A stretch of DNA of 64,000 nucleotides, taken from Ranitomeya imitator. Lineage: Eukaryota. The translations under genes were made by a program, and so were the position numbers. This document shows, in pieces, positions 1 to 64,000 of the stretch (the first letter of the stretch is position 1; each line of letters begins with the position of its first letter). The stretch is taken from positions 19,344,001 through 19,408,000 of the forward strand of contig NC_091286.1 in NCBI RefSeq assembly GCF_032444005.1, read 5' to 3'. The notes beneath the pieces are model-generated. The model ran no database searches and had not been told where the DNA came from. It saw only the letters and a program-made list of their open reading frames with translations.

Positions 1-458
1 CTAGCTCCTCCTTCCATCTAGCTCCTCCCTCCTTCTAACTCCTCCCTCCTAGCTCCTCCCTTATATATCCTCCCTCCTTATAACTCTTCCCTTCTTCTAG
101 CTCCTCCCTCCTTCTAGCTCCTCCCTCCTTCTAGCTCCTCCCTCCTTCTAACACCTCCCTCCTTCTAGCTCCCCCTCCTTCTAGCTACTTCCTCCTTCTA
201 ACTCCTCCCACCTTCTAGCTCCTCCCTGATTCTAGCTCCTCCCTCCTAACACCTCCCTCCTTCTAACTCCTCCCTCCTAGCTCCCCCTCCTTCTAGCTCC
301 TCCCTCCTAACTCCTCCCTTCTTCTAGCTCCTCCCTCCTAACTCCTCCCTCCGTCTAACACCTCCCTCCGTCTAACACCTCCCTCTTTCTAACACCTCCC
401 TCCTTCTAACACCTCCCTCCTTCTAGCTCCTCCCTCCTTCGAACTCCTCCCTCCTTCG
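1..458. repeat. Pyrimidine-rich minisatellite, ~17 bp unit (CTAGCTCCTCCCTCCTT), truncated by window start
   Basis: Repeated ctagctcctccctcctt / ctaacacctccctcc variants from base 1 to ~458. Confidence 0.95.
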
Positions 459-488
459 TAGAATTTTAAAAGCACCAACTGCCATTTC

Positions 489-612
489 CTATCTCAGGAA
501 AGGGAAAGTCTGTTTTCTCTGAATTCAGATTTTACAGATTTTACCTGCAAATTTAGAGTGAACGATCCGTCCAGGAGGAGAAAGAAGCAGATTTCTCTGA
601 TAAGATCTATCA
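489..612 (+). promoter_or_regulatory. Candidate erythroid promoter remnant: three WGATAR sites upstream of the globin-like ATG
   Basis: CTATCT 489-494, TGATAA 598-603, CTATCA 607-612, ~80-200 bp upstream of ATG 691. Short motifs, so could be chance. Confidence 0.35.
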
Positions 613-690
613 CAACGTTTCTTATTTTCATGAGTACTATTGATTCATTAAAGATGAAGATGTTGGCTCACTGGTTAGTCCCTCATCCAC

Positions 691-782
691 ATGGTGGGAT
701 TATTTTGGGCTGTGAAACGCTTTGTGCAGTTGCAAGATGGCAGCATAATGCAGGAGAATGGGGTCCCATGGAGACCCCGACG
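691..782 (+). pseudogene. Globin-like exon 1 (degraded)
   Basis: ccacATGGTG start; gca gga gaa tgg ggt (AGEWG) at 750-764 in a shifted frame; donor CG|GTACGG at 782/783; 92 nt from ATG to donor. Confidence 0.5.
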
Positions 783-951
783 GTACGGCGACAAACAAGT
801 CCCAAAAAGTCGGAGCTAGTTAGATTTTGTGGTGACTTAGTTGCTGTGGTCATGGTACCCTAAGGGTCAATGTGGCCCCATTCACCTGCATTACACTGCG
901 ATGTGGCAGCAGTATAAAGAGACCTTTGGCGGCACGACCTGTGTATTCCAG

Positions 952-1129
952 CTCCGCACATGTGGCCCCCAACGTGGCACAGCACATGGAATGGAGACAT
1001 AGAGGTCCTATCTCAGCTAATGGACAGGCACGGCCCAAAGATCAGTATTCTCCAACTAGTGGTGAAACGGCAACTCACAGCACACCAGGACAGCCGCAGC
1101 AGAGCTTCAAGGGTCCGCCCCGGACACCG
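952..1129 (+). pseudogene. Globin-like exon 2 (degraded)
   Basis: Acceptor tgtattccAG ends 951. The frame containing codon 1029-1031 reads WPPTWHSTWNGDIEVLSQLMDRHGPKI...LTAHQDSRSRASRVRPGH, aligning to alpha-type YPxT...DLSxGSAQxxxHGxKV...LSALSDLHAYxLRVDPGN. Donor CCG|GTAACC at 1129/1130. About 25 nt shorter than a normal alpha exon 2. Confidence 0.58.
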
Positions 1130-1144
1130 GTAACCTTATATATG

Positions 1145-4100
1145 CCCCGACTGTATCAGTGCTGACCCCTGATTGTATCAGTGCTGACCCCCAATTGTAT
1201 CAGTGCTGACCCCCGACTGTATCAGTGCTGACCCCCGACTGTATCAGTGCTGACCCCCCATGGTATCAGTGCTGACCCCCAATTGTATCAGTGCTGACCC
1301 CCGACTGTATCAGTGCTGACCCCCGATTGTATCAGTGCTGACCCCTGATTGTATCAGTGCTGACCCCCCGATTGTATCAGTGCTGACCCCCGACTGTATC
1401 AGTGCTGACCCCCGATTGTATCAGTGCTGACCCCCCGATTGTATCAGTGCTGACCCCCCGATTGTATCAGTGCTGACCCCGATTGTATCAGTGCTGACCC
1501 CCCGATTGTATCAGTGCTGAGCCACCCGATTGTATCAGTGCTGAGCCCCCGACTGTATCAGTGCTGACCTCCGATTGTATCAGTGCTGACCCCCCGATTG
1601 TATCAGTGCTGAGCCCCCGATTGTATCAGTGCTGACCCCCCGATTGTATCAGTGCTGAGCCCCCATTGTATCAGTGCTGAGCCCCCGATTGTATCAGTGC
1701 TGAGCCCCCATTGTATCATTGCTGAGCCCCCAACTGTATCAGGGCTGACCCCTGATCGTATCAGTGCTGACCCCGATTGTATCAGTGCTGAGCCCCCGAC
1801 TGTATCAGTGCTGACCCCTGATTGTATCTGTGCTGACCCCCCAAAGTATCAGTGCTGACCCCCAGATCATATCAGTGCTGACCCCCCGATTGTATCAGTG
1901 CTGACCCCCCGACTGTATCTGTGCTGACCCCCCATAGTATCAGTGCTGAGCCCCCGACTGTATCAGTGCTGACCCCTGATTGTATCTGTGCTGACCCCCC
2001 ATAGTATCAGTGCTGACCCCCGATCATATCAGTGCTGACCCCCCGATTGTATCAGTGCTGACCCCCCGACTGTATCTGTGCTGACCCCCCATAGTATCAG
2101 TGCTGAGCCCCCGACTGTATCAGTGCTGACCCCCGATTGTATCAGTGCTGACCCCCCGACTGTATCTGTGCTGACCCCCCATAGTATCAGTGCTGAGCCC
2201 CCGACTGTATCAGTGCTGACCCCTGATTGTATCTGTGCTGACCCCCCATAGTATCAGTGCTGACCCCCGATCATATCAGTGCTGACCCCCCGATTGTATC
2301 AGTGCTGACCCCCCGACTGTATCTGTGCTGACCCCCCATAGTATCAGTGCTGAGCCCCCGACTGTATCAGTGCTGACCCCCGATTGTATCAGTGCTGACC
2401 CCCCGACTGTATCAGTGCTGACCCCCCCCGACTGTATCAGTGTTGACCCCTGATTGTATCAGTGCTGACCCCCCATTGTATCAGTGCTGACACCCGATTG
2501 TATCAGTGCTGACCCCCCACTGTATCAGTGCAGACCCCTGATTGTATCAGTGCTGACCCCCGATTGCATCAGTGCAGACCCCCGATTGTATCAGTGCTGA
2601 CCCCCCATTGTATCAGTGCAGACCCCTGATTGTATCAGTGCTGACCCCCGATTGTATCAGTGCTGACCCCCGATTGTATCAGTGCAGACCCCTGATTGTA
2701 TCAGTGCTGACCCCCGATTGTATCAGTGCAGACCCCTGATTGTATCAGTGCTGACCCCCGATTGTATCAGTGCAGACCCCTGATTGTATCAGTGCAGACC
2801 CCTGATTGTATCAGTGCTGACCCCCGATTGCATCAGTGCAGACCCCCGATTGTATCAGTGCTGACCCCCCATTGTATCAGTGCTGATCCCCGATTGTATC
2901 AGTGCTGACCCCCGATTGTATCAGTGCTGACCCCCGATTGTATCAGTGTTGACCCCCCGATTGTATCAGTGCTGACCCCTGATTGTATCAGTGCTGACCC
3001 CTGATTGTATCAGTGCTGACCCCCCGATTGTATCAGTGCAGACCCCTGATTGTATCAGTGCTGACCCCCCGATTGTATCAGTGCTGAGCCCCCATTGTAT
3101 CAGTGCTGAGCCCCCGATTGTATCAGTGCTGAGCCCCCATTGTATCATTGCTGAGCCCCCAACTGTATCAGGGCTGACCCCTGATCGTATCAGTGCTGAC
3201 CCCGATTGTATCAGTGCTGAGCCCCCGACTGTATCAGTGCTGACCCCTGATTGTATCTGTGCTGACCCCCCAAAGTATCAGTGCTGACCCCCAGATCATA
3301 TCAGTGCTGACCCCCCGATTGTATCAGTGCTGACCCCCCGACTGTATCTGTGCTGACCCCCCATAGTATCAGTGCTGAGCCCCCGACTGTATCAGTGCTG
3401 ACCCCTGATTGTATCTGTGCTGACCCCCCATAGTATCAGTGCTGACCCCCGATCATATCAGTGCTGACCCCCCGATTGTATCAGTGCTGACCCCCCGACT
3501 GTATCTGTGCTGACCCCCCATAGTATCAGTGCTGAGCCCCCGACTGTATCAGTGCTGACCCCCGATTGTATCAGTGCTGACCCCCCGACTGTATCTGTGC
3601 TGACCCCCCATAGTATCAGTGCTGAGCCCCCGACTGTATCAGTGCTGACCCCTGATTGTATCTGTGCTGACCCCCCATAGTATCAGTGCTGACCCCCGAT
3701 CATATCAGTGCTGACCCCCCGATTGTATCAGTGCTGACCCCCCGACTGTATCTGTGCTGACCCCCCATAGTATCAGTGCTGAGCCCCCGACTGTATCAGT
3801 GCTGACCCCCGATTGTATCAGTGCTGACCCCCCGACTGTATCAGTGCTGACCCCCCCCGACTGTATCAGTGTTGACCCCTGATTGTATCAGTGCTGACCC
3901 CCCATTGTATCAGTGCTGACACCCGATTGTATCAGTGCTGACCCCCCACTGTATCAGTGCAGACCCCTGATTGTATCAGTGCTGACCCCCGATTGCATCA
4001 GTGCAGACCCCCGATTGTATCAGTGCTGACCCCCCATTGTATCAGTGCAGACCCCTGATTGTATCAGTGCTGACCCCCGATTGTATCAGTGCTGACCCCC

Positions 4101-6700
4101 GATTGTATCAGTGCAGACCCCTGATTGTATCAGTGCTGACCCCCGATTGTATCAGTGCAGACCCCTGATTGTATCAGTGCTGACCCCCGATTGTATCAGT
4201 GCAGACCCCTGATTGTATCAGTGCAGACCCCTGATTGTATCAGTGCTGACCCCCGATTGCATCAGTGCAGACCCCCGATTGTATCAGTGCTGACCCCCCA
4301 TTGTATCAGTGCTGATCCCCGATTGTATCAGTGCTGACCCCCGATTGTATCAGTGCTGACCCCCGATTGTATCAGTGTTGACCCCCCGATTGTATCAGTG
4401 CTGACCCCTGATTGTATCAGTGCTGACCCCTGATTGTATCAGTGCTGACCCCCCGATTGTATCAGTGCAGACCCCTGATTGTATCAGTGCTGACCCCTAA
4501 GTGTATCAGTGCTGACCCCCGATTGTATCAGTGCAGACCCCCGATTGTATCAGTGCTGACCCCTGATTGTATCAGTGCTGACCCCCGATTGTATCAGTGC
4601 TGACCCCCCGATTGTATCAGTGCTGACCCCCGATTGTATCAGTGCTGACCCCTGATTGTATCAGTGCTGACCCCCGATTGTATCAGTGCTGACCCCCCGA
4701 TTGTATCAGTGCTGACCCCTGATTGTATCAGTGCTGACCCCCCGATTGTATCAGTGCTGACCCCTGATTGTATCAGTGCTGACCCCCGATTGTATCAGTG
4801 CTGACCCCCCGATTGTATCAGTGCTGACCCCCGATTGTATCAGTGCTGACCCCCGATTGTATCAGTGCTGACCCCCGATTGTATCAGTGCAGACCCCCGA
4901 TTGTATCAGTGCTGACCCCCGATTGTATCAGTGCTGACCCCCCGATTGTATCAGTGCTGAACCCTAAGTGTATCAGTGCTGACCCCCCGATTGTATCAGT
5001 GCTGACACCCGATTGTATCAGTGCTGAGCCCCCGACTGTATCAGTGCTGACCCCCCGACTGTATCAGTGTTGACCCCCGATTGTATCAGTGCTGACCCCC
5101 CGATTGTATCAGTGCTGACCCCTGATTGTATCAGTGCAGACCCCCGATTGTATCAGTGCTGACCCCTGATTGTATCAGTGCTGACCCCCCGATTGTATCA
5201 GTGCTGACCCCCGATTGTATCAGTGCTGACCCCCGACTGTATCAGTGCTGACCCCCGATTGTATCAGTGCTGACCCCCGACTGTATCAGTGCTGACCCCC
5301 CGATCGTATCAGTGCTGACCCCCGACTGTATCAGTGCTGACCCCCCGATCGTATCAGTGCTGACCCCCCGATCGTATCAGTGCTGACCCCTGATTGTATC
5401 AGTGCTGACCCCCGATTGTATCAGTGCTGACCCCCGATTGTATCAGTGCTGACCCCCGATTGTATCAGTGCAGACCCCCGATTGTATCAGTGCTGACCCC
5501 TGATTGTATCAGTGCTGACCCCCGATTGTATCAGTGCTGACCCCTGATTGTATCAGTGCTGACCCCCGATTGTATCAGTGCTGACCCCCGATTGTATCAG
5601 TGCAGACCCCCGATTGTATCAGTGCTGACCCCTGATTGTATCAGTGCTGACCCCCGATTGTATCAGTGCTGACCCCCCGATTGTATCAGTGCTGAACCCT
5701 AAGTGTATCAGTGCTGACCCCCGATTGTATCAGTGCTGACCCCTGATTGTATCAGTGCAGACCCCCGATTGTATCAGTGCTGACCCCTGATTGTATCAGT
5801 GCTGACCCCCCGATTGTATCAGTGCTGACCCCCGACTGTATCAGTGCTGACCCCCGATTGTATCAGTGCTGACCCCCGACTGTATCAGTGCTGACCCCCC
5901 GATCGTATCAGTGCTGACCCCCCGATCGTATCAGTGCTGACCCCTGATCGTATCAGTGCTGACCCCCGATTGTATCAGTGCTGACCCCCGATTGTATCAG
6001 TGCTGACCCCCGACTGTATCAGTGCTGACCCCCGATTGTATCAGTGCTGACCCCCGATTGTATCAGTGCTGACCCCCGATTGTATCAGTGCAGACCCCCG
6101 ATTGTATCAGTGCTGACCCCTGATTGTATCAGTGCTGACCCCTGATTGTATCAGTGCTGACCCCCGATTGTATCAGTGCTGACCCCTGATTGTATCAGTG
6201 CTGACCCCCGATTGTATCAGTGCTGACCCCCCGATTGTATCAGTGCTGAACCCTAAGTGTATCAGTGCTGACCCCCGATTGTATCAGTGCTGACCCCTGA
6301 TTGTATCAGTGCAGACCCCCGATTGTATCAGTGCTGACCCCTGATTGTATCAGTGCTGACCCCCCGATTGTATCAGTGCTGACCCCCGATTGTATCAGTG
6401 CTGACCCCCGATTGTATCAGTGCTGACCCCCCGATTGTATCAGTGCTGACCCCCGATTGTATCAGTGCTGACCCCCCATTGTATCAGTGCTGACCCCCGA
6501 TTGTATCAGTGCTGACCCCCGACTGTATCAGTGCTGACCCCCGATCGTATCAGTGCTGACCCCCGACTGTATCAGTGCTGACCCCCGATCGTATCAGTGC
6601 TGACCCCCGACTGTATCAGTGCTGACCCCCCGATTGTATCAGTGCTGACCCCCGATTGTATCAGTGCTGACCCCCGATTGTATCAGTGCTGACCCCCGAT
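1145..6700. repeat. Large minisatellite (~5.55 kb, ~260 copies of 21-22 bp GCTGACCCC(C)CGATTGTATCAGT) filling globin intron 2
   Basis: Directly visible tandem array with variable C-run length and diagnostic variant units. Confidence 0.99.
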
Positions 6701-6714
6701 CTTCTTCCTTCCAG

Positions 6715-6828
6715 CTCCTCGGAGCCGCCATCCAGGAGGTTCTCGCCGCTCGTTATCCCGCAGACTTCCACCAAGCCGCCTGGGAGAAGTTCCTTAACGA
6801 GGCTTCTGGAATCATGGTCACCGGCTAA
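6715..6828 (+). CDS. Globin exon 3 (G-H helices): LLGAAIQEVLAARYPADFHQAAWEKFLNEASGIMVTG*
   Basis: Polypyrimidine acceptor cttcttccttcCAG ends 6714. Phase-0 start at LL, as in Hb exon 3. Resembles LLSHxIQVxLAxHFPxEFxxxxHAAWDKFL, with a ~3-residue gap at the GH/H start and no terminal Tyr. TAA at 6826-6828. Confidence 0.85.
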   Translation, partial: LLGAAIQEVLAARYPADFHQAAWEKFLNEASGIMVTG

Positions 6829-7026
6829 TCTCTGAAGACCCCGCTGGGATATTGGTCCAAGTCACGACGTCGTCTGTCCGATCCTTAGATTCTCCATCCT
6901 GACCCGGTGACCCCCCATCCACAGAGTAACCTGCCGAGGACTTACCCCCTGCGTCCTCCTGTTAGAGACTCCTGAGCCGGAATAAGCAAGGGTTAATTAT
7001 TAATGTACTTTGTTTTTTTGTTGAAA

Positions 7027-7032
7027 AATAAA
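7027..7032 (+). terminator. Candidate poly(A) signal AATAAA of the globin-like gene
   Basis: AATAAA ~200 nt after the stop codon. Confidence 0.45.
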
Positions 7033-9001
7033 ATTACATTACAAAATTTGCAGAAGAGGAGACGTTTTTGTGACCCGCAGCGGAGCCAATACTGCACGGC
7101 CAAGATCTTTATCACATGCTCTTATCATGGACGATGAGGGGTCTCCTTGTGGAGAGAGAGCTGGTCGGCGTCTTTACAACGGTCGTCTCCAACCTGTGGT
7201 TCTGCAGCTTTGGCAAAACTACAAATCCCAGCAAGCCCCAACAGATATGAGTTGTGGTTCTGAAAAAGCCGTAGGACAATGGGTTGGAGAGGCTGCTGCG
7301 GAGCAAGGCTTCCTGGGAAAAGTATGCAAATGAGCTCCTTACTAAGCAGAAAGTCTAGTGCCACCTAGTGGCCGGAGGCATAAAGACCTCATGAGATGTA
7401 TGGGGCACAGTGCAGACTGCACCATATTGTGCTGCACTGAACGCGGGCATCACACATGGCGGTGCCAAACGCTCCACTTTGGCTAATGGAGGGCGATGTT
7501 ACTTTATTTGCCAACTTTACCGAGGACCTGATTCATTGTTGCATTTGCCATTTTTTGTCTTTTTGGTGTTTTTTACTTTGCGCCAAATTCTTTTAAAGAG
7601 CATTTTTCATTCTCCTTTGTACGCCTTCACCAACGCCGGCATCTGCTTTTTTTTCAGCTAATTAATCAATTGTGACTTTTTAAAAAGCTGCAAAACACTG
7701 AAGTAAAATACTGACCAAATACTGATAGTGTGAACGAGGCCTGAAGATACTTTCCCAAAATTAGTTTTTTACACTGCGTATTTTTTTTTTAAAAAAAACT
7801 GCTAGAAACCTATTTTACTTAACAGGTGAAGAAAATCTGCAACATCAAAAACTCACCAAAAATTAATCGTGGGAACGTGGGTCATCCGAAAAAATCATTC
7901 CGATTATGCTAATCGCAGACTGATCAGCGTTGGATCATAGTGTGCGCCAATCTTCTCAGAAGTGGAGAAAAAAAAAAAGGTTTCTCCATCTTCTCCATAG
8001 TGTCAGTCTGTGAAAATCAGATGTCACCCGGGTGCGGTCTGATGTTTTCTCCGAACCCACAGACCTGATTTTGGGGTTTCAAGTTTCTTTGAAAAGTTGC
8101 AAAAGTTGGTGCAAATTTTTTAAATAAAGTTTGAGCTATTTGTTTTTTATTTTTTGCAAATTGTGCAACTTTTGGAGTTAAAAAATCACAAAACAGGAGA
8201 AAGGCAACATTATATAATTTTTTTTTTATTTTGCGCAAAATCCATAAACCACGTGATTCATCTTGAAGAACAAAACAACATCAAAGAATACCAAAAAATG
8301 GAAAATGACTTAAAAAATACAAAAATAGAAAATGACTTTCAAATATACAAGTGACGAATCAGGCGCAAGTTGCAGGATTGCCCTGACCCTCTGTGGGTTA
8401 ATTTTAATTATCTGCTTGCAGGACCAAGCCCCGGGCTTTGGTATTAAGGACAGGTTCACACAGGGATTTAGTAACAGAAATTCTGTAAAATCCTCCTCTA
8501 AAAATCCTTCAAAACCGCTTGGAAATATCTGTGAGCGATTCGGTTTGCTGCTTGCATGAGGAGTTTTTTTTTTTAGCTCTTTTCTTTCCCTGAAGATATT
8601 TAAAAAAAAACGACTGGTGAAAAAAATAATGCATCTCACCCCTCTCAAGCAGATCATGATGGAATCCGCTCCAAATTGTCCAATCAAAAGGCTGCAAAAA
8701 CCTATTCAAGAATAGTAAAAAAAAACTCTTCCAAAACTCTTCAGCAAAATGAAAAAAACTCCAAAAAACTCAGCAGAAAAATAACGTTTCCAGAAGCGGA
8801 TTCAGCTTGAAAATCTATGCACATACCAAAGTTTTTCAGGAGTTAAAAAAAATTATACGTTTTTTAAGCATTCCAGAAATGGTTCTTTTTTTATGGGGAG
8901 AAGTCATGTATTTTACCGTTTTTGAAGAAAATTGAGTGGTTTTATTTTGTTTTTACAGTTTTTTTGATTGGGCGATGCCTACTTTGGAAAAGTTTTATTT
9001 A

Positions 9002-9240
9002 GGCCGGCTTCACACTCAGCGTATTAAAATACGGTCCGTATATTACGGCCGTAATACGCTGAAATGTCCCGAAAATAGTGGTCCGTAGCTCCTCCGTAGG
9101 CAGGGTGTGTCAGCGTTTTTTGCGCATGGCATCCTCCGTATGTAATCCGTATGTCATCCGTACTGCGTGGTTTTCTCGCAGGCTTGCAAAACCAACATAC
9201 CGCTATAGAAGTGATCCATGTGTCCCAAAAAGAAAAAAAA

Positions 9241-9279
<39 letters not shown>

Positions 9280-11165
9280 TGTCAGTAGACACATATATGT
9301 ATAAATATTAATATTTTTTCCAGCGCTATACAGCTTGAAAGCCGGTAATTCAATTACCGGCTTTTTCCTTCTCCTTCCTAAAACCCGACATGATTTGAGA
9401 CATGGTTTACATACAGTAAACCATGTCTTCTCTCCATTTTTTTTGCAGATTCCACACTACTAATGTCAGTAGTGTGTATCTGCAAAATTTGGCCGTTCTA
9501 GCTCTTAAAATAAAGGGTTAAATGGCGGAAAAAATTGGCGTGGGCTCCCGCGCAATTTTCTCCACCAGAGTAGTAAAGCCAGTGACTGAGGGCAGATATT
9601 AATAGCCTGGAGAGGGTCCACGGTTATTGGCCCCCCCCCTGGCTAAATATATCTGCCCCCAGCCACCCCAGAACAGGCACATCTGGAAGATGCGCCTATT
9701 CTGGCACTTGGCCACTCTCTTCCCATTCCCGTGTAGCGGTGGGATATGGGGTAATGAAGGGTTAATGCCACCTTGCTATTGTAAGGTGACATTAAGCCTA
9801 ATTAATAATGGAGAGGCGTCAATTATGACACCTATCCATTATTAATCCAATACTAGTAAAGGGTTAAATAAAACACAAACACATTTTTTAAAATTATTTT
9901 AATGAAATAAAAACAATGGTTGTTGCAGTATTTTATTCAACGCCCAATCCAGTCACTGAAGACCCTCGTTCTGTGAGTAAAAAAACATAATAAACCAACA
10001 ATATACTTACCCTCCGCAGATCTGTAACGTCCAACGATGTAAATCCTTCTGAAGGGGTTAAAACATTTTGCAGCAAGGAGCTGTGCTAATGCAGGCTACT
10101 CCTCGCTGCAAAACCCCAGGGAATGAGGCTAAAAATAGATCAATGATCTATATTTAGCTTCATTTGCGGTGAGGCGCCCTCTGCTGGCTGTTCATAGATC
10201 GTGGGAAATTACCTAGAAAGCCAGGGAGCTTTCTAGTTAATTTCCCACGATCTATGAACAGCCAGCAGAGGGCGCCTCACCGCAAATGAAGCTAAATATA
10301 GATCATTGATCTATTTTTAGCCTCATTCCCTGGGGTTTTGCAGCGAGGAGCAGCCTGCATTAGCACAGCTCCTTGCTGCAAAATGTTTTAACCCCTTCAG
10401 AAGGATTTACATCGTTGGACGTTACAGATCTGCGGAGGGTAAGTATATTGTTGGTTTATTATGTTTTTTTACTCACAGAACGAGGGTCTTCAGTGACTGG
10501 ATTGGGCGTTGAATAAAATACTGCAACAACCATTGTTTTTATTTCATTAAAATAATTTTAAAAAATGTGTTTGTGTTTTATTTAACCCTTTACTAGTATT
10601 GGATTAATAATGGATAGGTGTCATAATTGACGCCTCTCCATTATTAATTAGGCTTAATGTCACCTTACAATAGCAAGGTGGCATTAACCCTTCATTACCC
10701 CATATCCCACCGCTACACGGGAATGGGAAGAGAGTGGCCAAGTGCCAGAATAGGCGCATCTTCCAGATGTGCCTTTTCTGGGGTGGCTGGGGGCAGATAT
10801 TTTTAGCCAGGGGGGGGCCAATAACCGTGGACCCTCTCCAGGCTATTAATATCTGCCCTCAGTCACTGGCTTTACTACTCTGGCGGAGAAAATTGCGCGG
10901 GAGCCCACGCCAATTTTTTCCGCCATTTAACCCTTTATTTTAAGAGCTAGAACGGCCAAATTTTGCAGATACACACTACTGACATTAGTAGTGTGGAATC
11001 TGCAAAAAAAATGGAGAGAAGACATGGTTTACTGTATGTAAACCATGTCTCAAATCATGTTGGGTTTTAGGAAGGAGAAGGAAAAAGCCGGTAATTGAAT
11101 TACCGGCTTTCAAGCTGTATAGCGCTGGAATAAATATTAATATATATACATATATGTGTCTCACT

Positions 11166-11204
<39 letters not shown>

Positions 11205-11580
11205 ATTCTATGTGTACACATTTATTCTACCTATTCTACTGTAAGCTGTCAGTGTGATTTTACTGTACACCGCACTGAATTACCGGCTTTTCTCTCTAAC
11301 AGCGCTGCGTATTTCTCACAAGTCACACTGCTTGTCCGTGTGTAATCCGTATTTTTCACGCTTCCATAGACTTTCATTGGCGTATTTCTTGCGCAGTACG
11401 GTGACAAACGCAGCATGCTGCGATTTTGTACGGCCGTAGAAAGCCGTATAATACTGATCAGTAAAATGCGGCAAATAGGAGCAGGGGCATAGAGAATAAT
11501 TGTGCCGTATTTTTTGCGAGTTTTACGGACGTAGATTCTGCGCTCTTACGTCCGTAAAACTCGCATGTGTGACGGCGGCC
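9002..11580. mobile_element. Non-autonomous PIF/Harbinger-like element containing a ~1.9 kb internal palindrome
   Basis: Termini GGCCGGCTTCACAC / GTGTGACGGCGGCC, flanks TTA / TCA; arms ~9270-10220 and ~10230-11170 are near-perfect inverted copies. Confidence 0.8.
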
Positions 11581-11583
11581 TCA

Positions 11584-11954
11584 GGGTATGTGCACACGTC
11601 AGGATTTTTTCCTGACAAAATCCTGAGAATTCTGTCAGAAATCCGCGGGTTTTTTTTTGCGCGGATTTCTCGCGGAATTTGCATGGATTTTTTGCGGAAT
11701 TTTTGTGGATTTTTTTTTTTTCCCGGAATGTCCTTTTTGCTAGGAAATCCGCAAAAAGATAGAGCATGTCCGGATTTTTTGCGGTATGCGTTTTTTTTGC
11801 GGGAAAAAAACGCTTACATCTGCACAAAAACTGCGGAATGCATTCTAAATGATAGGATGCATAATTTTAGCGTTTTTTTATGCGGATTTATAGCGTTTTT
11901 ATAGCGAAATTCCGCAAAAAAAAACGCTAAAAATCCTGTTGTGTGCACATACCC
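11584..11954. mobile_element. PIF/Harbinger-type MITE
   Basis: TIR GGGTATGTGCACAC / GTGTGCACATACCC, flanks TCA / TGA; abuts the previous element. Confidence 0.85.
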
Positions 11955-12126
11955 TGAAAGTGGCATGTGTTTGTTTTTTTTACCAGAGTTTTTAAGCTAA
12001 AAAAAAACAACTTCCTCATACGAATATGAAAAGCAAAGTGGATTTTCCGTAATAAAGTGATGAGGAAGAAGTTTCCATATGTTGCTGAGGAGGATTTGCA
12101 ATAGAGTCCTTGTGAATGTAGCTTTA

Positions 12127-12256
12127 GGTTCAGTATTTGGTCTCTCCAAAACTAGGAGTGGGTGAAACATGCAGAAGTGGTGACTGACGTGTTTCTATTA
12201 CACTTTTCCTCCAATTGTCCCACTCCTGACCAAATGCTGAACATGTGGACATGGCC
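12127..12256. mobile_element. Degenerate short MITE (same family as 30384-30530)
   Basis: ttcagtatttggtc ... aggagtggg ... cccactcctg ... gaccaaatgctgaacatgtggacatggcc. Confidence 0.5.
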
Positions 12257-13980
12257 AGGGTCCTCAGCCTGTCCAGGTGAGTTCCTGTGTGATCCCAGGT
12301 GAGCTGATCACCTAGAAGGGCCCATTACTCCTTATATAAGAGTGATCGTTGGGTGGTGAAGGATCTGTGGTCTTCAGGGAAGTGCTGAGATTGACAAGGA
12401 CAATGTCTGGGGTGAAGAACACCATCCGTCTTCTTGTAGACCCTGCAAAGAAAGACTCCATCGGCCTGACTTACATCGTCTGTGTTATTCTGGAAGGTTT
12501 GGCCGGAATTTCCAAATCTGAGGTTTTTTGCTTGCAGGATTCTCCCAGGCGTGGTCTGTATGATATCACCTTCCACCATGGAAGTAGTTGTCTTAGTTTC
12601 CTTGCCTGTCTGAAAAGCCACAAGAGGAAGTCCGTTTTGGAGCACATCAAGTTTTTCCCACTCTTTGGGATGCGAGAGAGGCCCATGATCGTGCACATGT
12701 TCAACCCTCACGCTGACATTGAGGTGGTGATGACCTACCTGGAACAATACTGCGATTCTGTACGTGGCGGCGTCAAGCAGCGGAATGTCTTTGGTATCTT
12801 TAATGGGAAGTATAAGTTGTGGGTCTGTCTGAAGTTTGAGCCGCTCTATACGTCTGGCATAAAGCACCCTCCAGCAAACTTCTCCATTGCGGGTAATCAA
12901 GGTTTTCTGATGTATCATGGGCAGCCGAGCTCCCACAAGAAGCTCCAACCCTCTGGCTATTGTCCTTTTGAGAAGATATGTCGTAGCTGTGGACAGCTAT
13001 CTCATGATGGTGGTGACCCTAACGAATGCGATATATGTGGACTGGTGGGGAATCTAAGACTTAATGGTGAGCAAGAAACCATGATGGAACATGAGACTTC
13101 AATGGAGGATGAGACCCCAGAAGCCCACCCTACTAAGATAAGCAGACATGATGGTGCACTGGTGACTGTTGCAGGAAGGGAAACCACCGCTAACTGAGGA
13201 CCTGATCGATGATGGGGATGGTTTATCCTTCAGGTAGGAATATGCTTCTCCATATGTAGGAGGGATGAGAGGCGGCCAATGCAAGAGTTATGGTTGGCAG
13301 ATAGAGGTGAGCGTGTTCTGATCTGTTATATCAAGAAGTTGTGACAAACTTGTTTATTTAGAAGCCTAGGAAGTAATCTGGATAAGTCTTCTAATGGGTC
13401 AATGGGGGGGTTCTGACTTAGTTGACTTGATATTTGGGCCTGAGCTGGTCTAAAGATGCTGCTGAACTGTGCGGTTTCAGTCTTGCACTATTGTTTTTTT
13501 ATTTATTTTTTTACTTTATTTTTCTGACTCCACATAGAAGCCTCCCAAGAAAAGGGAAAAAAAAAAAAAACCTGCAGAAACTAATCTCTCCTATAAGATA
13601 AATAGCAGCTTTACATCTGCACCAGAAACTTGTCAAATAAGTGGTGGCCTTAAACAAAAAAAAAAAAAAAGAAAAAAAAAAAATACATACTGTTTGGAGG
13701 TGATCCTGTATGGGGGGCACCGGCGGGCTGATGGTCTATGTGCTGGTAACTGAGGGTGAGCGATGGCGCTGACATCTTGTACATTTTGTCTCCTTAGAGT
13801 CCTTCACGTAAAGTTCCCTCAAGAATGGAAGAGCTGGAGAATCTCTGGGGTTCTGACAGATGATAAAAAAAATTTACTGATTATTTTTTGCGTTATTTAC
13901 TTTTATGATAAAATGTTTTGATTTTAATTTTCAACATTCAGCTTGTAACTTGGTGATTTTTGTCTTTAAAAATAAAAACC
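12257..13980 (+). mobile_element. Internally deleted L1/Tx1-clade non-LTR retrotransposon (ORF1 retained, ORF2 essentially absent)
   Basis: ORF1-like protein followed by T-rich 3' sequence ending in AATAAAAA ~13971-13978; boundaries approximate. Confidence 0.55.
12349..13197 (+). CDS. Tx1/L1-type ORF1 (ZCCHC3-like nucleic-acid-binding protein), partly degenerate zinc knuckles
   Basis: 282 aa ORF with family-like motifs: VFCLQD...YDITF, VHMFNP, FGIFNGKY, HPPANFSIAGNQGFLMYHGQP, CRSCGQLSH. Confidence 0.75.
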   Translation: MGGEGSVVFREVLRLTRTMSGVKNTIRLLVDPAKKDSIGLTYIVCVILEGLAGISKSEVFCLQDSPRRGLYDITFHHGSSCLSFLACLKSHKRKSVLEHIKFFPLFGMRERPMIVHMFNPHADIEVVMTYLEQYCDSVRGGVKQRNVFGIFNGKYKLWVCLKFEPLYTSGIKHPPANFSIAGNQGFLMYHGQPSSHKKLQPSGYCPFEKICRSCGQLSHDGGDPNECDICGLVGNLRLNGEQETMMEHETSMEDETPEAHPTKISRHDGALVTVAGRETTAN

Positions 13981-14346
13981 AGGAGTTGAGCTATAGTGAG
14001 TCTGGCTTAATATGTTCTTGGAGGTCTTTTTACCAGGTCTAAGTGGCCAGATCTTCATCTCCATTTATTTATTTTTTTTCTTAAATCCACCACATGGATA
14101 CAGCGATGTGGGACCTTGTCTAGTGCCTGTTAATGTCCTCTGGGGTGTGGCTGATGGGATCCTCTGGGGTGTGGCTGATGGGATCCTCTGGGGTGTGTCT
14201 TTTTGCGGCTCTGAATCACCATTTGAGCCATACCCCCTTGGTGAAGGCCATACAAATCTGCACTAATTAACCTCCTATGTCTCAGACAGTGATTTTAATA
14301 TAAATTGGATGCTTCATACCACCTTGGTGTGGCCAAAAAAGTGTTG

Positions 14347-15111
14347 GGCTGTGTGCACACGTTCAGGATTTTTTATTTTTTTTATTTTTTTTTTTTGGCT
14401 ATAGAACCGCGAAAAATGCATACATTAAGCATCCTATTAGAATGCAAATTTGCAATTTTTGTGCACATGTTGGTTTTGTTTTTTTTTTTTTTTTTTTTTT
14501 TTCTGCGGCGGAATCTCATTCCAGAAAAAAAAAAAACGCAGCATGTTTATTCTTTGTGCGGAATCGTGGGGATTCTGCACAAATAGGAATGCATTGATCC
14601 GCTTACTTTCCGCATGTGGCTATGCCCACCATGCGGGAAGTAAGTGGATCATGTGTGGTTGGTACCCAGGGTGGAGGAGAGAAGACTCTCCTCCAGGCCC
14701 TGGGAACCATATAATTGAGATATATTCTCACCTGGCATCCCCAGCAGCCTTCCTGATGCTCCCATTCCCAATAAAGCCTTGCGGCAATGGCCTGTGATGG
14801 CGTAGCGGTCATCATCATCATCATCCATCAATCAGTCATTCTCGCAATGCATTATTGGGAGCGCTGCTGGGGATGCCGGAAGGTGAGAATATCACGATTT
14901 TTTTATTTTTAACATTATCTTTTACTATTGATGCTGCATAGGCAGCATCAATAGTAAAAAGTTGGTCACACTTGTCAATCAGTTTTCCAAGTGCTTCAAA
15001 TCGCTTGTAAAGCGCTAGCGTTTAGCGGGAATAGGCATGCCAACTCCGCATGCGTCTTTCCCACAGCCGGAGTTGCAGAATTGCTGCAATTCCGGACGTG
15101 TGCACATAGCT
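14347..15111. mobile_element. PIF/Harbinger-type non-autonomous element
   Basis: Ends GGCTGTGTGCACACG / CGTGTGCACATAGC; internal GCGG/CCGC-rich motifs; internal hairpin module 14882-14971. Confidence 0.7.
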
Positions 15112-15639
15112 TTATATAGATTTTACACACTTGTACCTTTTTAAAAAAAAAAAAAAAAAAAATTCTTTTTTTTTTTTCTTTTTCATTCATCCCAGGCTCT
15201 GACAATTCTGGATTTTACAGTAGCCAGAGGATTGAGAATGGGAAGGTGTGCTGAACTGAAAGCCAAGCGTGCACAGATCGCCTGTGCTTGGTATGAACAT
15301 CCGTTTTTCAACTAACGCGTTGTACCATAGCTTGAATATCAAAGGTTAGAAAGTTTTCATGTAGCTGTACGACCTGTTCATTCATTCCCACCCCTTCCTC
15401 CCTCCATTATGGCTGGTGCCTTTTTGAGTTGGTGCGCGGTTTGGTCCTGGTGCTGTGCAGCTGGGGTTTTATGTAATACATTCCCAGTAGTGTTAGGAGC
15501 TCCTCTACCAAGAAAGGTAAAAGAAGTTTATCAGTTTTGAGACTCTAGCAGTGGCTAAATGAAACCTTCTATAGTGTCCTCCCTTATACACTGCACGATA
15601 TTGAAACTGCAACACCGAAAAGGAAAGTTGTGGAGGCAA

Positions 15640-15860
15640 TTGGTCACTCAGGGTTTTATTTAGGGGTATCAGACTACAGAGGGGCTGAATACAAATGCAC
15701 CTAATAACTTTAAAATAATTAGAAAACCGTGCATTTACTTCTCAAATACTTGATCCTTGGTGTTGATATCACAAAATATATATATATATTACATACATAC
15801 ACTGTGTGGGAGTAAAGTGAACTGTTCATGGGGTATGCGTAGTCTTTCAAAGCACTATCT
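15640..15860 (+). mobile_element. Old Tc1/mariner 3' end fragment
   Basis: aggggtatcaga...gggggctgaatacaaatgcac...ggggtatg...ctttc...gcact resembles a Tc1 right end; degenerate. Confidence 0.4.
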
Positions 15861-16249
15861 TTATATAAAAAAAAAAAAAATTACTGGATGTTTTAGAAAA
15901 TGTATAATCCTCCTCATGTGTCATTACGGATTATTCATTACACAGCTGATTTTGTTATTTTCTTGGTCTGTTCCCCTGTAAGTTCTGACCGCTCTCTATG
16001 CATCTGTGGGAGAACCAAGGCAAATGTTCCCAGTTTTTATTCTGGTGCCACAAAATGCAAGCGCCTGAATAAACGATGGTGAATCTGTCCTGGGAGCGGT
16101 CATGTGGCCATCAAAGTTAAAATGTAGCTGTCAAACTGCCCTGTGTACTGAGGAATAACAATCTTTCTGGCCATTGTAACACTGGGATCCTGCATTTTTT
16201 ACCAGTTTCCCCTCTGCAGGCTCTATCTCCTAATTATTGGTGTAGACTA

Positions 16250-17829
16250 CAGGTCCTTCTCAAAAAATTAGCATATAGTGTTAAATTTCATTATTTACCA
16301 TAATGTAATGATTACAATTAAACTTTCATATATTATAGATTCATTATCCACCAACTGAAATTTGTCAGGTCTTTTATTGTTTTAATACTGATGATTTTGG
16401 CATACAACTCCTGATAACCCAAAAAACCTGTCTCAATAAATTAGCATATCAAGAAAAGGTTCTCTAAACGACCTATTACCCTAATCTTCTGAATCAACTA
16501 ATTAACTCTAAACACATGCAAAAGATACCTGAGGCTTTAATAAACTCCCTGCCTGGTTCATTACTCAAAACCCCCATCATGGGTAAGACTAGCGACCTGA
16601 CAGATGTCAAGAAGGCCATCATTGACACCCTCAAGCAAGAGGGTAAGACCCAGAAAGAAATTTCTCAACAAATAGGCTGTTCCCAGAGTGCTGTATCAAG
16701 GCACCTCAATGGTAAGTCTGTTGGAAGGAAACAATGTGGCAGAAAACGCTGTACAACGAGAAGAGGAGACCGGACCCTGAGGAAGATTGTGGAGAAGGAG
16801 CGATTCCAGACCTTGGGGAACCTGAGGAAGCAGTGGACTGAGTCTGGTGTGGAAACATCCAGAGCCACCGTGCACAGGCGTGTGCAGGAAATGGGCTACA
16901 GGTGCCGCATTCCCCAGGTAAAGCCACTTTTGAGCTACAGAGAAGCAGCACTGGACTGTTGATAAGTGGTCCCAAGTACTTTTTTCTGATGAAAGCAAAT
17001 TTTGCATGTCATTCGGAAATCAAGGTGCCAGAGTCTGGAGGAAGACTGGGGAGAAGGAAATGCCAAAATGCCTGAAGTCCAGTGTCAAGTACCCACAGTC
17101 AGTGATGGTGTGGGGTGCCATGTCAGCTGCTGGTGTTGGTCCACTGTGTTTCATCAAGGGCAGGGTCAATGCAGCTAGCTATCAGGAGATTTTGGAGCAC
17201 TTCATGCTTCCATCGGCTGAAATGCTTTATGGAGATGAAGATTTCATTTTTCAGCACGACCTGGCACCTGCTCACAGTGCCAAAACCACTGGTAAATGGT
17301 TTACTGACCATGGTATTACTGTGCTCAATTGGCCTGCCAACTCTCCTGACCTGAACCCCATAGAGAATCTGTGGGATATTGTGAAGAGAAAGTTGAGAGA
17401 CGCAAGACCCAACACTCTGGATGAGCTTAAGGCCACTATTGAAGCATCCTGGGCCTCCATAACATCTCAGCAGTGTCACAGGCTGATTGCCTCCATGCCA
17501 CGCCGCATTGAAGCAGTCATTTCTGCCAAAGGATTCCCCACCAAGTATTGAGTGCATAACTGAACATTATTATTTGATGGTTTTTTTGTTTGTAATTAAA
17601 AAACACTTTTATTTGATTGGATGGGTGAAATATGCTAATTTATTGAGACAGGTTTTTTGGGTTATCAGGAGTTGTATGCCAAAATCATCAGTATTAAAAC
17701 AATAAAAGAGCTGACAAATTTCAGTTGGTGGATAATGAATCTATAATATATGAAAGTTTAATTGTAATCATTACATTATGGTAAATAATGAAATTTAACA
17801 CTATATGCTAATTTTTTGAGAAGGACCTG
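16250..17829 (+). mobile_element. Tc1 transposon, IR/DR type, ~200 bp TIRs, TA TSD
   Basis: TA|CAGGTCCTTCTCAAAAAATTAGCATAT ... ATATGCTAATTTTTTGAGAAGGACCTG|TA. TIRs nearly identical (one mismatch seen). Repeat AAATTAGCATAT at outer and inner TIR ends. Confidence 0.97.
16579..17551 (+). pseudogene. Tc1 transposase (DD34E), frameshifted near 16933
   Basis: MGKTSDLTD...HTH region, then in the second frame WSQVLFSDESKF, FQHDLAPAH, WPANSPDLNPIENLW; 34 residues between second D and E. Confidence 0.93.
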
Positions 17830-18052
17830 TAGCTGCCATGGTGCCTTCCATATGCAGCACATGCTAACCATGGAGGACATTATACAGCCGTACTGAGCTG
17901 TACAACTGGGAATCCATCTGGCTCTGGAGAGTGCTAAATGATTGCTATAAAGAAGCGGAAAATATATACCACAGTACTGAGCACTGTATCTGGGGCTCTG
18001 AGGTGAGATAAAACACTAGAAAGAATCAACAGAATATAGGATATCCTGTAAG

Positions 18053-18578
18053 TGCGCTGTTCCATGTATATTCCTCAGTTTCCATGTACGTTGTTATATT
18101 TTACTCTGCTGCCACCCAATGGCCTTTTTCTGTATGGCAGCTTGTTTTTCATGTATTTCTTGTGGGCATGTCTTGCATCCGGTTCAGGGGTCAAATCTTC
18201 TCTTCCTCTGGCAACCATTTCCAGTTTACTTTCTGTTGTGAGAGGACGTGCTTTTGAACTGGGCTTAGGAAGGCATCAGTCTTTCGACCACTCTCTCATG
18301 CTGCTCACACTTGCAGACACACTTGGTGCTACATCTTACTGTACCCTGTCTACCCTGCATTTCTGGAGAAGTTCTGTATTACCAGTTATACGCTGTATGT
18401 CCAGATCTACAAAATAAACAAGTCTGGATTACACAATCCCTGGAGTGCATCATCTCTCTGGACGCTGAGCAGCATTGGTCCTGTCTGCCTCATATCGAGG
18501 AAATACGAAGGTACGATTATCTCTCACAACTCTTATTAGTCTGCGACACCTTCATTCGCCTCATGTGGGGACAGAACA
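18053..18578 (+). repeat. 5' LTR of BEL/Pao element (526 bp)
   Basis: Direct repeat of 24555-25082; about 7 substitutions and one 2-bp indel counted by eye. Confidence 0.95.
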
Positions 18579-18677
18579 GTCGAAAGACTGCCTTGAAGCC
18601 CGGCCAGAATCACCCTTATATCACTATTCACGTGCCCGCTCTCTGCCCGCTCACATACTGCAGCCCTGCTCTGCTAA

Positions 18678-18938
18678 GGCTACGTTCACATTGGCGTTCC
18701 GCCAATGTGCGTCGCTGTTGCGCCGGCGACGCAGCGGCGACGCGCCCCTATGTTTAACATAGGGGACGCGTGCATTTTTAGGGTGGCGTTTCTCGACACT
18801 TGCGTCGTTTCCGACGCTAGCGTCGGACGCAAGAAAATGCAACAAGTTGCATTTTCTGTGCGTCCGATTTTGGTCAAAAAACGACGCACGCGTCGCAAAA
18901 CGCGCGCAGGGCGGCGCAACGCTAGTGTGAACGTAGCC
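18678..18938. mobile_element. PIF/Harbinger MITE inserted in the BEL 5' leader
   Basis: TAA|GGCTACGTTCACA ... TGTGAACGTAGCC|TAA. Confidence 0.93.
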
Positions 18939-19156
18939 TAAGAAATCTCCTGCAGCATCACCTCAGACTGCATTGTACATAAAGACTCTCTGTGTATTAT
19001 ACCACACTGCTGCAGATCGTCGGACCGCAGAACCCCACAATTCTCCAACAACACCTTGGGAATCTTATCAGGGGGTCGCAACTAAGCTGCACCGCAATTT
19101 CCAGCCCCCAATTTAAAGGTTCAGTTTCTTAAAGGGACAGCGCACCTTAAATCAAA

Positions 19157-22100
19157 ATGGCCGAAAAGGACCTTCCACAGTTCCCCAATGCTGAAACAGA
19201 GCAAATACAACCTGATACTGTCCATTATGAAGACCAGGAAGCGGAGCCCGCTTCCACAGCAGACCCAGATGCACGACCAGTACGTTCCATCAAGCCAACA
19301 TTAAAGGTCCTCGAGAATTACTGTTCCACAAGGGATGAGTTCAATGACAACTTGGACGACCTATGGGAACGAGTCGCCTCCCTTATGTCAAGCGTCCAAC
19401 GCCATAAAAATGATGCAGCGGGTTTACAGGACACTATAAGACAGCTAGACGTGGCCCACGGCAGATACAAGAGACTGTCCACAAAGTATGCTGCCTTCCT
19501 AAAAGAATCTAAAATCGACGAAGCCCTATCAGAGTTAAGCAAGGCAGATTCCACAGACAGAGAAAGGGACGCCGCCGTGCAAGACGCCAAAGATAAAGCG
19601 GAGCTTCGTATCACCCATCTGCAAGAAACTAGATCGCACAGGTCAGCCTCGTCTAAACACTCTGCTCGGTCATACAAATCATCCTGCTCAAGAACTTCAG
19701 CCCTCAGCGACAGAATCCTAGAGGCCCGTTTAAATGCAGAGCGGTCGAAACTAAGACGTTCATACACCGAAAAGAAAGCAGAAGCAGAGGCTCGAGCAAA
19801 GATTCTTCAAACAGAAGCAGAAGCGAAGAGAGCAGAAGCAGAGGCTCGAGCAAAGATTCTTCAAACAGAAGCAGAAGCGAAGAGAGCAGAAGCAGAGGCT
19901 CGAGCAAAGATTCTTCAAACAGAAGCAGAAGCGAAGAGAGCAGAAGCAGAGGCTCGAGCAAAGATTCTTCAAACAGAAGCAGAGGCTCAAGCAAGGATTC
20001 TTCAAACAGAAATGGAGGAAGAAATTGCATTAGCCGAAGTAAAAATACTCGAGCAAGCATTGAAGCAAAACCTCGACCCAATTTGCCTGCCACCACAGGA
20101 AGAAGATGACCCAGCTGTTCGTACCAGAGACTACGTGCAGAAACAGATACCTGCAGCGCACACCTTCTCCAGTGACGTTCAACCCAACATTGCGGAAACG
20201 TCCAAGTCAGCCCAACCTATGGTGCCAGTATCGCCCACAGCCCCTACAGAGACCCAAGACCAACGCCGTGATGTACCCCCTCAGGAGCAATCATCATCGC
20301 AAGACGACCACAAGGCACACTCCAGCCCGCCTCCACAGTTCAAGCAGCAGTCATCGGAATCTCTAGAGGTTAAACCACAGCTCAACCCTGCAGCGACATC
20401 ATTCTACCCGGGAACAATTCACCTTTCCACGCCACACAGCTTATACGCCCGAGGGGCACCACAAGCTAATATGGTAACAAGGAGTGAAGGATCAGACATG
20501 TCCGAGTTTGCCAGGTTCATGGTGAGCAGGGAGCTAATCAGCACTAGCCTCTCAAAATTCGACGACCGTGCAGAGAACTACAGAGCCTGGAAAGCAACCT
20601 TCAAGGCTGCCATTGCTGATCTCAACCTATCCGTGGAGCAGGAGCTCGACCTCATGGTAAAATGGTTGGGTCCTGAATCCACAAACCGTATCAAGAGTCT
20701 TAGGACCGTCTATGTGGGGCAAGCTGAAGCAGGTCTCGCTGCTGCCTGGCAGAGACTCGAAAGAACCTACGGCAGCGCTGAAGCCATAGAAAAGTCCCTA
20801 TTCAAGAGACTGCAGAACGTTCCAAGGATCAACCTTAAGGAAGCCCACAAGCTTCTGGACTTAAGTGATCTGCTTATGGAGCTGGAACTTGCTAAAAGAG
20901 ACCCTCGTCTGTCATGACTGTGCTACCTGGACACTGCCCATGGGGTGAACCCAATCGTCTCAAAGCTGCTACATAGTCTGCAAGAGAAGTGGGCAGTGTG
21001 TGTCTCCAGGTATAAAAGGTCACATGACGTCACCTTTCCTCCGTTCATTCAGTTCTGCAAGTTCATTGACGAACAAGCCCAAATGAGGAACGACCCTAGC
21101 CTCGACTTCCTGGAGTCTAACACTGCAGCTCCAGCAACACCTTCATCAAGGTATGAAAGCGTCGCACATAGACGCAAGGACTCAAGGAACAGTGTAAGCA
21201 TCAGAAAGACTAACCTGCCATCACCTGCAGTACCTGCCGACAAGCAGTACACTATTCCGTCGAGGGATAAGTCTTTCAATCGTGAGTGTCCCATTCACAA
21301 AAAACCACACTCACTGAACAAATGTAGAGGCTTCAGGTCCAAAACCATGCAGGAGCGCAAGAAAATCCTCAACGAACTTGGGGTATGTTTCAAGTGCTGC
21401 GCTTCATCAGAACACATGGCCAAGGACTGTAAATCTGCCATTAAGTGTGAAGTGTCATAGCGACAGACACCCATCAGCCTTGCACCCAGGCTCAGCCACC
21501 AGCGATCCAGCAGTCGCAGTTACCTCTGGTCCCGCTACAAACCATGGCGGGGAGCCACAGAATCACGCCAAGTCCACCACAGCTGTGTCCTGCTCATGCT
21601 CAGAGGTATGTGGGGAGAATCAAAGTGCTAAATGCTGTGCCAGGATATGCCTAATCAGAGTCTATCCAGAAGGGCAACCAGAGAAGGCTGTAAAAATGTA
21701 TGCCATCATTGACGATCAGAGCAATCGATCCCTAGCTGGACCTAAGTTCTTTGAAGCCTTTAGAATCAAGGGACCAGCAACGCCCTACACTCTGAATACT
21801 TGCTCGGGGCGCATAGAGACTAGCGGCAGAAGAGCACAAGGTTTCATCGCTTCTCCTGTCAATGAAGACGTAGAAATACCCCTAACTACGCTAATTGAAT
21901 GCGATCAAATACCAGACCAAAGGGATGAGATCCCTACCCCAGAAGCTGCTTTCCACCAACCACACTTAAGGCACCTAGCCAGCGTTATCCCACCTTTGGA
22001 CACAGATGCTGAAATCCTACTTCTGCTCGGCAGAGACAATTTGAGGATACATAAGGTCCGCCAACAGTGTAATGGTCCTGACTACGCCCCCTACGCCCAG

Positions 22101-24305
22101 AGACTTGACTTGGGGTGGGTAGTCATAGGAAATGTATGCTTGGACCAAACAGGAGTCCACTCCTTTAAGACGTACGTACGCCGAGACGGGCGCACTACCT
22201 TCTGCAAACCATGTCCTCATCACTATGAGGTGAAGGAAAAGCTTCCAGATTCCGTAGAGCTGCCTGATGTTATCCCTTCTCCCTATGCAGACGACTTGGG
22301 AAAATTGGTGTTTCATACCACTAAGGATGACAACAAAGTAGCCCCATCTATGGAAGACAAGGAATTTGTCAGGATAATGGACAATGAGTTCCTTAAGGAC
22401 GAAACCAATCACTGGGTTTTCCCCTTACCCTTCCGAGCTACCAGGGTAAGGCTCCCGAACAATCGTGAACAAGCCTTGTCCAGATTTAACTCTCTCCAGC
22501 GCACGCTAAGCAATAAACCGGAGATGAAAGAACACATTGTCACCTTTATGGGCAAAATATTCCATAACAACCATGTGGAGCCAGCGTCTCCCTTAAAGGA
22601 AAACGAGGAGTGCTGGTACCTACCCTCATTTGGAGTATATCACCCGAAGAAACCTAAACAAATTAGAGTTGTCTTTGATTCAAGCGCCAAACATCAAGGC
22701 GTATCTCTCAATGATGTCCTCCTCACAGGTCCTAATCTGACAAACAACTTAGTAGGAGTGTTGATGAGGTTCAGGAAAGAGCCCATTGCCATCACCGCCG
22801 ACATTGAACAGATGTTCCACTGTTTCATAGTCCGAGAGGACCACAGGAATTTCCTCAGGTTCCTGTGGTACAAGGACAATGACCCCAGCAAAGAGATGGT
22901 GGAGTATCGCATGCGGGTGCACGTATTCGGGAACAGCCCTTCACCCGCTGTGGCAACATATGGCCTGCGGAGAACCGCACAAGAAGGAGAGTCCGAGTAT
23001 GGAACAGACGCCAGAGACTTTGTAGAGAAAGACTTCTACGTAGATGATGGACTAAAATCTCTACCTACAGAAGAAGCTGCAATCGACCTACTCAAAAGGA
23101 CCCAACATATGCTGTACCGAGCTAAGCTTAGACTGCACAAAATTGCTTCAAACAGCCCGGCTGTCATGAGAGCCTTTGAGTCAAGCGACCACGCACCTGG
23201 ATTCAAGGACATAGACCTGGGACCAGACCGTCCGCCTGTGCAGAGAAGCTTAGGCCTGAGGTGGAACCTGTCAGCCGACACCTTCGGATTCCAAATCAAC
23301 TGTGCAGACAAACCATTCACTAAACGTGGTGTCCTGTCAGTGGTAAATAGCCTGTATGACCCACTGGGATTCGTAGCACCAATTACCATACAAGGTAAAT
23401 CCCTTCTGAGACAGTTGTCCGAAACTGTCAAGGACTGGGATACCCCTCTACCTCCTGATAAGGAACCAAAATGGGAAACCTGGAAGCAGTCTTTGTGTGC
23501 CTTGGATAAAATCCATATACCGAGATGCTACGCTGGAATCTCACTTGCTGCTAGCACCAGGACGGAACTCCATGTGTTCTCGGATGCATCCACGGAGGCC
23601 ATTGCAGCTGTTGTCTACCTGAAGGTAACGGGATCTGACAATCAAGATCATGTTGGGTTCGTTTTCGGCAAAGCTAAGTTGGCTCCCAAGCCTGACCACA
23701 CTATTCCCAGGCTGGAACTCTGTGGGGCTGTGCTTGCAGTAGAACTCGCAGACTTTATTCAGCATGAGCTGGACACTCACATAGATGACGTACAATACTA
23801 CAGTGACAGTAAAGTTGTCTTAGGTTACATCTACAACCAAACAAGGCGCTTCTACATGTACGTCAGTAACCGCATTGAGAGAATAAGAAGGTCTTCCAAA
23901 CCTGAACAGTGGCACTATATCCCATCTGAACTTAATCCAGCCGACCATGCCACTAGACCTATGTCTATAAATTCCTTTGCTAACTCTTCTTGGCTTTCAG
24001 GTCCAAAGTTTCTGCTGGAACAGAAGGGAAGTGAATGTGTTCAGGAAGTCTTCAGCATCCAGGATCCGGACGATGATCCAGAAGTCCGCTCCGAGGTCAG
24101 TGCTCTGGCCACGAACGCTAAACCAACCTCCTCCCTCGGTTGCCAGTGCTTCAAACGCTTCTCCAATTGGATGAAACTCATTAAGACTATTGCAAGGTTA
24201 GTCCACATTGCGAGATCTTATCACAAGCCACATGGAGACAAAGACTGTCATGGTTGGCACGTCTGCCAAAAAATACTCACTATCGAGGACATTCCGGTAG
24301 GATAA
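19157..24305 (+). pseudogene. BEL/Pao gag-pol polyprotein, disrupted
   Basis: Gag with zinc knuckles (CPIHKKPHSLNKC, CFKCCASSEHMAKDC), protease YAIIDDQS, RT FYVDDGL, RNase H HVFSDAS / KAKLAP. In-frame TGA at 20915-20917, frameshift ~21450, truncation after RNase H. Confidence 0.93.
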
Positions 24306-24554
24306 ACTACCAACAGAACACTGCACTAGTACTTTACCCATTGGATTACAGTGGGTCAGAGATAGTTTGGCCTAGTGCGGCTTCTCTGATCCGAAGATGG
24401 GTTTTCCTTTGGATTATCTCAGAAACTGGCTTAATGTTTATCTTGTTTAAAGTTATTATTGCATTACATGCATGTTTGGTTTCATTTTCTAGGTTGTTGG
24501 ACTTTTTAAGGACATTGATATAGTGAAATCCCTTTCGGAATTTCAGACGGGGAG

Positions 24555-25082
24555 TGTGCTGTTCCATGTATATTCCTCAGTTTCCATGTATGTTGTTATA
24601 TTTTACTCTGCTGCCACCCAATGGCCTTTTTCTGTATGGCAGCTTGTTTTTCATGTATTTCTTGTGGGCATGTCTTACATCCGGTTCAGGGGTCAAATCT
24701 TCTCTTCCTCTGGCAGCCATTTCCAGTTTACTTTCTGTTGTGAGAGGATGTGCCTTTGAACTGGGCTTAGGAAGGCATCAGTCTTTCAACCACTCTCTCA
24801 TGCTGCTCACACTTGCAGACACACTTGGTGCTACATCTTACTGTACCCTGTCTACCCTGCATTTCTGGAGAAGTTCTGTATTACCAGTTATACGCTGTAT
24901 GTCCAGATCTACAAAATAAACAAGTCTGGATTACACAATCCCTGGAGTGCATCATCTCTCTGGACGCTGAGCAGCATTGGTCCTGTCTGCCTCATATCGA
25001 GGAAATACGAAGGTACGATTATCTCTCTCACAACTCTTATTAGTCTGCGACACCTTCATTCGCCTCATGTGGGGACAGAACA
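24555..25082 (+). repeat. 3' LTR of BEL/Pao element (528 bp)
   Basis: See 5' LTR. Confidence 0.95.
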
Positions 25083-25562
25083 GTAAGTTAAAAATTCTGA
25101 AACCCTGGATGTCTCTCAACCATCCCCCACATGTGGTCATCAAGAGGAGGTATGTGGGCGTAACTTTTACCTAATTAAAAAGAAGAAATTGGGTTTAGTT
25201 TCTTCAGTCCTAGAACGTTCAGTTTGCTGTAGTTCTGTCCATTTACCTAAGGAGTATCTCCCTGTGCTAAGCTCTATACCATTTTTGTGACACAGGTTTC
25301 GTAATTTTCATGCGTTATCCCTTTTTCATTTTTATGCAATTGTGTATATGATACAGTTTTGTTCCCATTCGGTATCATCTTTGTATAAACACTGCCTACC
25401 TTTCTGGATTAAATATATAAACCAGAACCGTATTATTTTGTATCTTACTTAAGGAATGTTATTGAGCACTTTACACAATACAGGATATAAAGGGTTAAGC
25501 CCACACTTTAGCAGATTAATCGCTAAATCTCACATGTCAAGACGCATCTTTCAAGGTCTAGT

Positions 25563-26098
25563 TGTTATGATCCAGGTCAGGGTTTGCTTCTTGCTTCTCT
25601 TTCCACAATCTGGTCATGGAGGGGTTAACCCTTCCTGCCTCTCTTTGGTTCTTGGGTGGCTATTTATTGGTGCTATTTCTGGTTGCCTGTGTCAGTGATA
25701 GTTCAGGTCTTTGGCTAGAGCAGCTGATTCGCATACCCTAGTGTTCCTTCTGCCTCTGCCTTCCCGTGTATGTGTCTGACCTGTCCCCCTATCCCTGACT
25801 CAGTGTACATTTGGTGATTTCCCTACAGTGTATGACTCGGCTTGAACTCTGAACTCCGTCTTCGGTTTTTCTGTCTCTGGTACTGCGTTCCCTGACTGGC
25901 TTTTGACCTTCTGACTCGTACTTTGACTCCTCTTTCCGTCTCACATTTTGGATACAGCGCTCCGGTCTGGCTCTGACTTTTGGCTTGTCTCTGACCTCAT
26001 GCTTTGCTGTGATCTCCTTGTTTGTTGCTGACTTTAGCCTGCCTGACTACTCTGCCGCATCCTTCTGGAGGCCTGCACTTCTGCATTGAAGTGTTACA
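25563..26098. mobile_element. Possible old solo LTR
   Basis: Begins TGTTATGATCC, ends GTTACA; flanks TAGT / CAGT (3 of 4 match). Confidence 0.4.
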
Positions 26099-26289
26099 CA
26101 GTAAGAGCGACCCTCTTTCCCGTTACAGAGCCCCCTGGTGGTGGCTGAGCATAACTGCACCGCAATTGCATTACACTAGTAAAAGCAAATTTGTGGGCTT
26201 TGAGGATGTGGGCAACAGAAGAGAAAACTGCACACGTTGAGCTGCCATGGAGGACCGGACTGGACACCACAGCAGGGCAGCACATATTT

Positions 26290-26645
26290 TTTGCTCAACT
26301 CTAATAACTAGCTTTCAAGAGAATTCCTCAGAGGTTATGCAAATCATAGACAGAAATTGGCATATTGTGAGATATAGGCCAGTAATTGGGGAAACTTTGA
26401 TGGATAAACCCAGGATTGTCTTCTGGAACGCGCCAGATGTGAAAAATATGATAGAAAGGAACTACATCAGGAATCAGAAGAAGGGGAATTCGGGTGTTAA
26501 GGGCTTATTGAATTGCTCAGAATGTAAGGCCTGTTTGGAGGTGTCTGTGGATCACAAATAAATCATTAGGAAAGTCTACAAATTCTGTTGAGCGGAATAT
26601 CAAAACCTATATCACCTACGATAATATAAATGGTGCATACTTTTT
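26290..26645 (+). mobile_element. Penelope-like element fragment (post-RT linker leading to GIY-YIG)
   Basis: IIDRNWHIVRYRPVIGETLMDKPRIVF..AP..KNM ... CSECKAC, then IKTYIT-like sequence. Confidence 0.65.
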
Positions 26646-26785
26646 GATTGACTTCTATTGAATCTAAAGGCCGCAAATAAAAAAAAAAAAAAACTAATGT
26701 ACAAAAATGTTTTGATATTTGTTATAAATGTGCCATTGCTAATTAGCATATTTTAATGAGATGCACAATATGAACCATTGAAGTG

Positions 26786-29700
26786 TAACATAGTAACATA
26801 GTTAGTAAGGCCGAAAAAAGACATTTGTCCATCCAGTTCAGCCTATATTCCGTCATAATAAATCCCCAGATCTACGTCCTTTTACAGAACCTAATAATTG
26901 TATGATACAATATTGTTCTGCTCCAGGAAGACATCCAGGCCTCTCTTGAACCCCTCGACTGAGTTCGCCATCACCACCTCCTCAGGCAAGCAATTCCAGA
27001 TTCTCACTGCCCTAACAGTAAAGAATCCTCTTCTATGTTGGTGGAAAAACCTTCTCTCCTCCAGACGCAAAGAATGCCCCCTTGTGCCCGTCACCTTCCT
27101 TGGTATAAACAGATCCTCAGCGAGATATTTGTATTGTCCCCTTATATACTTATACATGGTTATTAGATCGCCCCTCAGTCGTCTTTTTTCTAGACTAAAT
27201 AATCCTAATTTCGCTAATCTATCTGGGTATTGTAGTTCTCCCATCCCCTTTATTAATTTTGTTGCCTCCTTTGTACTCTCTCTAGTTCCATTATATCCTT
27301 CCTGAGCACCGGTGCCCAAAACTGGACACAGTACTCCATGTGCGGTCTAACTAGGGATTTGTACAGAGGCAGTATAATGCTCTCATCATGTGTATCCAGA
27401 CCTCTTTTAATGCACCCCATGATCCTGTTTGCCTTGGCAGCTGCTGCCTGGCACTGGCTGCTCCAGGTAAGTTTATCATTAACTAGGATCCCCAAGTCCT
27501 TCTCCCTGTCAGATTTACCCAGTGGTTTCCCGTTCAGTGTGTAATGGTGATATTGATTCCCTCTTCCCATGTGTATAACCTTACATTTATCATTGTTAAA
27601 CCTCATCTGCCACCTTTCAGCCCAAGTTTCCAACTTATCCAGATCCATCTGTAGCAGAATACTATCTTCTCTTGTATTAACTGCTTTACATAGTTTTGTA
27701 TCATCTGCAAATATCGATATTTTACTGTGTAAACCTTCTACCAGATCATTAATGAATATGTTGAAGAGAACAGGTCCCAATACTGACCCCTGCGGTACCC
27801 CACTGGTCACAGCGACCCAGTTAGAGACTATACCATTTATAACCACCCTCTGCTTTCTATCACTAAGCCAGTTACTAACCCATTTACACACATTTTCCCC
27901 CAGACCAAGCATTCTCATTTTGTGTACCAACCTCTTGTGCGGCACGGTATCAAACGCTTTGGAAAAATCGAGATATACCACGTCCAATGACTCACCGTGG
28001 TCCAGCCTATAGCTTACCTCTTCATAAAAACTGATTAGATTGGTTTGACAGGAGCGATTTCTCATAAACCCATGCTGATATGGAGTTAAACAGTTATTCT
28101 CATTGAGATAATCCAGAATAACATCCCTCAGAAACCCTTCACATATTTTACCAACAATAGAGGTTAGACTTACTGGCCTATAATTTCCAGGTTCACTTTT
28201 AGAGCCCTTTTTGAATATTGGCACCACATTTGCTATGCGCCAATCCTGCGGAACAGACCCTGTCGCTATAGAGTCACTAAAAATAAGAAATAATGGTTTA
28301 TCTATTACATTACTTAGTTCTCTTAGTACTCGTGGGTGTATGCCATCCGGACCCGGAGATTTATCTATTTTAATCTTATTTAGCCGGTTTCGCACCTCTT
28401 CTTGGGTTAGATTGGTGACCCTTAATATAGGGTTTTCATTGTTTCTTGGGATTTCACCTAGCATTTCATTTTCCACCGTGAATACCGTGGAGAAGAAGGT
28501 GTTTAATATGTTAGCTTTTTCCTCGTCATCTACAACCATTCTTTCCTCACTATTTTTTAAGGGGCCTACATTTTCAGTTTTTATTCTTTTACTATTGATA
28601 TAGTTGAAGAACAGTTTGGGATTAGTTTTACTCTCCTTAGCAATGTGCTTCTCTGTTTCCTTTTTGGCAGCTTTAATTAGTTTTTTAGATAAAGTATTTT
28701 TCTCCCTATAGTTTTTTAGAGCTTCAATGGTGCCATCCTGCTTTAGTAGTGCAAATGCTTTCTTTTTACTGTTAATTGCCTGTCTTACTTCTTTGTTTAG
28801 CCACATTGGGTTTTTCCTATTTCTAGTCCTTTTATTCCCACAAGGTATAAACCGCTTACACTGCCTATTTAGGATGTTCTTAAACATTTCCCATTTATTA
28901 TCTGTATTCTTATTTCTGAGGATATTGTCCCAGTCTACCAGATTAAGGGCATCTCTAAGCTGTTCAAACTTTGCCTTCCTAAAGTTCAGTGTTTTTGTGA
29001 CTCCCTGACAAGTCCCCCTAGTGAAAGACAGGTGAAACTGCACAATATTGTGGTCGCTATTTCCTAGATGCCCAACCACCTGCAGATTTGTTATTCTGTC
29101 AGGTCTATTAGATAGTATTAGGTCTAAAAGTGCTGCTCCTCTGGTTGGATTCTGCACCAATTGTGAAAGATAATTTTTCTTGGTTATTAGCAGAAACCTG
29201 TTGCCTTTATGGGTTTCACAGGTTTCTGTTTCCCAGTTAATATCCGGGTAGTTAAAGTCCCCCATAACCAGGACCTCATTATGGGTTGCAGCTTCATCTA
29301 TCTGCTTTAGAAGTAGACTTTCCATGCTTTCTGTTATATTTGGGGGTTTGTAACAGACCCCAATGAGAATTTTGTTACCATTTTTCCCTCCATGAATTTC
29401 AACCCATATGGACTCGACATCTTCATTCCCTTCGCTAATATCCTCCCTTAAAGTGGACTTTAGACAAGACTTTACATAGAGACAAACCCCTCCTCCTCTC
29501 CGATTTTTACGATCCTTTCTAAACAGACTGTAACCCTGTAAGTTAACTGCCCAGTCATAGCTTTCATCTAACCATGTCTCGGTTATTCCCACTATGTCAA
29601 AGTTACCTGTAGATATTTCTGCTTCTAGTTCTTCCATCTTGTTTGTCAGGCTTCTGGCGTTTGCGAGCATGCAGTTTAGAGGATTTTGTTTTGTTCCAAT

Positions 29701-29818
29701 CTCCTCACTGTGGATTGTTTTAGAAATGTTCTTACCTCCCTTCTGAGTATGTTTTCCTGGGTCGTCTTTGTACGAGTCTAATGTTTTTCTTCCCGTCCCC
29801 TCTTCTTCTAGTTTAAAG
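26786..29818 (-). mobile_element. CR1 LINE, 5'-truncated, with complete 3' end
   Basis: APE+RT ORF2 on the minus strand; 3' tail (CTATGTTA)n, seen as taacatagtaacatagt at ~26786-26802. Confidence 0.95.
26891..29667 (-). pseudogene. CR1 ORF2 (AP endonuclease + reverse transcriptase), one apparent 1-nt frameshift near 27266
   Basis: MLANARSL, GITETW, MGDFNYPDINW, SDHN, PGPDGIHP, YLDFSKAFD, GVPQGSVLGP, FADD; C-terminus continues in a second frame (ATKLIKG...GLFSLEKRRLRGD). Confidence 0.93.
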
Positions 29819-30009
29819 TGTGTCTTTCCGAGGTGTAGCATTGGCTACTGTGGGGGGTCATCCTCAACAATTTAGGTTGAAAAAGTGACTGTTGGATTTA
29901 CCAAGTGGAGACTCTTATCCCAGTAGGTCTGAATGCAGATTGTTAAATGGAATCTTTTCTGAAAAACAATTACTTGGTTATTATATGTAAATATTTTGAG
30001 ATTTTCTTA

Positions 30010-30684
30010 TGTAGGGTGTAGCAAAGCCAGGTAAGCTAGGGTTAAATCCTAGCACTCCAGGTCTTAATTAGAAGATGATCCAGGACGTGTGTTCACCTAG
30101 GAGCTGGGGATGGTGAGCAAAGTAGAGTGTGTTGAAGCTGGTGAGTGACCAGCCAAAATGTGAGATGTTGCTGGGAGAGAGACAAGCCAGAGGCTCTCTC
30201 TGACGGCACCGACTAGCTAGGAAAGCTGAGCAGTCTGTCTGCTGGAGCTCAGGCTAAAGGTAATACTAAGACAGAAGGACCGTAACTCTTCTTTGTCTAA
30301 AGTTTCCTCTGAAAAGCGAGATGACTGTAATTAGTTCGGGTGAGCCCGCACTGACATGTATGTTCCTGCTGAATTAACTGTTTGGCCACATTCACACGGT
30401 CAGCATTTGGTCAGTATTTTACATTCTTATTTGTAAGCCAAAATCAGTATTGTAATAAACACACTCCTGGTTTTGGTTTACAAATACTGATGGAAAATAC
30501 TGACCAAATACTGAACGTGTGACCGTGGCCTTTATTTTCTGTTATATCTTTGTGCCCAGAAGAGGCTATTTTGGTTTTGAATCCATTGGAATTTTATGAA
30601 AGCAATAAAATTACACGTTTGAATCAAACCACATTGTCTGTGTGAACACTGCCTAATGCCTAGCTGAGAGCATGAATCCCTACA
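30010..30684 (+). mobile_element. Probable solo LTR (TGTAGGG...CCCTACA)
   Basis: 7-bp terminal inverted repeat, AATAAA ~30605; no TSD seen. Confidence 0.5.
30384..30530. mobile_element. Short palindromic MITE within the probable LTR
   Basis: GGCCACATTCACACGGTCAGCATTTGGTCAGTATTTT ... AAAATACTGACCAAATACTGAACGTGTGACCGTGGCC. Confidence 0.8.
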
Positions 30685-30695
30685 AGGGGCGTTAG

Positions 30696-31882
30696 TGCAG
30701 TGCTCCCACGTAAGGGCAAAGGGGTACTCGGTACCGGGTCCTTCAGTTCCCTCAGCTGGGATGTCACGGTGGCCCGACCCGGACCGTGGCCCTATGAGGG
30801 GCGCCCAATAAAAGGGGTTTAGTTTTTGTAGATAACGGTAGTGTTCGTGATGCCACCTGTGGTATTCGGTCAGGGTGACCGACGCTGCTTAGGGGTCCGC
30901 TGGGGTGTGCAATGGCTGCTAGATGGTGTACCTTCCCAGAGGTGAAGTGTATCCCCAGGGCTTCCCAGAAGTGTAGATGGTGATGGTGGATGGTGCAAGG
31001 TGCGGTGAATAACGAGGACACAATGGGTGCAGTCTCTTTACCTTTACTGAAGGCTTCAGCATCCACAGTCCAGAGTGCCAGATGACAGGGTAGGCAGAGT
31101 CCGTCCGGCAATTCCAGAGTCCCCTTATCCAAGTGGAAATCAGTAGCCTTCCCCTTGCGCACAGTAACGTAGTAGGTCCCTATGTGCATTAGCTCCCATA
31201 GGGTCCTCACTCTTGTTACTCTTCTCTCTGTCCCCCAGATGGATAGGACAAACCCGTATGACGGTGGTGGCCTGAGGCTATTTTATAGGGTCCCTAGTGT
31301 CGCCCCTCCTCCGCATTGCCACCTTGTCTGCTTAGGTTCTTAGGTCGAGCAGCCAACTTGGAATCGACTGTCCTGCCGGTCTCTGAAGTAAAGCGTAGAG
31401 TCTATTACTCCCTCGGTGTTCCGGCTACCGGATCTGCGCTCAGTGGGAGGCAGCCTGCTTCTAGCTGGTCTCCCACTGGTGTTTTACTCCTGTTGCTATG
31501 ACTTCTGCGCTCACTCACTACGGCACACTTCCTTTCTTGTCCTTTCTTAGGAGGCTGCTGCATGGGTTGCAGATGCAGCTCCGTGTCCTTCTTTCCCTTT
31601 CCTGGGCCGAGCCCAGTCTGCTCCTCTCCTCCTCCTGGCTCCTTCTCCTTCTCCCTCCAGTCAGCTTCTGCCTCACTTCCTAACCAACCCCCAGTTTTAC
31701 CCAAATGTGAGGAGTGGCCTAATAGTTAGAACCTTTTGCTCCCCCTGGTGGCCGGCATGTGAAGTGTGTGTGTGGCTGTGATACCTGGCAGGGTGAACTC
31801 CTTTGGTGCCATCAGACGTAACATCGCTCCCCCTGGTGGAAGAACGACATTACTGCAACGACCAGGACTCTGGTGCGCTGCA
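30696..31882 (-). mobile_element. Solo LTR (copy A), 4-bp TSD TTAG, Gypsy-like
   Basis: TG...CA termini; TSD TTAG at 30692-30695 and 31883-31886; highly similar to 52586-53782. Confidence 0.9.
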
Positions 31883-31951
31883 TTAGCATATTTGTTACAT
31901 GCAGATCAGTGTATACAGCTTAAACATGTATAAATTATAGAATACTATGTA

Positions 31952-33480
31952 TCTACTATATAATTGTCTAAGGGTCACTTCCGTCTGTCTGTCTGTCCCG
32001 GATACTCATTGGTCGCGGCCTCTGTCTGTGATGGAAATCCAAGTCGCTGATTGGTCTCGCCAGCTGCTTGTCATGGCTGCCGTGACCAATCAGCGACGGC
32101 CACAGTCCGATTAGTCCCTCCCTACTCCCCGCAGTCAGTGCCCGGCGCCCGCTCCATACTCCCCACAGTCAGTGTCTGGCGCCCACTCCATACTCCCCGC
32201 AGTCAGCGCCCAGCGCCCGCACCATACTCCCCACAGTCAGTGCCCGGCGCCCGCTCCCTACTCCCCACAGTCAGTGTCTGGCGCCCACTCCATACTCCGC
32301 GCAGTCAGTGCCCGGCACCCGCTCCATACTCCCTGCAGTCAGTGCCCGGTGCCCGCTCCCTACTCCCCACAGTCAGTGCCCGCTCCCTGCAGTCAGCGCC
32401 CGCTCCATACTCCCTGCAGTCAGTGCCCGGCGCCTGCTCCATACACCCCGCAGTCGGCGCCCGATCCATACTCCCCTCCGATCACCGCTCACACAGGGTT
32501 AATGCCAGCGGTAACGGACCGAGTTATGCTATTAACCCTGTGTGACCAAGTTTTTACTATTGATGCTGCCTATGCAGCATCAATAGTAAAAATATCTAAT
32601 GTTAAAAATAATAAAAAAACAAAAAACCTGCTATTCTCACCCTCTGTAGTCCGACGATGCACTCGCACCTGCCGCCAGCTTCCGGTCCCAGAGATGCATT
32701 GCGAAATTACCCAGAAGACTTAGCGGTCTCGCGAGACCGCTAAGCAATCTGGGTAATTTCGCAATGCATCCTGGGAACGCAAGATGGCGGCAACCGCGCG
32801 CATCGCCAGAGGTTCGCTGGATCTACGCTGGATCCCGCAGGGTGAGTATATAACTTTTTTTTTTTTTTAACAGGGATATGGTGCCCACACTGCTGTATAC
32901 TACGTGGGCTGTGTTAGATACCGCGTGGCTGCTATATACTACATAGGCAGTGTTATATACTATGTGGGCTGTGTGATATACTCCGTGGGCTGTGTTCTAT
33001 ACTGCATGGGCTGTGCTATATATTACGTGGCAAGTGTTATATACTGCGTGGGCTGCGTTATATACTACATGGCTGCTATATACTACGTGGGCAGTGTTAT
33101 ATACTGCGTGGGCTGCGTTATATACTACATGGCTGCTATATACTACGTGGGCAGTGTTATATACTGCGTAGCGCTGTTCTATATTGCGTGCTATATACTA
33201 CGTGGCCACTGTTAGATACTATGTGGGCTGTGCTATATATTACGTGGGCTGTGTTACATACTACATGGGCTGTGTTATATACTGCGTGGTTGCTATATAC
33301 TGTGGGCTGTGTTACATACTACGTGGGCTGTGTTATTTACTGTGTGGCCTGTATTAACGCATTGGGTGTTCTACAATATGTATGTATCTATATAGCAGCC
33401 ACATGGTATATACCACAGGCCACGTAGTACTACTATATACTACGTGGCCTGTGCTATATACTATGTGGCTGCTACATACA

Positions 33481-33511
<31 letters not shown>

Positions 33512-33551
33512 TCTAGAATACCTGATGCGTTAGAAACGGGCCACCATCTAG
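31952..33551 (+). mobile_element. Non-autonomous Helitron with internal minisatellites and palindrome
   Basis: A|TCTACTATATAATTGTCTAAGGG ... subterminal hairpin ... CTAG|T, no TSD, (GTCT)n near the 5' end. Internal ~39-bp (32110-32470) and ~24-bp (32890-33470) tandem repeats; palindrome 32695-32768. Confidence 0.85.
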
Positions 33552-35411
33552 TAGTACATAAATATATAGCATTTGTTATGGCTCACCTAGTGGGGCGGTT
33601 GTCAGCAGCACGGACTGGAGGCATTAGCGGAATCGGATAGACAGAATGGCATGACTAACAGCAAGGAGCAGCAGATCTGGATCTGTTGGATGCCATGCGG
33701 ATAATTGGTGCTGCATATGCTGGATGATACATGGCTCAGTGAAGCAGGAGATATGGGAAGACACTTTGAGATGCCAAAGATGAGCAGTAGAGGAATAAAT
33801 GTCAAGAAGCATAGTAAGTATAATGGCAGAAGAGCCCAGGGATAGCCGAGCAGGTTTACTGTCTAAGACGCATGTGGAAGCAATGTGCACTAATACCTGA
33901 ATACTCACGCAGCATGCAGCCACCCGTTAGGGATTTAAAAAGTTTTGGGGATGTGTGCTCTGGATTACCATGATAACCCAATGTACACGAGAGCAGATAA
34001 TGCCGGCTACAGGAGACAGAAAATGAGCAGACTGAGGCCAGGACAGGTGAGTAATAGTGTTCATGGGGTGTAGAGATATAGGTTTTTTTCATTGGGGGTA
34101 TAATCCTTCCGGCATGATATTTTGAGGATTTCAATTTCAACTAAAAATCCTACACAATGGTCGTCCCTCCATTATTTCTCTACCCAGTTCGGGCAATCAT
34201 GAGGTTCTCTAGTAGCTGTGAGTATATCATCTTGTCTGTCTTCTCCTTACAGAAGTAAAAGCTTAATGTAATCTGAGCCATTTTATGTGATAATTTCCTG
34301 CACATTTTGCAGATTTCCATCACATTTCATAAGCTCTGAATGTAATTATTCAAACTCTCCATCGCTTCCACGGAATATCAAGTGACATCTGTGACAGATA
34401 TCGAGAACTCAATTACCAGTCATATACGTTTCACACGTTAAAGGTATTTAAATCAGCAATTATCCTCTCCATGTTCTATGATATGACGCCCATATATCCC
34501 TTATCGCTGACAATATGTCACATTGAGCAGTTTCTGATCGTTAAGCAAAATGTTATAATAGTCAAAATACGTTAATCTCAAAACACAATTTATTACTTAC
34601 AACTGCATGGTTATCCAAAAACCATATCCACCAAACTTTTACTGTCCCTTTATGGCGCCAACAAGTTGGGCCTGGAAGAGTAACGCTACATCAAAAAACT
34701 TGTGATACGCCAATATTTTTGATTGGTTGAGATTAAGGCACTGAGACCCCTCACCCATCAATGACCAGAGGGGCAGAATTAAACACTTGCCACCCAATGC
34801 CCCTTCACAGATTTACACCTGATCACCGTTGGTTCTAACAATCAAGAATCTTAAAGTTTTGTTGGATCCTTCTGATGAAAATAGGATTATCAGAAGTAGA
34901 GATGAGAGGGCCTCCTGAAATTCCTTTTGGGCAGATTCACTCAGATTGGCCAGCAGATTCAATCTGATGTCATCAATCCGATGTGATGACGTTGCAGGGC
35001 CTAGTTGACATTAGAAGCACTAAAGTATGGTGGATATGGTTACAGAAGTGAAGACTGTCCTGCAACTCTCATGGTGGACCAGATTGGACATTGGACAGGA
35101 CAATGAACATTTTTTTGCTCAATTCTAATAATAGATGGAGAAGAGTTGAAGGGTTAAAAAGACAATAAAATAATGTTCGCCTATCTATGGCCCACCCTTC
35201 ACCCTTCACCTGTCCTGTCACCACATCTCCCGGCTAGTTCATCTGGTCTTCTCTTCCAATCTTCTGGCCTCCAGACTCTGGATATTTGACATGCATCATG
35301 CCCCACATGACTATATGAGGCCTGGTCAGTGTTGGATGACTCAAAGACCAAACGATGCAATATTGGAAAGTCAGATTCTGCAATATCCGTAGAACAAAGA
35401 TTTAAATTTCA

Positions 35412-35651
35412 AAAGACTAAAGACTAAAGACTGGAATACCCAAAGACCAAAGATTGAAATATCCAAAAACTAGAGGCCCGGATATCCAAAGGCTTGAGGC
35501 AGTAATATCCAAAGACCAGAGGCCGGGATGTCCGAAGACCAGAGGCCGGGATGTCCGAAGACCAGAGGCCGGGATGTCCGAAGACCAGAGGCCGGGATGT
35601 CCGAAGACCAGAGGCCGGGATGTCCGAAGACCAGAGGCCGGGATGTCCGAA
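35412..35651. repeat. 23-bp minisatellite (AAGACCAGAGGCCGGGATGTCCG x6) with degenerate left flank
   Basis: Six near-perfect units 35512-35649. Confidence 0.95.
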
Positions 35652-36015
35652 GTAAAAGCTAGATGACTCAGTGGAAAGCTGAGGCTGCAGAACAGGTGAG
35701 GGTCAGGTCTATTACAGGCTAGTATAATGTTATACTGTTTTTTCACCCCTCCCCCCACCTTCTTATATACGTGGACACATGGCAAAGCGTTTTATGTTGA
35801 TTTTTTTTAATTGCGAGAGAGGAGCAAGTTACTGCTAGACCCCCTCGAGTAGTGGATTATCACTCTGGAGAACAAAGGAGCAAACATGTTGAATCCAATA
35901 TGCCCATTGCTGTTTTTTGGGACAGGGACGGGCAATACCATTGGTGAAATCGGTGCAGCTGTACAGGGGTTCAAGAGGTAAAGGGGGTAACTACGAGCTC
36001 CAAAGCCTGTGCAAT

Positions 36016-37451
36016 TGTAACACCCTAGGAAACCGGTTGTTACAGTGGTATTGCTTTCCCCATGGGGAGAGTGATGCCATGCCTGGAGGCGAGGAAGGAT
36101 CCCTTTAACAGGTGACACGTATACACACAGAACTGTTCTGACTCCAGGCCAGAAGGGGGAGCTCTGGTCCAGTTTGTGGGTGGGGAGGAGTTAGTGGTCA
36201 ATCAGTCTCAGGAGTCGAGAGGAGAGCAGGAGCCGTGCAGACACGTGGTGCTGCAGCTCCTGGCAGAGCAGTCTGTGTAAGGCTATGTTCACACGGTGCG
36301 GTTTTTGCTGCGGATCCGCAGCGGATTTGCCGCTGCGGATCCGCAGCCGTTTTCCATGTGGGGTACAGTACAATGTAACCCTATGGAAAACGAAACCCGC
36401 TGTGCCGACGATCCTGATTTTCCCCGGAAAAACCGCGCGGAAACGCTGCGGAAAAAAAGAAGTACCATGTCAATTCTTTCTGCGGATTCCGCTGCGGGTT
36501 TCCGACTGCACCAATAGGAAAGTGCAATTGGAAACCCACAGAGGAATCCGCAGAAGAAAACGCAGGAAAATCCGCAGTGCAAAATGCAATGATTTTGCAC
36601 TGCGGATTTTCCAAAAAAGGACCTGAAAAATCCGCAGGAAAATCAGGATCGTGTGAACGTAGCCTAAGAGTCTGAGGGGAGAAGGAGCACAGGAGAAGTG
36701 AGCTGGAGGGGAGCTGCGACTGGGCTCCCTCCATGCTGAAGCGCAGGAACTGGACATCGGGAGTCCGAGGCTGTGTGAGACTGTATGCACCACAGCAGAA
36801 ACTGGAGGGCAGGAGATTTCAAGTTGCCTGTCCACAACCACACCCGAACAGCGTACAGCGGAACATAGAGCCCGGAGTTACCACAGGTAGAGACACCTGT
36901 AAAAACGCTCGAGTTGCCTGCCATGCAGGTCCTGTCCAACATATAGGACAAGGAGAGAGAGAGAGGACCTTGTGTGAAGCCTCAGGCAGCAACAGTAAGG
37001 AAGGCTTCCAACCCCACCTGGCTATGGGGATTCCGAATCGCTTCCAGGCTGGACGGACCTCACCATTACTTGTGATTTGTACCCTGGACTGTGGCTGCCT
37101 ACCACCAGTAAAAAATAAAGAGACTGCAACCTTGTGTCCTCTCATTCTAACTGGCATCACACCATCTATCATCTTTGCCACTACATCGGGAGCCCTGGGG
37201 ACTAAGCTTCACCTGCGGGAAGCCATACCATCCCTGCTGCACTAGCATCATCCCCAGTGGACCCCTTTAAGCAGTGTTGATCATCCCTTACCGAATACCA
37301 CAGGTGGCGTCACGAACATTCTTTATTTTAAACAACCCCTTTAAAGATCTTCCCTTTAACTTGGACGCCCAAGGTCACTGCCACCGTGACTACCCCTTTA
37401 ACGACCACCGGACCCGGTACCGAGTATCCCCTAGGCCCTAGTGGCGCTCCA
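36016..37451 (+). mobile_element. Solo LTR (copy D), related to copies A-C
   Basis: TGTAACACCC...GGCGCTCCA; flanks CAAT / GAAT; shares gagactgcaaccttgtgtcct and ggtggcgtcacgaaca blocks with the other copies. Confidence 0.8.
36281..36664. mobile_element. PIF/Harbinger MITE inserted in LTR D
   Basis: TAA|GGCTATGTTCACACG ... CGTGTGAACGTAGCC|TAA. Confidence 0.93.
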
Positions 37452-38411
37452 GAATTGTGCATTAAGATGAGCTATTGGACTGCAGAGGGCCCATTTTTAT
37501 TGTTATATTGTTCTTACCCAGGGGCCCTTTTCTGTCTGGGACCCCTAGTGCTTTATACTGAAGCTTGTACAGGTGAAATCATAGGGCATACTGAATCCAA
37601 CATGCCCACTCCTGATTTTCCAGAAGAGTTGAGCCCATATGCATTAAAGATATGCAGTACATAAAATCTGGAGCTTGGTGGACATTTATCTAATATGTAT
37701 CACCACCCTGGAGTGGAGACCGGCCGCCCTGACCTCCCTGATGGTTTCCACAATCACAATAGTCATCATTTACTCGTTGGCTCCTTTTGTTTGGCCGTCA
37801 GACGCTGGGAGGTGACTGCGGCATCCATGAAAACAGCGAAACGGAGAGGTTCCTGGTGCGAAAGGGTTACTGACGGGAATGTGAGCAGCCGACAGTAAAT
37901 GCCTCTCAGACCGAGCCGCAGCTGTGATGGAAGAAGAACCGCAGGCTCCAAAGGACAAAACCGTAAATTCATAGCAAGAGAACAGAGAGGCGCAGACGAC
38001 AGGGAGGACATCTTCATACTGCCAAATGGCAGGGGAGGAATGCGGCTGTAATCTCTGCACTCACCGCTGACCCTGACCCTCTCCTCTGCGGAGTGACTGC
38101 TTTGTAAGGCTATATTCATACATTGCATTTTTGGCAGCGTTTTTTTCAGCCTTTTTTATGTGCACATGTTCAGCTGCGTTTCACAGTACCAGCAAAGTCA
38201 ATGAGATTTTAGAAATCTCGTGCACGCACCTTGGTTTTCTTTCCTGACTGTTCTGTCAGCGAGCTTTGTTTTTGCAAAATGCAGCATTTCACGTCTTTCA
38301 GAGTTTTTGCAGCGTTTTTCACCCATTGAAAGCAACGAGCAGTGAAAAAAAAAAAAAAAAGCTTTCAATTTGAATCAAATTTTTTTCTATTAACTAAACT
38401 TTATCAGCATG

Positions 38412-38576
38412 TGCGGCGCCCCAGGGTACAGGTCGTCGCAGCAGTGTCACTCACCTCCCGGTGAGAGTGATGCTACATTTGGAGGCAAGGAAGGATAACT
38501 GCATCCAGGTATCACAAACATGCAACACATTCACACTCCAGGCCACCAGGGGGAGCTTCTGCTCCTATTTATTAGG

Positions 38577-38617
<41 letters not shown>

Positions 38618-39825
38618 TATAATTGTCTAAGGGTTTTTCCGTCTGTCTGTCTGTCCTGGAAATCCCGGCTCTCTGGTCGAGGCCGCCAATCAGCAACGGG
38701 CACAGCGACGATGATGTCATAAAGGACGTAGACATCTCACGTTTCTGATTCAGCGACGGGCACAGTATCGACGTAGATGTCATAATGGTTGCCATGGCGA
38801 TGATGATGTCATAAAGGTTGCAATGATGATTGTCCATATACTACGGGGACATGCATATTCTAGAATACCCGATGCGTTAGAATCGGGCCACAATCTAGTA
38901 TATATATAAACTGGTAGTCAGTAGGGAAAGTTAGTTAGTTCCAGACATCAGTCTGAGGTGGACAGAGGGTCCATGGAGCTGTGCATGCCCTCAGAGCTGC
39001 AGCTCCCAGAAAGAGACATTTTGAAGGCAGAATTGTATTGCAGCGAGCGTGAAGGAAGGCAAAGCAAAGGAGAGGATACCAGAAGTGGACCAGCCCCAAA
39101 CAGGCTGCCTCCTTCTGAAGTGCAGAACACCGGTAGCCAGAACACCGAGGTAGTAAGGACTTCTACGCCTTTCTTCAGAGACAGGCAGGACAGCTAATTG
39201 CACGTTACCTGTCCGTACCTAAACCCAGGAGGAACGGTGACACCCCACAGAGCCGGGTTATCGAAGAGACCCTATAAACAGGCTCAACAGTCATACGGGT
39301 TTTGTCCTATCCTTTATGGGGGACAGAGAGAGAGACACAACATCTGTGAGGACCTTATTTGAAGCTTATGCAGTAAGGGACTACACCACTACAGCGCAAG
39401 GGAAGGCTATTAATTTCCACCTGGACAAGGGGACTCTGGATTTGCCTCCAAACCGGCCGGACTCTGCCTGCCCTGTGATCTGGTGCTCTGGACTGTGGAT
39501 GCTGAAGTCTTCAGTAAAAGGTAAAGAGACTGCAACCTTGTGTCCTCGTTCTTCTCTGCACCTCTCACCATACCACCATCTACATACTGGGAAGCCCTGG
39601 GGATATACTTCACCTGTGAGAAGGTATACCATCTAGCTGCCATAACATCACCCCAGCGGACCCCCTAAAGCAGCATCGGTCATCCTGACCGAATACCACA
39701 AGTGGCGTCACGAACATAAACTTTATCCCTTTAAAGACCTTTCCCTTTTATACGGACGTCCCAGGGCCACGGACCGGGTCAGCCACCGTTACCGAGTAAC
39801 CCCACGGCCCTAACGGGGCGCTCCA
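38412..39825 (+). mobile_element. Solo LTR (copy C), TSD CATG
   Basis: CATG|TGCGGCGCCCC ... GGGGCGCTCCA|CATG. Confidence 0.88.
38581..38898 (+). mobile_element. Short non-autonomous Helitron inserted in LTR C (same family as 31952-33551)
   Basis: ctataattgtctaaggg...ccgtctgtctgtc head; CCCGAT-gcgttaga-ATCGGG hairpin then CTAG|T; (TA)n at the 5' junction. Confidence 0.82.
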
Positions 39826-39899
39826 CATGCACAAGAGACAAATGTACCCTGACAAAAGCGCAGTAAAAAATGCACCAAAAACTAAGAAAAACGTGCTTT

Positions 39900-40234
39900 T
39901 TGTAAGCAGCTTAAACGCAGCTTAAAATTGGCATAAAAAAGCTGCAAAAATGCAACGCATTGGTGGGGGTGTCAGGATCAATTCCAGTATTGGTGGGGGT
40001 GTCAGGATCATTCTCAGGATTGGTGGAAGTATCAGGATCAATTCCAGTATTGGTGGGGGTATCAGGATCATTCTGAGGATCTGTGGAGGTGTCAGGATCA
40101 TTCCCAGTACTGGTGGGGTGTCACAAGCATTCTCAGGATCTGTGGCGGTGTTAGACCGGTTGAGGGCTCAGTATCATTCTCAAGATCAGTGGAGGTGTCA
40201 GGATGATTCTCAGGACTGGTGGGGGTGTCAGGAT
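39900..40234. repeat. Degenerate ~30-bp tandem repeat (GGTGGGGGTGTCAGGATCA core); resumes at 42393-42480
   Basis: Repeated ggtgggggtgtcaggatca units on both sides of the hAT insertion. Confidence 0.8.
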
Positions 40235-42392
40235 TAGGGTTGAGCGACTTTTAGTTTTTAGGGTCGAGTCGGGTTTCGTGAAACCCGACTATCTCAACAG
40301 TCGAGTCGAGTGGAATCGGCCGAATATCGCGAAAAGTCGGGGATCGACCGAAACACGAAACCCAATGCAAGTCAATGGGGGAGCATAGTCGGCAGTGAGT
40401 GGAGGCCAGGAAAACATCTACAGTGCCCATTTTAATGGCAAAAACATCCATTCTTGTTACTGAAGCTTGTCAATCTTAATTTACCTTATAAGAATAGTTA
40501 GGCATTGGAAATTGGAGGTCATTTGGCTAAAGTTGTGGGGGGTAGGGCTGGTTCAAGTATTTAGTGGGCCCAGGAAATCTGGACCACGTCACGGCAGTGG
40601 AGCAGGGAGAGGTAAGTATTTAAACTTTGCAAGTGCTGTGATCCTGAGCAAGCAGGGGGGGCCCACTCGTTGGCATTGTCACTGGCACAGGGCCCCTCAA
40701 AGTACGGCGGTGTGTTTGCACGGCGGGGGCGCCTCCCACCGGCAGCAACACTTTTGCGTACTATGAGAGGCCCTGTGCCAGTGACGTCGCCAACTAGTAT
40801 TCCTCCCCCCACCTGATGAAGGAACCTGCACTTTCATCTGCACCTTCCTCTTTGTCCCCGTGTAAGGTGGTATGGTATGCGGGAAGGGGAACCTGACTTT
40901 CAGCAGGGTCACATTCTTGCTGTGTAGTGTGCACGGGAAATGTTGCGTTATGGGTCAATGTACCAGCAGACTCATCTATCACTGGCTGGGCAATGGGCAG
41001 GATGAGGGGGAAACACAGATATACGCCCAAAGAATAAAGTGGGCTAAATGCAGTTCAAAATTGGTAACAGGACTAACCAGGGGGCATTGCTTTGTTCAGT
41101 GGAGTACAACTGTAATGAGAGGCTGACACAGTGAGTAGGCCCAAATCAGTAAGTAGGCTAAATGCAGTTCAAAATTGGTAACAGAAGTAAACAGGCGGCA
41201 TTGGTTTACTCAGTGTAGGAGAACATCAAGGAGCGGCAGACACCGTTGGTAGGGCCAACAAAACAAGTAGGCCAAATGCAGTGTTATACACAATTTAACG
41301 AGAGCCTGAAGATAGAAGCTAGGGAAAGGCAACCTGGAGAACACATTGGAGTGGAAGACACCGTTTGTAGAACCCAGACCCAACTTGTAGGCCTAATGCA
41401 GTGTTGTTTCAACAACTATTTAACGAGAGCCTGAAGATTGAAGCTCAGGAAAGGCAACCAGGAGAACACCTTGGAGCGGCAGACACTGGTAGTAGGCCCC
41501 AACCCAACTAGTAGCCCCACTGCAGTTGTTCCATTTAAAAACTATTTAACAAGAGCCTGAAGATTGAAGCTCAGGAAAGGCAACCTGGAGAACACCTTGG
41601 AGCGGCATACACCGTTAGTAAGCCCCAACCCAACTAGTAGGCCAAATGCAGTTGCAGCGCCCCAGAGACCTGGTCGTTGCAGTATGGCACTCTGCCGCTA
41701 AGGGGAGCAGCGGTACGTCTGATGGCACTAAGGAGTTGACCAGGTATCACCAGAACACATTACACTTCACACTCCGGCCACTAGGGGGAGAAAAAGGCTT
41801 CATTTATTGGCCCACTCCTCACACTGGTAAAACTAGGGGCTGGGGAGGAAGTTAGCGAGAAGCTGACTGGGTTGGATCCAGGCAACATCCCGTGGCAGGG
41901 GGTGTTGCAGGGAGAAGACACAGGGGGGTCTCTGTCAGGTGTGGGAACCTGGCAGGTGCCTAGCGAACAGAACAGAACGTAACGGAACCGCGCCTGCACA
42001 CCCCGCGGCGGTATCCTAAGAAAGAGACACGAAGGGAAGGATATTGTGGAACCGTGTAAACGAGATTAAGCACAAAGGAGAGCCAGTAAGAGTCGTGCCG
42101 AGAGAGAGAGAGGCAACATCTTACTGAGGCGCGTAGTCGGGGGCCGGAACACCGTAGGAGTAACTGACTTCAGGTCTTACTTCAAACTCCGCTGGACAGT
42201 TAATCATAGGTTGGCTGTCTACCTTACTACATGAGAAATGGCGCTTTTCGCGTCATTGAAACGCGTCTTTGGCGCGAAAGTCGCGTACCGCATAGACGAC
42301 CCCACACAGGAATTGGGTCGGGTTTCATGAAACCCGACTTTGCCAAAAGTCGGCGACTTATGAAAATGACCGACCCGTTTTGCTCAACCCTA
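40235..42392. mobile_element. Non-autonomous hAT element, 8-bp TSD GTCAGGAT
   Basis: TAGGGTTGAGCGA ... TTGCTCAACCCTA; TSD at 40227-40234 and 42393-42400; internal ~125-bp repeats 41294-41652. Confidence 0.92.
41653..42231 (+). mobile_element. Truncated LTR (copy E) inside the hAT element
   Basis: Starts TGCAGCGCCCCAGAGACCTGGTCGTTGCAG, matching the start of copies A/B; 3' part absent. Confidence 0.8.
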
Positions 42393-44430
42393 GTCAGGAT
42401 CATACTCAGGATGGGTGGGGGTGTCAGGATAATTCTCCAGATCAGTCAGTGGGGGTGTCAGGATCATACTCAGGATCGGAGGGTTGCCAAAGGTTGGATA
42501 CTATGAATCATAAAGTGAAGGCAGTTCCTAGCGATTTGCCATCACTTTATGAGATAGAGGGCACTATTATTTGAAGGGGGCGCAGAGAGGAGATTATTAA
42601 TTGAATTAGGGATAGTAGCAGGATGGAAAGGGTAATGTCAAAGGTGAGTGATGCCGGAAATATTATAAATTTGTAGAAATATAGAAATAAAAATGCTCCT
42701 CTTATGGCTCACCTGTCCTGCAGCCCGCCGACTGGGGCTTCGCAAATACTTTTTAATTCTTCTATTATGTTCATTGAAGAACCCGAGGATTGAGGACAGG
42801 ATGCCGGCCTGTAGTGGAAAAGGAGAGCGGCGAGTGGCGCATAATAAGAAACATCCAAGAACATCAACTGAATCTGACCGTTATAGGGTCACTGTATGGC
42901 GGTAATATTGGTCTTTTTTTTTATAGGGTCTTGTTTTTCATTTCTACCAGTTTGGTTGTGCTATTCAGTTACTCTTTATTGGTATACTGTATATGGAGGC
43001 GAGTAGTGGAATTATTGGTAATATTAGTCTAATTCTGCAGAAGTATTATATATGGTGGTCGCTGTGTAGTGGTAATGTCACTGTCATGGTCTGGCGGTAT
43101 TATTTTGGCCTATTCCAGTAGCATTAGTGATAATGGCCTTTGTACGGTGTGTTTTGTTTCTGTGTGGTTATATCTAGTCCTGGTATAATACTGTCAGTGT
43201 TATATGATATATGTACACTATGTAAGTGGCGCTATAGGGAAACATATCCCTTGGGGCTTTATCTGCCTATTGTGATGGAACTCCTCTAACGAGAAGGAAT
43301 TGTCCAAAGTGGAGACCCCCTTTAAGGGGATTTTCTTTCAGCCATGCACAAATCATTTCTATTTTGTGTAATTTTGAGCTTTGATTATGGTAATTGCTCT
43401 TGTCCGGCTCTCTGGGTTTATAGAGTATGAAAGACACATAATCCCTGATCAATATCAAGAACCATACGACCTTCATAAATATACAAGCCGGTTACTTTAC
43501 TCTTCGGACTCGGACTATATTTTATCTCGATTTCTGTAAAATCAATAGAAACAAATGGGCCTTTTGTTTGCTGATGCGACGGCTGATACGGCGTCCGTTC
43601 TCAGCCTGAGGGTCCTCTGAGAACAAGCAGAAGAAAGGGTCAGACATGAGAGCGGGATGTAATTCACAGGGTCCTATCAGTATGGATTCCCAGACAGCGA
43701 GACGTGCCTTCGCTACCACCACCAAACCTGTGCCCGACCTCTACACAGACAGAATGGGGAGCAGCTCCTACCCTGCCCCGAATTATCTGCTGTAAGCGAT
43801 TCTTCTCCAGTCACATCAAAAGCTAAAGTAAAAATTCTACTTTTTTATACCAAATTTTTGTGCAGTGTGGGGTAGGAGTAGGTCTAATGCAGCATAGTTG
43901 CACCAGGACAATATAGTTGGACCAGTAGAGACCGATGCAGCAAGACTGAAACTGGAGGAGCAGAACTGGAACCAGTGAAGCAGAGTGGAAGGCACGGTAA
44001 ACGGTATAGCAGTATTGGACATCATCATAGTAGAGTGATGAAGTATCAGGCAAGAAGATCTCAGTGACATAGGAGGTTCCAAGGCAAATCTGATCCATCC
44101 AGCCGTATAGCAGAGTTGTCTCACTGAGGTAGCAGAATTTAGCCCAGTGATATAACTAGGTTTGCTACAGAGTCCTGGCTGAACTCTCTAGTGACGTAAC
44201 AGAATTATCCAGCAATATAAGACAGCTGAGTGGTGCAAAAGGTACAAGAACTAGGAAACAGTCCACAGTGGCAGAATGGACACCAACTATCTAAACACTC
44301 AGGCAATGTCCTGCCACCTGAGCCAGCCTATAAGGTCGGGGAGTGTGAGCGCCACTGCAAAGAAGTAGCCGGCAGATGCAGCAAGGTAAAGACTGCTTTA
44401 ATAAACTTGTAAAACACATTATTCATTTAA

Positions 44431-45390
44431 CCCCTTAATGACCGCCAATACGTCTTTTAACTGACCTGAGATATAAGAGAATAGCCTCCCCATACAGATG
44501 ACAATCCAGCATCTGTCGGTTGTACACTATAGCTGACAACTTGCTGCATCAGCCACGATCAGTATTTGCACCATCTAAATCTGTTTAACCCCTTAGATGC
44601 TGCTGTCAATAGTGACTACATCATTATAAATGGTTAACAGTGTGTGGGGGCTTCTTCTTTGTCACAATTGGTGCCCTCAGATCATGATTGTGTGGTCCTG
44701 ATGTTTGCCATGGCAATTCATGACCAAATAGCGGCCTTAGAGTCTGACGGCTGTAGTAATCTGTTCAGAAGTTAGAGGCATTTAGGTGGTAAAAATACAC
44801 ATTTTCATTTCTGTCATACCACTTTGCATTAATTCCTGTAAAGCACCTGAAGGGTTAATAAACTACCTGACAGCTGTTTTCAATATGTTTAGGGGTGCTG
44901 TTTTTAAAATGGTATCACGTTTGTGGGTTTCCCAATATATGGGACCCCTAAAGTGACTTCAAACATGGATAAGTCCCTAAAAAAATAAATTTTGTAAATT
45001 TCTTTGAAAAAATGAAAAATTGTTGCTACATTTTTAAACCTCCTAAAATGCTAACAAAATAAAATAACATTTTACAAATGGTGCTGATGTAAAGCAGACA
45101 TGTGGGAAATGTTATTTATTAATGGTTTGCTGTTGTATGACTATCTGGAATAAAGGGATAATCATTCAAATTTAGAAAATTGCTAATTTTTTAACATTTT
45201 TCTAAAATTTTTGATATTTTTTATAAATAAACACAAAAAATGTTGAACAAAATTTACCATTATCATAAAGTATAATGTGTCACGAAAAAACAGTCTCAAA
45301 ATCACTGGGATTTGTTGAAGCGTTGCAGAGTTATTACCACATAAAGTGACACTGGTCAGATTTCAAAAATTTGGCTCGGTCACTAAGGGG
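44431..45390. mobile_element. piggyBac-like (TTAA) non-autonomous element
   Basis: TTAA|CCCCTTAATGACC ... GGTCACTAAGGGG|TTAA. Confidence 0.9.
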
Positions 45391-45729
45391 TTAAATAAAT
45401 ATATATATATTACTCGCACAATTGACATAGAGGATAGTCTAACAAATTCAAGAAAAATTCTTATCCCAAAAAAAAAGATATAATAATGCACAAGGGAAAA
45501 AGAAATGCACTGACCAAGATGGCTGGACCACGGATTCGGACTCTAGCGGATATGAAAACAGAGATCAACAAATGCGCGTGAATATAAATAAAAAAAAACA
45601 GAAAAACACTCTTTAGGAAACAGATCAGACGAGGGAGTAAACAATGGCTGCGGTACCGGTGGTTTATAGAGGAAACATGTAACCTGGACAAAATAAATAT
45701 AACTGATGTAAAAAAAAAAAGAATCGAGA

Positions 45730-46935
45730 ATCTGCAAAAACCCTAGTCCACGCCCTCATCATCTCTCGCCTTGACTACTGTAACCTCCTGCTCTGTGGCC
45801 TCCCCTCTAACACTCTCGCATCCCTCCAATCTATTCTAAACTCTGCTGCCCGACTAATCCACCTGTCCCCCCGCTATTCCCCAGTCTCTCCCCTCTGTCA
45901 ATCCCTTCACTGGCTCCCCATTACCCAGAGACTCCACTACAAAACCCTAACCATGACGTACAAAGCCATCCACAACCTGTCTCCTCCATACATCTGTGAC
46001 CTCGTCTCCCGGTACTTACCTACACACAACCTCCGATCCTCACAAGATCTCCATCTCTACTCCCCTCTTATCTCCTCTTCCCACAATCGCATACAAGATT
46101 TCTTTCGCGTATCACCCTTACTCTGGAACTCTCTACCACAACACATCAGACTCTCGCCTACCATCGAAACCTTCAAAAAGAACCTGAAGACCGACCTCTT
46201 CCGACAAGCCTACAACCTGCAGTAACCACCGATCGACCAAACCACTGCACGACCAGCTCTACCCTCATCTACTGTATCCTCACCCATCCCTTGTAGATTG
46301 TGAGCCCTCGCGGGCAGGGTCCTCTCTCCTCCTGTATCCTCACCCATCCCTTGTAGATTGTGAGCCCTCGCGGGCAGGGTCCTCACTCCTCCTGTATCCT
46401 CACCCATCCCTTGTAGATTGTGAGCCCTCGCGGGCAGGGTCCTCACTCCTCCTGTATCCTCACCCATCCCTTGTAGATTGTGAGCCCTCGCGGGCAGGGT
46501 CCTCTCTCCTCCTGTATCCTCACCCATCCCTTGTAGATTGTGAGCCCTCGTGGGCAGGGTCCTCTTTCCTCCTGTATCCTCACCCATCCCTTGTAGATTG
46601 TGAGCCCTCACGGGCAGGGTCCTCTCTCCTCCTGAATCCTCACCCATCCCTTGTAGATTGTGTGCCCTCGTGGGCAGGGTCCTCTCTCCTCCTGAATCCT
46701 CACCCATCCCTTGTAGATTGTGAGCCCTCACGGGCAGGGTCCTCTCTCCTCCTGTATCCTCACCCATCCCTTGTAGATTGTGAGCCCTCGCGGGCAGGGT
46801 CCTCTCTCCTCCTGTACCAGTTATGACTTGTATTGTTTAAGATTATTGTACTTGTTTTTATTATGTATACCTCTCCTCACATGTAAAGCGCCATGGAATA
46901 AATGGCGCCATAATGATAAATAAAAATAATAATAA
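45730..46935 (+). mobile_element. L2 LINE 3' end (ORF2 C-terminus + 3' UTR)
   Basis: LVHALIISRLDYCNLLL.GLP...LHWLP...FKKNLKT.LF ending at 46225; tail tgtaaagcgccatggaataaatggcgc...aataataa. Confidence 0.92.
46273..46815 (+). repeat. 60-bp unit x9 tandem array within the L2 3' UTR
   Basis: TGTATCCTCACCCATCCCTTGTAGATTGTGAGCCCTCGCGGGCAGGGTCCTCTCTCCTCC repeated with exact 60-bp period. Confidence 0.98.
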
Positions 46936-47911
46936 CTTAACTCATCACTGAGGCACCCACAGACATTGACTTACATTTAAGTCTTTAATTCATCAATAAT
47001 GGATACTAGCGTCAATCTGAATCCAACATCGCCTTTTTTTAGGAGGAATGAAATCTACATTTATACCTCCAATAAGCCCAGGGAATGTGATAGATTTGTT
47101 CTACGACAGAGTTGTGACTGACATGCAAGTGGTATTATATAAAAAAAACACCAATAATGTAACAAGAAAAGAACAACAGAAATAAAGAATTGGAAAAGCT
47201 GACAAGGGCAATAACTTGGTGTTAATAGCAGTGGAGTCAGAAAGGCAATTATCTGACAAAAATACATAAAAAAAATTAAGCTTCGATCCTACAAATCTAT
47301 TTAAAGATCAATTGAGATCATTTTTAAGGATTCAAATCGAAAAAAGACGTATTTCCAAGAAAACAGCAGAGAAACTCCTTCCCGAATTTTCACTTAAACC
47401 CCACTGGTATTATTACATTCCTAAAATTCATAAAAAATCTATCTGCTCCCCCCCAGGTCACCCGATAGTATCGGGGAATGGATCAGTGACAGGAGCTTTG
47501 TCCAAATTCATAGATTGGCAGCAGAAACCTTAAATAAAAATTGCACCATCGTATATAAAGGACACTGGTGACTTTTTGAGAATTCGATCAGAAATTCATT
47601 GTCAAGAGAACTTTAAATTAGCAGCAATCGATGTGGAAAGTTTGTGTACCCGGATTCCACAAATTGCAAGACTAAGTGCTATAAAAAAAAATCTACTAAG
47701 AAAAATTTCAGAAACAGATGAATACATTGAATTTATTATTGAAGGTTTGAATTTTATATTGACACGTAAAGATTCTTCTTTTGGAACCAGCCGGTATACT
47801 CAGATCACCGGGGACGCCTGTCGCTTGTACTTTTCTTAATATATTTCTGAGAAAGAATATGTCGATAGTCCTAGAAACCCGTATCTAAAATGCTTCCACG
47901 CGTACCAATAA

Positions 47912-48150
47912 GGGTATGTGCACACGTATTCTTGGCCACTGCCGATTTTTCCGCAGCAGATTTGACGCTGCGTTTTTGCTGCAGATTTATTGCGGATTTA
48001 CCGCGGTTTTTCTGTAGTTTTCACTGCGGTTTTACAACTGCGGTTTTCCATAGGGGCAGCTGTAAAAAAAAAAAAAAACGCTGTGGAATCCGCAGAAAGA
48101 AGTGACATGCTGCGGAATGTAAACCGCTGCGTTTCCACGCGTTTTTTTTG
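47912..48150. mobile_element. Truncated PIF/Harbinger MITE (GGGTATGTGCACAC family)
   Basis: TAA|GGGTATGTGCACACG, same TIR as 11584; right end not found. Confidence 0.7.
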
Positions 48151-48658
48151 CTTAATTAAGCAATCTAGTGAAAGAATGTCAGGCAAACAAATAGAGAATA
48201 AGAGATTTATTCTCACTTTTAAACACAACCCCAATATGAGTTTAATTAAGTCTGCGATTAAAAGAAATCGTCATCTTTAAGATAAAGATAAGATAAAGAT
48301 CTAACCGTGGCAACAAATAAACCTTTAATTCGATATGAGAAGTCGCAAGCTAAATGAGATTCTAGGGCACAAAAGATTCCTTGAAAATAAAAATAAAAAA
48401 ACGCGGTTAAATGCGAAAAATCCAACAGGGAATTTCTGGTGTGGGAACTGTTCTTTTTGCCACCTCCATCTTATTCGTAAACATTTAAGAATTGGGGTGG
48501 TATCACACACACGATAAGAGAATTAATTACCTGCCGCACCAACCAAGTAATAGATTGTTTACTGCCCGTGCCAATTTTTTTACATTAAGACAATGAGACC
48601 TCAACATATAAGATTTAGGGGCCTTTTCATTAAATAAGAACAGGATGAGGTTCTTTAA

Positions 48659-49849
48659 CCCCCTTTCCGACGTTGGGCGTAACAGTACACTGATGTCGGT
48701 CTCCCTCCCTTTGATGTGGGAGCCCACATCTTTCCCGGCACATGTCAGCTGTTTTGAACAGCTGACACATGCCCAGAACAGCCGCGGGTGGAATCGCGAT
48801 CCACCCGCGGCTATTAACCCATTAAATGTCACTGTCAAACACTGACAGCAGCATTTAACATCGCGCCGGAAATCCGCCCATCGGTGACCCCCCCGTCACA
48901 TAATCGTGGGTCACTGATGGGTTGGCATGACAATCAGAGGTCTCCTGGAGACCTCTATGGTTTTCACTGCCAGATTGCTATGAGCCCCGCACGGTGGTCT
49001 TCGCTCATAGCAAGTGAGTAATTCTGTTACATACAGGTAATCGCTCTATGTAGCAGAGCCAATCAGGTTATGGCAGCTTCTAGAAGCCTGCCAAAGGAAA
49101 AAGAAATGGTTTTAAAAATATTTTTAAAAAATTAAAAAAATATAAATGTTCAAATTACCCCCCTTTCTCCCCATTCAAAATAAAATAAAAAAAAATCAAG
49201 CATACAGAAATTTGGTATCACCAGGTTTCAGAATCGCTCCATCTATCAATATACAAAAATGATTAACCTTATTGCTAAACGGCATAGCAAGAGAAAAGTC
49301 AAAATGCTGGAATTACGTTTTTTTGGCCGCTGCAACAATGCATTAAAATGCAATAACTGGCGATCAAAAGAACATATCTGCACCAAAATGGTGTCATTAA
49401 AAATGTCAGCTCAGCACGGAAAAAATAACCCCAAATCATAAAATGGCGCTTTTTTTTTTTTTTTTTTTTTTCAAAGTTTGGATTTTTTTTTCACCACTTA
49501 GATAAAAAAGAACCCAGACATGTTTGGTGTCTATGAACTCATAATCACCTGGAGAATCATAATGGCAGCTCAGTTTTAGCATTTAGTGAACACAGTAAAA
49601 AAGGAAAACAAAAAACATCTGTGGGATTGCTCTTTTTTTGCAATTTCACCGCACTTGGAATTTTTGTTTTCCCCCTTTCCAGTACACGATATGTTAAAAC
49701 CAATGGTGTCATTCAAAAGTACAACTCGTCTTGCAAAAAACAAGCCCTCACATGGCCATATTGACCACAAAAAAAAAGTTATGGCTCTGGGAAGAAGGGG
49801 AGCAAAAAATGAAAACGCAAAACCAAAAATACCTCTGGTCGTTAAGGAG
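48659..49849. mobile_element. piggyBac-like (TTAA) non-autonomous element inside the Penelope remnant
   Basis: TTAA|CCCCTTTCCGAC ... GTCGTTAAGGAG|TTAA. Confidence 0.82.
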
Positions 49850-50174
49850 TTAAAATTGATAAAACACATTAAAGATGTGCATAACTCAGATCCTAATGTT
49901 TTGAGGTTCGCAGGAATTGAACACGTAGAGTATCCCTTACAGGATAAGGATCATAATAGATTACTATTAAAGAAAGAAGGAAAATAGATTCTTGATACGG
50001 AAGCTCAAGGTCCCCTCGGTCTAAATGACAAAGTGGATATGTCGGTATGGTTATGAATGATCTACATATTGCCAATGTTTATCTATACATTTATTTCACG
50101 CCTTATTTCACTGTCATGTGTGTAACAGCTCCCTAATCCGGGTTAAAAGAAAGTGTTGCAACATCCTGGCTAAT

Positions 50175-50221
50175 ATGGAGCCATAGAAGCTCATGATTGG
50201 GGCGAAACGGCCGTAGTCCAT
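50175..50221 (+). ncRNA. Decayed minimal type I hammerhead-ribozyme-like motif in the Penelope 3' region
   Basis: ATGGA(G)C-CATAGAA-GCTC atgattg GGGC-GAAAC GGCC GTA-GTCCAT. Helices I and II, the GAAA box and a palindromic helix III are present, but the CUGANGA box is mutated. Confidence 0.4.
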
Positions 50222-50439
50222 CAGACTCTTTCACCTCCGCCACCCGCACACCGCATGTTTACATTATATCAATGTCATCCTAATTGCGGATTAAAGATAT
50301 GCATCTCTAAGGATCGGGTGAGTGCTCCATTTCTTGTTCATCCTTGTGCTATATTTACAACCGCTGAGTGAATGCTCCACCCCGAAGAGATCCTGAGAAA
50401 TCGAATGCGGGATACCAGACGAGTCGGTCTAACGGGCAA

Positions 50440-50610
50440 GGACCAGCTGATGTAATTGGTGCCTAACCTGCTGAAGTGGCGCAATCGTCTGCTTGGTGTC
50501 AAATGGGCATTTTTTTTGTTATTTGCACAAATAACACATTTTTTTGAATGCAAGTTTCCAAAAAATTCTACATGAACTCGTTTCGCACCGAATCAATTCG
50601 CTCATCTCTA
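50440..50610. mobile_element. hAT element terminal fragment
   Basis: Ends CGAATCAATTCGCTCATCTCTA (TAGAGATGAGCGAA-type TIR); left boundary uncertain. Confidence 0.55.
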
Positions 50611-52476
50611 GTAGCATAGTAGAAAGGGAGGCTTCATTCAATATTGAGTGACACATCAAAGATAGTTGAGGGATATGTAGTTTCTTATGGTCTCTTTATT
50701 CATTCCAGAATGTTCTGCGTTAAATTAAAAAGTCTACAGACCAAACATAAATAACATCTATGGTTTGACACCGTCAGAGATAGCGAAGGCACCTATCACT
50801 CCAGTCTGTACAACCTCAATCCCACTACGCAGAAGACCTGCTGCCCTTTCATTTTTGATCGTGTCGTAAAAAGAATCGTTCTCCATCCTATAAATACTCG
50901 CAACATGTAAAATGTCAAGAACTTGGGTCATAAATAAAAGTACTTTTCCAGAACATTGCGAGAAATCTCCAGAAACTTCCATGAAATGGCCCTTCAAATA
51001 GAAAAATACATTTCAGCCATGGTCACGGGGAAAGATGAATGAGACATTTGGCAGCAGAATCCGGCGGAGAAGGGAGCACATTAATACTTAAAAGGGGAAA
51101 GAAAAGCAATTGAGCATGGAAAAACTCCGCAGTTTGTTTCCTAATTTCAGTCTTATGAGTAATGGACGTTTTGGCAGCCGTCGAATATTTCTCTCTCTGT
51201 GACGGATACGTTTCATTATCCATTTCGGCGAGAATGGTTTATGGGGTTTTGGAGAGAGTTTCTTGCATCAAACTACTCTTGGTTCTTAAGGGGTTAAGCA
51301 CAGTATCAAGACCCTAATTTTAGTTCCGAGACCCTAAATTCAGCACTAAGACCATAAACCCGAGTACCAAGATGTTAAGGAGCAGCTATCAGTAAATGCA
51401 GCAGGGGGTGAAGCTTCCTACCAGAGGAAGAGTGTTTAGGACATGGTGCCCCACCACGTCTACTTGCTCCTCCTAGTCCCTCTTTTGTATATAAACATAT
51501 CAAATAATTTTTTCAAAACTATTCTGGAGATTTTTAAACTTAATGTGAGGTTCTTCCCCCCAAAAAGGTGCTTAATTCATACGGATTTCATACTTTCTGT
51601 GACCGCGACCGGGCTTGTGATGGAGGGGAACCTGGCGATGCCACCAGCGATTTCAGCCGGATGTTCACCCGAGGATGCACATTCAGCTGGAATGTATTGC
51701 AGCGTAGAGACCCGCTCGCTCCCTGCACCTCATGACACGTCACCGAACAATCAGAGGCCGACAGCTGACATCTGTGTGCAAGTTTCTGCCGCCGGTGCAC
51801 GGCAGAGAAGTCTTGTGCTACCTGCCACTTTCTCCATGAAGTCAGCTGCCGGCTTCTGCGCCAGTTATGGAAGAGGATGTCATACCTCGTGAGAGCAGGG
51901 GAAGGTGAGTAGATTCATTCATTTTGTTTATATTTGTTGGAGATGAGATGCAGAACACAGACATTATTACTGGAAGAAGTCAAGGATGGGGAACATTATA
52001 CCAGGATGGGGGGGTCGTATATTACTACAAGGGGCCCAAGATGGGGGACATTATACCATGAAAAGGGCCTAGCATGAAGGACATTATAGCAGGAAAGGGA
52101 GACATTATACGAAACTCCAAGATCCTAAACACAGGATTAGGACCCTGAACAAAATACCAAACCATATGATCTTGAACACTGTATATATGCTACAAGCTCA
52201 GTCCCGAAATATAGCACCAAGATCTTAAACACAGTACTGATCGATATAGTAGTACCGAGATGTTAAACTTGAGACAGTCCCCTGCTCAGGCTTATGGATG
52301 CTGGAAAACAACCTTTTTTGCAAGACCATAAACACAGTATCAAGATCCTACGCCTAGTAGCAAGACCTACAACTCGATACCAAGACCTTAAGCACAGTAC
52401 TAGGATCCTACGCAGTACAAAAGACTTAAGAACACATTACGAAAGACGTTACGAACACATTAACATGTCCCTAAAC

Positions 52477-53997
52477 CAGGGGTGGGGAACCTCAGGCCCC
52501 AGGGCCATTTACGGCCCTCGATGACCTTTTATCAGGCCCCCAAGCAGATTCTCAGGGACCACATTTTTGGACAGGGAGGTGTATTTGGATCGCCCCCACG
52601 TAAGGGCAATGGGGTACTCGATACCAGGTCCTTCAGTTCCCTTCAGTGAGGATGTCACGGTGGCCCGACCCGGACCGTGGCTCTATGAGGGGCGCCCAAT
52701 AAAAGGCAGAGTTCATAGTTAATGGTAGTGTTCGTGACGCCACCTGTGGTATTCGGTCAGGGTGACCGACGCTGCTTAGGGGTCCGCTGGGGTGATGGAA
52801 TGGCAGGTAGATGGTATACCTTCCCACAGGTGAAGTATGTCCCCAGGGCTTCCCAGAAGTGTAGATGGTGATGGTGCAAGGTGCGGCGAATAATGAGGAC
52901 ACAATGGGTGCAGTCTCTTTACCTTTACTGAAGGCTTCAGCATCCACAGTCCAGAGTGCCGGATGACAGGGTAGGCAGAGTCCGGCCGGTCTGATGGCAA
53001 TTCCAGAGTCCCCTTATCCAGGTGGAAATCAGTAGCCTTCCGCTTGCGCACAGCAACGCAGTAGGTCCCTACTGTCATTAGCTCTCATAGGGTCCTCACT
53101 CTTGTTACTTCTCTCTCTCTCTGTCCCCCAGATAGATAGGACATAACCCGTATGACGGTGGTGGCCTGAGGCTATTTTATAGGGACCCTAGCGTCGCCTC
53201 TCCTCTGCGTTGCCACCTTGTCTGCTTAGGTTCTTAGGTTGGACAGCCAACTTGGAATCGACTGCCCTGCCGGTCTCTGAAGTAAAGCGTAGAGTCTATT
53301 ACTCCCTCGGTGTTCCGGCCACCGGATCTGCGCTTCAGATGGAGGCAGCCTGCTTCTAGCTGGTCTCCCACTGATGTTTCACTCCTGTTGCTATGACTTC
53401 TGTGCTCACTCACTATGGCACACTTCCTTTCTTGTCCGTTCTTAGGAGGCTGCCGCATGGGTTGCAGATGCAGCTCCGTGTCCTTCTTTCCCTTTCCTGG
53501 GCCGAGCCCAATCTGCTCCTCTCCTCTCCTCCTCCTGGCTCCTTCTCCTTCTCCCTCCAGTCAGCTTCTGCCTCACTTCCTAACCAACCCCCAGTTTTAC
53601 CCAAATGTGAGGAGTGGCCTAATAGTTAGAACCTTTTGCTCCCCCTGGTGGCCGGCATGTGAAGTGTGTGTGTGGCTGTGATACCTGGCAGGGTGAACTC
53701 CTTTGGTGCCATCAGACGTAACATCGCTCCCCCTGGTGGAAGAACGACATCACTGCAACGACCAGGACTCTGGGGCGCTGCATATTTTGATTACAACCAG
53801 CTCATTAATTCCTTCTTGCTCTGTTAGCACACACGCAGTGTTTGCTACTGAACACTGAAGGGCATGCAATGAAAGATTACGTCCTGAAACCAGTGCCAGA
53901 GTCAGGAGGTACTTTGTTGGCAGAGTTTGTACGGCCCCCGAAGAATGGCATAAATATCCAAATGACCCTTGGCAGAAAAAAAGATTCCCCACCCCTG
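52477..53997. mobile_element. hAT MITE (~320 bp net) split by solo LTR B, 8-bp TSD CCCTAAAC
   Basis: CCCTAAAC|CAGGGGTGGGGAA ... TTCCCCACCCCTG|CCCTAAAC. Confidence 0.92.
52586..53782 (-). mobile_element. Solo LTR (copy B), TSD TATT
   Basis: TATT|TGGATCGCCCCC ... GGGGCGCTGCA|TATT; close paralogue of copy A. Confidence 0.9.
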
Positions 53998-55278
53998 CCC
54001 TAAACTCTAAGAGCTTAAAATCAGTACAACCCTAAACACAATACTACAACCCTAAACACGTGACAAGACCCGGAACAGAGTTTAAAAAACAAAACAAGAT
54101 AGTAATGCAAAGTAAAGTAAACTAAGTACTTGAATCCTAAAAACCAAGACCCTAAACACAGTTCTAGAATCATTACCACAGTACCAGTATCCTATATACA
54201 GTACCCTAAAACTGTGCCAGGGCCTTAAACGTGGCGCCATGCTGCAAGTATTCATCGCCCCCCCATTGTAGTTGACTGGGGCCCAGTAGGAATCCAGGGC
54301 ACCAGCTGTGTTGCATGTACTATCCAACAACGACCCTGTTACTCCCAGGATTGTCTCATTCCAGATCCCATATAGAGGGAGGGTTTACGCAAATTTTCAT
54401 TAGAATGAGCATTTATGGGTAATCTTGGGGTGTTCTTCAGTGGAACTTTTTGGGGTCTAACTGTATTGGTAGCAACCAGCATGGCCAGTGTTCCAGATCC
54501 CATGTGGGTCAACAGTAAGTTTTTCTAGATTAATGAATTGAAAAAGGAGTTTCCAGGATCAGAAAACGACGCCTGCTTTCTTAGAAATACAGCGCCACCC
54601 CAGTCCTTGGGCAGCATGCGGTATTGCAGGTCAGTCCCATCTCCTACTGCAGTGACCTGTACCAGTATAGTTCCATTTTTCATTCCTTACAGATTTTTTC
54701 TCTTATAGAGTTATGTCTAGTTCTAGGTTCCCTTTGTTATTTTTTTGGAGGCGTCTTCTTAGCAATGACGAGGGTTGTGCGTCCGGGCCACTTATCCGGT
54801 ATTACGCCGTCATTCAGGCTGGGGCGTGCGGGGCTTCATGGTAATCCGGAGGCTTTCACAATAAGCGTTGAATGAAACCAATGGAATTTGTTCACCGGGG
54901 AAATCAGAAAAATTGTATTAAACGGAATGAAATCTGCTGTGAAAACCCCAGGTGGCCGCGGCGCTGACTGCAAGACAAAAAGTAGAGAAATCCCGTCATT
55001 TCATACGATCCCTGCCGGAACGACGATGGAGGCACCACGAAGAATTACTGTAAAGGTCCCGGACTATGGTGGGATCAAGCTGCACGCTATGACGCGTGGC
55101 GTCACCATTCATCCCATGTAGAAAACGAAAAGCTTCTTCTTGGCATCCACTGATTGTGGCGGTCACAACTTGCATATGTCCAGCTGGGAGCTGAAGGTCT
55201 TGGGGTGCACTTACTTTCCTTCTTCATGTACTTGTATTTCGCTGCCGTACAATTCTGAGGTTATTCTAGACTCCTTAA

Positions 55279-55735
55279 AGAAGATGTCCACTACTTCTCA
55301 TACCCCTTCGCTAGGCCCCCATAAAATAATAAAGCCTATACTCGCCTCCCGTGCTGGCGCTGTTTCCTAGGTGTTGGCACTCGCTCTCCCTGGGGCTCCG
55401 GTGCGGTTATTGTGACATGTGACCCCATCGCCGTCCAATCAGCGATGGCTTCACTGTTCCGCCCCCTGTCAAATTGAGCAGGAAGAGGAAGTCAGAGATC
55501 AGCGTCAGCCCAGACTTCCTCTTCCTGTTCGATTTGTCCGAAGGCGGGGTCAGTGACGCCAGTGCTGATTGGGCGCCGGAGTCACATGTCACAACCACCG
55601 CACGCGAACCCCAGGGAGAGCGAGTGCTGACACCGCAGGAACGGTGCCAGCACGGGAGGCGAGTATAGGCGTTATTATTTTATGGAGGCCAAACATTTTG
55701 ATCAAGAAGGGGTTGTCCTGGTAGAGGACACCCCT
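55279..55735. mobile_element. T2/Kolobok-type palindromic MITE
   Basis: TTAA flanks; right end GGACACCCCT|TTAA, left end degenerate; internal inverted arms (TATACTCGCCTCCCGTGCTGGC / GCCAGCACGGGAGGCGAGTATA; AGGAAGAGGAAGTC / GACTTCCTCTTCCT). Confidence 0.8.
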
Positions 55736-55989
55736 TTAATCATTCAGTACACAGATTCCTCATTCATCCCCGCCATTTGTGTGTCTGGAACCTATGGCCG
55801 CTCGTCCCAGTGATGTCAGCACAGGACACATCTTCTTTTATGTTGACCGTAACCTTGTCACTCACTGTTCCCTAAAAGCTTCCCCTGGTGTTACTTTATG
55901 GTCTCCTCAGAAATCTCGTCAGCGTGACCTTGGCTTTCTAGTCTGCATAAAACTCATCAAAATGAGGAGACAAAGAGAAAGGACAGGCG

Positions 55990-56180
55990 AGCGATAATTA
56001 ACTATAATAATCTTATTAATTTCTATAGTTTCTATAACACCAACATACTTAGCAGCGCTGTACACTACAGAGGAGACTTGTACAGACAATAAAGACATTA
56101 AAGAATGACAATAATCACATAAATCTACAGATACCGGGAGGAGCGAGGGTCCGGCTGCTCGCAACCTACAATCTATGGAG
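55990..56180 (-). mobile_element. L2-type 3' tail fragment
   Basis: Reverse complement reads TAGATTGTAGG...GTACAGCGCTGCTAAGTATGTTGGTG. Confidence 0.55.
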
Positions 56181-56271
56181 GGGACACAAAATCTATCTAT
56201 TTATCTATCTAAAGATTATTATTAATAGATATTATTATTTAATATCTATTATCTATTATCTACAGTATCTA

Positions 56272-57692
56272 CAGCTGCTTCTCACTAAATTAGAATATCA
56301 AAAAGTGAATTTACTTCAGCTCTTCAATACAAAAAGTGAAACATTATATACAGTCATTACACACAGAGTGATCTATTTCACGTGTTTATTTCTGTTAATG
56401 TTGATGATTATGGCTTACAGCCAATGAAAACCCAAAAGTCATTATCTCAGCAAATTAGAATACTTTATAACACCAGCTGGAAAAATGATTTTAAAATCCG
56501 CAATGTCGTCCTACTGAAATGTATGTTCAGTAAATGCACTCAATACTTGGTCGCGGCTCCTTTTGCATCAATTACTGCATCAATGCGGCGTGGCATGGAG
56601 GCGATCAGCCTGTGGCGCTGCTGAGGGGTTATGGAAGCCCAGGTTGCTTTGATAGCAGCCTTCAGCTCGTCTGCATTGTTGGGTCTGGTGTCTCATCTTC
56701 CTCTTGACAATACTCTATAGATTCTCTATGGGGTTAGTTCAGGCGAGTTTGCTGCCAATCAAGCCCAGTGATACTGTTGTTTTTACACCAGGTATTGGTA
56801 CTTTTGGCAGTGTGGACCGGGGCCAATTCCTGCTGGAGAATGACATTTCCATCTCCAAAAAGGTCGGCAGAGGGAAGCATGAAGTGCTGTAAAATGTCCT
56901 GGTAGACGGCTGCGCTGACTTTGGTCTAGATAAAACCCAGTGGATCTACACCAGCAGATGACATGGCTCCCCAAACCATCACTGATGGTGGAGACTTCAC
57001 ACTAGACCTCCAGCACCAGACCTCTAGACCTCCAGCAGCTTGGATTGTGGCCTCTCCACTCTTCCTCCAGACTCTGGACCTTGATTTCCAAATGAAATGC
57101 AAAATTTACTTTCCTCTGAACACAACACCTTGGACCACTGACAACAGTCCGGTTCTTTTCCTCCTTGGCCCAGGTAAGATGCTTCTGGCGTTGTCTATTG
57201 GTCATGAGTGGCCGGACACAAGGAATGTGACACTTGTAGCCCATGTCCTGGAGACGTCTGTGTGTGGTGAAGCAATGACCCCAGCAGCAGTCCACTCCTT
57301 GTGATTCTCACCCAAATGTTTGATTGGCCTTTTCTTAACAATCCTTTCAAGAAGCGGAGTGTGGAGAGTGTCAGTGACGCCTTCTGGGCATCTGTCAGGG
57401 CAGCAGTCTTCCCCATGATTGTGGAGCTAATGAAACAGACTAAGGGACCTTTATAAACACTTAGGAAGTCTTTCCAGGTGTTTTTTGTTAATTATTCTAA
57501 TTTACTGAGATAATGACTTTCGGGTTTTCATTGGCTGTAAGCCATAATCATCAACATTAACAGAAATAAACACGTGACATAGATCACTCTGTGTGTAATG
57601 ACTCTATAGAATATAGGAGTTTCACTTTTTGTATTGAAGAACTGAAATAAATTCACTTTCCGATGATATTCTAATTTAGCAAGAAGCCCCTG
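56272..57692 (-). mobile_element. Degenerate Tc1 transposon with both TIRs
   Basis: TA|CAGCTGCTTCTCACTAAATTAGAATATC ... GATATTCTAATTTAGCAAGAAGCCCCTG|TA; minus-strand remnants MGKTAALTDAQK and CHIPCVRPLMTNRQRQKHLTWAKE. Confidence 0.88.

Positions 57693-57757
<65 letters not shown>
57693..57757. repeat. (TATC)n microsatellite
   Basis: Perfect TATC run directly after the Tc1 TIR. Confidence 0.97.
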
Positions 57758-57760
<3 letters not shown>

Positions 57761-58309
57761 CTCGGCTTTTCCAGGCTACTAGAGGACAGATCTCCGCAGT
57801 AATCCCCTATTTTACTCCAGATATATCTATGTAAAACAACAGTATCATTGTAACAAGCAGCGATACTTTCTGTTGCCAGGAATCTCCAATCTATTATGAC
57901 TCGTGCAATTGAACAATATTTGTTTGTCTTCTGTGTATCAAATTTTCCAGAAATTCAATTTCTATTTGGGCCCTTTATTACATTTGCAGCCTCGTTATTA
58001 CACGTAATTGGGGCTGGTTAATTATGGGCAGACATCACAATGACAAAATTACTGTCTGATTTCTGCTCTCCTCATTAGGGAGACCCTTGTGTTGTGTTAC
58101 TTTCTTTGCTACATTTCAGAATGTCAAATTTCCCTCATATTACATCTGCAATTTCATTATTTCCAACTAAGAAAAATCTCTGCAGCTAGTGACGTACAAC
58201 GATCTGTACAAAATCCAGATGGCAGCCCCATGTAATGTGAGATAACGAGTCTACACAAACAGCTATCTGCATAGTATACCGAAAAGAGGACACATGTACA
58301 ATGGCATGC

Positions 58310-58610
58310 AAGTTTGTGCACCCCTCGTATATTTTCATCTTTACATTCTAAAAAATTACGAGAAGGAAAATGCGCCGATGCAGAAGTTTGTGCACCCTGC
58401 ATGGTTGGCACCTGGTAGCGCCCCATTCTGCACGTATCACAACTTGTAAATACTTTTTGTAGCCAGACAAGAGTCTTTCAATTCTTGTTTGAGGGATTTT
58501 CCTCCATTCTTCCTTGGAGAATTCCTCCAGTTCTGTGAGATTCCTGGGGCGTCTTGCATCCTCTGCTATATTGAGGCCTCGCCACAGATTTACAATGATG
58601 TAATGGAATG
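58310..58610 (-). mobile_element. Tc1 transposase C-terminal fragment
   Basis: NLWRGLNIAEDARRPRNLTELEEFSKEEWRKIP...RLLSGYKKYLQVVI. Confidence 0.75.
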
Positions 58611-58680
58611 GAATTGTGATGAATAAATAAATGCTCACACGAAAATTGAATAAACAAAAATTAATTTACTTAATAAATAA

Positions 58681-60857
58681 TCTACTATATAAAGCTGAAT
58701 GTATGTGTGTGTATGTCCGGGATTGGCATCTGCACCGTCGCAGCTACAGCCACAAAATTTTGCACAGTCACACGTCTGGACCCCGAGAGCGTCATAGGCT
58801 ATATTGTGAGGCGAAATTTTAACCCCGCGCGTTCCAATTCACCAAACAATTTTGCCCCTATCTACATAATGGGGAAAAAGTGAAAGGAAAAGTGTTGGAG
58901 GCGTCGCAGCTACAGCAACAAAATTTTGCACAGTCACACGTCTGGACCCTGAGAGCGTCATAGGCTACGTTGTGAGGTGAAATTTTAACCCCGCGCGTTC
59001 CAATTCACCAAACTATTTTGCCCCTATCTACATAATGGGGAAAAATGAAAGGAAAAGTGTTGGAGGCAAATTGACAGCTGCCAGATGTGAACAAGGGGGA
59101 CTTAAAGAATGAGAGCGATGGCGCCAAAGAGTATATACCGTACAGTTGCTAAGGTGGGACCCCGACATGGGATACTCACCACACACGGGGATATGAACAC
59201 ACACACAAAATGCCCCACACACTACCACGTGCTTGAACACATACGGTATTACCCTCAGCACACATTTCACCACAAATACACCAACCTCGCCACATAAAAG
59301 TCAAAACACAAAAGTCGCCACTCAAAACTCGCCACGCGCAGAACTCGCCACATGCAAAAACTAGGCTCTTGCAAAACTCGCCACAAGTGCAAAATTCTCC
59401 TCATGAAAAACTCGCCACACGCAAAACTTGCACACGCGGAAAAATTGCCACATGCACAAAAGTTGCAACACATGCAAAAGTTGCCTCACAAAACTTGCAC
59501 ATACTCAAAAGGCACCACACATAATACTCGCAACGCGCAAAACTTGCTGCACACAACTTGCTACACTAACCTGTCACATGTAACTCGACACACAAAAAGT
59601 TGCTACACAAAACTCATCTCACAAAAGTCGCTACATGCATGTCGCCACACGCAACTCAACACACACAACTTGACAAACGAAACTCGCCCTAAAACACACA
59701 CAAGTCTGGTATTATCCTTCAAAAATAAAAATCTGATTAATAAGCAGACAAACTACAACAATTGCACCATATAGGAAATACGGCAGCTGTCAGTCACATG
59801 ACCTGTCTATTATGTGTATGTGTGAGCTAATATATACTGCCAGGGGGAGGGCTTCCTGTTGGCTGGGGATTTATCAGGCTGCCAATTTAGCTTACAAATA
59901 CTGAGGTAAAAATACTGAGCAAATAACGAGGTCTAATACAGGAGGAGATGACACACAGGTATATACTATATACAGGGGAGATGACACACAGGTATATACT
60001 ATATACAGGAGAGATGACACGCAGGTATATACTATATAGAGGAGGAGATGACATATAGGTACATATATATACAGGAGGAGATGACATACAGGTATATACT
60101 ATATACAGGAGGAGATGACATACAGGTATATGCTATATATAGAAGATGACATGCAGGTATATACTATAAGCAGGAGGAGATGACACTCAGATATATACTG
60201 TATACAGGGGAGATGACACACAGGTATATACTATGTACAGGAGGAGATGACATACAGGTATATGCTATATATAGAAGATGACATGCAGGTATATACTATA
60301 TGCAGGAGGAGATGACACTCAGATATATACTATATACAGGGGAGATGACACACAGGTATATACTATATACAGGAGGAGATGACATACAGGTATATACTAT
60401 ATATAGAAGGAGATGACATTCAGGTATATACTATATATAGGGGAGATGACACACAGCAGGTATATACTATATACAGGGGAGATGACATACAGGTATATAC
60501 TATATACAGGAGATGACATACAGATGTATACTATATATAAGGGAGATGACAAACATGTATATACTGAGGTGATGAGGTGAAAATGAGAGGTGTGAGGTGA
60601 AAATGAAAAGGTGTGAGTGCAAAATGAGGGAAGTGAGGAAAAATAGTGGAGTGATCAGAAAATGACAGATGTGAGGTTGAAATGACAAGTGTCAGGGGGG
60701 AATGAGAGGAGTGAGGGAGAAAATGAGAGGTGTGAGGGAGAAAATGAGAGATGTGATTGGGAAAATGAGAGGCGTGATGGGAAAATAAGAGAAGTGAGGT
60801 GCTATAACTAACCACAGATATTTACTATGCCCAGGCAACGCCGGGCTCTTCAGCTAG
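58681..60857 (+). mobile_element. Non-autonomous Helitron with internal duplication and minisatellites
   Basis: A|TCTACTATATAAAGCTGAATG ... GCCCAGGC-AAC-GCCGGGC hairpin ... CTAG|T. ~170-bp tandem duplication 58735-59070; ~35-bp repeat 59935-60560; GAAAATGAG repeats 60570-60800. Confidence 0.88.
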
Positions 60858-61077
60858 TAAGAAATAAACAGTTAAAATAACATTACATTATGGTAGAAGT
60901 GGATCGGGCTTGTCCCTGTGTCACTGTATCTCCCATCTCTCTTCCATCTGTGTGTCCTTACTAAAACTCTGTTCTCTTTTATATGTTAAACTACCCCATA
61001 CAAACTAATGTTAGCATTTGATCTTTATCATGGTCTGCCAGTATGAAACCCCCTAATGCAAAATAGATAAGTCTTAA

Positions 61078-62601
61078 GGTACCTTCACACATAACGATAT
61101 CGTTAACGATATCGTTGCGTTTTGTGACATAGCAACGATCTCGTTAAGGAAATCGTTATGTGTGACAGCGACCAACGATCAAGCCCCTGCTGGGAGATCG
61201 TTGGTCACTGAATAAAGTCCAGAACTTTATTTCGTCGCTGGACTCCTGCTGACATCGCTGGATCGGCGTGTGTGATACCGATCCAGCGATGTCTTCACTG
61301 GTAACCAGGGTAAACATCGGGTTACTAAGCGCAGGGCCGCGCTTAGTAACCCGATGTTTACCCTGGTTACTGTTATGATAGGCAATTCAGTAACACAATG
61401 TACATAGCGATCAGAGCACAGACAGTGATCTGACAATAACCCAAAATAATAGAACGAGCTCTGAGACGTGGAAACTCTGTAGACCGCAATTCCTGATCCT
61501 CTCCAAACACAACTAGAGGCAGCTGTGGATTGCGCCTAACGCTCCCTATGCAACTCGGCACAGCCTGAGAAACTAACTAGCCTGAAGATAGAAAATAAGC
61601 CTACCTTGCCTCAGAGAAATACCCCAAAGGAAAAGGCAGCCCCACACATATAATGACTGTGAGTAAGATGAAAAGACAAACGTAGGGATGAAATAGATTC
61701 AGCAAAGTGAGGCCCGATATTCTAGACAGAACGAGGATAGGAAAGATAACTTTGCGGTCTACACAAAACTCTAAAGAAAACCACGCAAAGGGGGCAAAAA
61801 GACCCTCCGTACCGAACTAACGGCACGGAGGTACACCCTTTGCGTCCCAGAGCTTCCAGCAAAACAAATAGACAAGCTGGACAGAAAAAATAGCAACAAA
61901 TAGCAAAGAAGCACTTCGATATGCAGAGCAGCAGGCCACAGAAATGATCCAGAGAAACACAAGTCCAACACTGGAACATTGACAGGAAGCAAGGATCAAA
62001 GCATCAGGTGGAGTTAAGTAGAGAAGCAGCTAACGACCTCACCAGATCACCTGAGGGAGGAAACTCAGAAGCTGCAGTACCACTTTCCTCCACAAACGGA
62101 AGCTCCCAGAGAGAATCAGCCGAAGTACCACTTGTGACCACAGAATTCACAACAGGTTACCAGCGTAAACGTTAAAAAAACAAACATTACATACTTACCT
62201 TCCGCTGCCTGTCCCCGGCGTTCTGCTTCTCTGCACTTCTCCTGCATCCTGTGTCAGCACCAGCCAGCCGGAAAGCAGAGCGGTGACGTCACCGCTGTGC
62301 TCTGCTTTCCGGCCAGCGCTTAGTGCAGAGGAAAGCACAGCGCCGGAGGACAGACAGCGGTAGGTAAGTATGTAGTGTTTGTTTTTTTAACGTTTACGCT
62401 GGTAACCAGGGTAAACATCGGGTTACTAAGCGCGGCCCTGCGCTTAGTAACCCGATGTTTACCCTGGTTACCCGGGGACCTCGGGATCGTTGGTCGCTGG
62501 AGAGCTGTCTGTGTGACAGCTCTCCAGCGACCAAACAGCGACGCTGCAGCGATCGACATCGTTGTCGGTATCGCTGCAGCATCGCTTAGTGTGACGGTAC
62601 C
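61078..62601. mobile_element. Palindromic PIF/Harbinger MITE split by a solo LTR
   Basis: TAA|GGTACCTTCACAC ... GTGTGACGGTACC; internal GTAACCAGGGTAAACATCGGGTTACTAAGC...GCTTAGTAACCCGATGTTTACCCTGGTTAC palindromes; right TSD not matched. Confidence 0.82.
61371..62154. mobile_element. Solo LTR (784 bp), apparent 6-bp TSD GGTTAC
   Basis: TGTTATGAT ... ATTCACAACA; GGTTAC at 61365-61370 and 62155-62160; the reverse complement of its right end matches the LTR start at 63934. Confidence 0.85.
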
Positions 62602-62604
62602 CCT

Positions 62605-63488
62605 AGCCACATGAACATCCCTGGAGACTTAACAAGTATCTATCTAACATATAATTAACATATATATGATGATATATGATATATGATATGATATATGATA
62701 AGAAAAAGTACCCAAAGCCAGTCTGACCAAGCCATCAACCTCCATGGCCTGACAAAAGGTGAAATCCAGAGAATGGTACACAAAGTCAAAGAGGAAAATC
62801 TCAGCATCTGGAGGAACGACATAAACAAATCCCAGAAACTGACAATATACCGGAATCTACAGAGGGAGTACAAACTGGCCCCATATCTAGAGAAACTAGA
62901 AAACCCCAAAGATCGACAGATCCTGAGCCGGTACAGACTGAGCGCCCACAGCCTACTCATCGAATCCGGGCGGCACCGACAGAACTACAAGCCTCGAGGG
63001 AGCAGACTCTGCCAGCAGTGCCCCCAGGAGGCCGTGGAGGATGAGGCCCACTTCCTGCTGAGGTGCCCCAAATACTCCGCAGTGAGGGACACTCACTTCA
63101 AGAGACTGTCTGATCTCCTCCCAGACTTCACCTCCAAGGAGGAGGAAGAGAAACTGCCGATAATACTGGGGGAAGAGGAAAGTGCAGTGGCCGTAGCAGC
63201 GGAATATGTCAGTGCCTGCCACAGACTAAGAGGAGCCTGATATGTCATGGACTCCTGTATCCCAACACTGGACATATCCCTATCCCCCGACTAAAGAGCC
63301 CGATATGTCATGGACTCTTATACACCACCCTGGAAACATCCCCTATCCTCTAAAAGGAATTTGATATTCCCTGGACCTCTATATGCCCCCCTGCCCCACC
63401 CCCGTATTTTTACCATATGCTTTGGCAATGCTAACGTGTACTTAGTCCTGCCAATAAAGCTCATTTGATTTGATTTGATTTGATTTGA
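62605..63488 (+). mobile_element. 5'-truncated non-LTR retrotransposon 3' end (RTE-X-like; clade uncertain)
   Basis: ORF2 C-terminal domain, degenerate ~60-bp repeats in the 3' UTR, AATAAA followed by a (TTTGA)n tail. Confidence 0.8.
62695..63240 (+). CDS. C-terminal Cys/His domain of a non-LTR ORF2 (fragment)
   Basis: RYRLSAHSLLIESGRH...RLCQQC...VEDEAHFLLRCPKY...R. Confidence 0.8.
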   Translation: MIRKSTQSQSDQAINLHGLTKGEIQRMVHKVKEENLSIWRNDINKSQKLTIYRNLQREYKLAPYLEKLENPKDRQILSRYRLSAHSLLIESGRHRQNYKPRGSRLCQQCPQEAVEDEAHFLLRCPKYSAVRDTHFKRLSDLLPDFTSKEEEEKLPIILGEEESAVAVAAEYVSACHRLRGA

Positions 63489-63739
63489 TGCCCTCTCCTA
63501 AGAAAGATCTAAACAATTGACTCTCATCTTTGAATGCTAACTATCCTTTGTTAGTAGATAAACAAATTACTGGTCATTTACATTCCTTTGTTAAATTGAC
63601 CATCTGACTAAAGGTACATTTAAGCTTCAATGACCTTCTGCGAACTCCATACAGTAAGGATATACTGAATATTATATAATGAACTGATTGAAACCACATC
63701 AATATCTCTCAATAATTAGTACTAATTAATTGGAGTGTT

Positions 63740-63930
63740 TGAAATCATTTAAAAATATAACATTCTACACATTATTCAGATCAGGGGACTGTGAGGGCCA
63801 TTGTAAAACATTCAGCTTGCACCTTTTGAGGTCATCAGTTGTGGATCTTGCATTGTGTTGAGGATTATTATCCATTTGTAGAAGCCATCCTCTTCCTCTT
63901 TCACCTTCAACTGTTTTTACATATGGTGTT
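63740..63930 (-). mobile_element. Tc1 transposase DDE-region fragment
   Basis: Minus strand reads LQMDNNPQHNARSTTDDLKRCKLNVLQWPSQSPDLN. Confidence 0.75.
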
Positions 63931-63933
63931 ATG

Positions 63934-63975
63934 TGTTGTGAATTCTGTGACCAAGCTCCCTCCTGTGGTCGTGAG
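63934..63975. mobile_element. Start of an LTR (family of 61371-62154), interrupted at 63976
   Basis: TGTTGTGAATTCTGTG...CTGTGGTC. Confidence 0.6.
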
Positions 63976-64000
63976 TAGTGTTGAGCATTCCGATACCGCA
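63976..64000. mobile_element. Start of a hAT-type element (TAGTGTTGAGC...), runs off the window
   Basis: Terminus resembles the TAG(G/T)GTTGAGC TIR at 40235. Confidence 0.5.

What the first reader, a model, noticed from the sequence alone, without database searches (positions are those of the whole stretch)
691..6828. Hidden three-exon alpha-like globin gene missed by the ORF track
Seen in sequence: exon 3 (6715-6828) is a clean globin G-H segment behind a good acceptor. Upstream, AGEWG (750-764), WPPT, D..S..HGPKI (His at 1029) and LTAHQDSRSRASRVRPGH occur in globin order. GT-AG introns lie at 783-951 and 1130-6714. Established knowledge: vertebrate globins have introns at B12.2 (splitting Arg) and G7.0, and alpha chains lack the D helix (Pro to distal His = 21 residues); all three match here. 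Inference: an alpha-like gene that has lost CD1 Phe, the proximal His F8 (codon reads CGC), part of the EF corner, ~3 residues at the GH corner and the C-terminal Tyr. It is therefore a pseudogene or a non-heme derivative, and the window probably borders a frog globin cluster.
Basis: partly seen in the sequence, partly recalled or inferred. Interest (0 to 1): 0.75.

Follow-up and report, generated by a model that had tools for sequence, protein, structure and literature searches.

The report
Lone alpha-like globin last exon

Summary
Exon 3 (6715-6828, + strand) holds up. It has a pyrimidine-rich acceptor. Its 37 codons match the Pfam Globin profile over the G-H helices (E 0.028, below Pfam's cut-off) and human zeta-globin 105-137 (E 0.0023, 15 of 30 aligned residues identical). 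The exon starts exactly at the canonical intron-2 position, ends in TAA, and is followed by AATAAA 199 nt later.

The proposed exons 1-2 (691-1129) do not hold up. The cited motifs exist, but all lie in genomic frame 0. The stated ATG, the split Arg and the phase-0 junction into exon 3 belong to other frames. No frame of 458-1144 matches a globin in Pfam or PDB at E<=10. AGEWG lies in one arm of a 200-bp foldback. GT-AG open-frame models are common here: 45 exist, and 39% of simulated segments give at least one.

The stretch 1145-6700 is one 22-bp minisatellite (about 249 copies) with no hidden unique island. No other globin motif or exon-3 copy occurs in the 64 kb, which is rich in transposons.

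Most likely this is the terminal exon of an alpha/zeta-like globin gene or pseudogene whose exons 1-2, if they exist, lie upstream of the window. The stop falls at the Tyr HC2 position and three GH-corner residues are missing, which leans towards a pseudogene.

No RNA data or orthologue could be obtained. The scan's index holds no separate globin note for this genome.

The parts
6715..6828 (+). Terminal coding exon (37 codons plus TAA) of an alpha/zeta-like globin. It covers the G helix, a shortened GH corner and the H helix.
   Evidence: Translation. Pfam Globin E 0.028, profile positions 83-114 of 117. PDB phmmer against human zeta-globin 105-137, E 0.0023, 15 of 30 identical, with a 3-residue gap. 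AlphaFold gives two helices, 2-13 and 20-31, pLDDT 85.8. The top Foldseek row is zeta-globin, but not significant.
6701..6714 (+). Splice acceptor: a 12-nt all-pyrimidine tract followed by AG. The intron is phase 0 and sits at the canonical globin intron-2 position, before the Leu-Leu that opens exon 3.
   Evidence: Sequence. The register follows from the zeta alignment: query residue 5 aligns to chain residue 105, so residue 1 aligns to chain residue 101, which is Leu100 of the mature chain.
6829..7032 (+). Putative 3' UTR ending in the only AATAAA (7027-7032) found within about 570 nt downstream of the stop. GC falls from 0.60 in the exon to 0.49 in the UTR and 0.43 beyond it.
1145..6700 (+). 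A 22-bp minisatellite (consensus CCCCGATTGTATCAGTGCTGAC) of about 249 copies that abuts the acceptor tract. It has no unique island inside and contains a 1,429-bp higher-order duplication.
   Evidence: TRF. Spacing of core copies.
458..1144 (.). No protein similarity was found in any frame, and it is best read as intronic or intergenic DNA.
   Evidence: no globin. (no homologue of the two long open frames, 836-1162 and 462-860).
720..919 (.). Imperfect 200-bp foldback, with arms at 720-772 and 867-919. The AGEWG string lies in the left arm, and its near mirror image NAGEWGH reads on the opposite strand of the right arm.
   Evidence: the repeat finder: 53-nt arms, 75% complementary. Self reverse-complement blastn: 69.5% over 210 nt. 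DNA fold -42.1 kcal/mol, z = -4.0. Reverse-frame translation.
1..457 (.). A 17-bp tandem array (about 28 copies) at the window edge, upstream of the unique segment.

Best explanation
6715-6828 is the third and last coding exon of an alpha-type (zeta/pi-like) globin gene or pseudogene on the + strand of a frog genome. It keeps the canonical phase-0 acceptor in front of the Leu-Leu that opens the G-helix exon. It encodes the G and H helices, stops at TAA, and is followed by a polyadenylation signal about 200 nt later.

The intron upstream of it carries a 5.5-kb 22-bp minisatellite that runs right up to the acceptor's pyrimidine tract. The DNA at 691-1129 is not globin exons 1-2. It is non-coding sequence that includes a foldback repeat. 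The true exons 1 and 2, if they still exist, lie upstream of the window start, so intron 2 would be longer than 6.7 kb.

Shown: the exon's globin similarity, its splice register, the stop and the AATAAA. Inferred: the stop sits where Tyr HC2 should be, and together with the 3-residue GH deletion this makes a conventional haemoglobin subunit unlikely. On that basis I judge a decaying or already dead copy somewhat more likely than a working gene.
For: Exon 3 matches Pfam Globin at the correct C-terminal profile positions. Its only PDB hits at E<=10 are zeta-globin, E 0.0023. The alignment register puts the exon start exactly at the conserved intron-2 site (with the sequence). The acceptor, stop and AATAAA are in place. 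Two helices are predicted with pLDDT 85.8, and zeta-globin is the top Foldseek row, with about half of the weak rows also globins.

For 458-1144, Pfam and PDB searches of every frame and piece find no globin. A foldback covers AGEWG. The minisatellite holds no hidden exon.

Uniform-decay argument (inference): exon 3 is still 50% identical to a human globin. A neighbouring exon 2, normally the best conserved exon, should therefore be easy to recognise if it were present.
Against: The Pfam score is below the gathering threshold, and Foldseek is not significant; 37 residues cannot give more. No orthologue, transcript or upstream sequence was available, so it is not shown that exons 1-2 exist at all. 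An HG.K[VI] string occurs only 7 times in the six frames of the 64 kb. One of these lies here on the right strand, 21 residues after a Pro. That frame could reach exon 3 in phase through a weak donor (AGG|GTCCGC at 1113). A very decayed exon 2 is therefore not strictly excluded. Misassembly across the 5.5-kb array cannot be excluded either.
Confidence: 0.6

Rival explanations
1. Solitary relic. Only exon 3 of an alpha-like globin survives at this place, as a partial duplicate or as the remnant of a gene whose exons 1-2 were deleted or displaced when the tandem arrays expanded. It is not transcribed as a globin.
For: No exon 1-2 signal anywhere in the window. Tandem arrays lie on the upstream side. 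The stop falls at the Tyr HC2 position and there is a GH deletion. The surroundings are rich in transposons.
Against: The exon is open, keeps a strong acceptor and an AATAAA, and keeps the hydrophobic helix pattern. Only 6.7 kb of upstream sequence is visible, and introns in a large frog genome can be longer than that.
Confidence: 0.25
2. A complete but badly degenerate three-exon alpha-like gene lies at 691-6828 (exons 691-782, 952-1129, 6715-6828). It is a pseudogene or a non-haem derivative, and its intron 2 consists almost entirely of the minisatellite.
For: GT-AG dinucleotides are present at the stated sites. With ATG 691 the three pieces give an uninterrupted 127-codon frame with phase-2 and phase-0 junctions. 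HGPKI lies 21 residues after a Pro. The array starts 15 nt after the GT at 1130.
Against: The open frame and the globin-like strings are in different frames. No globin hit in any frame at E<=10. There are 45 alternative GT-AG open models in the same 687 nt, and 39% of simulated segments give at least one. AGEWG is half of a foldback. Exon 2 would have decayed beyond recognition while exon 3 stayed 50% identical to human zeta.
Confidence: 0.07
3. The exon belongs to another globin type linked to the frog alpha-beta cluster, either GbY or a beta-like gene, and not to an alpha-like gene.
For: GbY lies next to the frog alpha-beta cluster and has long introns in platypus (PMC2529266). The exon opens with Leu-Leu-Gly and has Gln-Ala-Ala before the Trp, as beta chains do (my own knowledge of beta-globin). 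It also lacks the Hb-type C-terminal Tyr.
Against: The only PDB hits are zeta-globin. The ...AAR.PADF... and AAW.KFL blocks are alpha/zeta signatures. GbY is longer (154-156 aa), not shorter. No GbY sequence could be compared here.
Confidence: 0.12
4. Chance resemblance: 6715-6828 is not globin-derived at all.
For: The Pfam score is below threshold. E 0.0023 holds for one 37-aa query. Scaled to the six-frame content of 64 kb, several hits of that strength to some PDB protein would be expected.
Against: The hit is to the predicted family, in the correct part of the profile. It starts exactly at an AG behind a 12-nt pyrimidine tract at the family's conserved intron site. It ends within two codons of the family's C-terminus and is followed by AATAAA. 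The joint chance is very small, about 1e-6 by my rough estimate.
Confidence: 0.03

Closest known systems
Embryonic/larval alpha-like globins (human zeta-globin HBZ, PDB 3w4u/1jeb; their frog larval alpha counterparts)
   Same: Exon 3 starts at the same intron-2 position. It is 15 of 30 identical to zeta 105-137, including the AAR.PADF and AAW.KFL blocks. It has the same helix-turn-helix.
   Different: Three residues are missing at the GH corner. The stop codon falls where Tyr HC2 should be, so Tyr-Arg is absent. The G helix carries Gln-Glu where zeta has Leu-Val. No exon 1-2 is in view.
Globin pseudogenes and partial copies in vertebrate alpha clusters (for example psi-zeta and psi-alpha; from my own knowledge)
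   Same: A globin-derived exon with recognisable splice signals but features that do not fit a working Hb chain, in a repeat-rich setting.
   Different: No frameshift or internal stop in the one exon seen, so pseudogene status is inferred, not shown.
Tandem repeats inside human zeta-globin introns and the alpha-cluster hypervariable minisatellites (from my own knowledge; not checked in a paper here)
   Same: A short-unit tandem array sits inside an intron of an alpha-like globin gene.
   Different: This array is far larger (5.5 kb, about 249 copies of 22 bp), abuts the acceptor, and shows a 1,429-bp higher-order duplication.
Globin Y (GbY)
   Same: Linked to the frog alpha-beta cluster, and has long introns in platypus (PMC2529266).

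Membership tests
Globin (Pfam PF00042) | Sequence match to the family profile at or above the curated threshold | tested here: inconclusive
   Exon 3 alone scores 15.4 bits, E 0.028, against a cut-off of 22, at profile positions 83-114 of 117. A 37-residue fragment can hardly reach the cut-off. PDB phmmer gives zeta-globin at E 0.0023.
Globin (Pfam PF00042) | Haem-pocket residues in exon 2: CD1 Phe, distal His E7, proximal His F8 | tested here: not met
No frame of 458-1144 matches a globin. No DP.NF, G.EAL.R or P.T..YF motif occurs anywhere in the window.
Vertebrate globin gene structure | Intron 2 at G7.0 (phase 0, before the Leu that opens exon 3) | tested here: met
   AG at 6713-6714 behind a 12-nt pyrimidine tract. 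The register follows from the zeta alignment.
Vertebrate globin gene structure | Intron 1 at B12.2 (phase 2) linking exon 1 and exon 2 in one globin frame | tested here: not met
   The phase-2 'cg|c' junction exists only in the ATG-691 frame, which carries no globin motif. AGEWG and WPPT are in frame 0 and cannot be joined across 783-951.
Globin fold (3-on-3 helical sandwich) | G and H helices forming the C-terminal hairpin | tested here: inconclusive
   AlphaFold gives helices 2-13 and 20-31, pLDDT 85.8. The best Foldseek row is zeta-globin (TMq 0.68, 42% identity) but at E 1.5.
Haemoglobin alpha-type subunit | C-terminal Tyr HC2 and Arg HC3 | tested here: not met
   Extending the ungapped zeta alignment, TAA (6826-6828) falls at the Tyr position. 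No Lys-Tyr-Arg occurs in any frame just downstream.
Frog alpha-beta-GbY globin cluster | Synteny with MPG, NPRL3 and LUC7L, and neighbouring globin genes | not tested
   No second globin signal in the window. The flanking markers were not searched systematically. The scan's notes for this genome contain no globin, NPRL3 or LUC7L entry.
Expressed gene | Transcripts with a splice junction into 6715 | not testable with these tools

The most novel reading that the evidence does not exclude
Exon 3 is spliced and translated as part of a truncated or chimeric product: either a non-haem alpha-globin derivative, or the frame-consistent 127-codon ORF from ATG 691. Its last intron would consist almost entirely of about 250 tandem copies of a branch-point-like 22-mer. 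That would be a natural test case for how the spliceosome copes with hundreds of competing branch sites.
Probability: 0.06. Interest if true: 0.55.

Novelty: new member of a known kind. Interest (0 to 1): 0.2.

Why it matters
It matters little beyond annotation. The exon marks a position in or near the frog alpha-like globin region and flags an unannotated, divergent alpha/zeta-like copy with no C-terminal Tyr. If the upstream exons prove intact and the gene is expressed, it would be an unusual haemoglobin-type chain. It would lack the C-terminal residues that stabilise the deoxy (T) state, and it would have a giant minisatellite intron. If not, it is one more globin pseudogene fragment. The case also shows how short motifs drawn from different reading frames can simulate a gene model.

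Tried and rejected
1. Exhaustive phmmer of the 37-aa exon against 1.84 billion representatives returned only two repeat-protein artefacts. The query is too short for that library, so the result says nothing about relatives.

2. Word-index searches found nothing: the stop-to-stop ORF around exon 3 (6649-6825, 59 aa) and the two long open frames in the upstream segment (836-1162; 462-860). Because of the length window, full-length globins could never be candidates for the exon query.

3. The ESM Atlas gave sub-threshold acetate-kinase fragments, which I take as chance.

With the 59-aa ORF it gave one contig, L001, that matches only the repeat-encoded part; I take this as spurious.

6. Each piece was searched separately by reference.

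8. Rfam found nothing in the window.

9. Searching the scan's notes for globin, NPRL3 and LUC7L found nothing.
Full report
**What is in the sequence.** GT lies at 783 and 1130, and AG at 950-951 and 6713-6714. AGEWG is at 750-764, WPPT at 963-974, HGPKI has its His codon at 1029, and the LTAHQ...RPGH string ends at 1127. Between 1145 and 6700 there is a single 22-bp tandem array of about 249 copies with 89% matches. Positions 1-457 are a separate 17-bp array. The 22-bp array has no unique island. The largest gap between exact core copies is 135 nt, so no exon hides inside it. A block starting near 1623 recurs 1,429 bp further on, which is a higher-order duplication.

**Exon 3 is real.** The stretch window:6715-6825:+ translates into 37 open codons followed by TAA.
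- It matches Pfam Globin at profile positions 83-114 of 117, the G-H part of the domain. The score is E 0.028 and 15.4 bits, below the 22-bit cut-off, as expected for a fragment this short.
- Against all PDB sequences, the only hits at E<=10 are two entries of human zeta-globin, residues 105-137. The E-value is 0.0023, with 15 of 30 aligned residues identical and a 3-residue gap at the GH corner.
- The alignment register puts the first residue of the exon on the Leu that opens exon 3 of alpha-like globins. The AG at 6713-6714, behind a 12-nt all-pyrimidine tract, therefore sits exactly at the conserved phase-0 intron-2 site.
- The only AATAAA found within about 570 nt downstream of the stop lies at 7027, 199 nt after the stop. 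GC falls from 0.60 in the exon to 0.43 beyond the signal.
- AlphaFold folds the peptide into two helices with pLDDT 85.8. Foldseek finds nothing significant, but its top row is zeta-globin (TMq 0.68, 42% identity), and about half of the 27 weak rows are haemoglobins or myoglobins.

A single E of 0.002 would not survive correction for the whole six-frame window. Its coincidence with the right family, the right profile region, the exact intron site, a stop within two codons of the family's C-terminus and a poly(A) signal makes chance very unlikely. This last step is my inference.

**What is odd about exon 3.** Three residues are missing at the GH corner. If the zeta alignment is extended without gaps, the TAA falls where Tyr HC2 should be, so the Tyr-Arg end is missing (with the sequence). 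From established knowledge of haemoglobin, these residues stabilise the T state. Without them this is not a conventional Hb subunit. The hydrophobic positions of the H helix are kept. One short open exon cannot decide between a working divergent globin and a young pseudogene.

**Exons 1 and 2 as proposed do not stand.**
- *The model mixes frames.* ATG 691 and the 'split Arg' (cg at 781-782 plus c at 952) belong to genomic frame 1. After the 169-nt intron this continues in the 953 frame, which ends flush at 1129 and enters exon 3 in phase. That gives 127 open codons. None of the cited globin strings is read in that frame. AGEWG, WPPT, HGPKI and the LTAHQ string are all in genomic frame 0. Read from AGEWG across the 782/952 junction, the frame meets a stop after 16 codons. 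Read in the WPPT frame, 1129 leaves two extra bases and throws exon 3 out of frame. Only a weak donor, AGG|GTCCGC at 1113, is in phase.
- *No piece shows globin similarity.* The three frames of the proposed exon 2, the AGEWG frame, the ATG-691 frame and every stop-to-stop piece of 50 aa or more in 458-1144, on both strands, give no Globin hit in Pfam at E<=10. They give no globin in PDB at E<=10 either; the best hits are a beta-glucosidase and phosphoglycerate mutases at E of about 1. Exon 3, at half the length, does hit.
- *AGEWG lies in a foldback.* It sits in the left arm of an imperfect 200-bp foldback, with arms at 720-772 and 867-919 that are 75% complementary. The self reverse-complement match is 69.5% over 210 nt, and the DNA fold has z = -4.0. 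The opposite strand of the right arm reads NAGEWGH.
- *A GT-AG open model is cheap here.* The 687-nt segment offers 45 different ATG-GT...AG-GT models that reach exon 3 in phase. In first-order Markov simulations, 39% of segments offer at least one, and 5.7% offer 45 or more.
- *Uneven decay would be needed (inference).* A pseudogene decays evenly. Exon 3 is still 50% identical to a human globin, so exon 2, normally the best conserved exon, should be plainly recognisable if it were at 952-1129.

The segment also carries two unusually long open frames, 462-860 and 836-1162. Neither has any relative in the word-index searches.

**Context.** The rest of the window is mostly transposon sequence.
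- A Tc1/mariner element at 16516-17551.
- A BEL/Pao element at about 19157-24305.
- A LINE endonuclease and reverse-transcriptase ORF on the minus strand at 27253-29841.
- A ZCCHC3-like ORF at 12349-13197.

There is no second copy of exon 3. No canonical exon-1 or exon-2 globin motif appears on either strand. Rfam finds nothing. Earlier notes of this scan call the genome a poison frog; I did not check this. In frogs the cluster is arranged MPG-NPRL3-alpha-beta-GbY-LUC7L, and GbY has kilobase-sized introns in platypus (PMC2529266). An alpha-like exon with a long intron therefore fits such a region, but I found no synteny marker here.

**Most likely reading.** This is the terminal exon of an alpha/zeta-like globin gene or pseudogene. 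The intron before it carries the minisatellite, and exons 1-2, if they exist, lie upstream of the window (confidence about 0.6). The main rival is a solitary exon-3 relic (about 0.25).

**Limits.**
- No vertebrate globin could be obtained by reference. The word-index search only sees proteins 0.55 to 1.75 times the query length. The exhaustive search with a 37-aa query returned only repeat artefacts.
- For those reasons the tblastn, exonerate and phylogeny tests were not run.
- The joined spliced model was neither searched nor folded. Each exon was searched separately by reference.
- The sequence upstream of the window cannot be seen.

**Verdict.** This is an ordinary finding. It is a correct spot of a globin last exon, wrapped in a three-exon model that the evidence does not support. 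The scan's index holds no separate globin note for this genome.

Noticed in passing
window 1145-6700: The 22-bp minisatellite contains a higher-order duplication. The pattern of degenerate units from about 1623 to 2808 recurs exactly 1,429 bp (65 units) downstream. The unit carries a branch-point-like CTGAC, and the array runs to within 14 nt of the acceptor AG.
   Followed up: partly
window 1-457: A 17-bp tandem array (consensus CTAGCTCCTCCCTCCTT, about 28 copies, 81% matches) at the very start of the window.
   Followed up: no
window 720-919: An imperfect 200-bp foldback (53-nt arms, DNA fold z = -4.0) with no other copy in the window. It may be a MITE-like element.
   Followed up: partly
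window 462-1162: Two unusually long open frames on the + strand, 462-860 (133 aa) and 836-1162 (109 aa). They overlap in different frames and have no Pfam, PDB or word-index relative. They could be chance or a decayed unknown ORF.
   Followed up: partly
window 19157-24305: A BEL/Pao-type retrotransposon: a 586-aa ORF with a weak DUF1759 match, followed by a 975-aa ORF with Peptidase_A17 (E 1e-48).
   Followed up: no
window 27253-29841 (-): A LINE ORF2-like 862-aa ORF with endonuclease (Exo_endo_phos) and reverse-transcriptase domains, apparently intact.
   Followed up: no
window 16516-17551: A Tc1/mariner transposase split into two ORFs, HTH_Tnp_Tc3_2 and DDE_3.
   Followed up: no
window 12349-13197: A 282-aa ORF with both ZCCHC3 RNA-binding domains (E 6e-19 and 4e-12). 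It may be a retroelement gag-like gene or a ZCCHC3-type gene copy.
   Followed up: no
window 59936-60393: A run of repeated peptide-coding units (IQEEMTYRY-like) at about 33-66 nt spacing on the + strand. It was seen only as repeated weak tblastn rows and is probably another tandem repeat.
   Followed up: no
window 46210-46767 (-): A 185-aa ORF with only low-complexity style Pfam hits (Diapausin, DUF6329; no stretch passes on its own). It is probably repeat-derived.
   Followed up: no

What the first reader, a model, noticed from the sequence alone, without database searches (positions are those of the whole stretch)
1130..6714. Intron 2 is a ~260-fold amplification of its own branch-point segment
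Seen: the array starts ~15 nt after the donor (GT at 1130) and ends 14 nt before the exon. Removing all but one unit leaves a ~60-nt intron. Every unit carries CTGAC (yUnAy branch consensus). In the last unit the branch A (6692) is 22 nt from the acceptor G (6714), so the repeat itself is the only nearby branch site. Each unit also has a downstream TATCAG that could act as a decoy 3' splice site lacking a pyrimidine tract. Established: human zeta-globin introns also carry VNTRs. Inference: expansion of a splice-signal element that could alter splicing and may have contributed to, or followed, gene decay.
Basis: partly seen in the sequence, partly recalled or inferred. Interest (0 to 1): 0.7.

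Follow-up and report, generated by a model that had tools for sequence, protein, structure and literature searches.

The report
Minisatellite filling a frog globin-relic intron
A 5.6-kb stretch made of about 250 copies of a 22-base unit sits directly in front of the last exon of a decayed embryonic-type alpha-globin gene in a frog; the repeat is real, but it looks like one more young, tolerated repeat expansion in a very repeat-prone genome, and its effect on splicing could not be tested.

Summary
The array is real. It spans 1145-6700, has a 22/23-bp unit and 249-250 copies. It starts 15 nt after a GT at 1130 and ends 14 nt before a globin-like third exon at 6715-6825. That exon matches human zeta-globin (E 0.002) and begins exactly at the conserved G7.0 intron position.

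Two details are overstated:
- CTGAC is present in 191 of about 250 units, not in every unit.
- The upstream "exon 2" and its donor are unproven. No frame of 642-1130 gives a globin hit. The open three-exon frame appears in 6% of shuffles.

The branch-point reading holds only by geometry. The last CTGAC (A at 6692, 22 nt from the AG) is the only yUnAy in the AG-free zone. However, 36% of random 22-mers carry yUnAy, and the motif is no better conserved than the rest of the unit.

The array is young: it contains a perfect 1,450-nt internal self-match. Its core TCAGTGCTGA is a quasi-palindrome, so neighbouring units pair into hairpins.

RNA reads and orthologous frog introns were out of reach. Earlier notes of this scan report the same kind of splice-signal minisatellite elsewhere in this genome (PELP1, MRTO4, BTBD9).

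Verdict: a new member of a known kind, of low to moderate interest.

The parts
691..782 (+). Putative exon 1 of the three-exon model (ATG start, ends after 2 nt of a codon, phase as globin B12.2). Unproven.
   Evidence: Open frame read. No Pfam hit. The model arises in 6.2% of shuffles.
841..1129 (+). Putative exon 2, open in the frame that joins exon 3 in phase 0. Not recognisable as globin, and about 80 nt longer than a normal alpha-like exon 2.
   Evidence: No globin hit in Pfam or PDB in any frame. No homologue of 54-171 aa in 5.8 billion proteins. AlphaFold2 pLDDT 52, no helices. By eye only, LSQLMDRHGPK at 1008-1040 in another frame resembles the F-helix.
1130..1144 (+). Candidate donor GT (CCG|GTAACC, no +5 G) and the 15 unique nt before the array.
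   Evidence: No similarity to the repeat unit.
1145..6700 (+). Minisatellite: 249-250 units of 22/23 nt, consensus CCCCCGATTGTATCAGTGCTGA.
1619..4497 (+). Two perfect tandem copies of a 1,429-nt block (about 65 units) inside the array. Either a very recent duplication or an assembly artefact.
   Evidence: Exact 1,450-nt self-match at offset 1429. Repeated unit-type pattern.
6689..6693 (+). Last CTGAC, with the candidate branch A at 6692, 22 nt from the acceptor G.
   Evidence: the only yTnAy in the AG-free zone 6687-6712.
6701..6714 (+). Unique pyrimidine tract and acceptor, CTTCTTCCTTCCAG.
   Evidence: The pyrimidine fraction is 89% here against 65% before the TATCAG copies.
6715..6828 (+). 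Globin-like third exon (37 codons plus TAA), closest to zeta-globin. It has a 3-residue gap and lacks the C-terminal Tyr-Arg.
   Evidence: PDB 3w4u/1jeb zeta chains, E 0.0023, query residues 5-34 on chain residues 105-137. Pfam Globin E 0.028, 15.4 bits, below the cut-off of 22.
7027..7032 (+). AATAAA, about 200 nt after the stop codon.
   Evidence: Read.

Best explanation
This is a young minisatellite that grew in place. It grew by replication slippage and unequal exchange from about 22 nt of native sequence lying just upstream of the pyrimidine tract of the third exon of an embryonic/larval-type (zeta-like) alpha-globin gene relic. Growth was probably helped by the quasi-palindromic core TCAGTGCTGA, which lets neighbouring units pair on the + strand.

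Because the amplified piece lies at branch-point distance, each unit carries a branch-like CTGAC and a weak CAG. Only the last copy is followed by a real pyrimidine tract and acceptor. The host gene looks dead or at least unrecognisable upstream.

The array is therefore most likely a tolerated by-product of a repeat-prone genome with no role of its own.

Shown: the array, its edges, its youth, the hairpin potential and the globin identity of exon 3.
Inferred: in-place origin, branch-site identity and lack of function.
For: - Array and edges. The flanks hold no degenerate copies, and no copy lies elsewhere in the window.
- Youth: a perfect 1,450-nt internal self-match, and a few unit types make up most of the array.
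- Variation is concentrated at the CpG (C to T in 52 units) and the next 3 nt, not shaped around CTGAC.
- Hairpins between units: RNA z -5.5, + strand DNA z -4.8, - strand DNA z -0.4.
- Exon 3 is zeta-globin-like and begins at the conserved intron position (G7.0 from PMC3087553).
- Exons 1 and 2 are not recognisable.
- The rest of the window is transposons and other minisatellites.
- Unchecked earlier notes report the same kind of array in PELP1, MRTO4 and BTBD9 of this genome.
Against: - A three-exon frame with the globin intron phases (2 and 0) is open from ATG 691 to the stop at 6826. This happens in only 6.2% of shuffles, so a live, fast-evolving gene is not excluded.
- Exon 3 is much better kept than the supposed exons 1-2, which uniform pseudogene decay does not predict.
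- In-place origin was not tested against orthologues or against the rest of the genome.
- A 58-nt ancestral intron would be unusually short for a vertebrate (own knowledge).
Confidence: 0.6

Rival explanations
1. Exon 3 is an orphan relic, or the true exon 2 lies upstream of the window. In that case 1130 is a chance GT and the array did not arise from a once 60-nt intron. It grew from arbitrary intronic or intergenic sequence, or from an inserted element. The CTGAC would still sit at branch distance of the acceptor.
For: - No globin signal in any frame of 642-1130, and no homologue of the in-frame ORF.
- The donor lacks +5 G.
- Exon 2 would be about 80 nt too long, and both introns would be only about 58 nt.
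- A second minisatellite runs off the window start at 1-457.
Against: - Colinear by-eye remnants: MV.L..A.K..V at 691, AGEWG at about 750, LS.L.D.H..K at 1008-1040, and SFK at 1103-1111.
- The open frame has the correct intron phases (p about 0.06).
Confidence: 0.25
2. The gene is alive (a 164-codon product). In that case the array acts on splicing, as a reservoir or sink of branch sites and weak acceptors whose number tunes how efficiently exon 3 is joined.
For: - The open frame has globin intron phases.
- There are 191 CTGAC and 229 TATCAG motifs.
- The acceptor and poly(A) signal are intact.
Against: - The product lacks any recognisable E or F helix or either histidine, and it lacks the C-terminal Tyr-Arg.
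- The decoys have 16-17 nt spacing and 65% pyrimidines, and they are buried in hairpins.
- There is no extra conservation of the motif.
- No RNA evidence was obtainable.
Confidence: 0.1
3. The array is a regulatory or chromatin element of a globin cluster, like the human pseudo-zeta VNTR. Each unit holds TGCTGAC (a Maf/NF-E2 half-site, own knowledge) and, on the other strand, a GATA-like core.
For: - The motifs are present in the consensus.
- The human pseudo-zeta VNTR in intron 2 of HBZP1 affects alpha-globin expression (PMC13018553).
Against: - Only half-sites are present, and the GATA core has the wrong 3' base.
- Many motifs could be read into any 22-mer.
- The G5 runs are 17 nt apart and lie on the template strand, so G-quadruplexes are unlikely.
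- No other globin exon is found in the 64 kb.
Confidence: 0.03

Closest known systems
Human zeta / pseudo-zeta globin intron VNTRs (the pseudo-zeta VNTR lies in intron 2 of HBZP1)
   Same: A variable tandem repeat fills the second intron of an embryonic alpha-like globin gene or pseudogene (PMC13018553).
   Different: The human unit is (CGCGGGGCGGGG)n, 96% GC and G-quadruplex forming. The frog unit is 22 nt and about 55% GC, with C5 runs on the sense strand, and is unrelated in sequence. A shared origin is not suggested. No effect on expression is known here.
Splice-site minisatellites: amphioxus globin and Adh3 'mirages', human F7 IVS7 37-bp VNTR
   Same: A minisatellite next to a splice site multiplies look-alike splice signals. 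In the known cases normal splicing persists (PMC3087553; PMC1557585 abstract).
   Different: Those units span the exon-intron boundary and so copy the real splice site plus exon sequence. This array stops 14 nt short of the exon and 15 nt short of the GT, and it copies only the branch-distance segment.
Branch-site and acceptor-side minisatellites noted earlier in this same genome (PELP1, MRTO4, BTBD9)
   Same: A tiny intron or intron end is amplified about 50-120 times, according to unchecked notes of this scan.
   Different: Here the host is a globin relic of doubtful integrity, the copy number is higher (about 250), and the unit is self-complementary.

Membership tests
Vertebrate alpha-like (zeta/larval) globin gene | Globin domain match above the curated threshold | tested here: not met
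Exon 3 alone scores 15.4 bits against a cut-off of 22. Exon 1 and 2 pieces give no hit.
Vertebrate alpha-like (zeta/larval) globin gene | Third exon homologous to the globin G-H helices and starting at intron position G7.0 | tested here: met
   Zeta-globin chains, E 0.0023, query residue 5 on chain residue 105, so residue 1 falls on 101 (LL). The acceptor is in phase 0. The G7.0 position is from PMC3087553.
Vertebrate alpha-like (zeta/larval) globin gene | Exon 2 with distal (E7) and proximal (F8) histidines in frame | tested here: not met
   No globin similarity in the open frame 842-1129. An F-helix-like LSQLMDRH appears only in another frame and only by eye.
Vertebrate alpha-like (zeta/larval) globin gene | C-terminal Tyr-Arg of alpha-type chains | tested here: not met
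   The exon ends ...IMVTG*.
Minisatellite / VNTR | Head-to-tail units of 10-100 bp with interspersed variant units and higher-order blocks | tested here: met
Minisatellite / VNTR | Length polymorphism between alleles | not testable with these tools
Splice-site ('mirage', F7-type) minisatellite | The unit spans an exon-intron boundary, so each copy holds the true splice site | tested here: not met
   The array lies wholly between 1145 and 6700, and the flanks share nothing with the unit.
   The last CTGAC is the only yUnAy in the AG-free zone, at -22. No lariat or RNA data and no orthologue were available. The chance rate of yUnAy in a 22-mer is 36%.

The most novel reading that the evidence does not exclude
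Frog and human would have independently placed a large VNTR in the second intron of an embryonic alpha-like globin gene or pseudogene. The frog array would be transcribed in larval erythroid cells. Its roughly 250 self-pairing units, each holding a branch-like site and a weak acceptor inside a hairpin, would make splicing of the last exon, or expression of neighbouring globin genes, depend on repeat length.
Probability: 0.05. Interest if true: 0.55.

Novelty: new member of a known kind. Interest (0 to 1): 0.25.

Why it matters
Practical value:
- It marks an unannotated globin relic.
- It warns annotators that the three-exon reading upstream of the array is weak.
- It flags a perfect 1.4-kb block inside the array that should be checked against long reads.

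If the acceptor is used, the locus would be a natural test piece. It would have one good 3' splice site behind about 230 weak ones that share its branch sequence, and RNA hairpins that could hide them.

It also adds to the pattern, seen repeatedly in this genome by this scan, that very short introns are filled by minisatellites grown from their own splice-signal region.

Tried and rejected
- **RNA and DNA reads.** I stopped there, so read laying was never used. After them, no DNA pattern or DNA similarity search was sent for those stretches. They went only to tools that take a translation by reference:
  - exon 3 (6700-6825) to the search for homologous proteins;
  - exon 3 (6715-6825) to the protein-atlas search;
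  - 6664-6825 to an exact look-up with the look-up of encoding contigs;
  - 842-1129 to a fold with structure prediction.
- **Comparators.**
  - Exon 3 against 1.84 billion representative proteins gave only two repetitive junk hits.
  - The 37-aa exon 3 was too short for the search for homologous proteins. The same exon lengthened by 5 intron codons gave nothing.
  - The in-frame 98-aa ORF gave nothing.
  - An exact look-up of the 54-aa ORF over exon 3 was not on record.
  - The two-unit DNA pattern had 0 matches in metagenome contigs.
  - No tool here holds other frog genomes, so the orthologue test could not be run.
- **ESM Atlas on exon 3.** It returned only short acetate-kinase fragments below 0.9, which I treat as meaningless.
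- **Rfam on 1-9000.** No matches.
- **Internal similarity.** No similarity between 560-1144 and 7050-7700, a possible second promoter or exon 1 (z 1.3). No copies of 458-1144 elsewhere in the window.
- **Joined model.** The spliced three-exon protein was not searched or folded. The exons were searched one by one.
- **Idea rejected.** I considered that the array edge extends over the donor (a donor-derived repeat). The flanks score no better than shuffles against the unit.
Full report
**What is there.** Tandem Repeats Finder reports a single array at 1145-6700 with period 22, 249.3 copies, 89% matches and score 8745. A wrap-around alignment to the consensus CCCCCGATTGTATCAGTGCTGA gives 249-250 units, with 74 one-base insertions (mostly an extra base in the C run, which makes 23-mers) and 3 deletions. 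The array begins 15 nt after a GT at 1130-1131 (CCG|GTAACCTTATATATG) and ends 14 nt before 6715 (CTTCTTCCTTCCAG|CTCCTC). It makes up 5,556 of the 5,585 nt between those points, so one unit plus the flanks would be about 58 nt. The flanks score no better than shuffles against the unit. The edges are therefore sharp, and the array starts (CCCCGAC...) and ends (...CCCCCGAT) in the same phase of the unit. No copy of the unit lies elsewhere in the 64-kb window.

- CTGAC occurs in 191 units. 26 units read CAGAC, 22 read CTGAG and a few read other variants. "Every unit" is therefore about three quarters.
- TATCAG occurs 229 times.
- The last CTGAC is at 6689-6693. Its A (6692) is 22 nt from G 6714. 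It is the only yTnAy downstream of the last AG (6685-6686), that is, in the AG-free zone of the acceptor.
- In the other units the A is 16-17 nt from the next AG. The 18 nt before that AG are 65% pyrimidine, against 89% before the real acceptor.

**The exon behind the array.** The stretch 6715-6825 reads LLGAAIQEVLAARYPADFHQAAWEKFLNEASGIMVTG, followed by TAA.
- Its only hits in the Protein Data Bank are two zeta-globin chains, E 0.0023, with query residues 5-34 on chain residues 105-137. This puts the first residue on residue 101, the conserved G7.0 intron position of vertebrate globins (position from PMC3087553).
- Pfam Globin matches at E 0.028 and 15.4 bits, below the cut-off of 22.
- AATAAA lies at 7027-7032.
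- Compared with zeta-globin, the exon has a 3-residue gap and lacks the C-terminal Tyr-Arg.

I take this as a real third exon of an embryonic/larval-type alpha-like globin gene. No other such exon is found in the window.

**The supposed exons 1 and 2.** A model 691-782 / 841-1129 / 6715-6825 is open throughout. Its intron phases are those of globin genes: phase 2 for the first intron and phase 0 for the second.
- Dinucleotide shuffles of 458-1144 give such a model 62 times in 1,000, and an open frame of 96 or more codons reaching the array 43 times in 1,000. That is suggestive but not strong.
- None of the stop-free pieces of the three frames of 642-1130 matches Globin in Pfam or any globin in the PDB.
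- The 98-aa in-frame piece shares no words with any protein of 54-171 aa among 5.8 billion.
- It folds with pLDDT 52 and no helices. This was a single-sequence model, so the result is weak evidence.
- By eye there are colinear scraps in different frames: MV.L..A.K..V at 691, AGEWG near 750, LSQLMDRHGPK at 1008-1040 (like the F-helix LS.LSDLH..K) and SFK at 1103-1111. I could not give these statistical support.

Exon by exon, therefore, only exon 3 is a globin. The likeliest reading is a decayed gene. The main alternative is that exon 3 is an orphan or that its true partner lies upstream of the window. In that case the GT at 1130 is a chance GT and the "60-nt intron" falls away.

**Age and growth of the array.**
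- Unit types form repeated higher-order patterns.
- There is a perfect 1,450-nt self-match at offset 1429 (1619-3068 equals 3048-4497). This is a duplication of about 65 units with no difference between copies. It is either very recent or an assembly artefact.
- Variation among units is concentrated at the CpG (C to T in 52 units) and the three bases after it. The CTGAC positions agree with the consensus in 98, 90, 100, 100 and 95% of units. The neighbouring GTATCAGTG agrees in 94-100% of units, with eight of its nine positions at 97.6% or more. Nothing points to selection on the branch-like motif.

The core TCAGTGCTGA is a quasi-palindrome: 10 base pairs if the two central pairs are G-U/T-G wobbles.
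- RNA of the last six units plus the exon start folds into hairpins between neighbouring units, with MFE -51.6 kcal/mol and z -5.5; no shuffle of 200 does as well.
- The + strand as DNA gives z -4.8. The - strand gives z -0.4.
- Both the CUGAC and the CAG of each unit lie in these stems. In the minimum-energy fold this includes the last unit.

This offers a route for slippage on one strand. In a transcript it would tend to hide the copies. Both points are inference.

**The branch-point idea.**
- In favour: if the array grew in place, the ancestral sequence at -15 to -36 of the acceptor was one unit. The 3' signals of vertebrate introns usually lie within the last 40 nt (PMC1431707 abstract).
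- Against reading much into the motif: 36% of random 22-mers of this base composition contain yTnAy, 9.5% contain CTRAY and 1.9% contain CTGAC.
- The same letters can also be read as a Maf/NF-E2 half-site (TGCTGAC, own knowledge) or as part of the palindrome.
- The tests that would decide could not be run. These are orthologous and paralogous introns, a genome-wide count of the unit, and RNA.
  - The protein searches that could have led to frog globin loci found nothing usable.
  - The unit pattern has no match in metagenome contigs.

**Context.**
- The rest of the window is transposon sequence: a ZCCHC3-like ORF, a Tc1/mariner transposase, a BEL/Pao element and a LINE. It also holds many other minisatellites.
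- Earlier notes of this scan, which I did not check, name the genome as the mimic poison frog. They report several introns filled by minisatellites grown from their own splice signals, including a "branch-site minisatellite" in a once-tiny PELP1 intron that is still spliced normally. The scan has therefore met this kind of thing before, on other DNA of the same genome.
- In the literature the nearest cases are:
  - the human pseudo-zeta VNTR in intron 2 of HBZP1 (PMC13018553);
  - the "mirage" minisatellites at intron-exon boundaries of amphioxus globin genes (PMC3087553);
  - the F7 intron 7 VNTR (PMC1557585).

  The present array differs from the mirage and F7 type in that it does not include a splice site or any exon sequence. 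It differs from the human globin VNTRs in unit, base composition and predicted structure.

**Verdict.** Its meaning is most likely ordinary: a young, tolerated, in-place repeat expansion next to the last exon of a globin relic. The branch-site origin is plausible by position but unproven. A role in splicing or in gene decay is not supported by anything I could test.

Noticed in passing
window 1-457: A second minisatellite with a 17-nt unit (CTAGCTCCTCCCTCCTT), 28 copies and 81% matches runs off the window start, 230 nt upstream of the putative ATG. The globin relic is thus bracketed by tandem repeats.
   Followed up: no
window 1619-4497: A perfect tandem duplication of a 1,429-nt block inside the 22-nt array (1,450-nt exact self-match). 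It may be a very recent event or an assembly artefact, and it needs long reads to settle.
   Followed up: partly
window 596-612 and 7095-7130: GATA-type motifs lie near the relic. TGATAAGATCTATCA (two opposed GATA cores) lies about 85 nt before ATG 691. TTATCA and CTTATCA lie just after the poly(A) signal, followed by CCAAT (about 7084) and CATAAAG (about 7380). Their frequency is not above chance as far as I judged, and no exon was found behind them.
   Followed up: partly
window 12349-13194, 16516-17548, 19157-24302, 27256-29841(-): Transposon ORFs: a ZCCHC3-like RNA-binding ORF, a Tc1/mariner transposase (HTH_Tnp_Tc3_2 plus DDE_3), a BEL/Pao retrotransposon (Peptidase_A17) with a 54-nt coding tandem repeat at 19772-19983, and a LINE endonuclease/reverse transcriptase on the minus strand.
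   Followed up: partly
window 46272-46816 and 59936-60565: Further well-kept minisatellites: a 60-nt unit with 9 copies and 96% matches, and a 34/67/132-nt nested unit with about 19 copies. This fits a very repeat-prone region.
   Followed up: no
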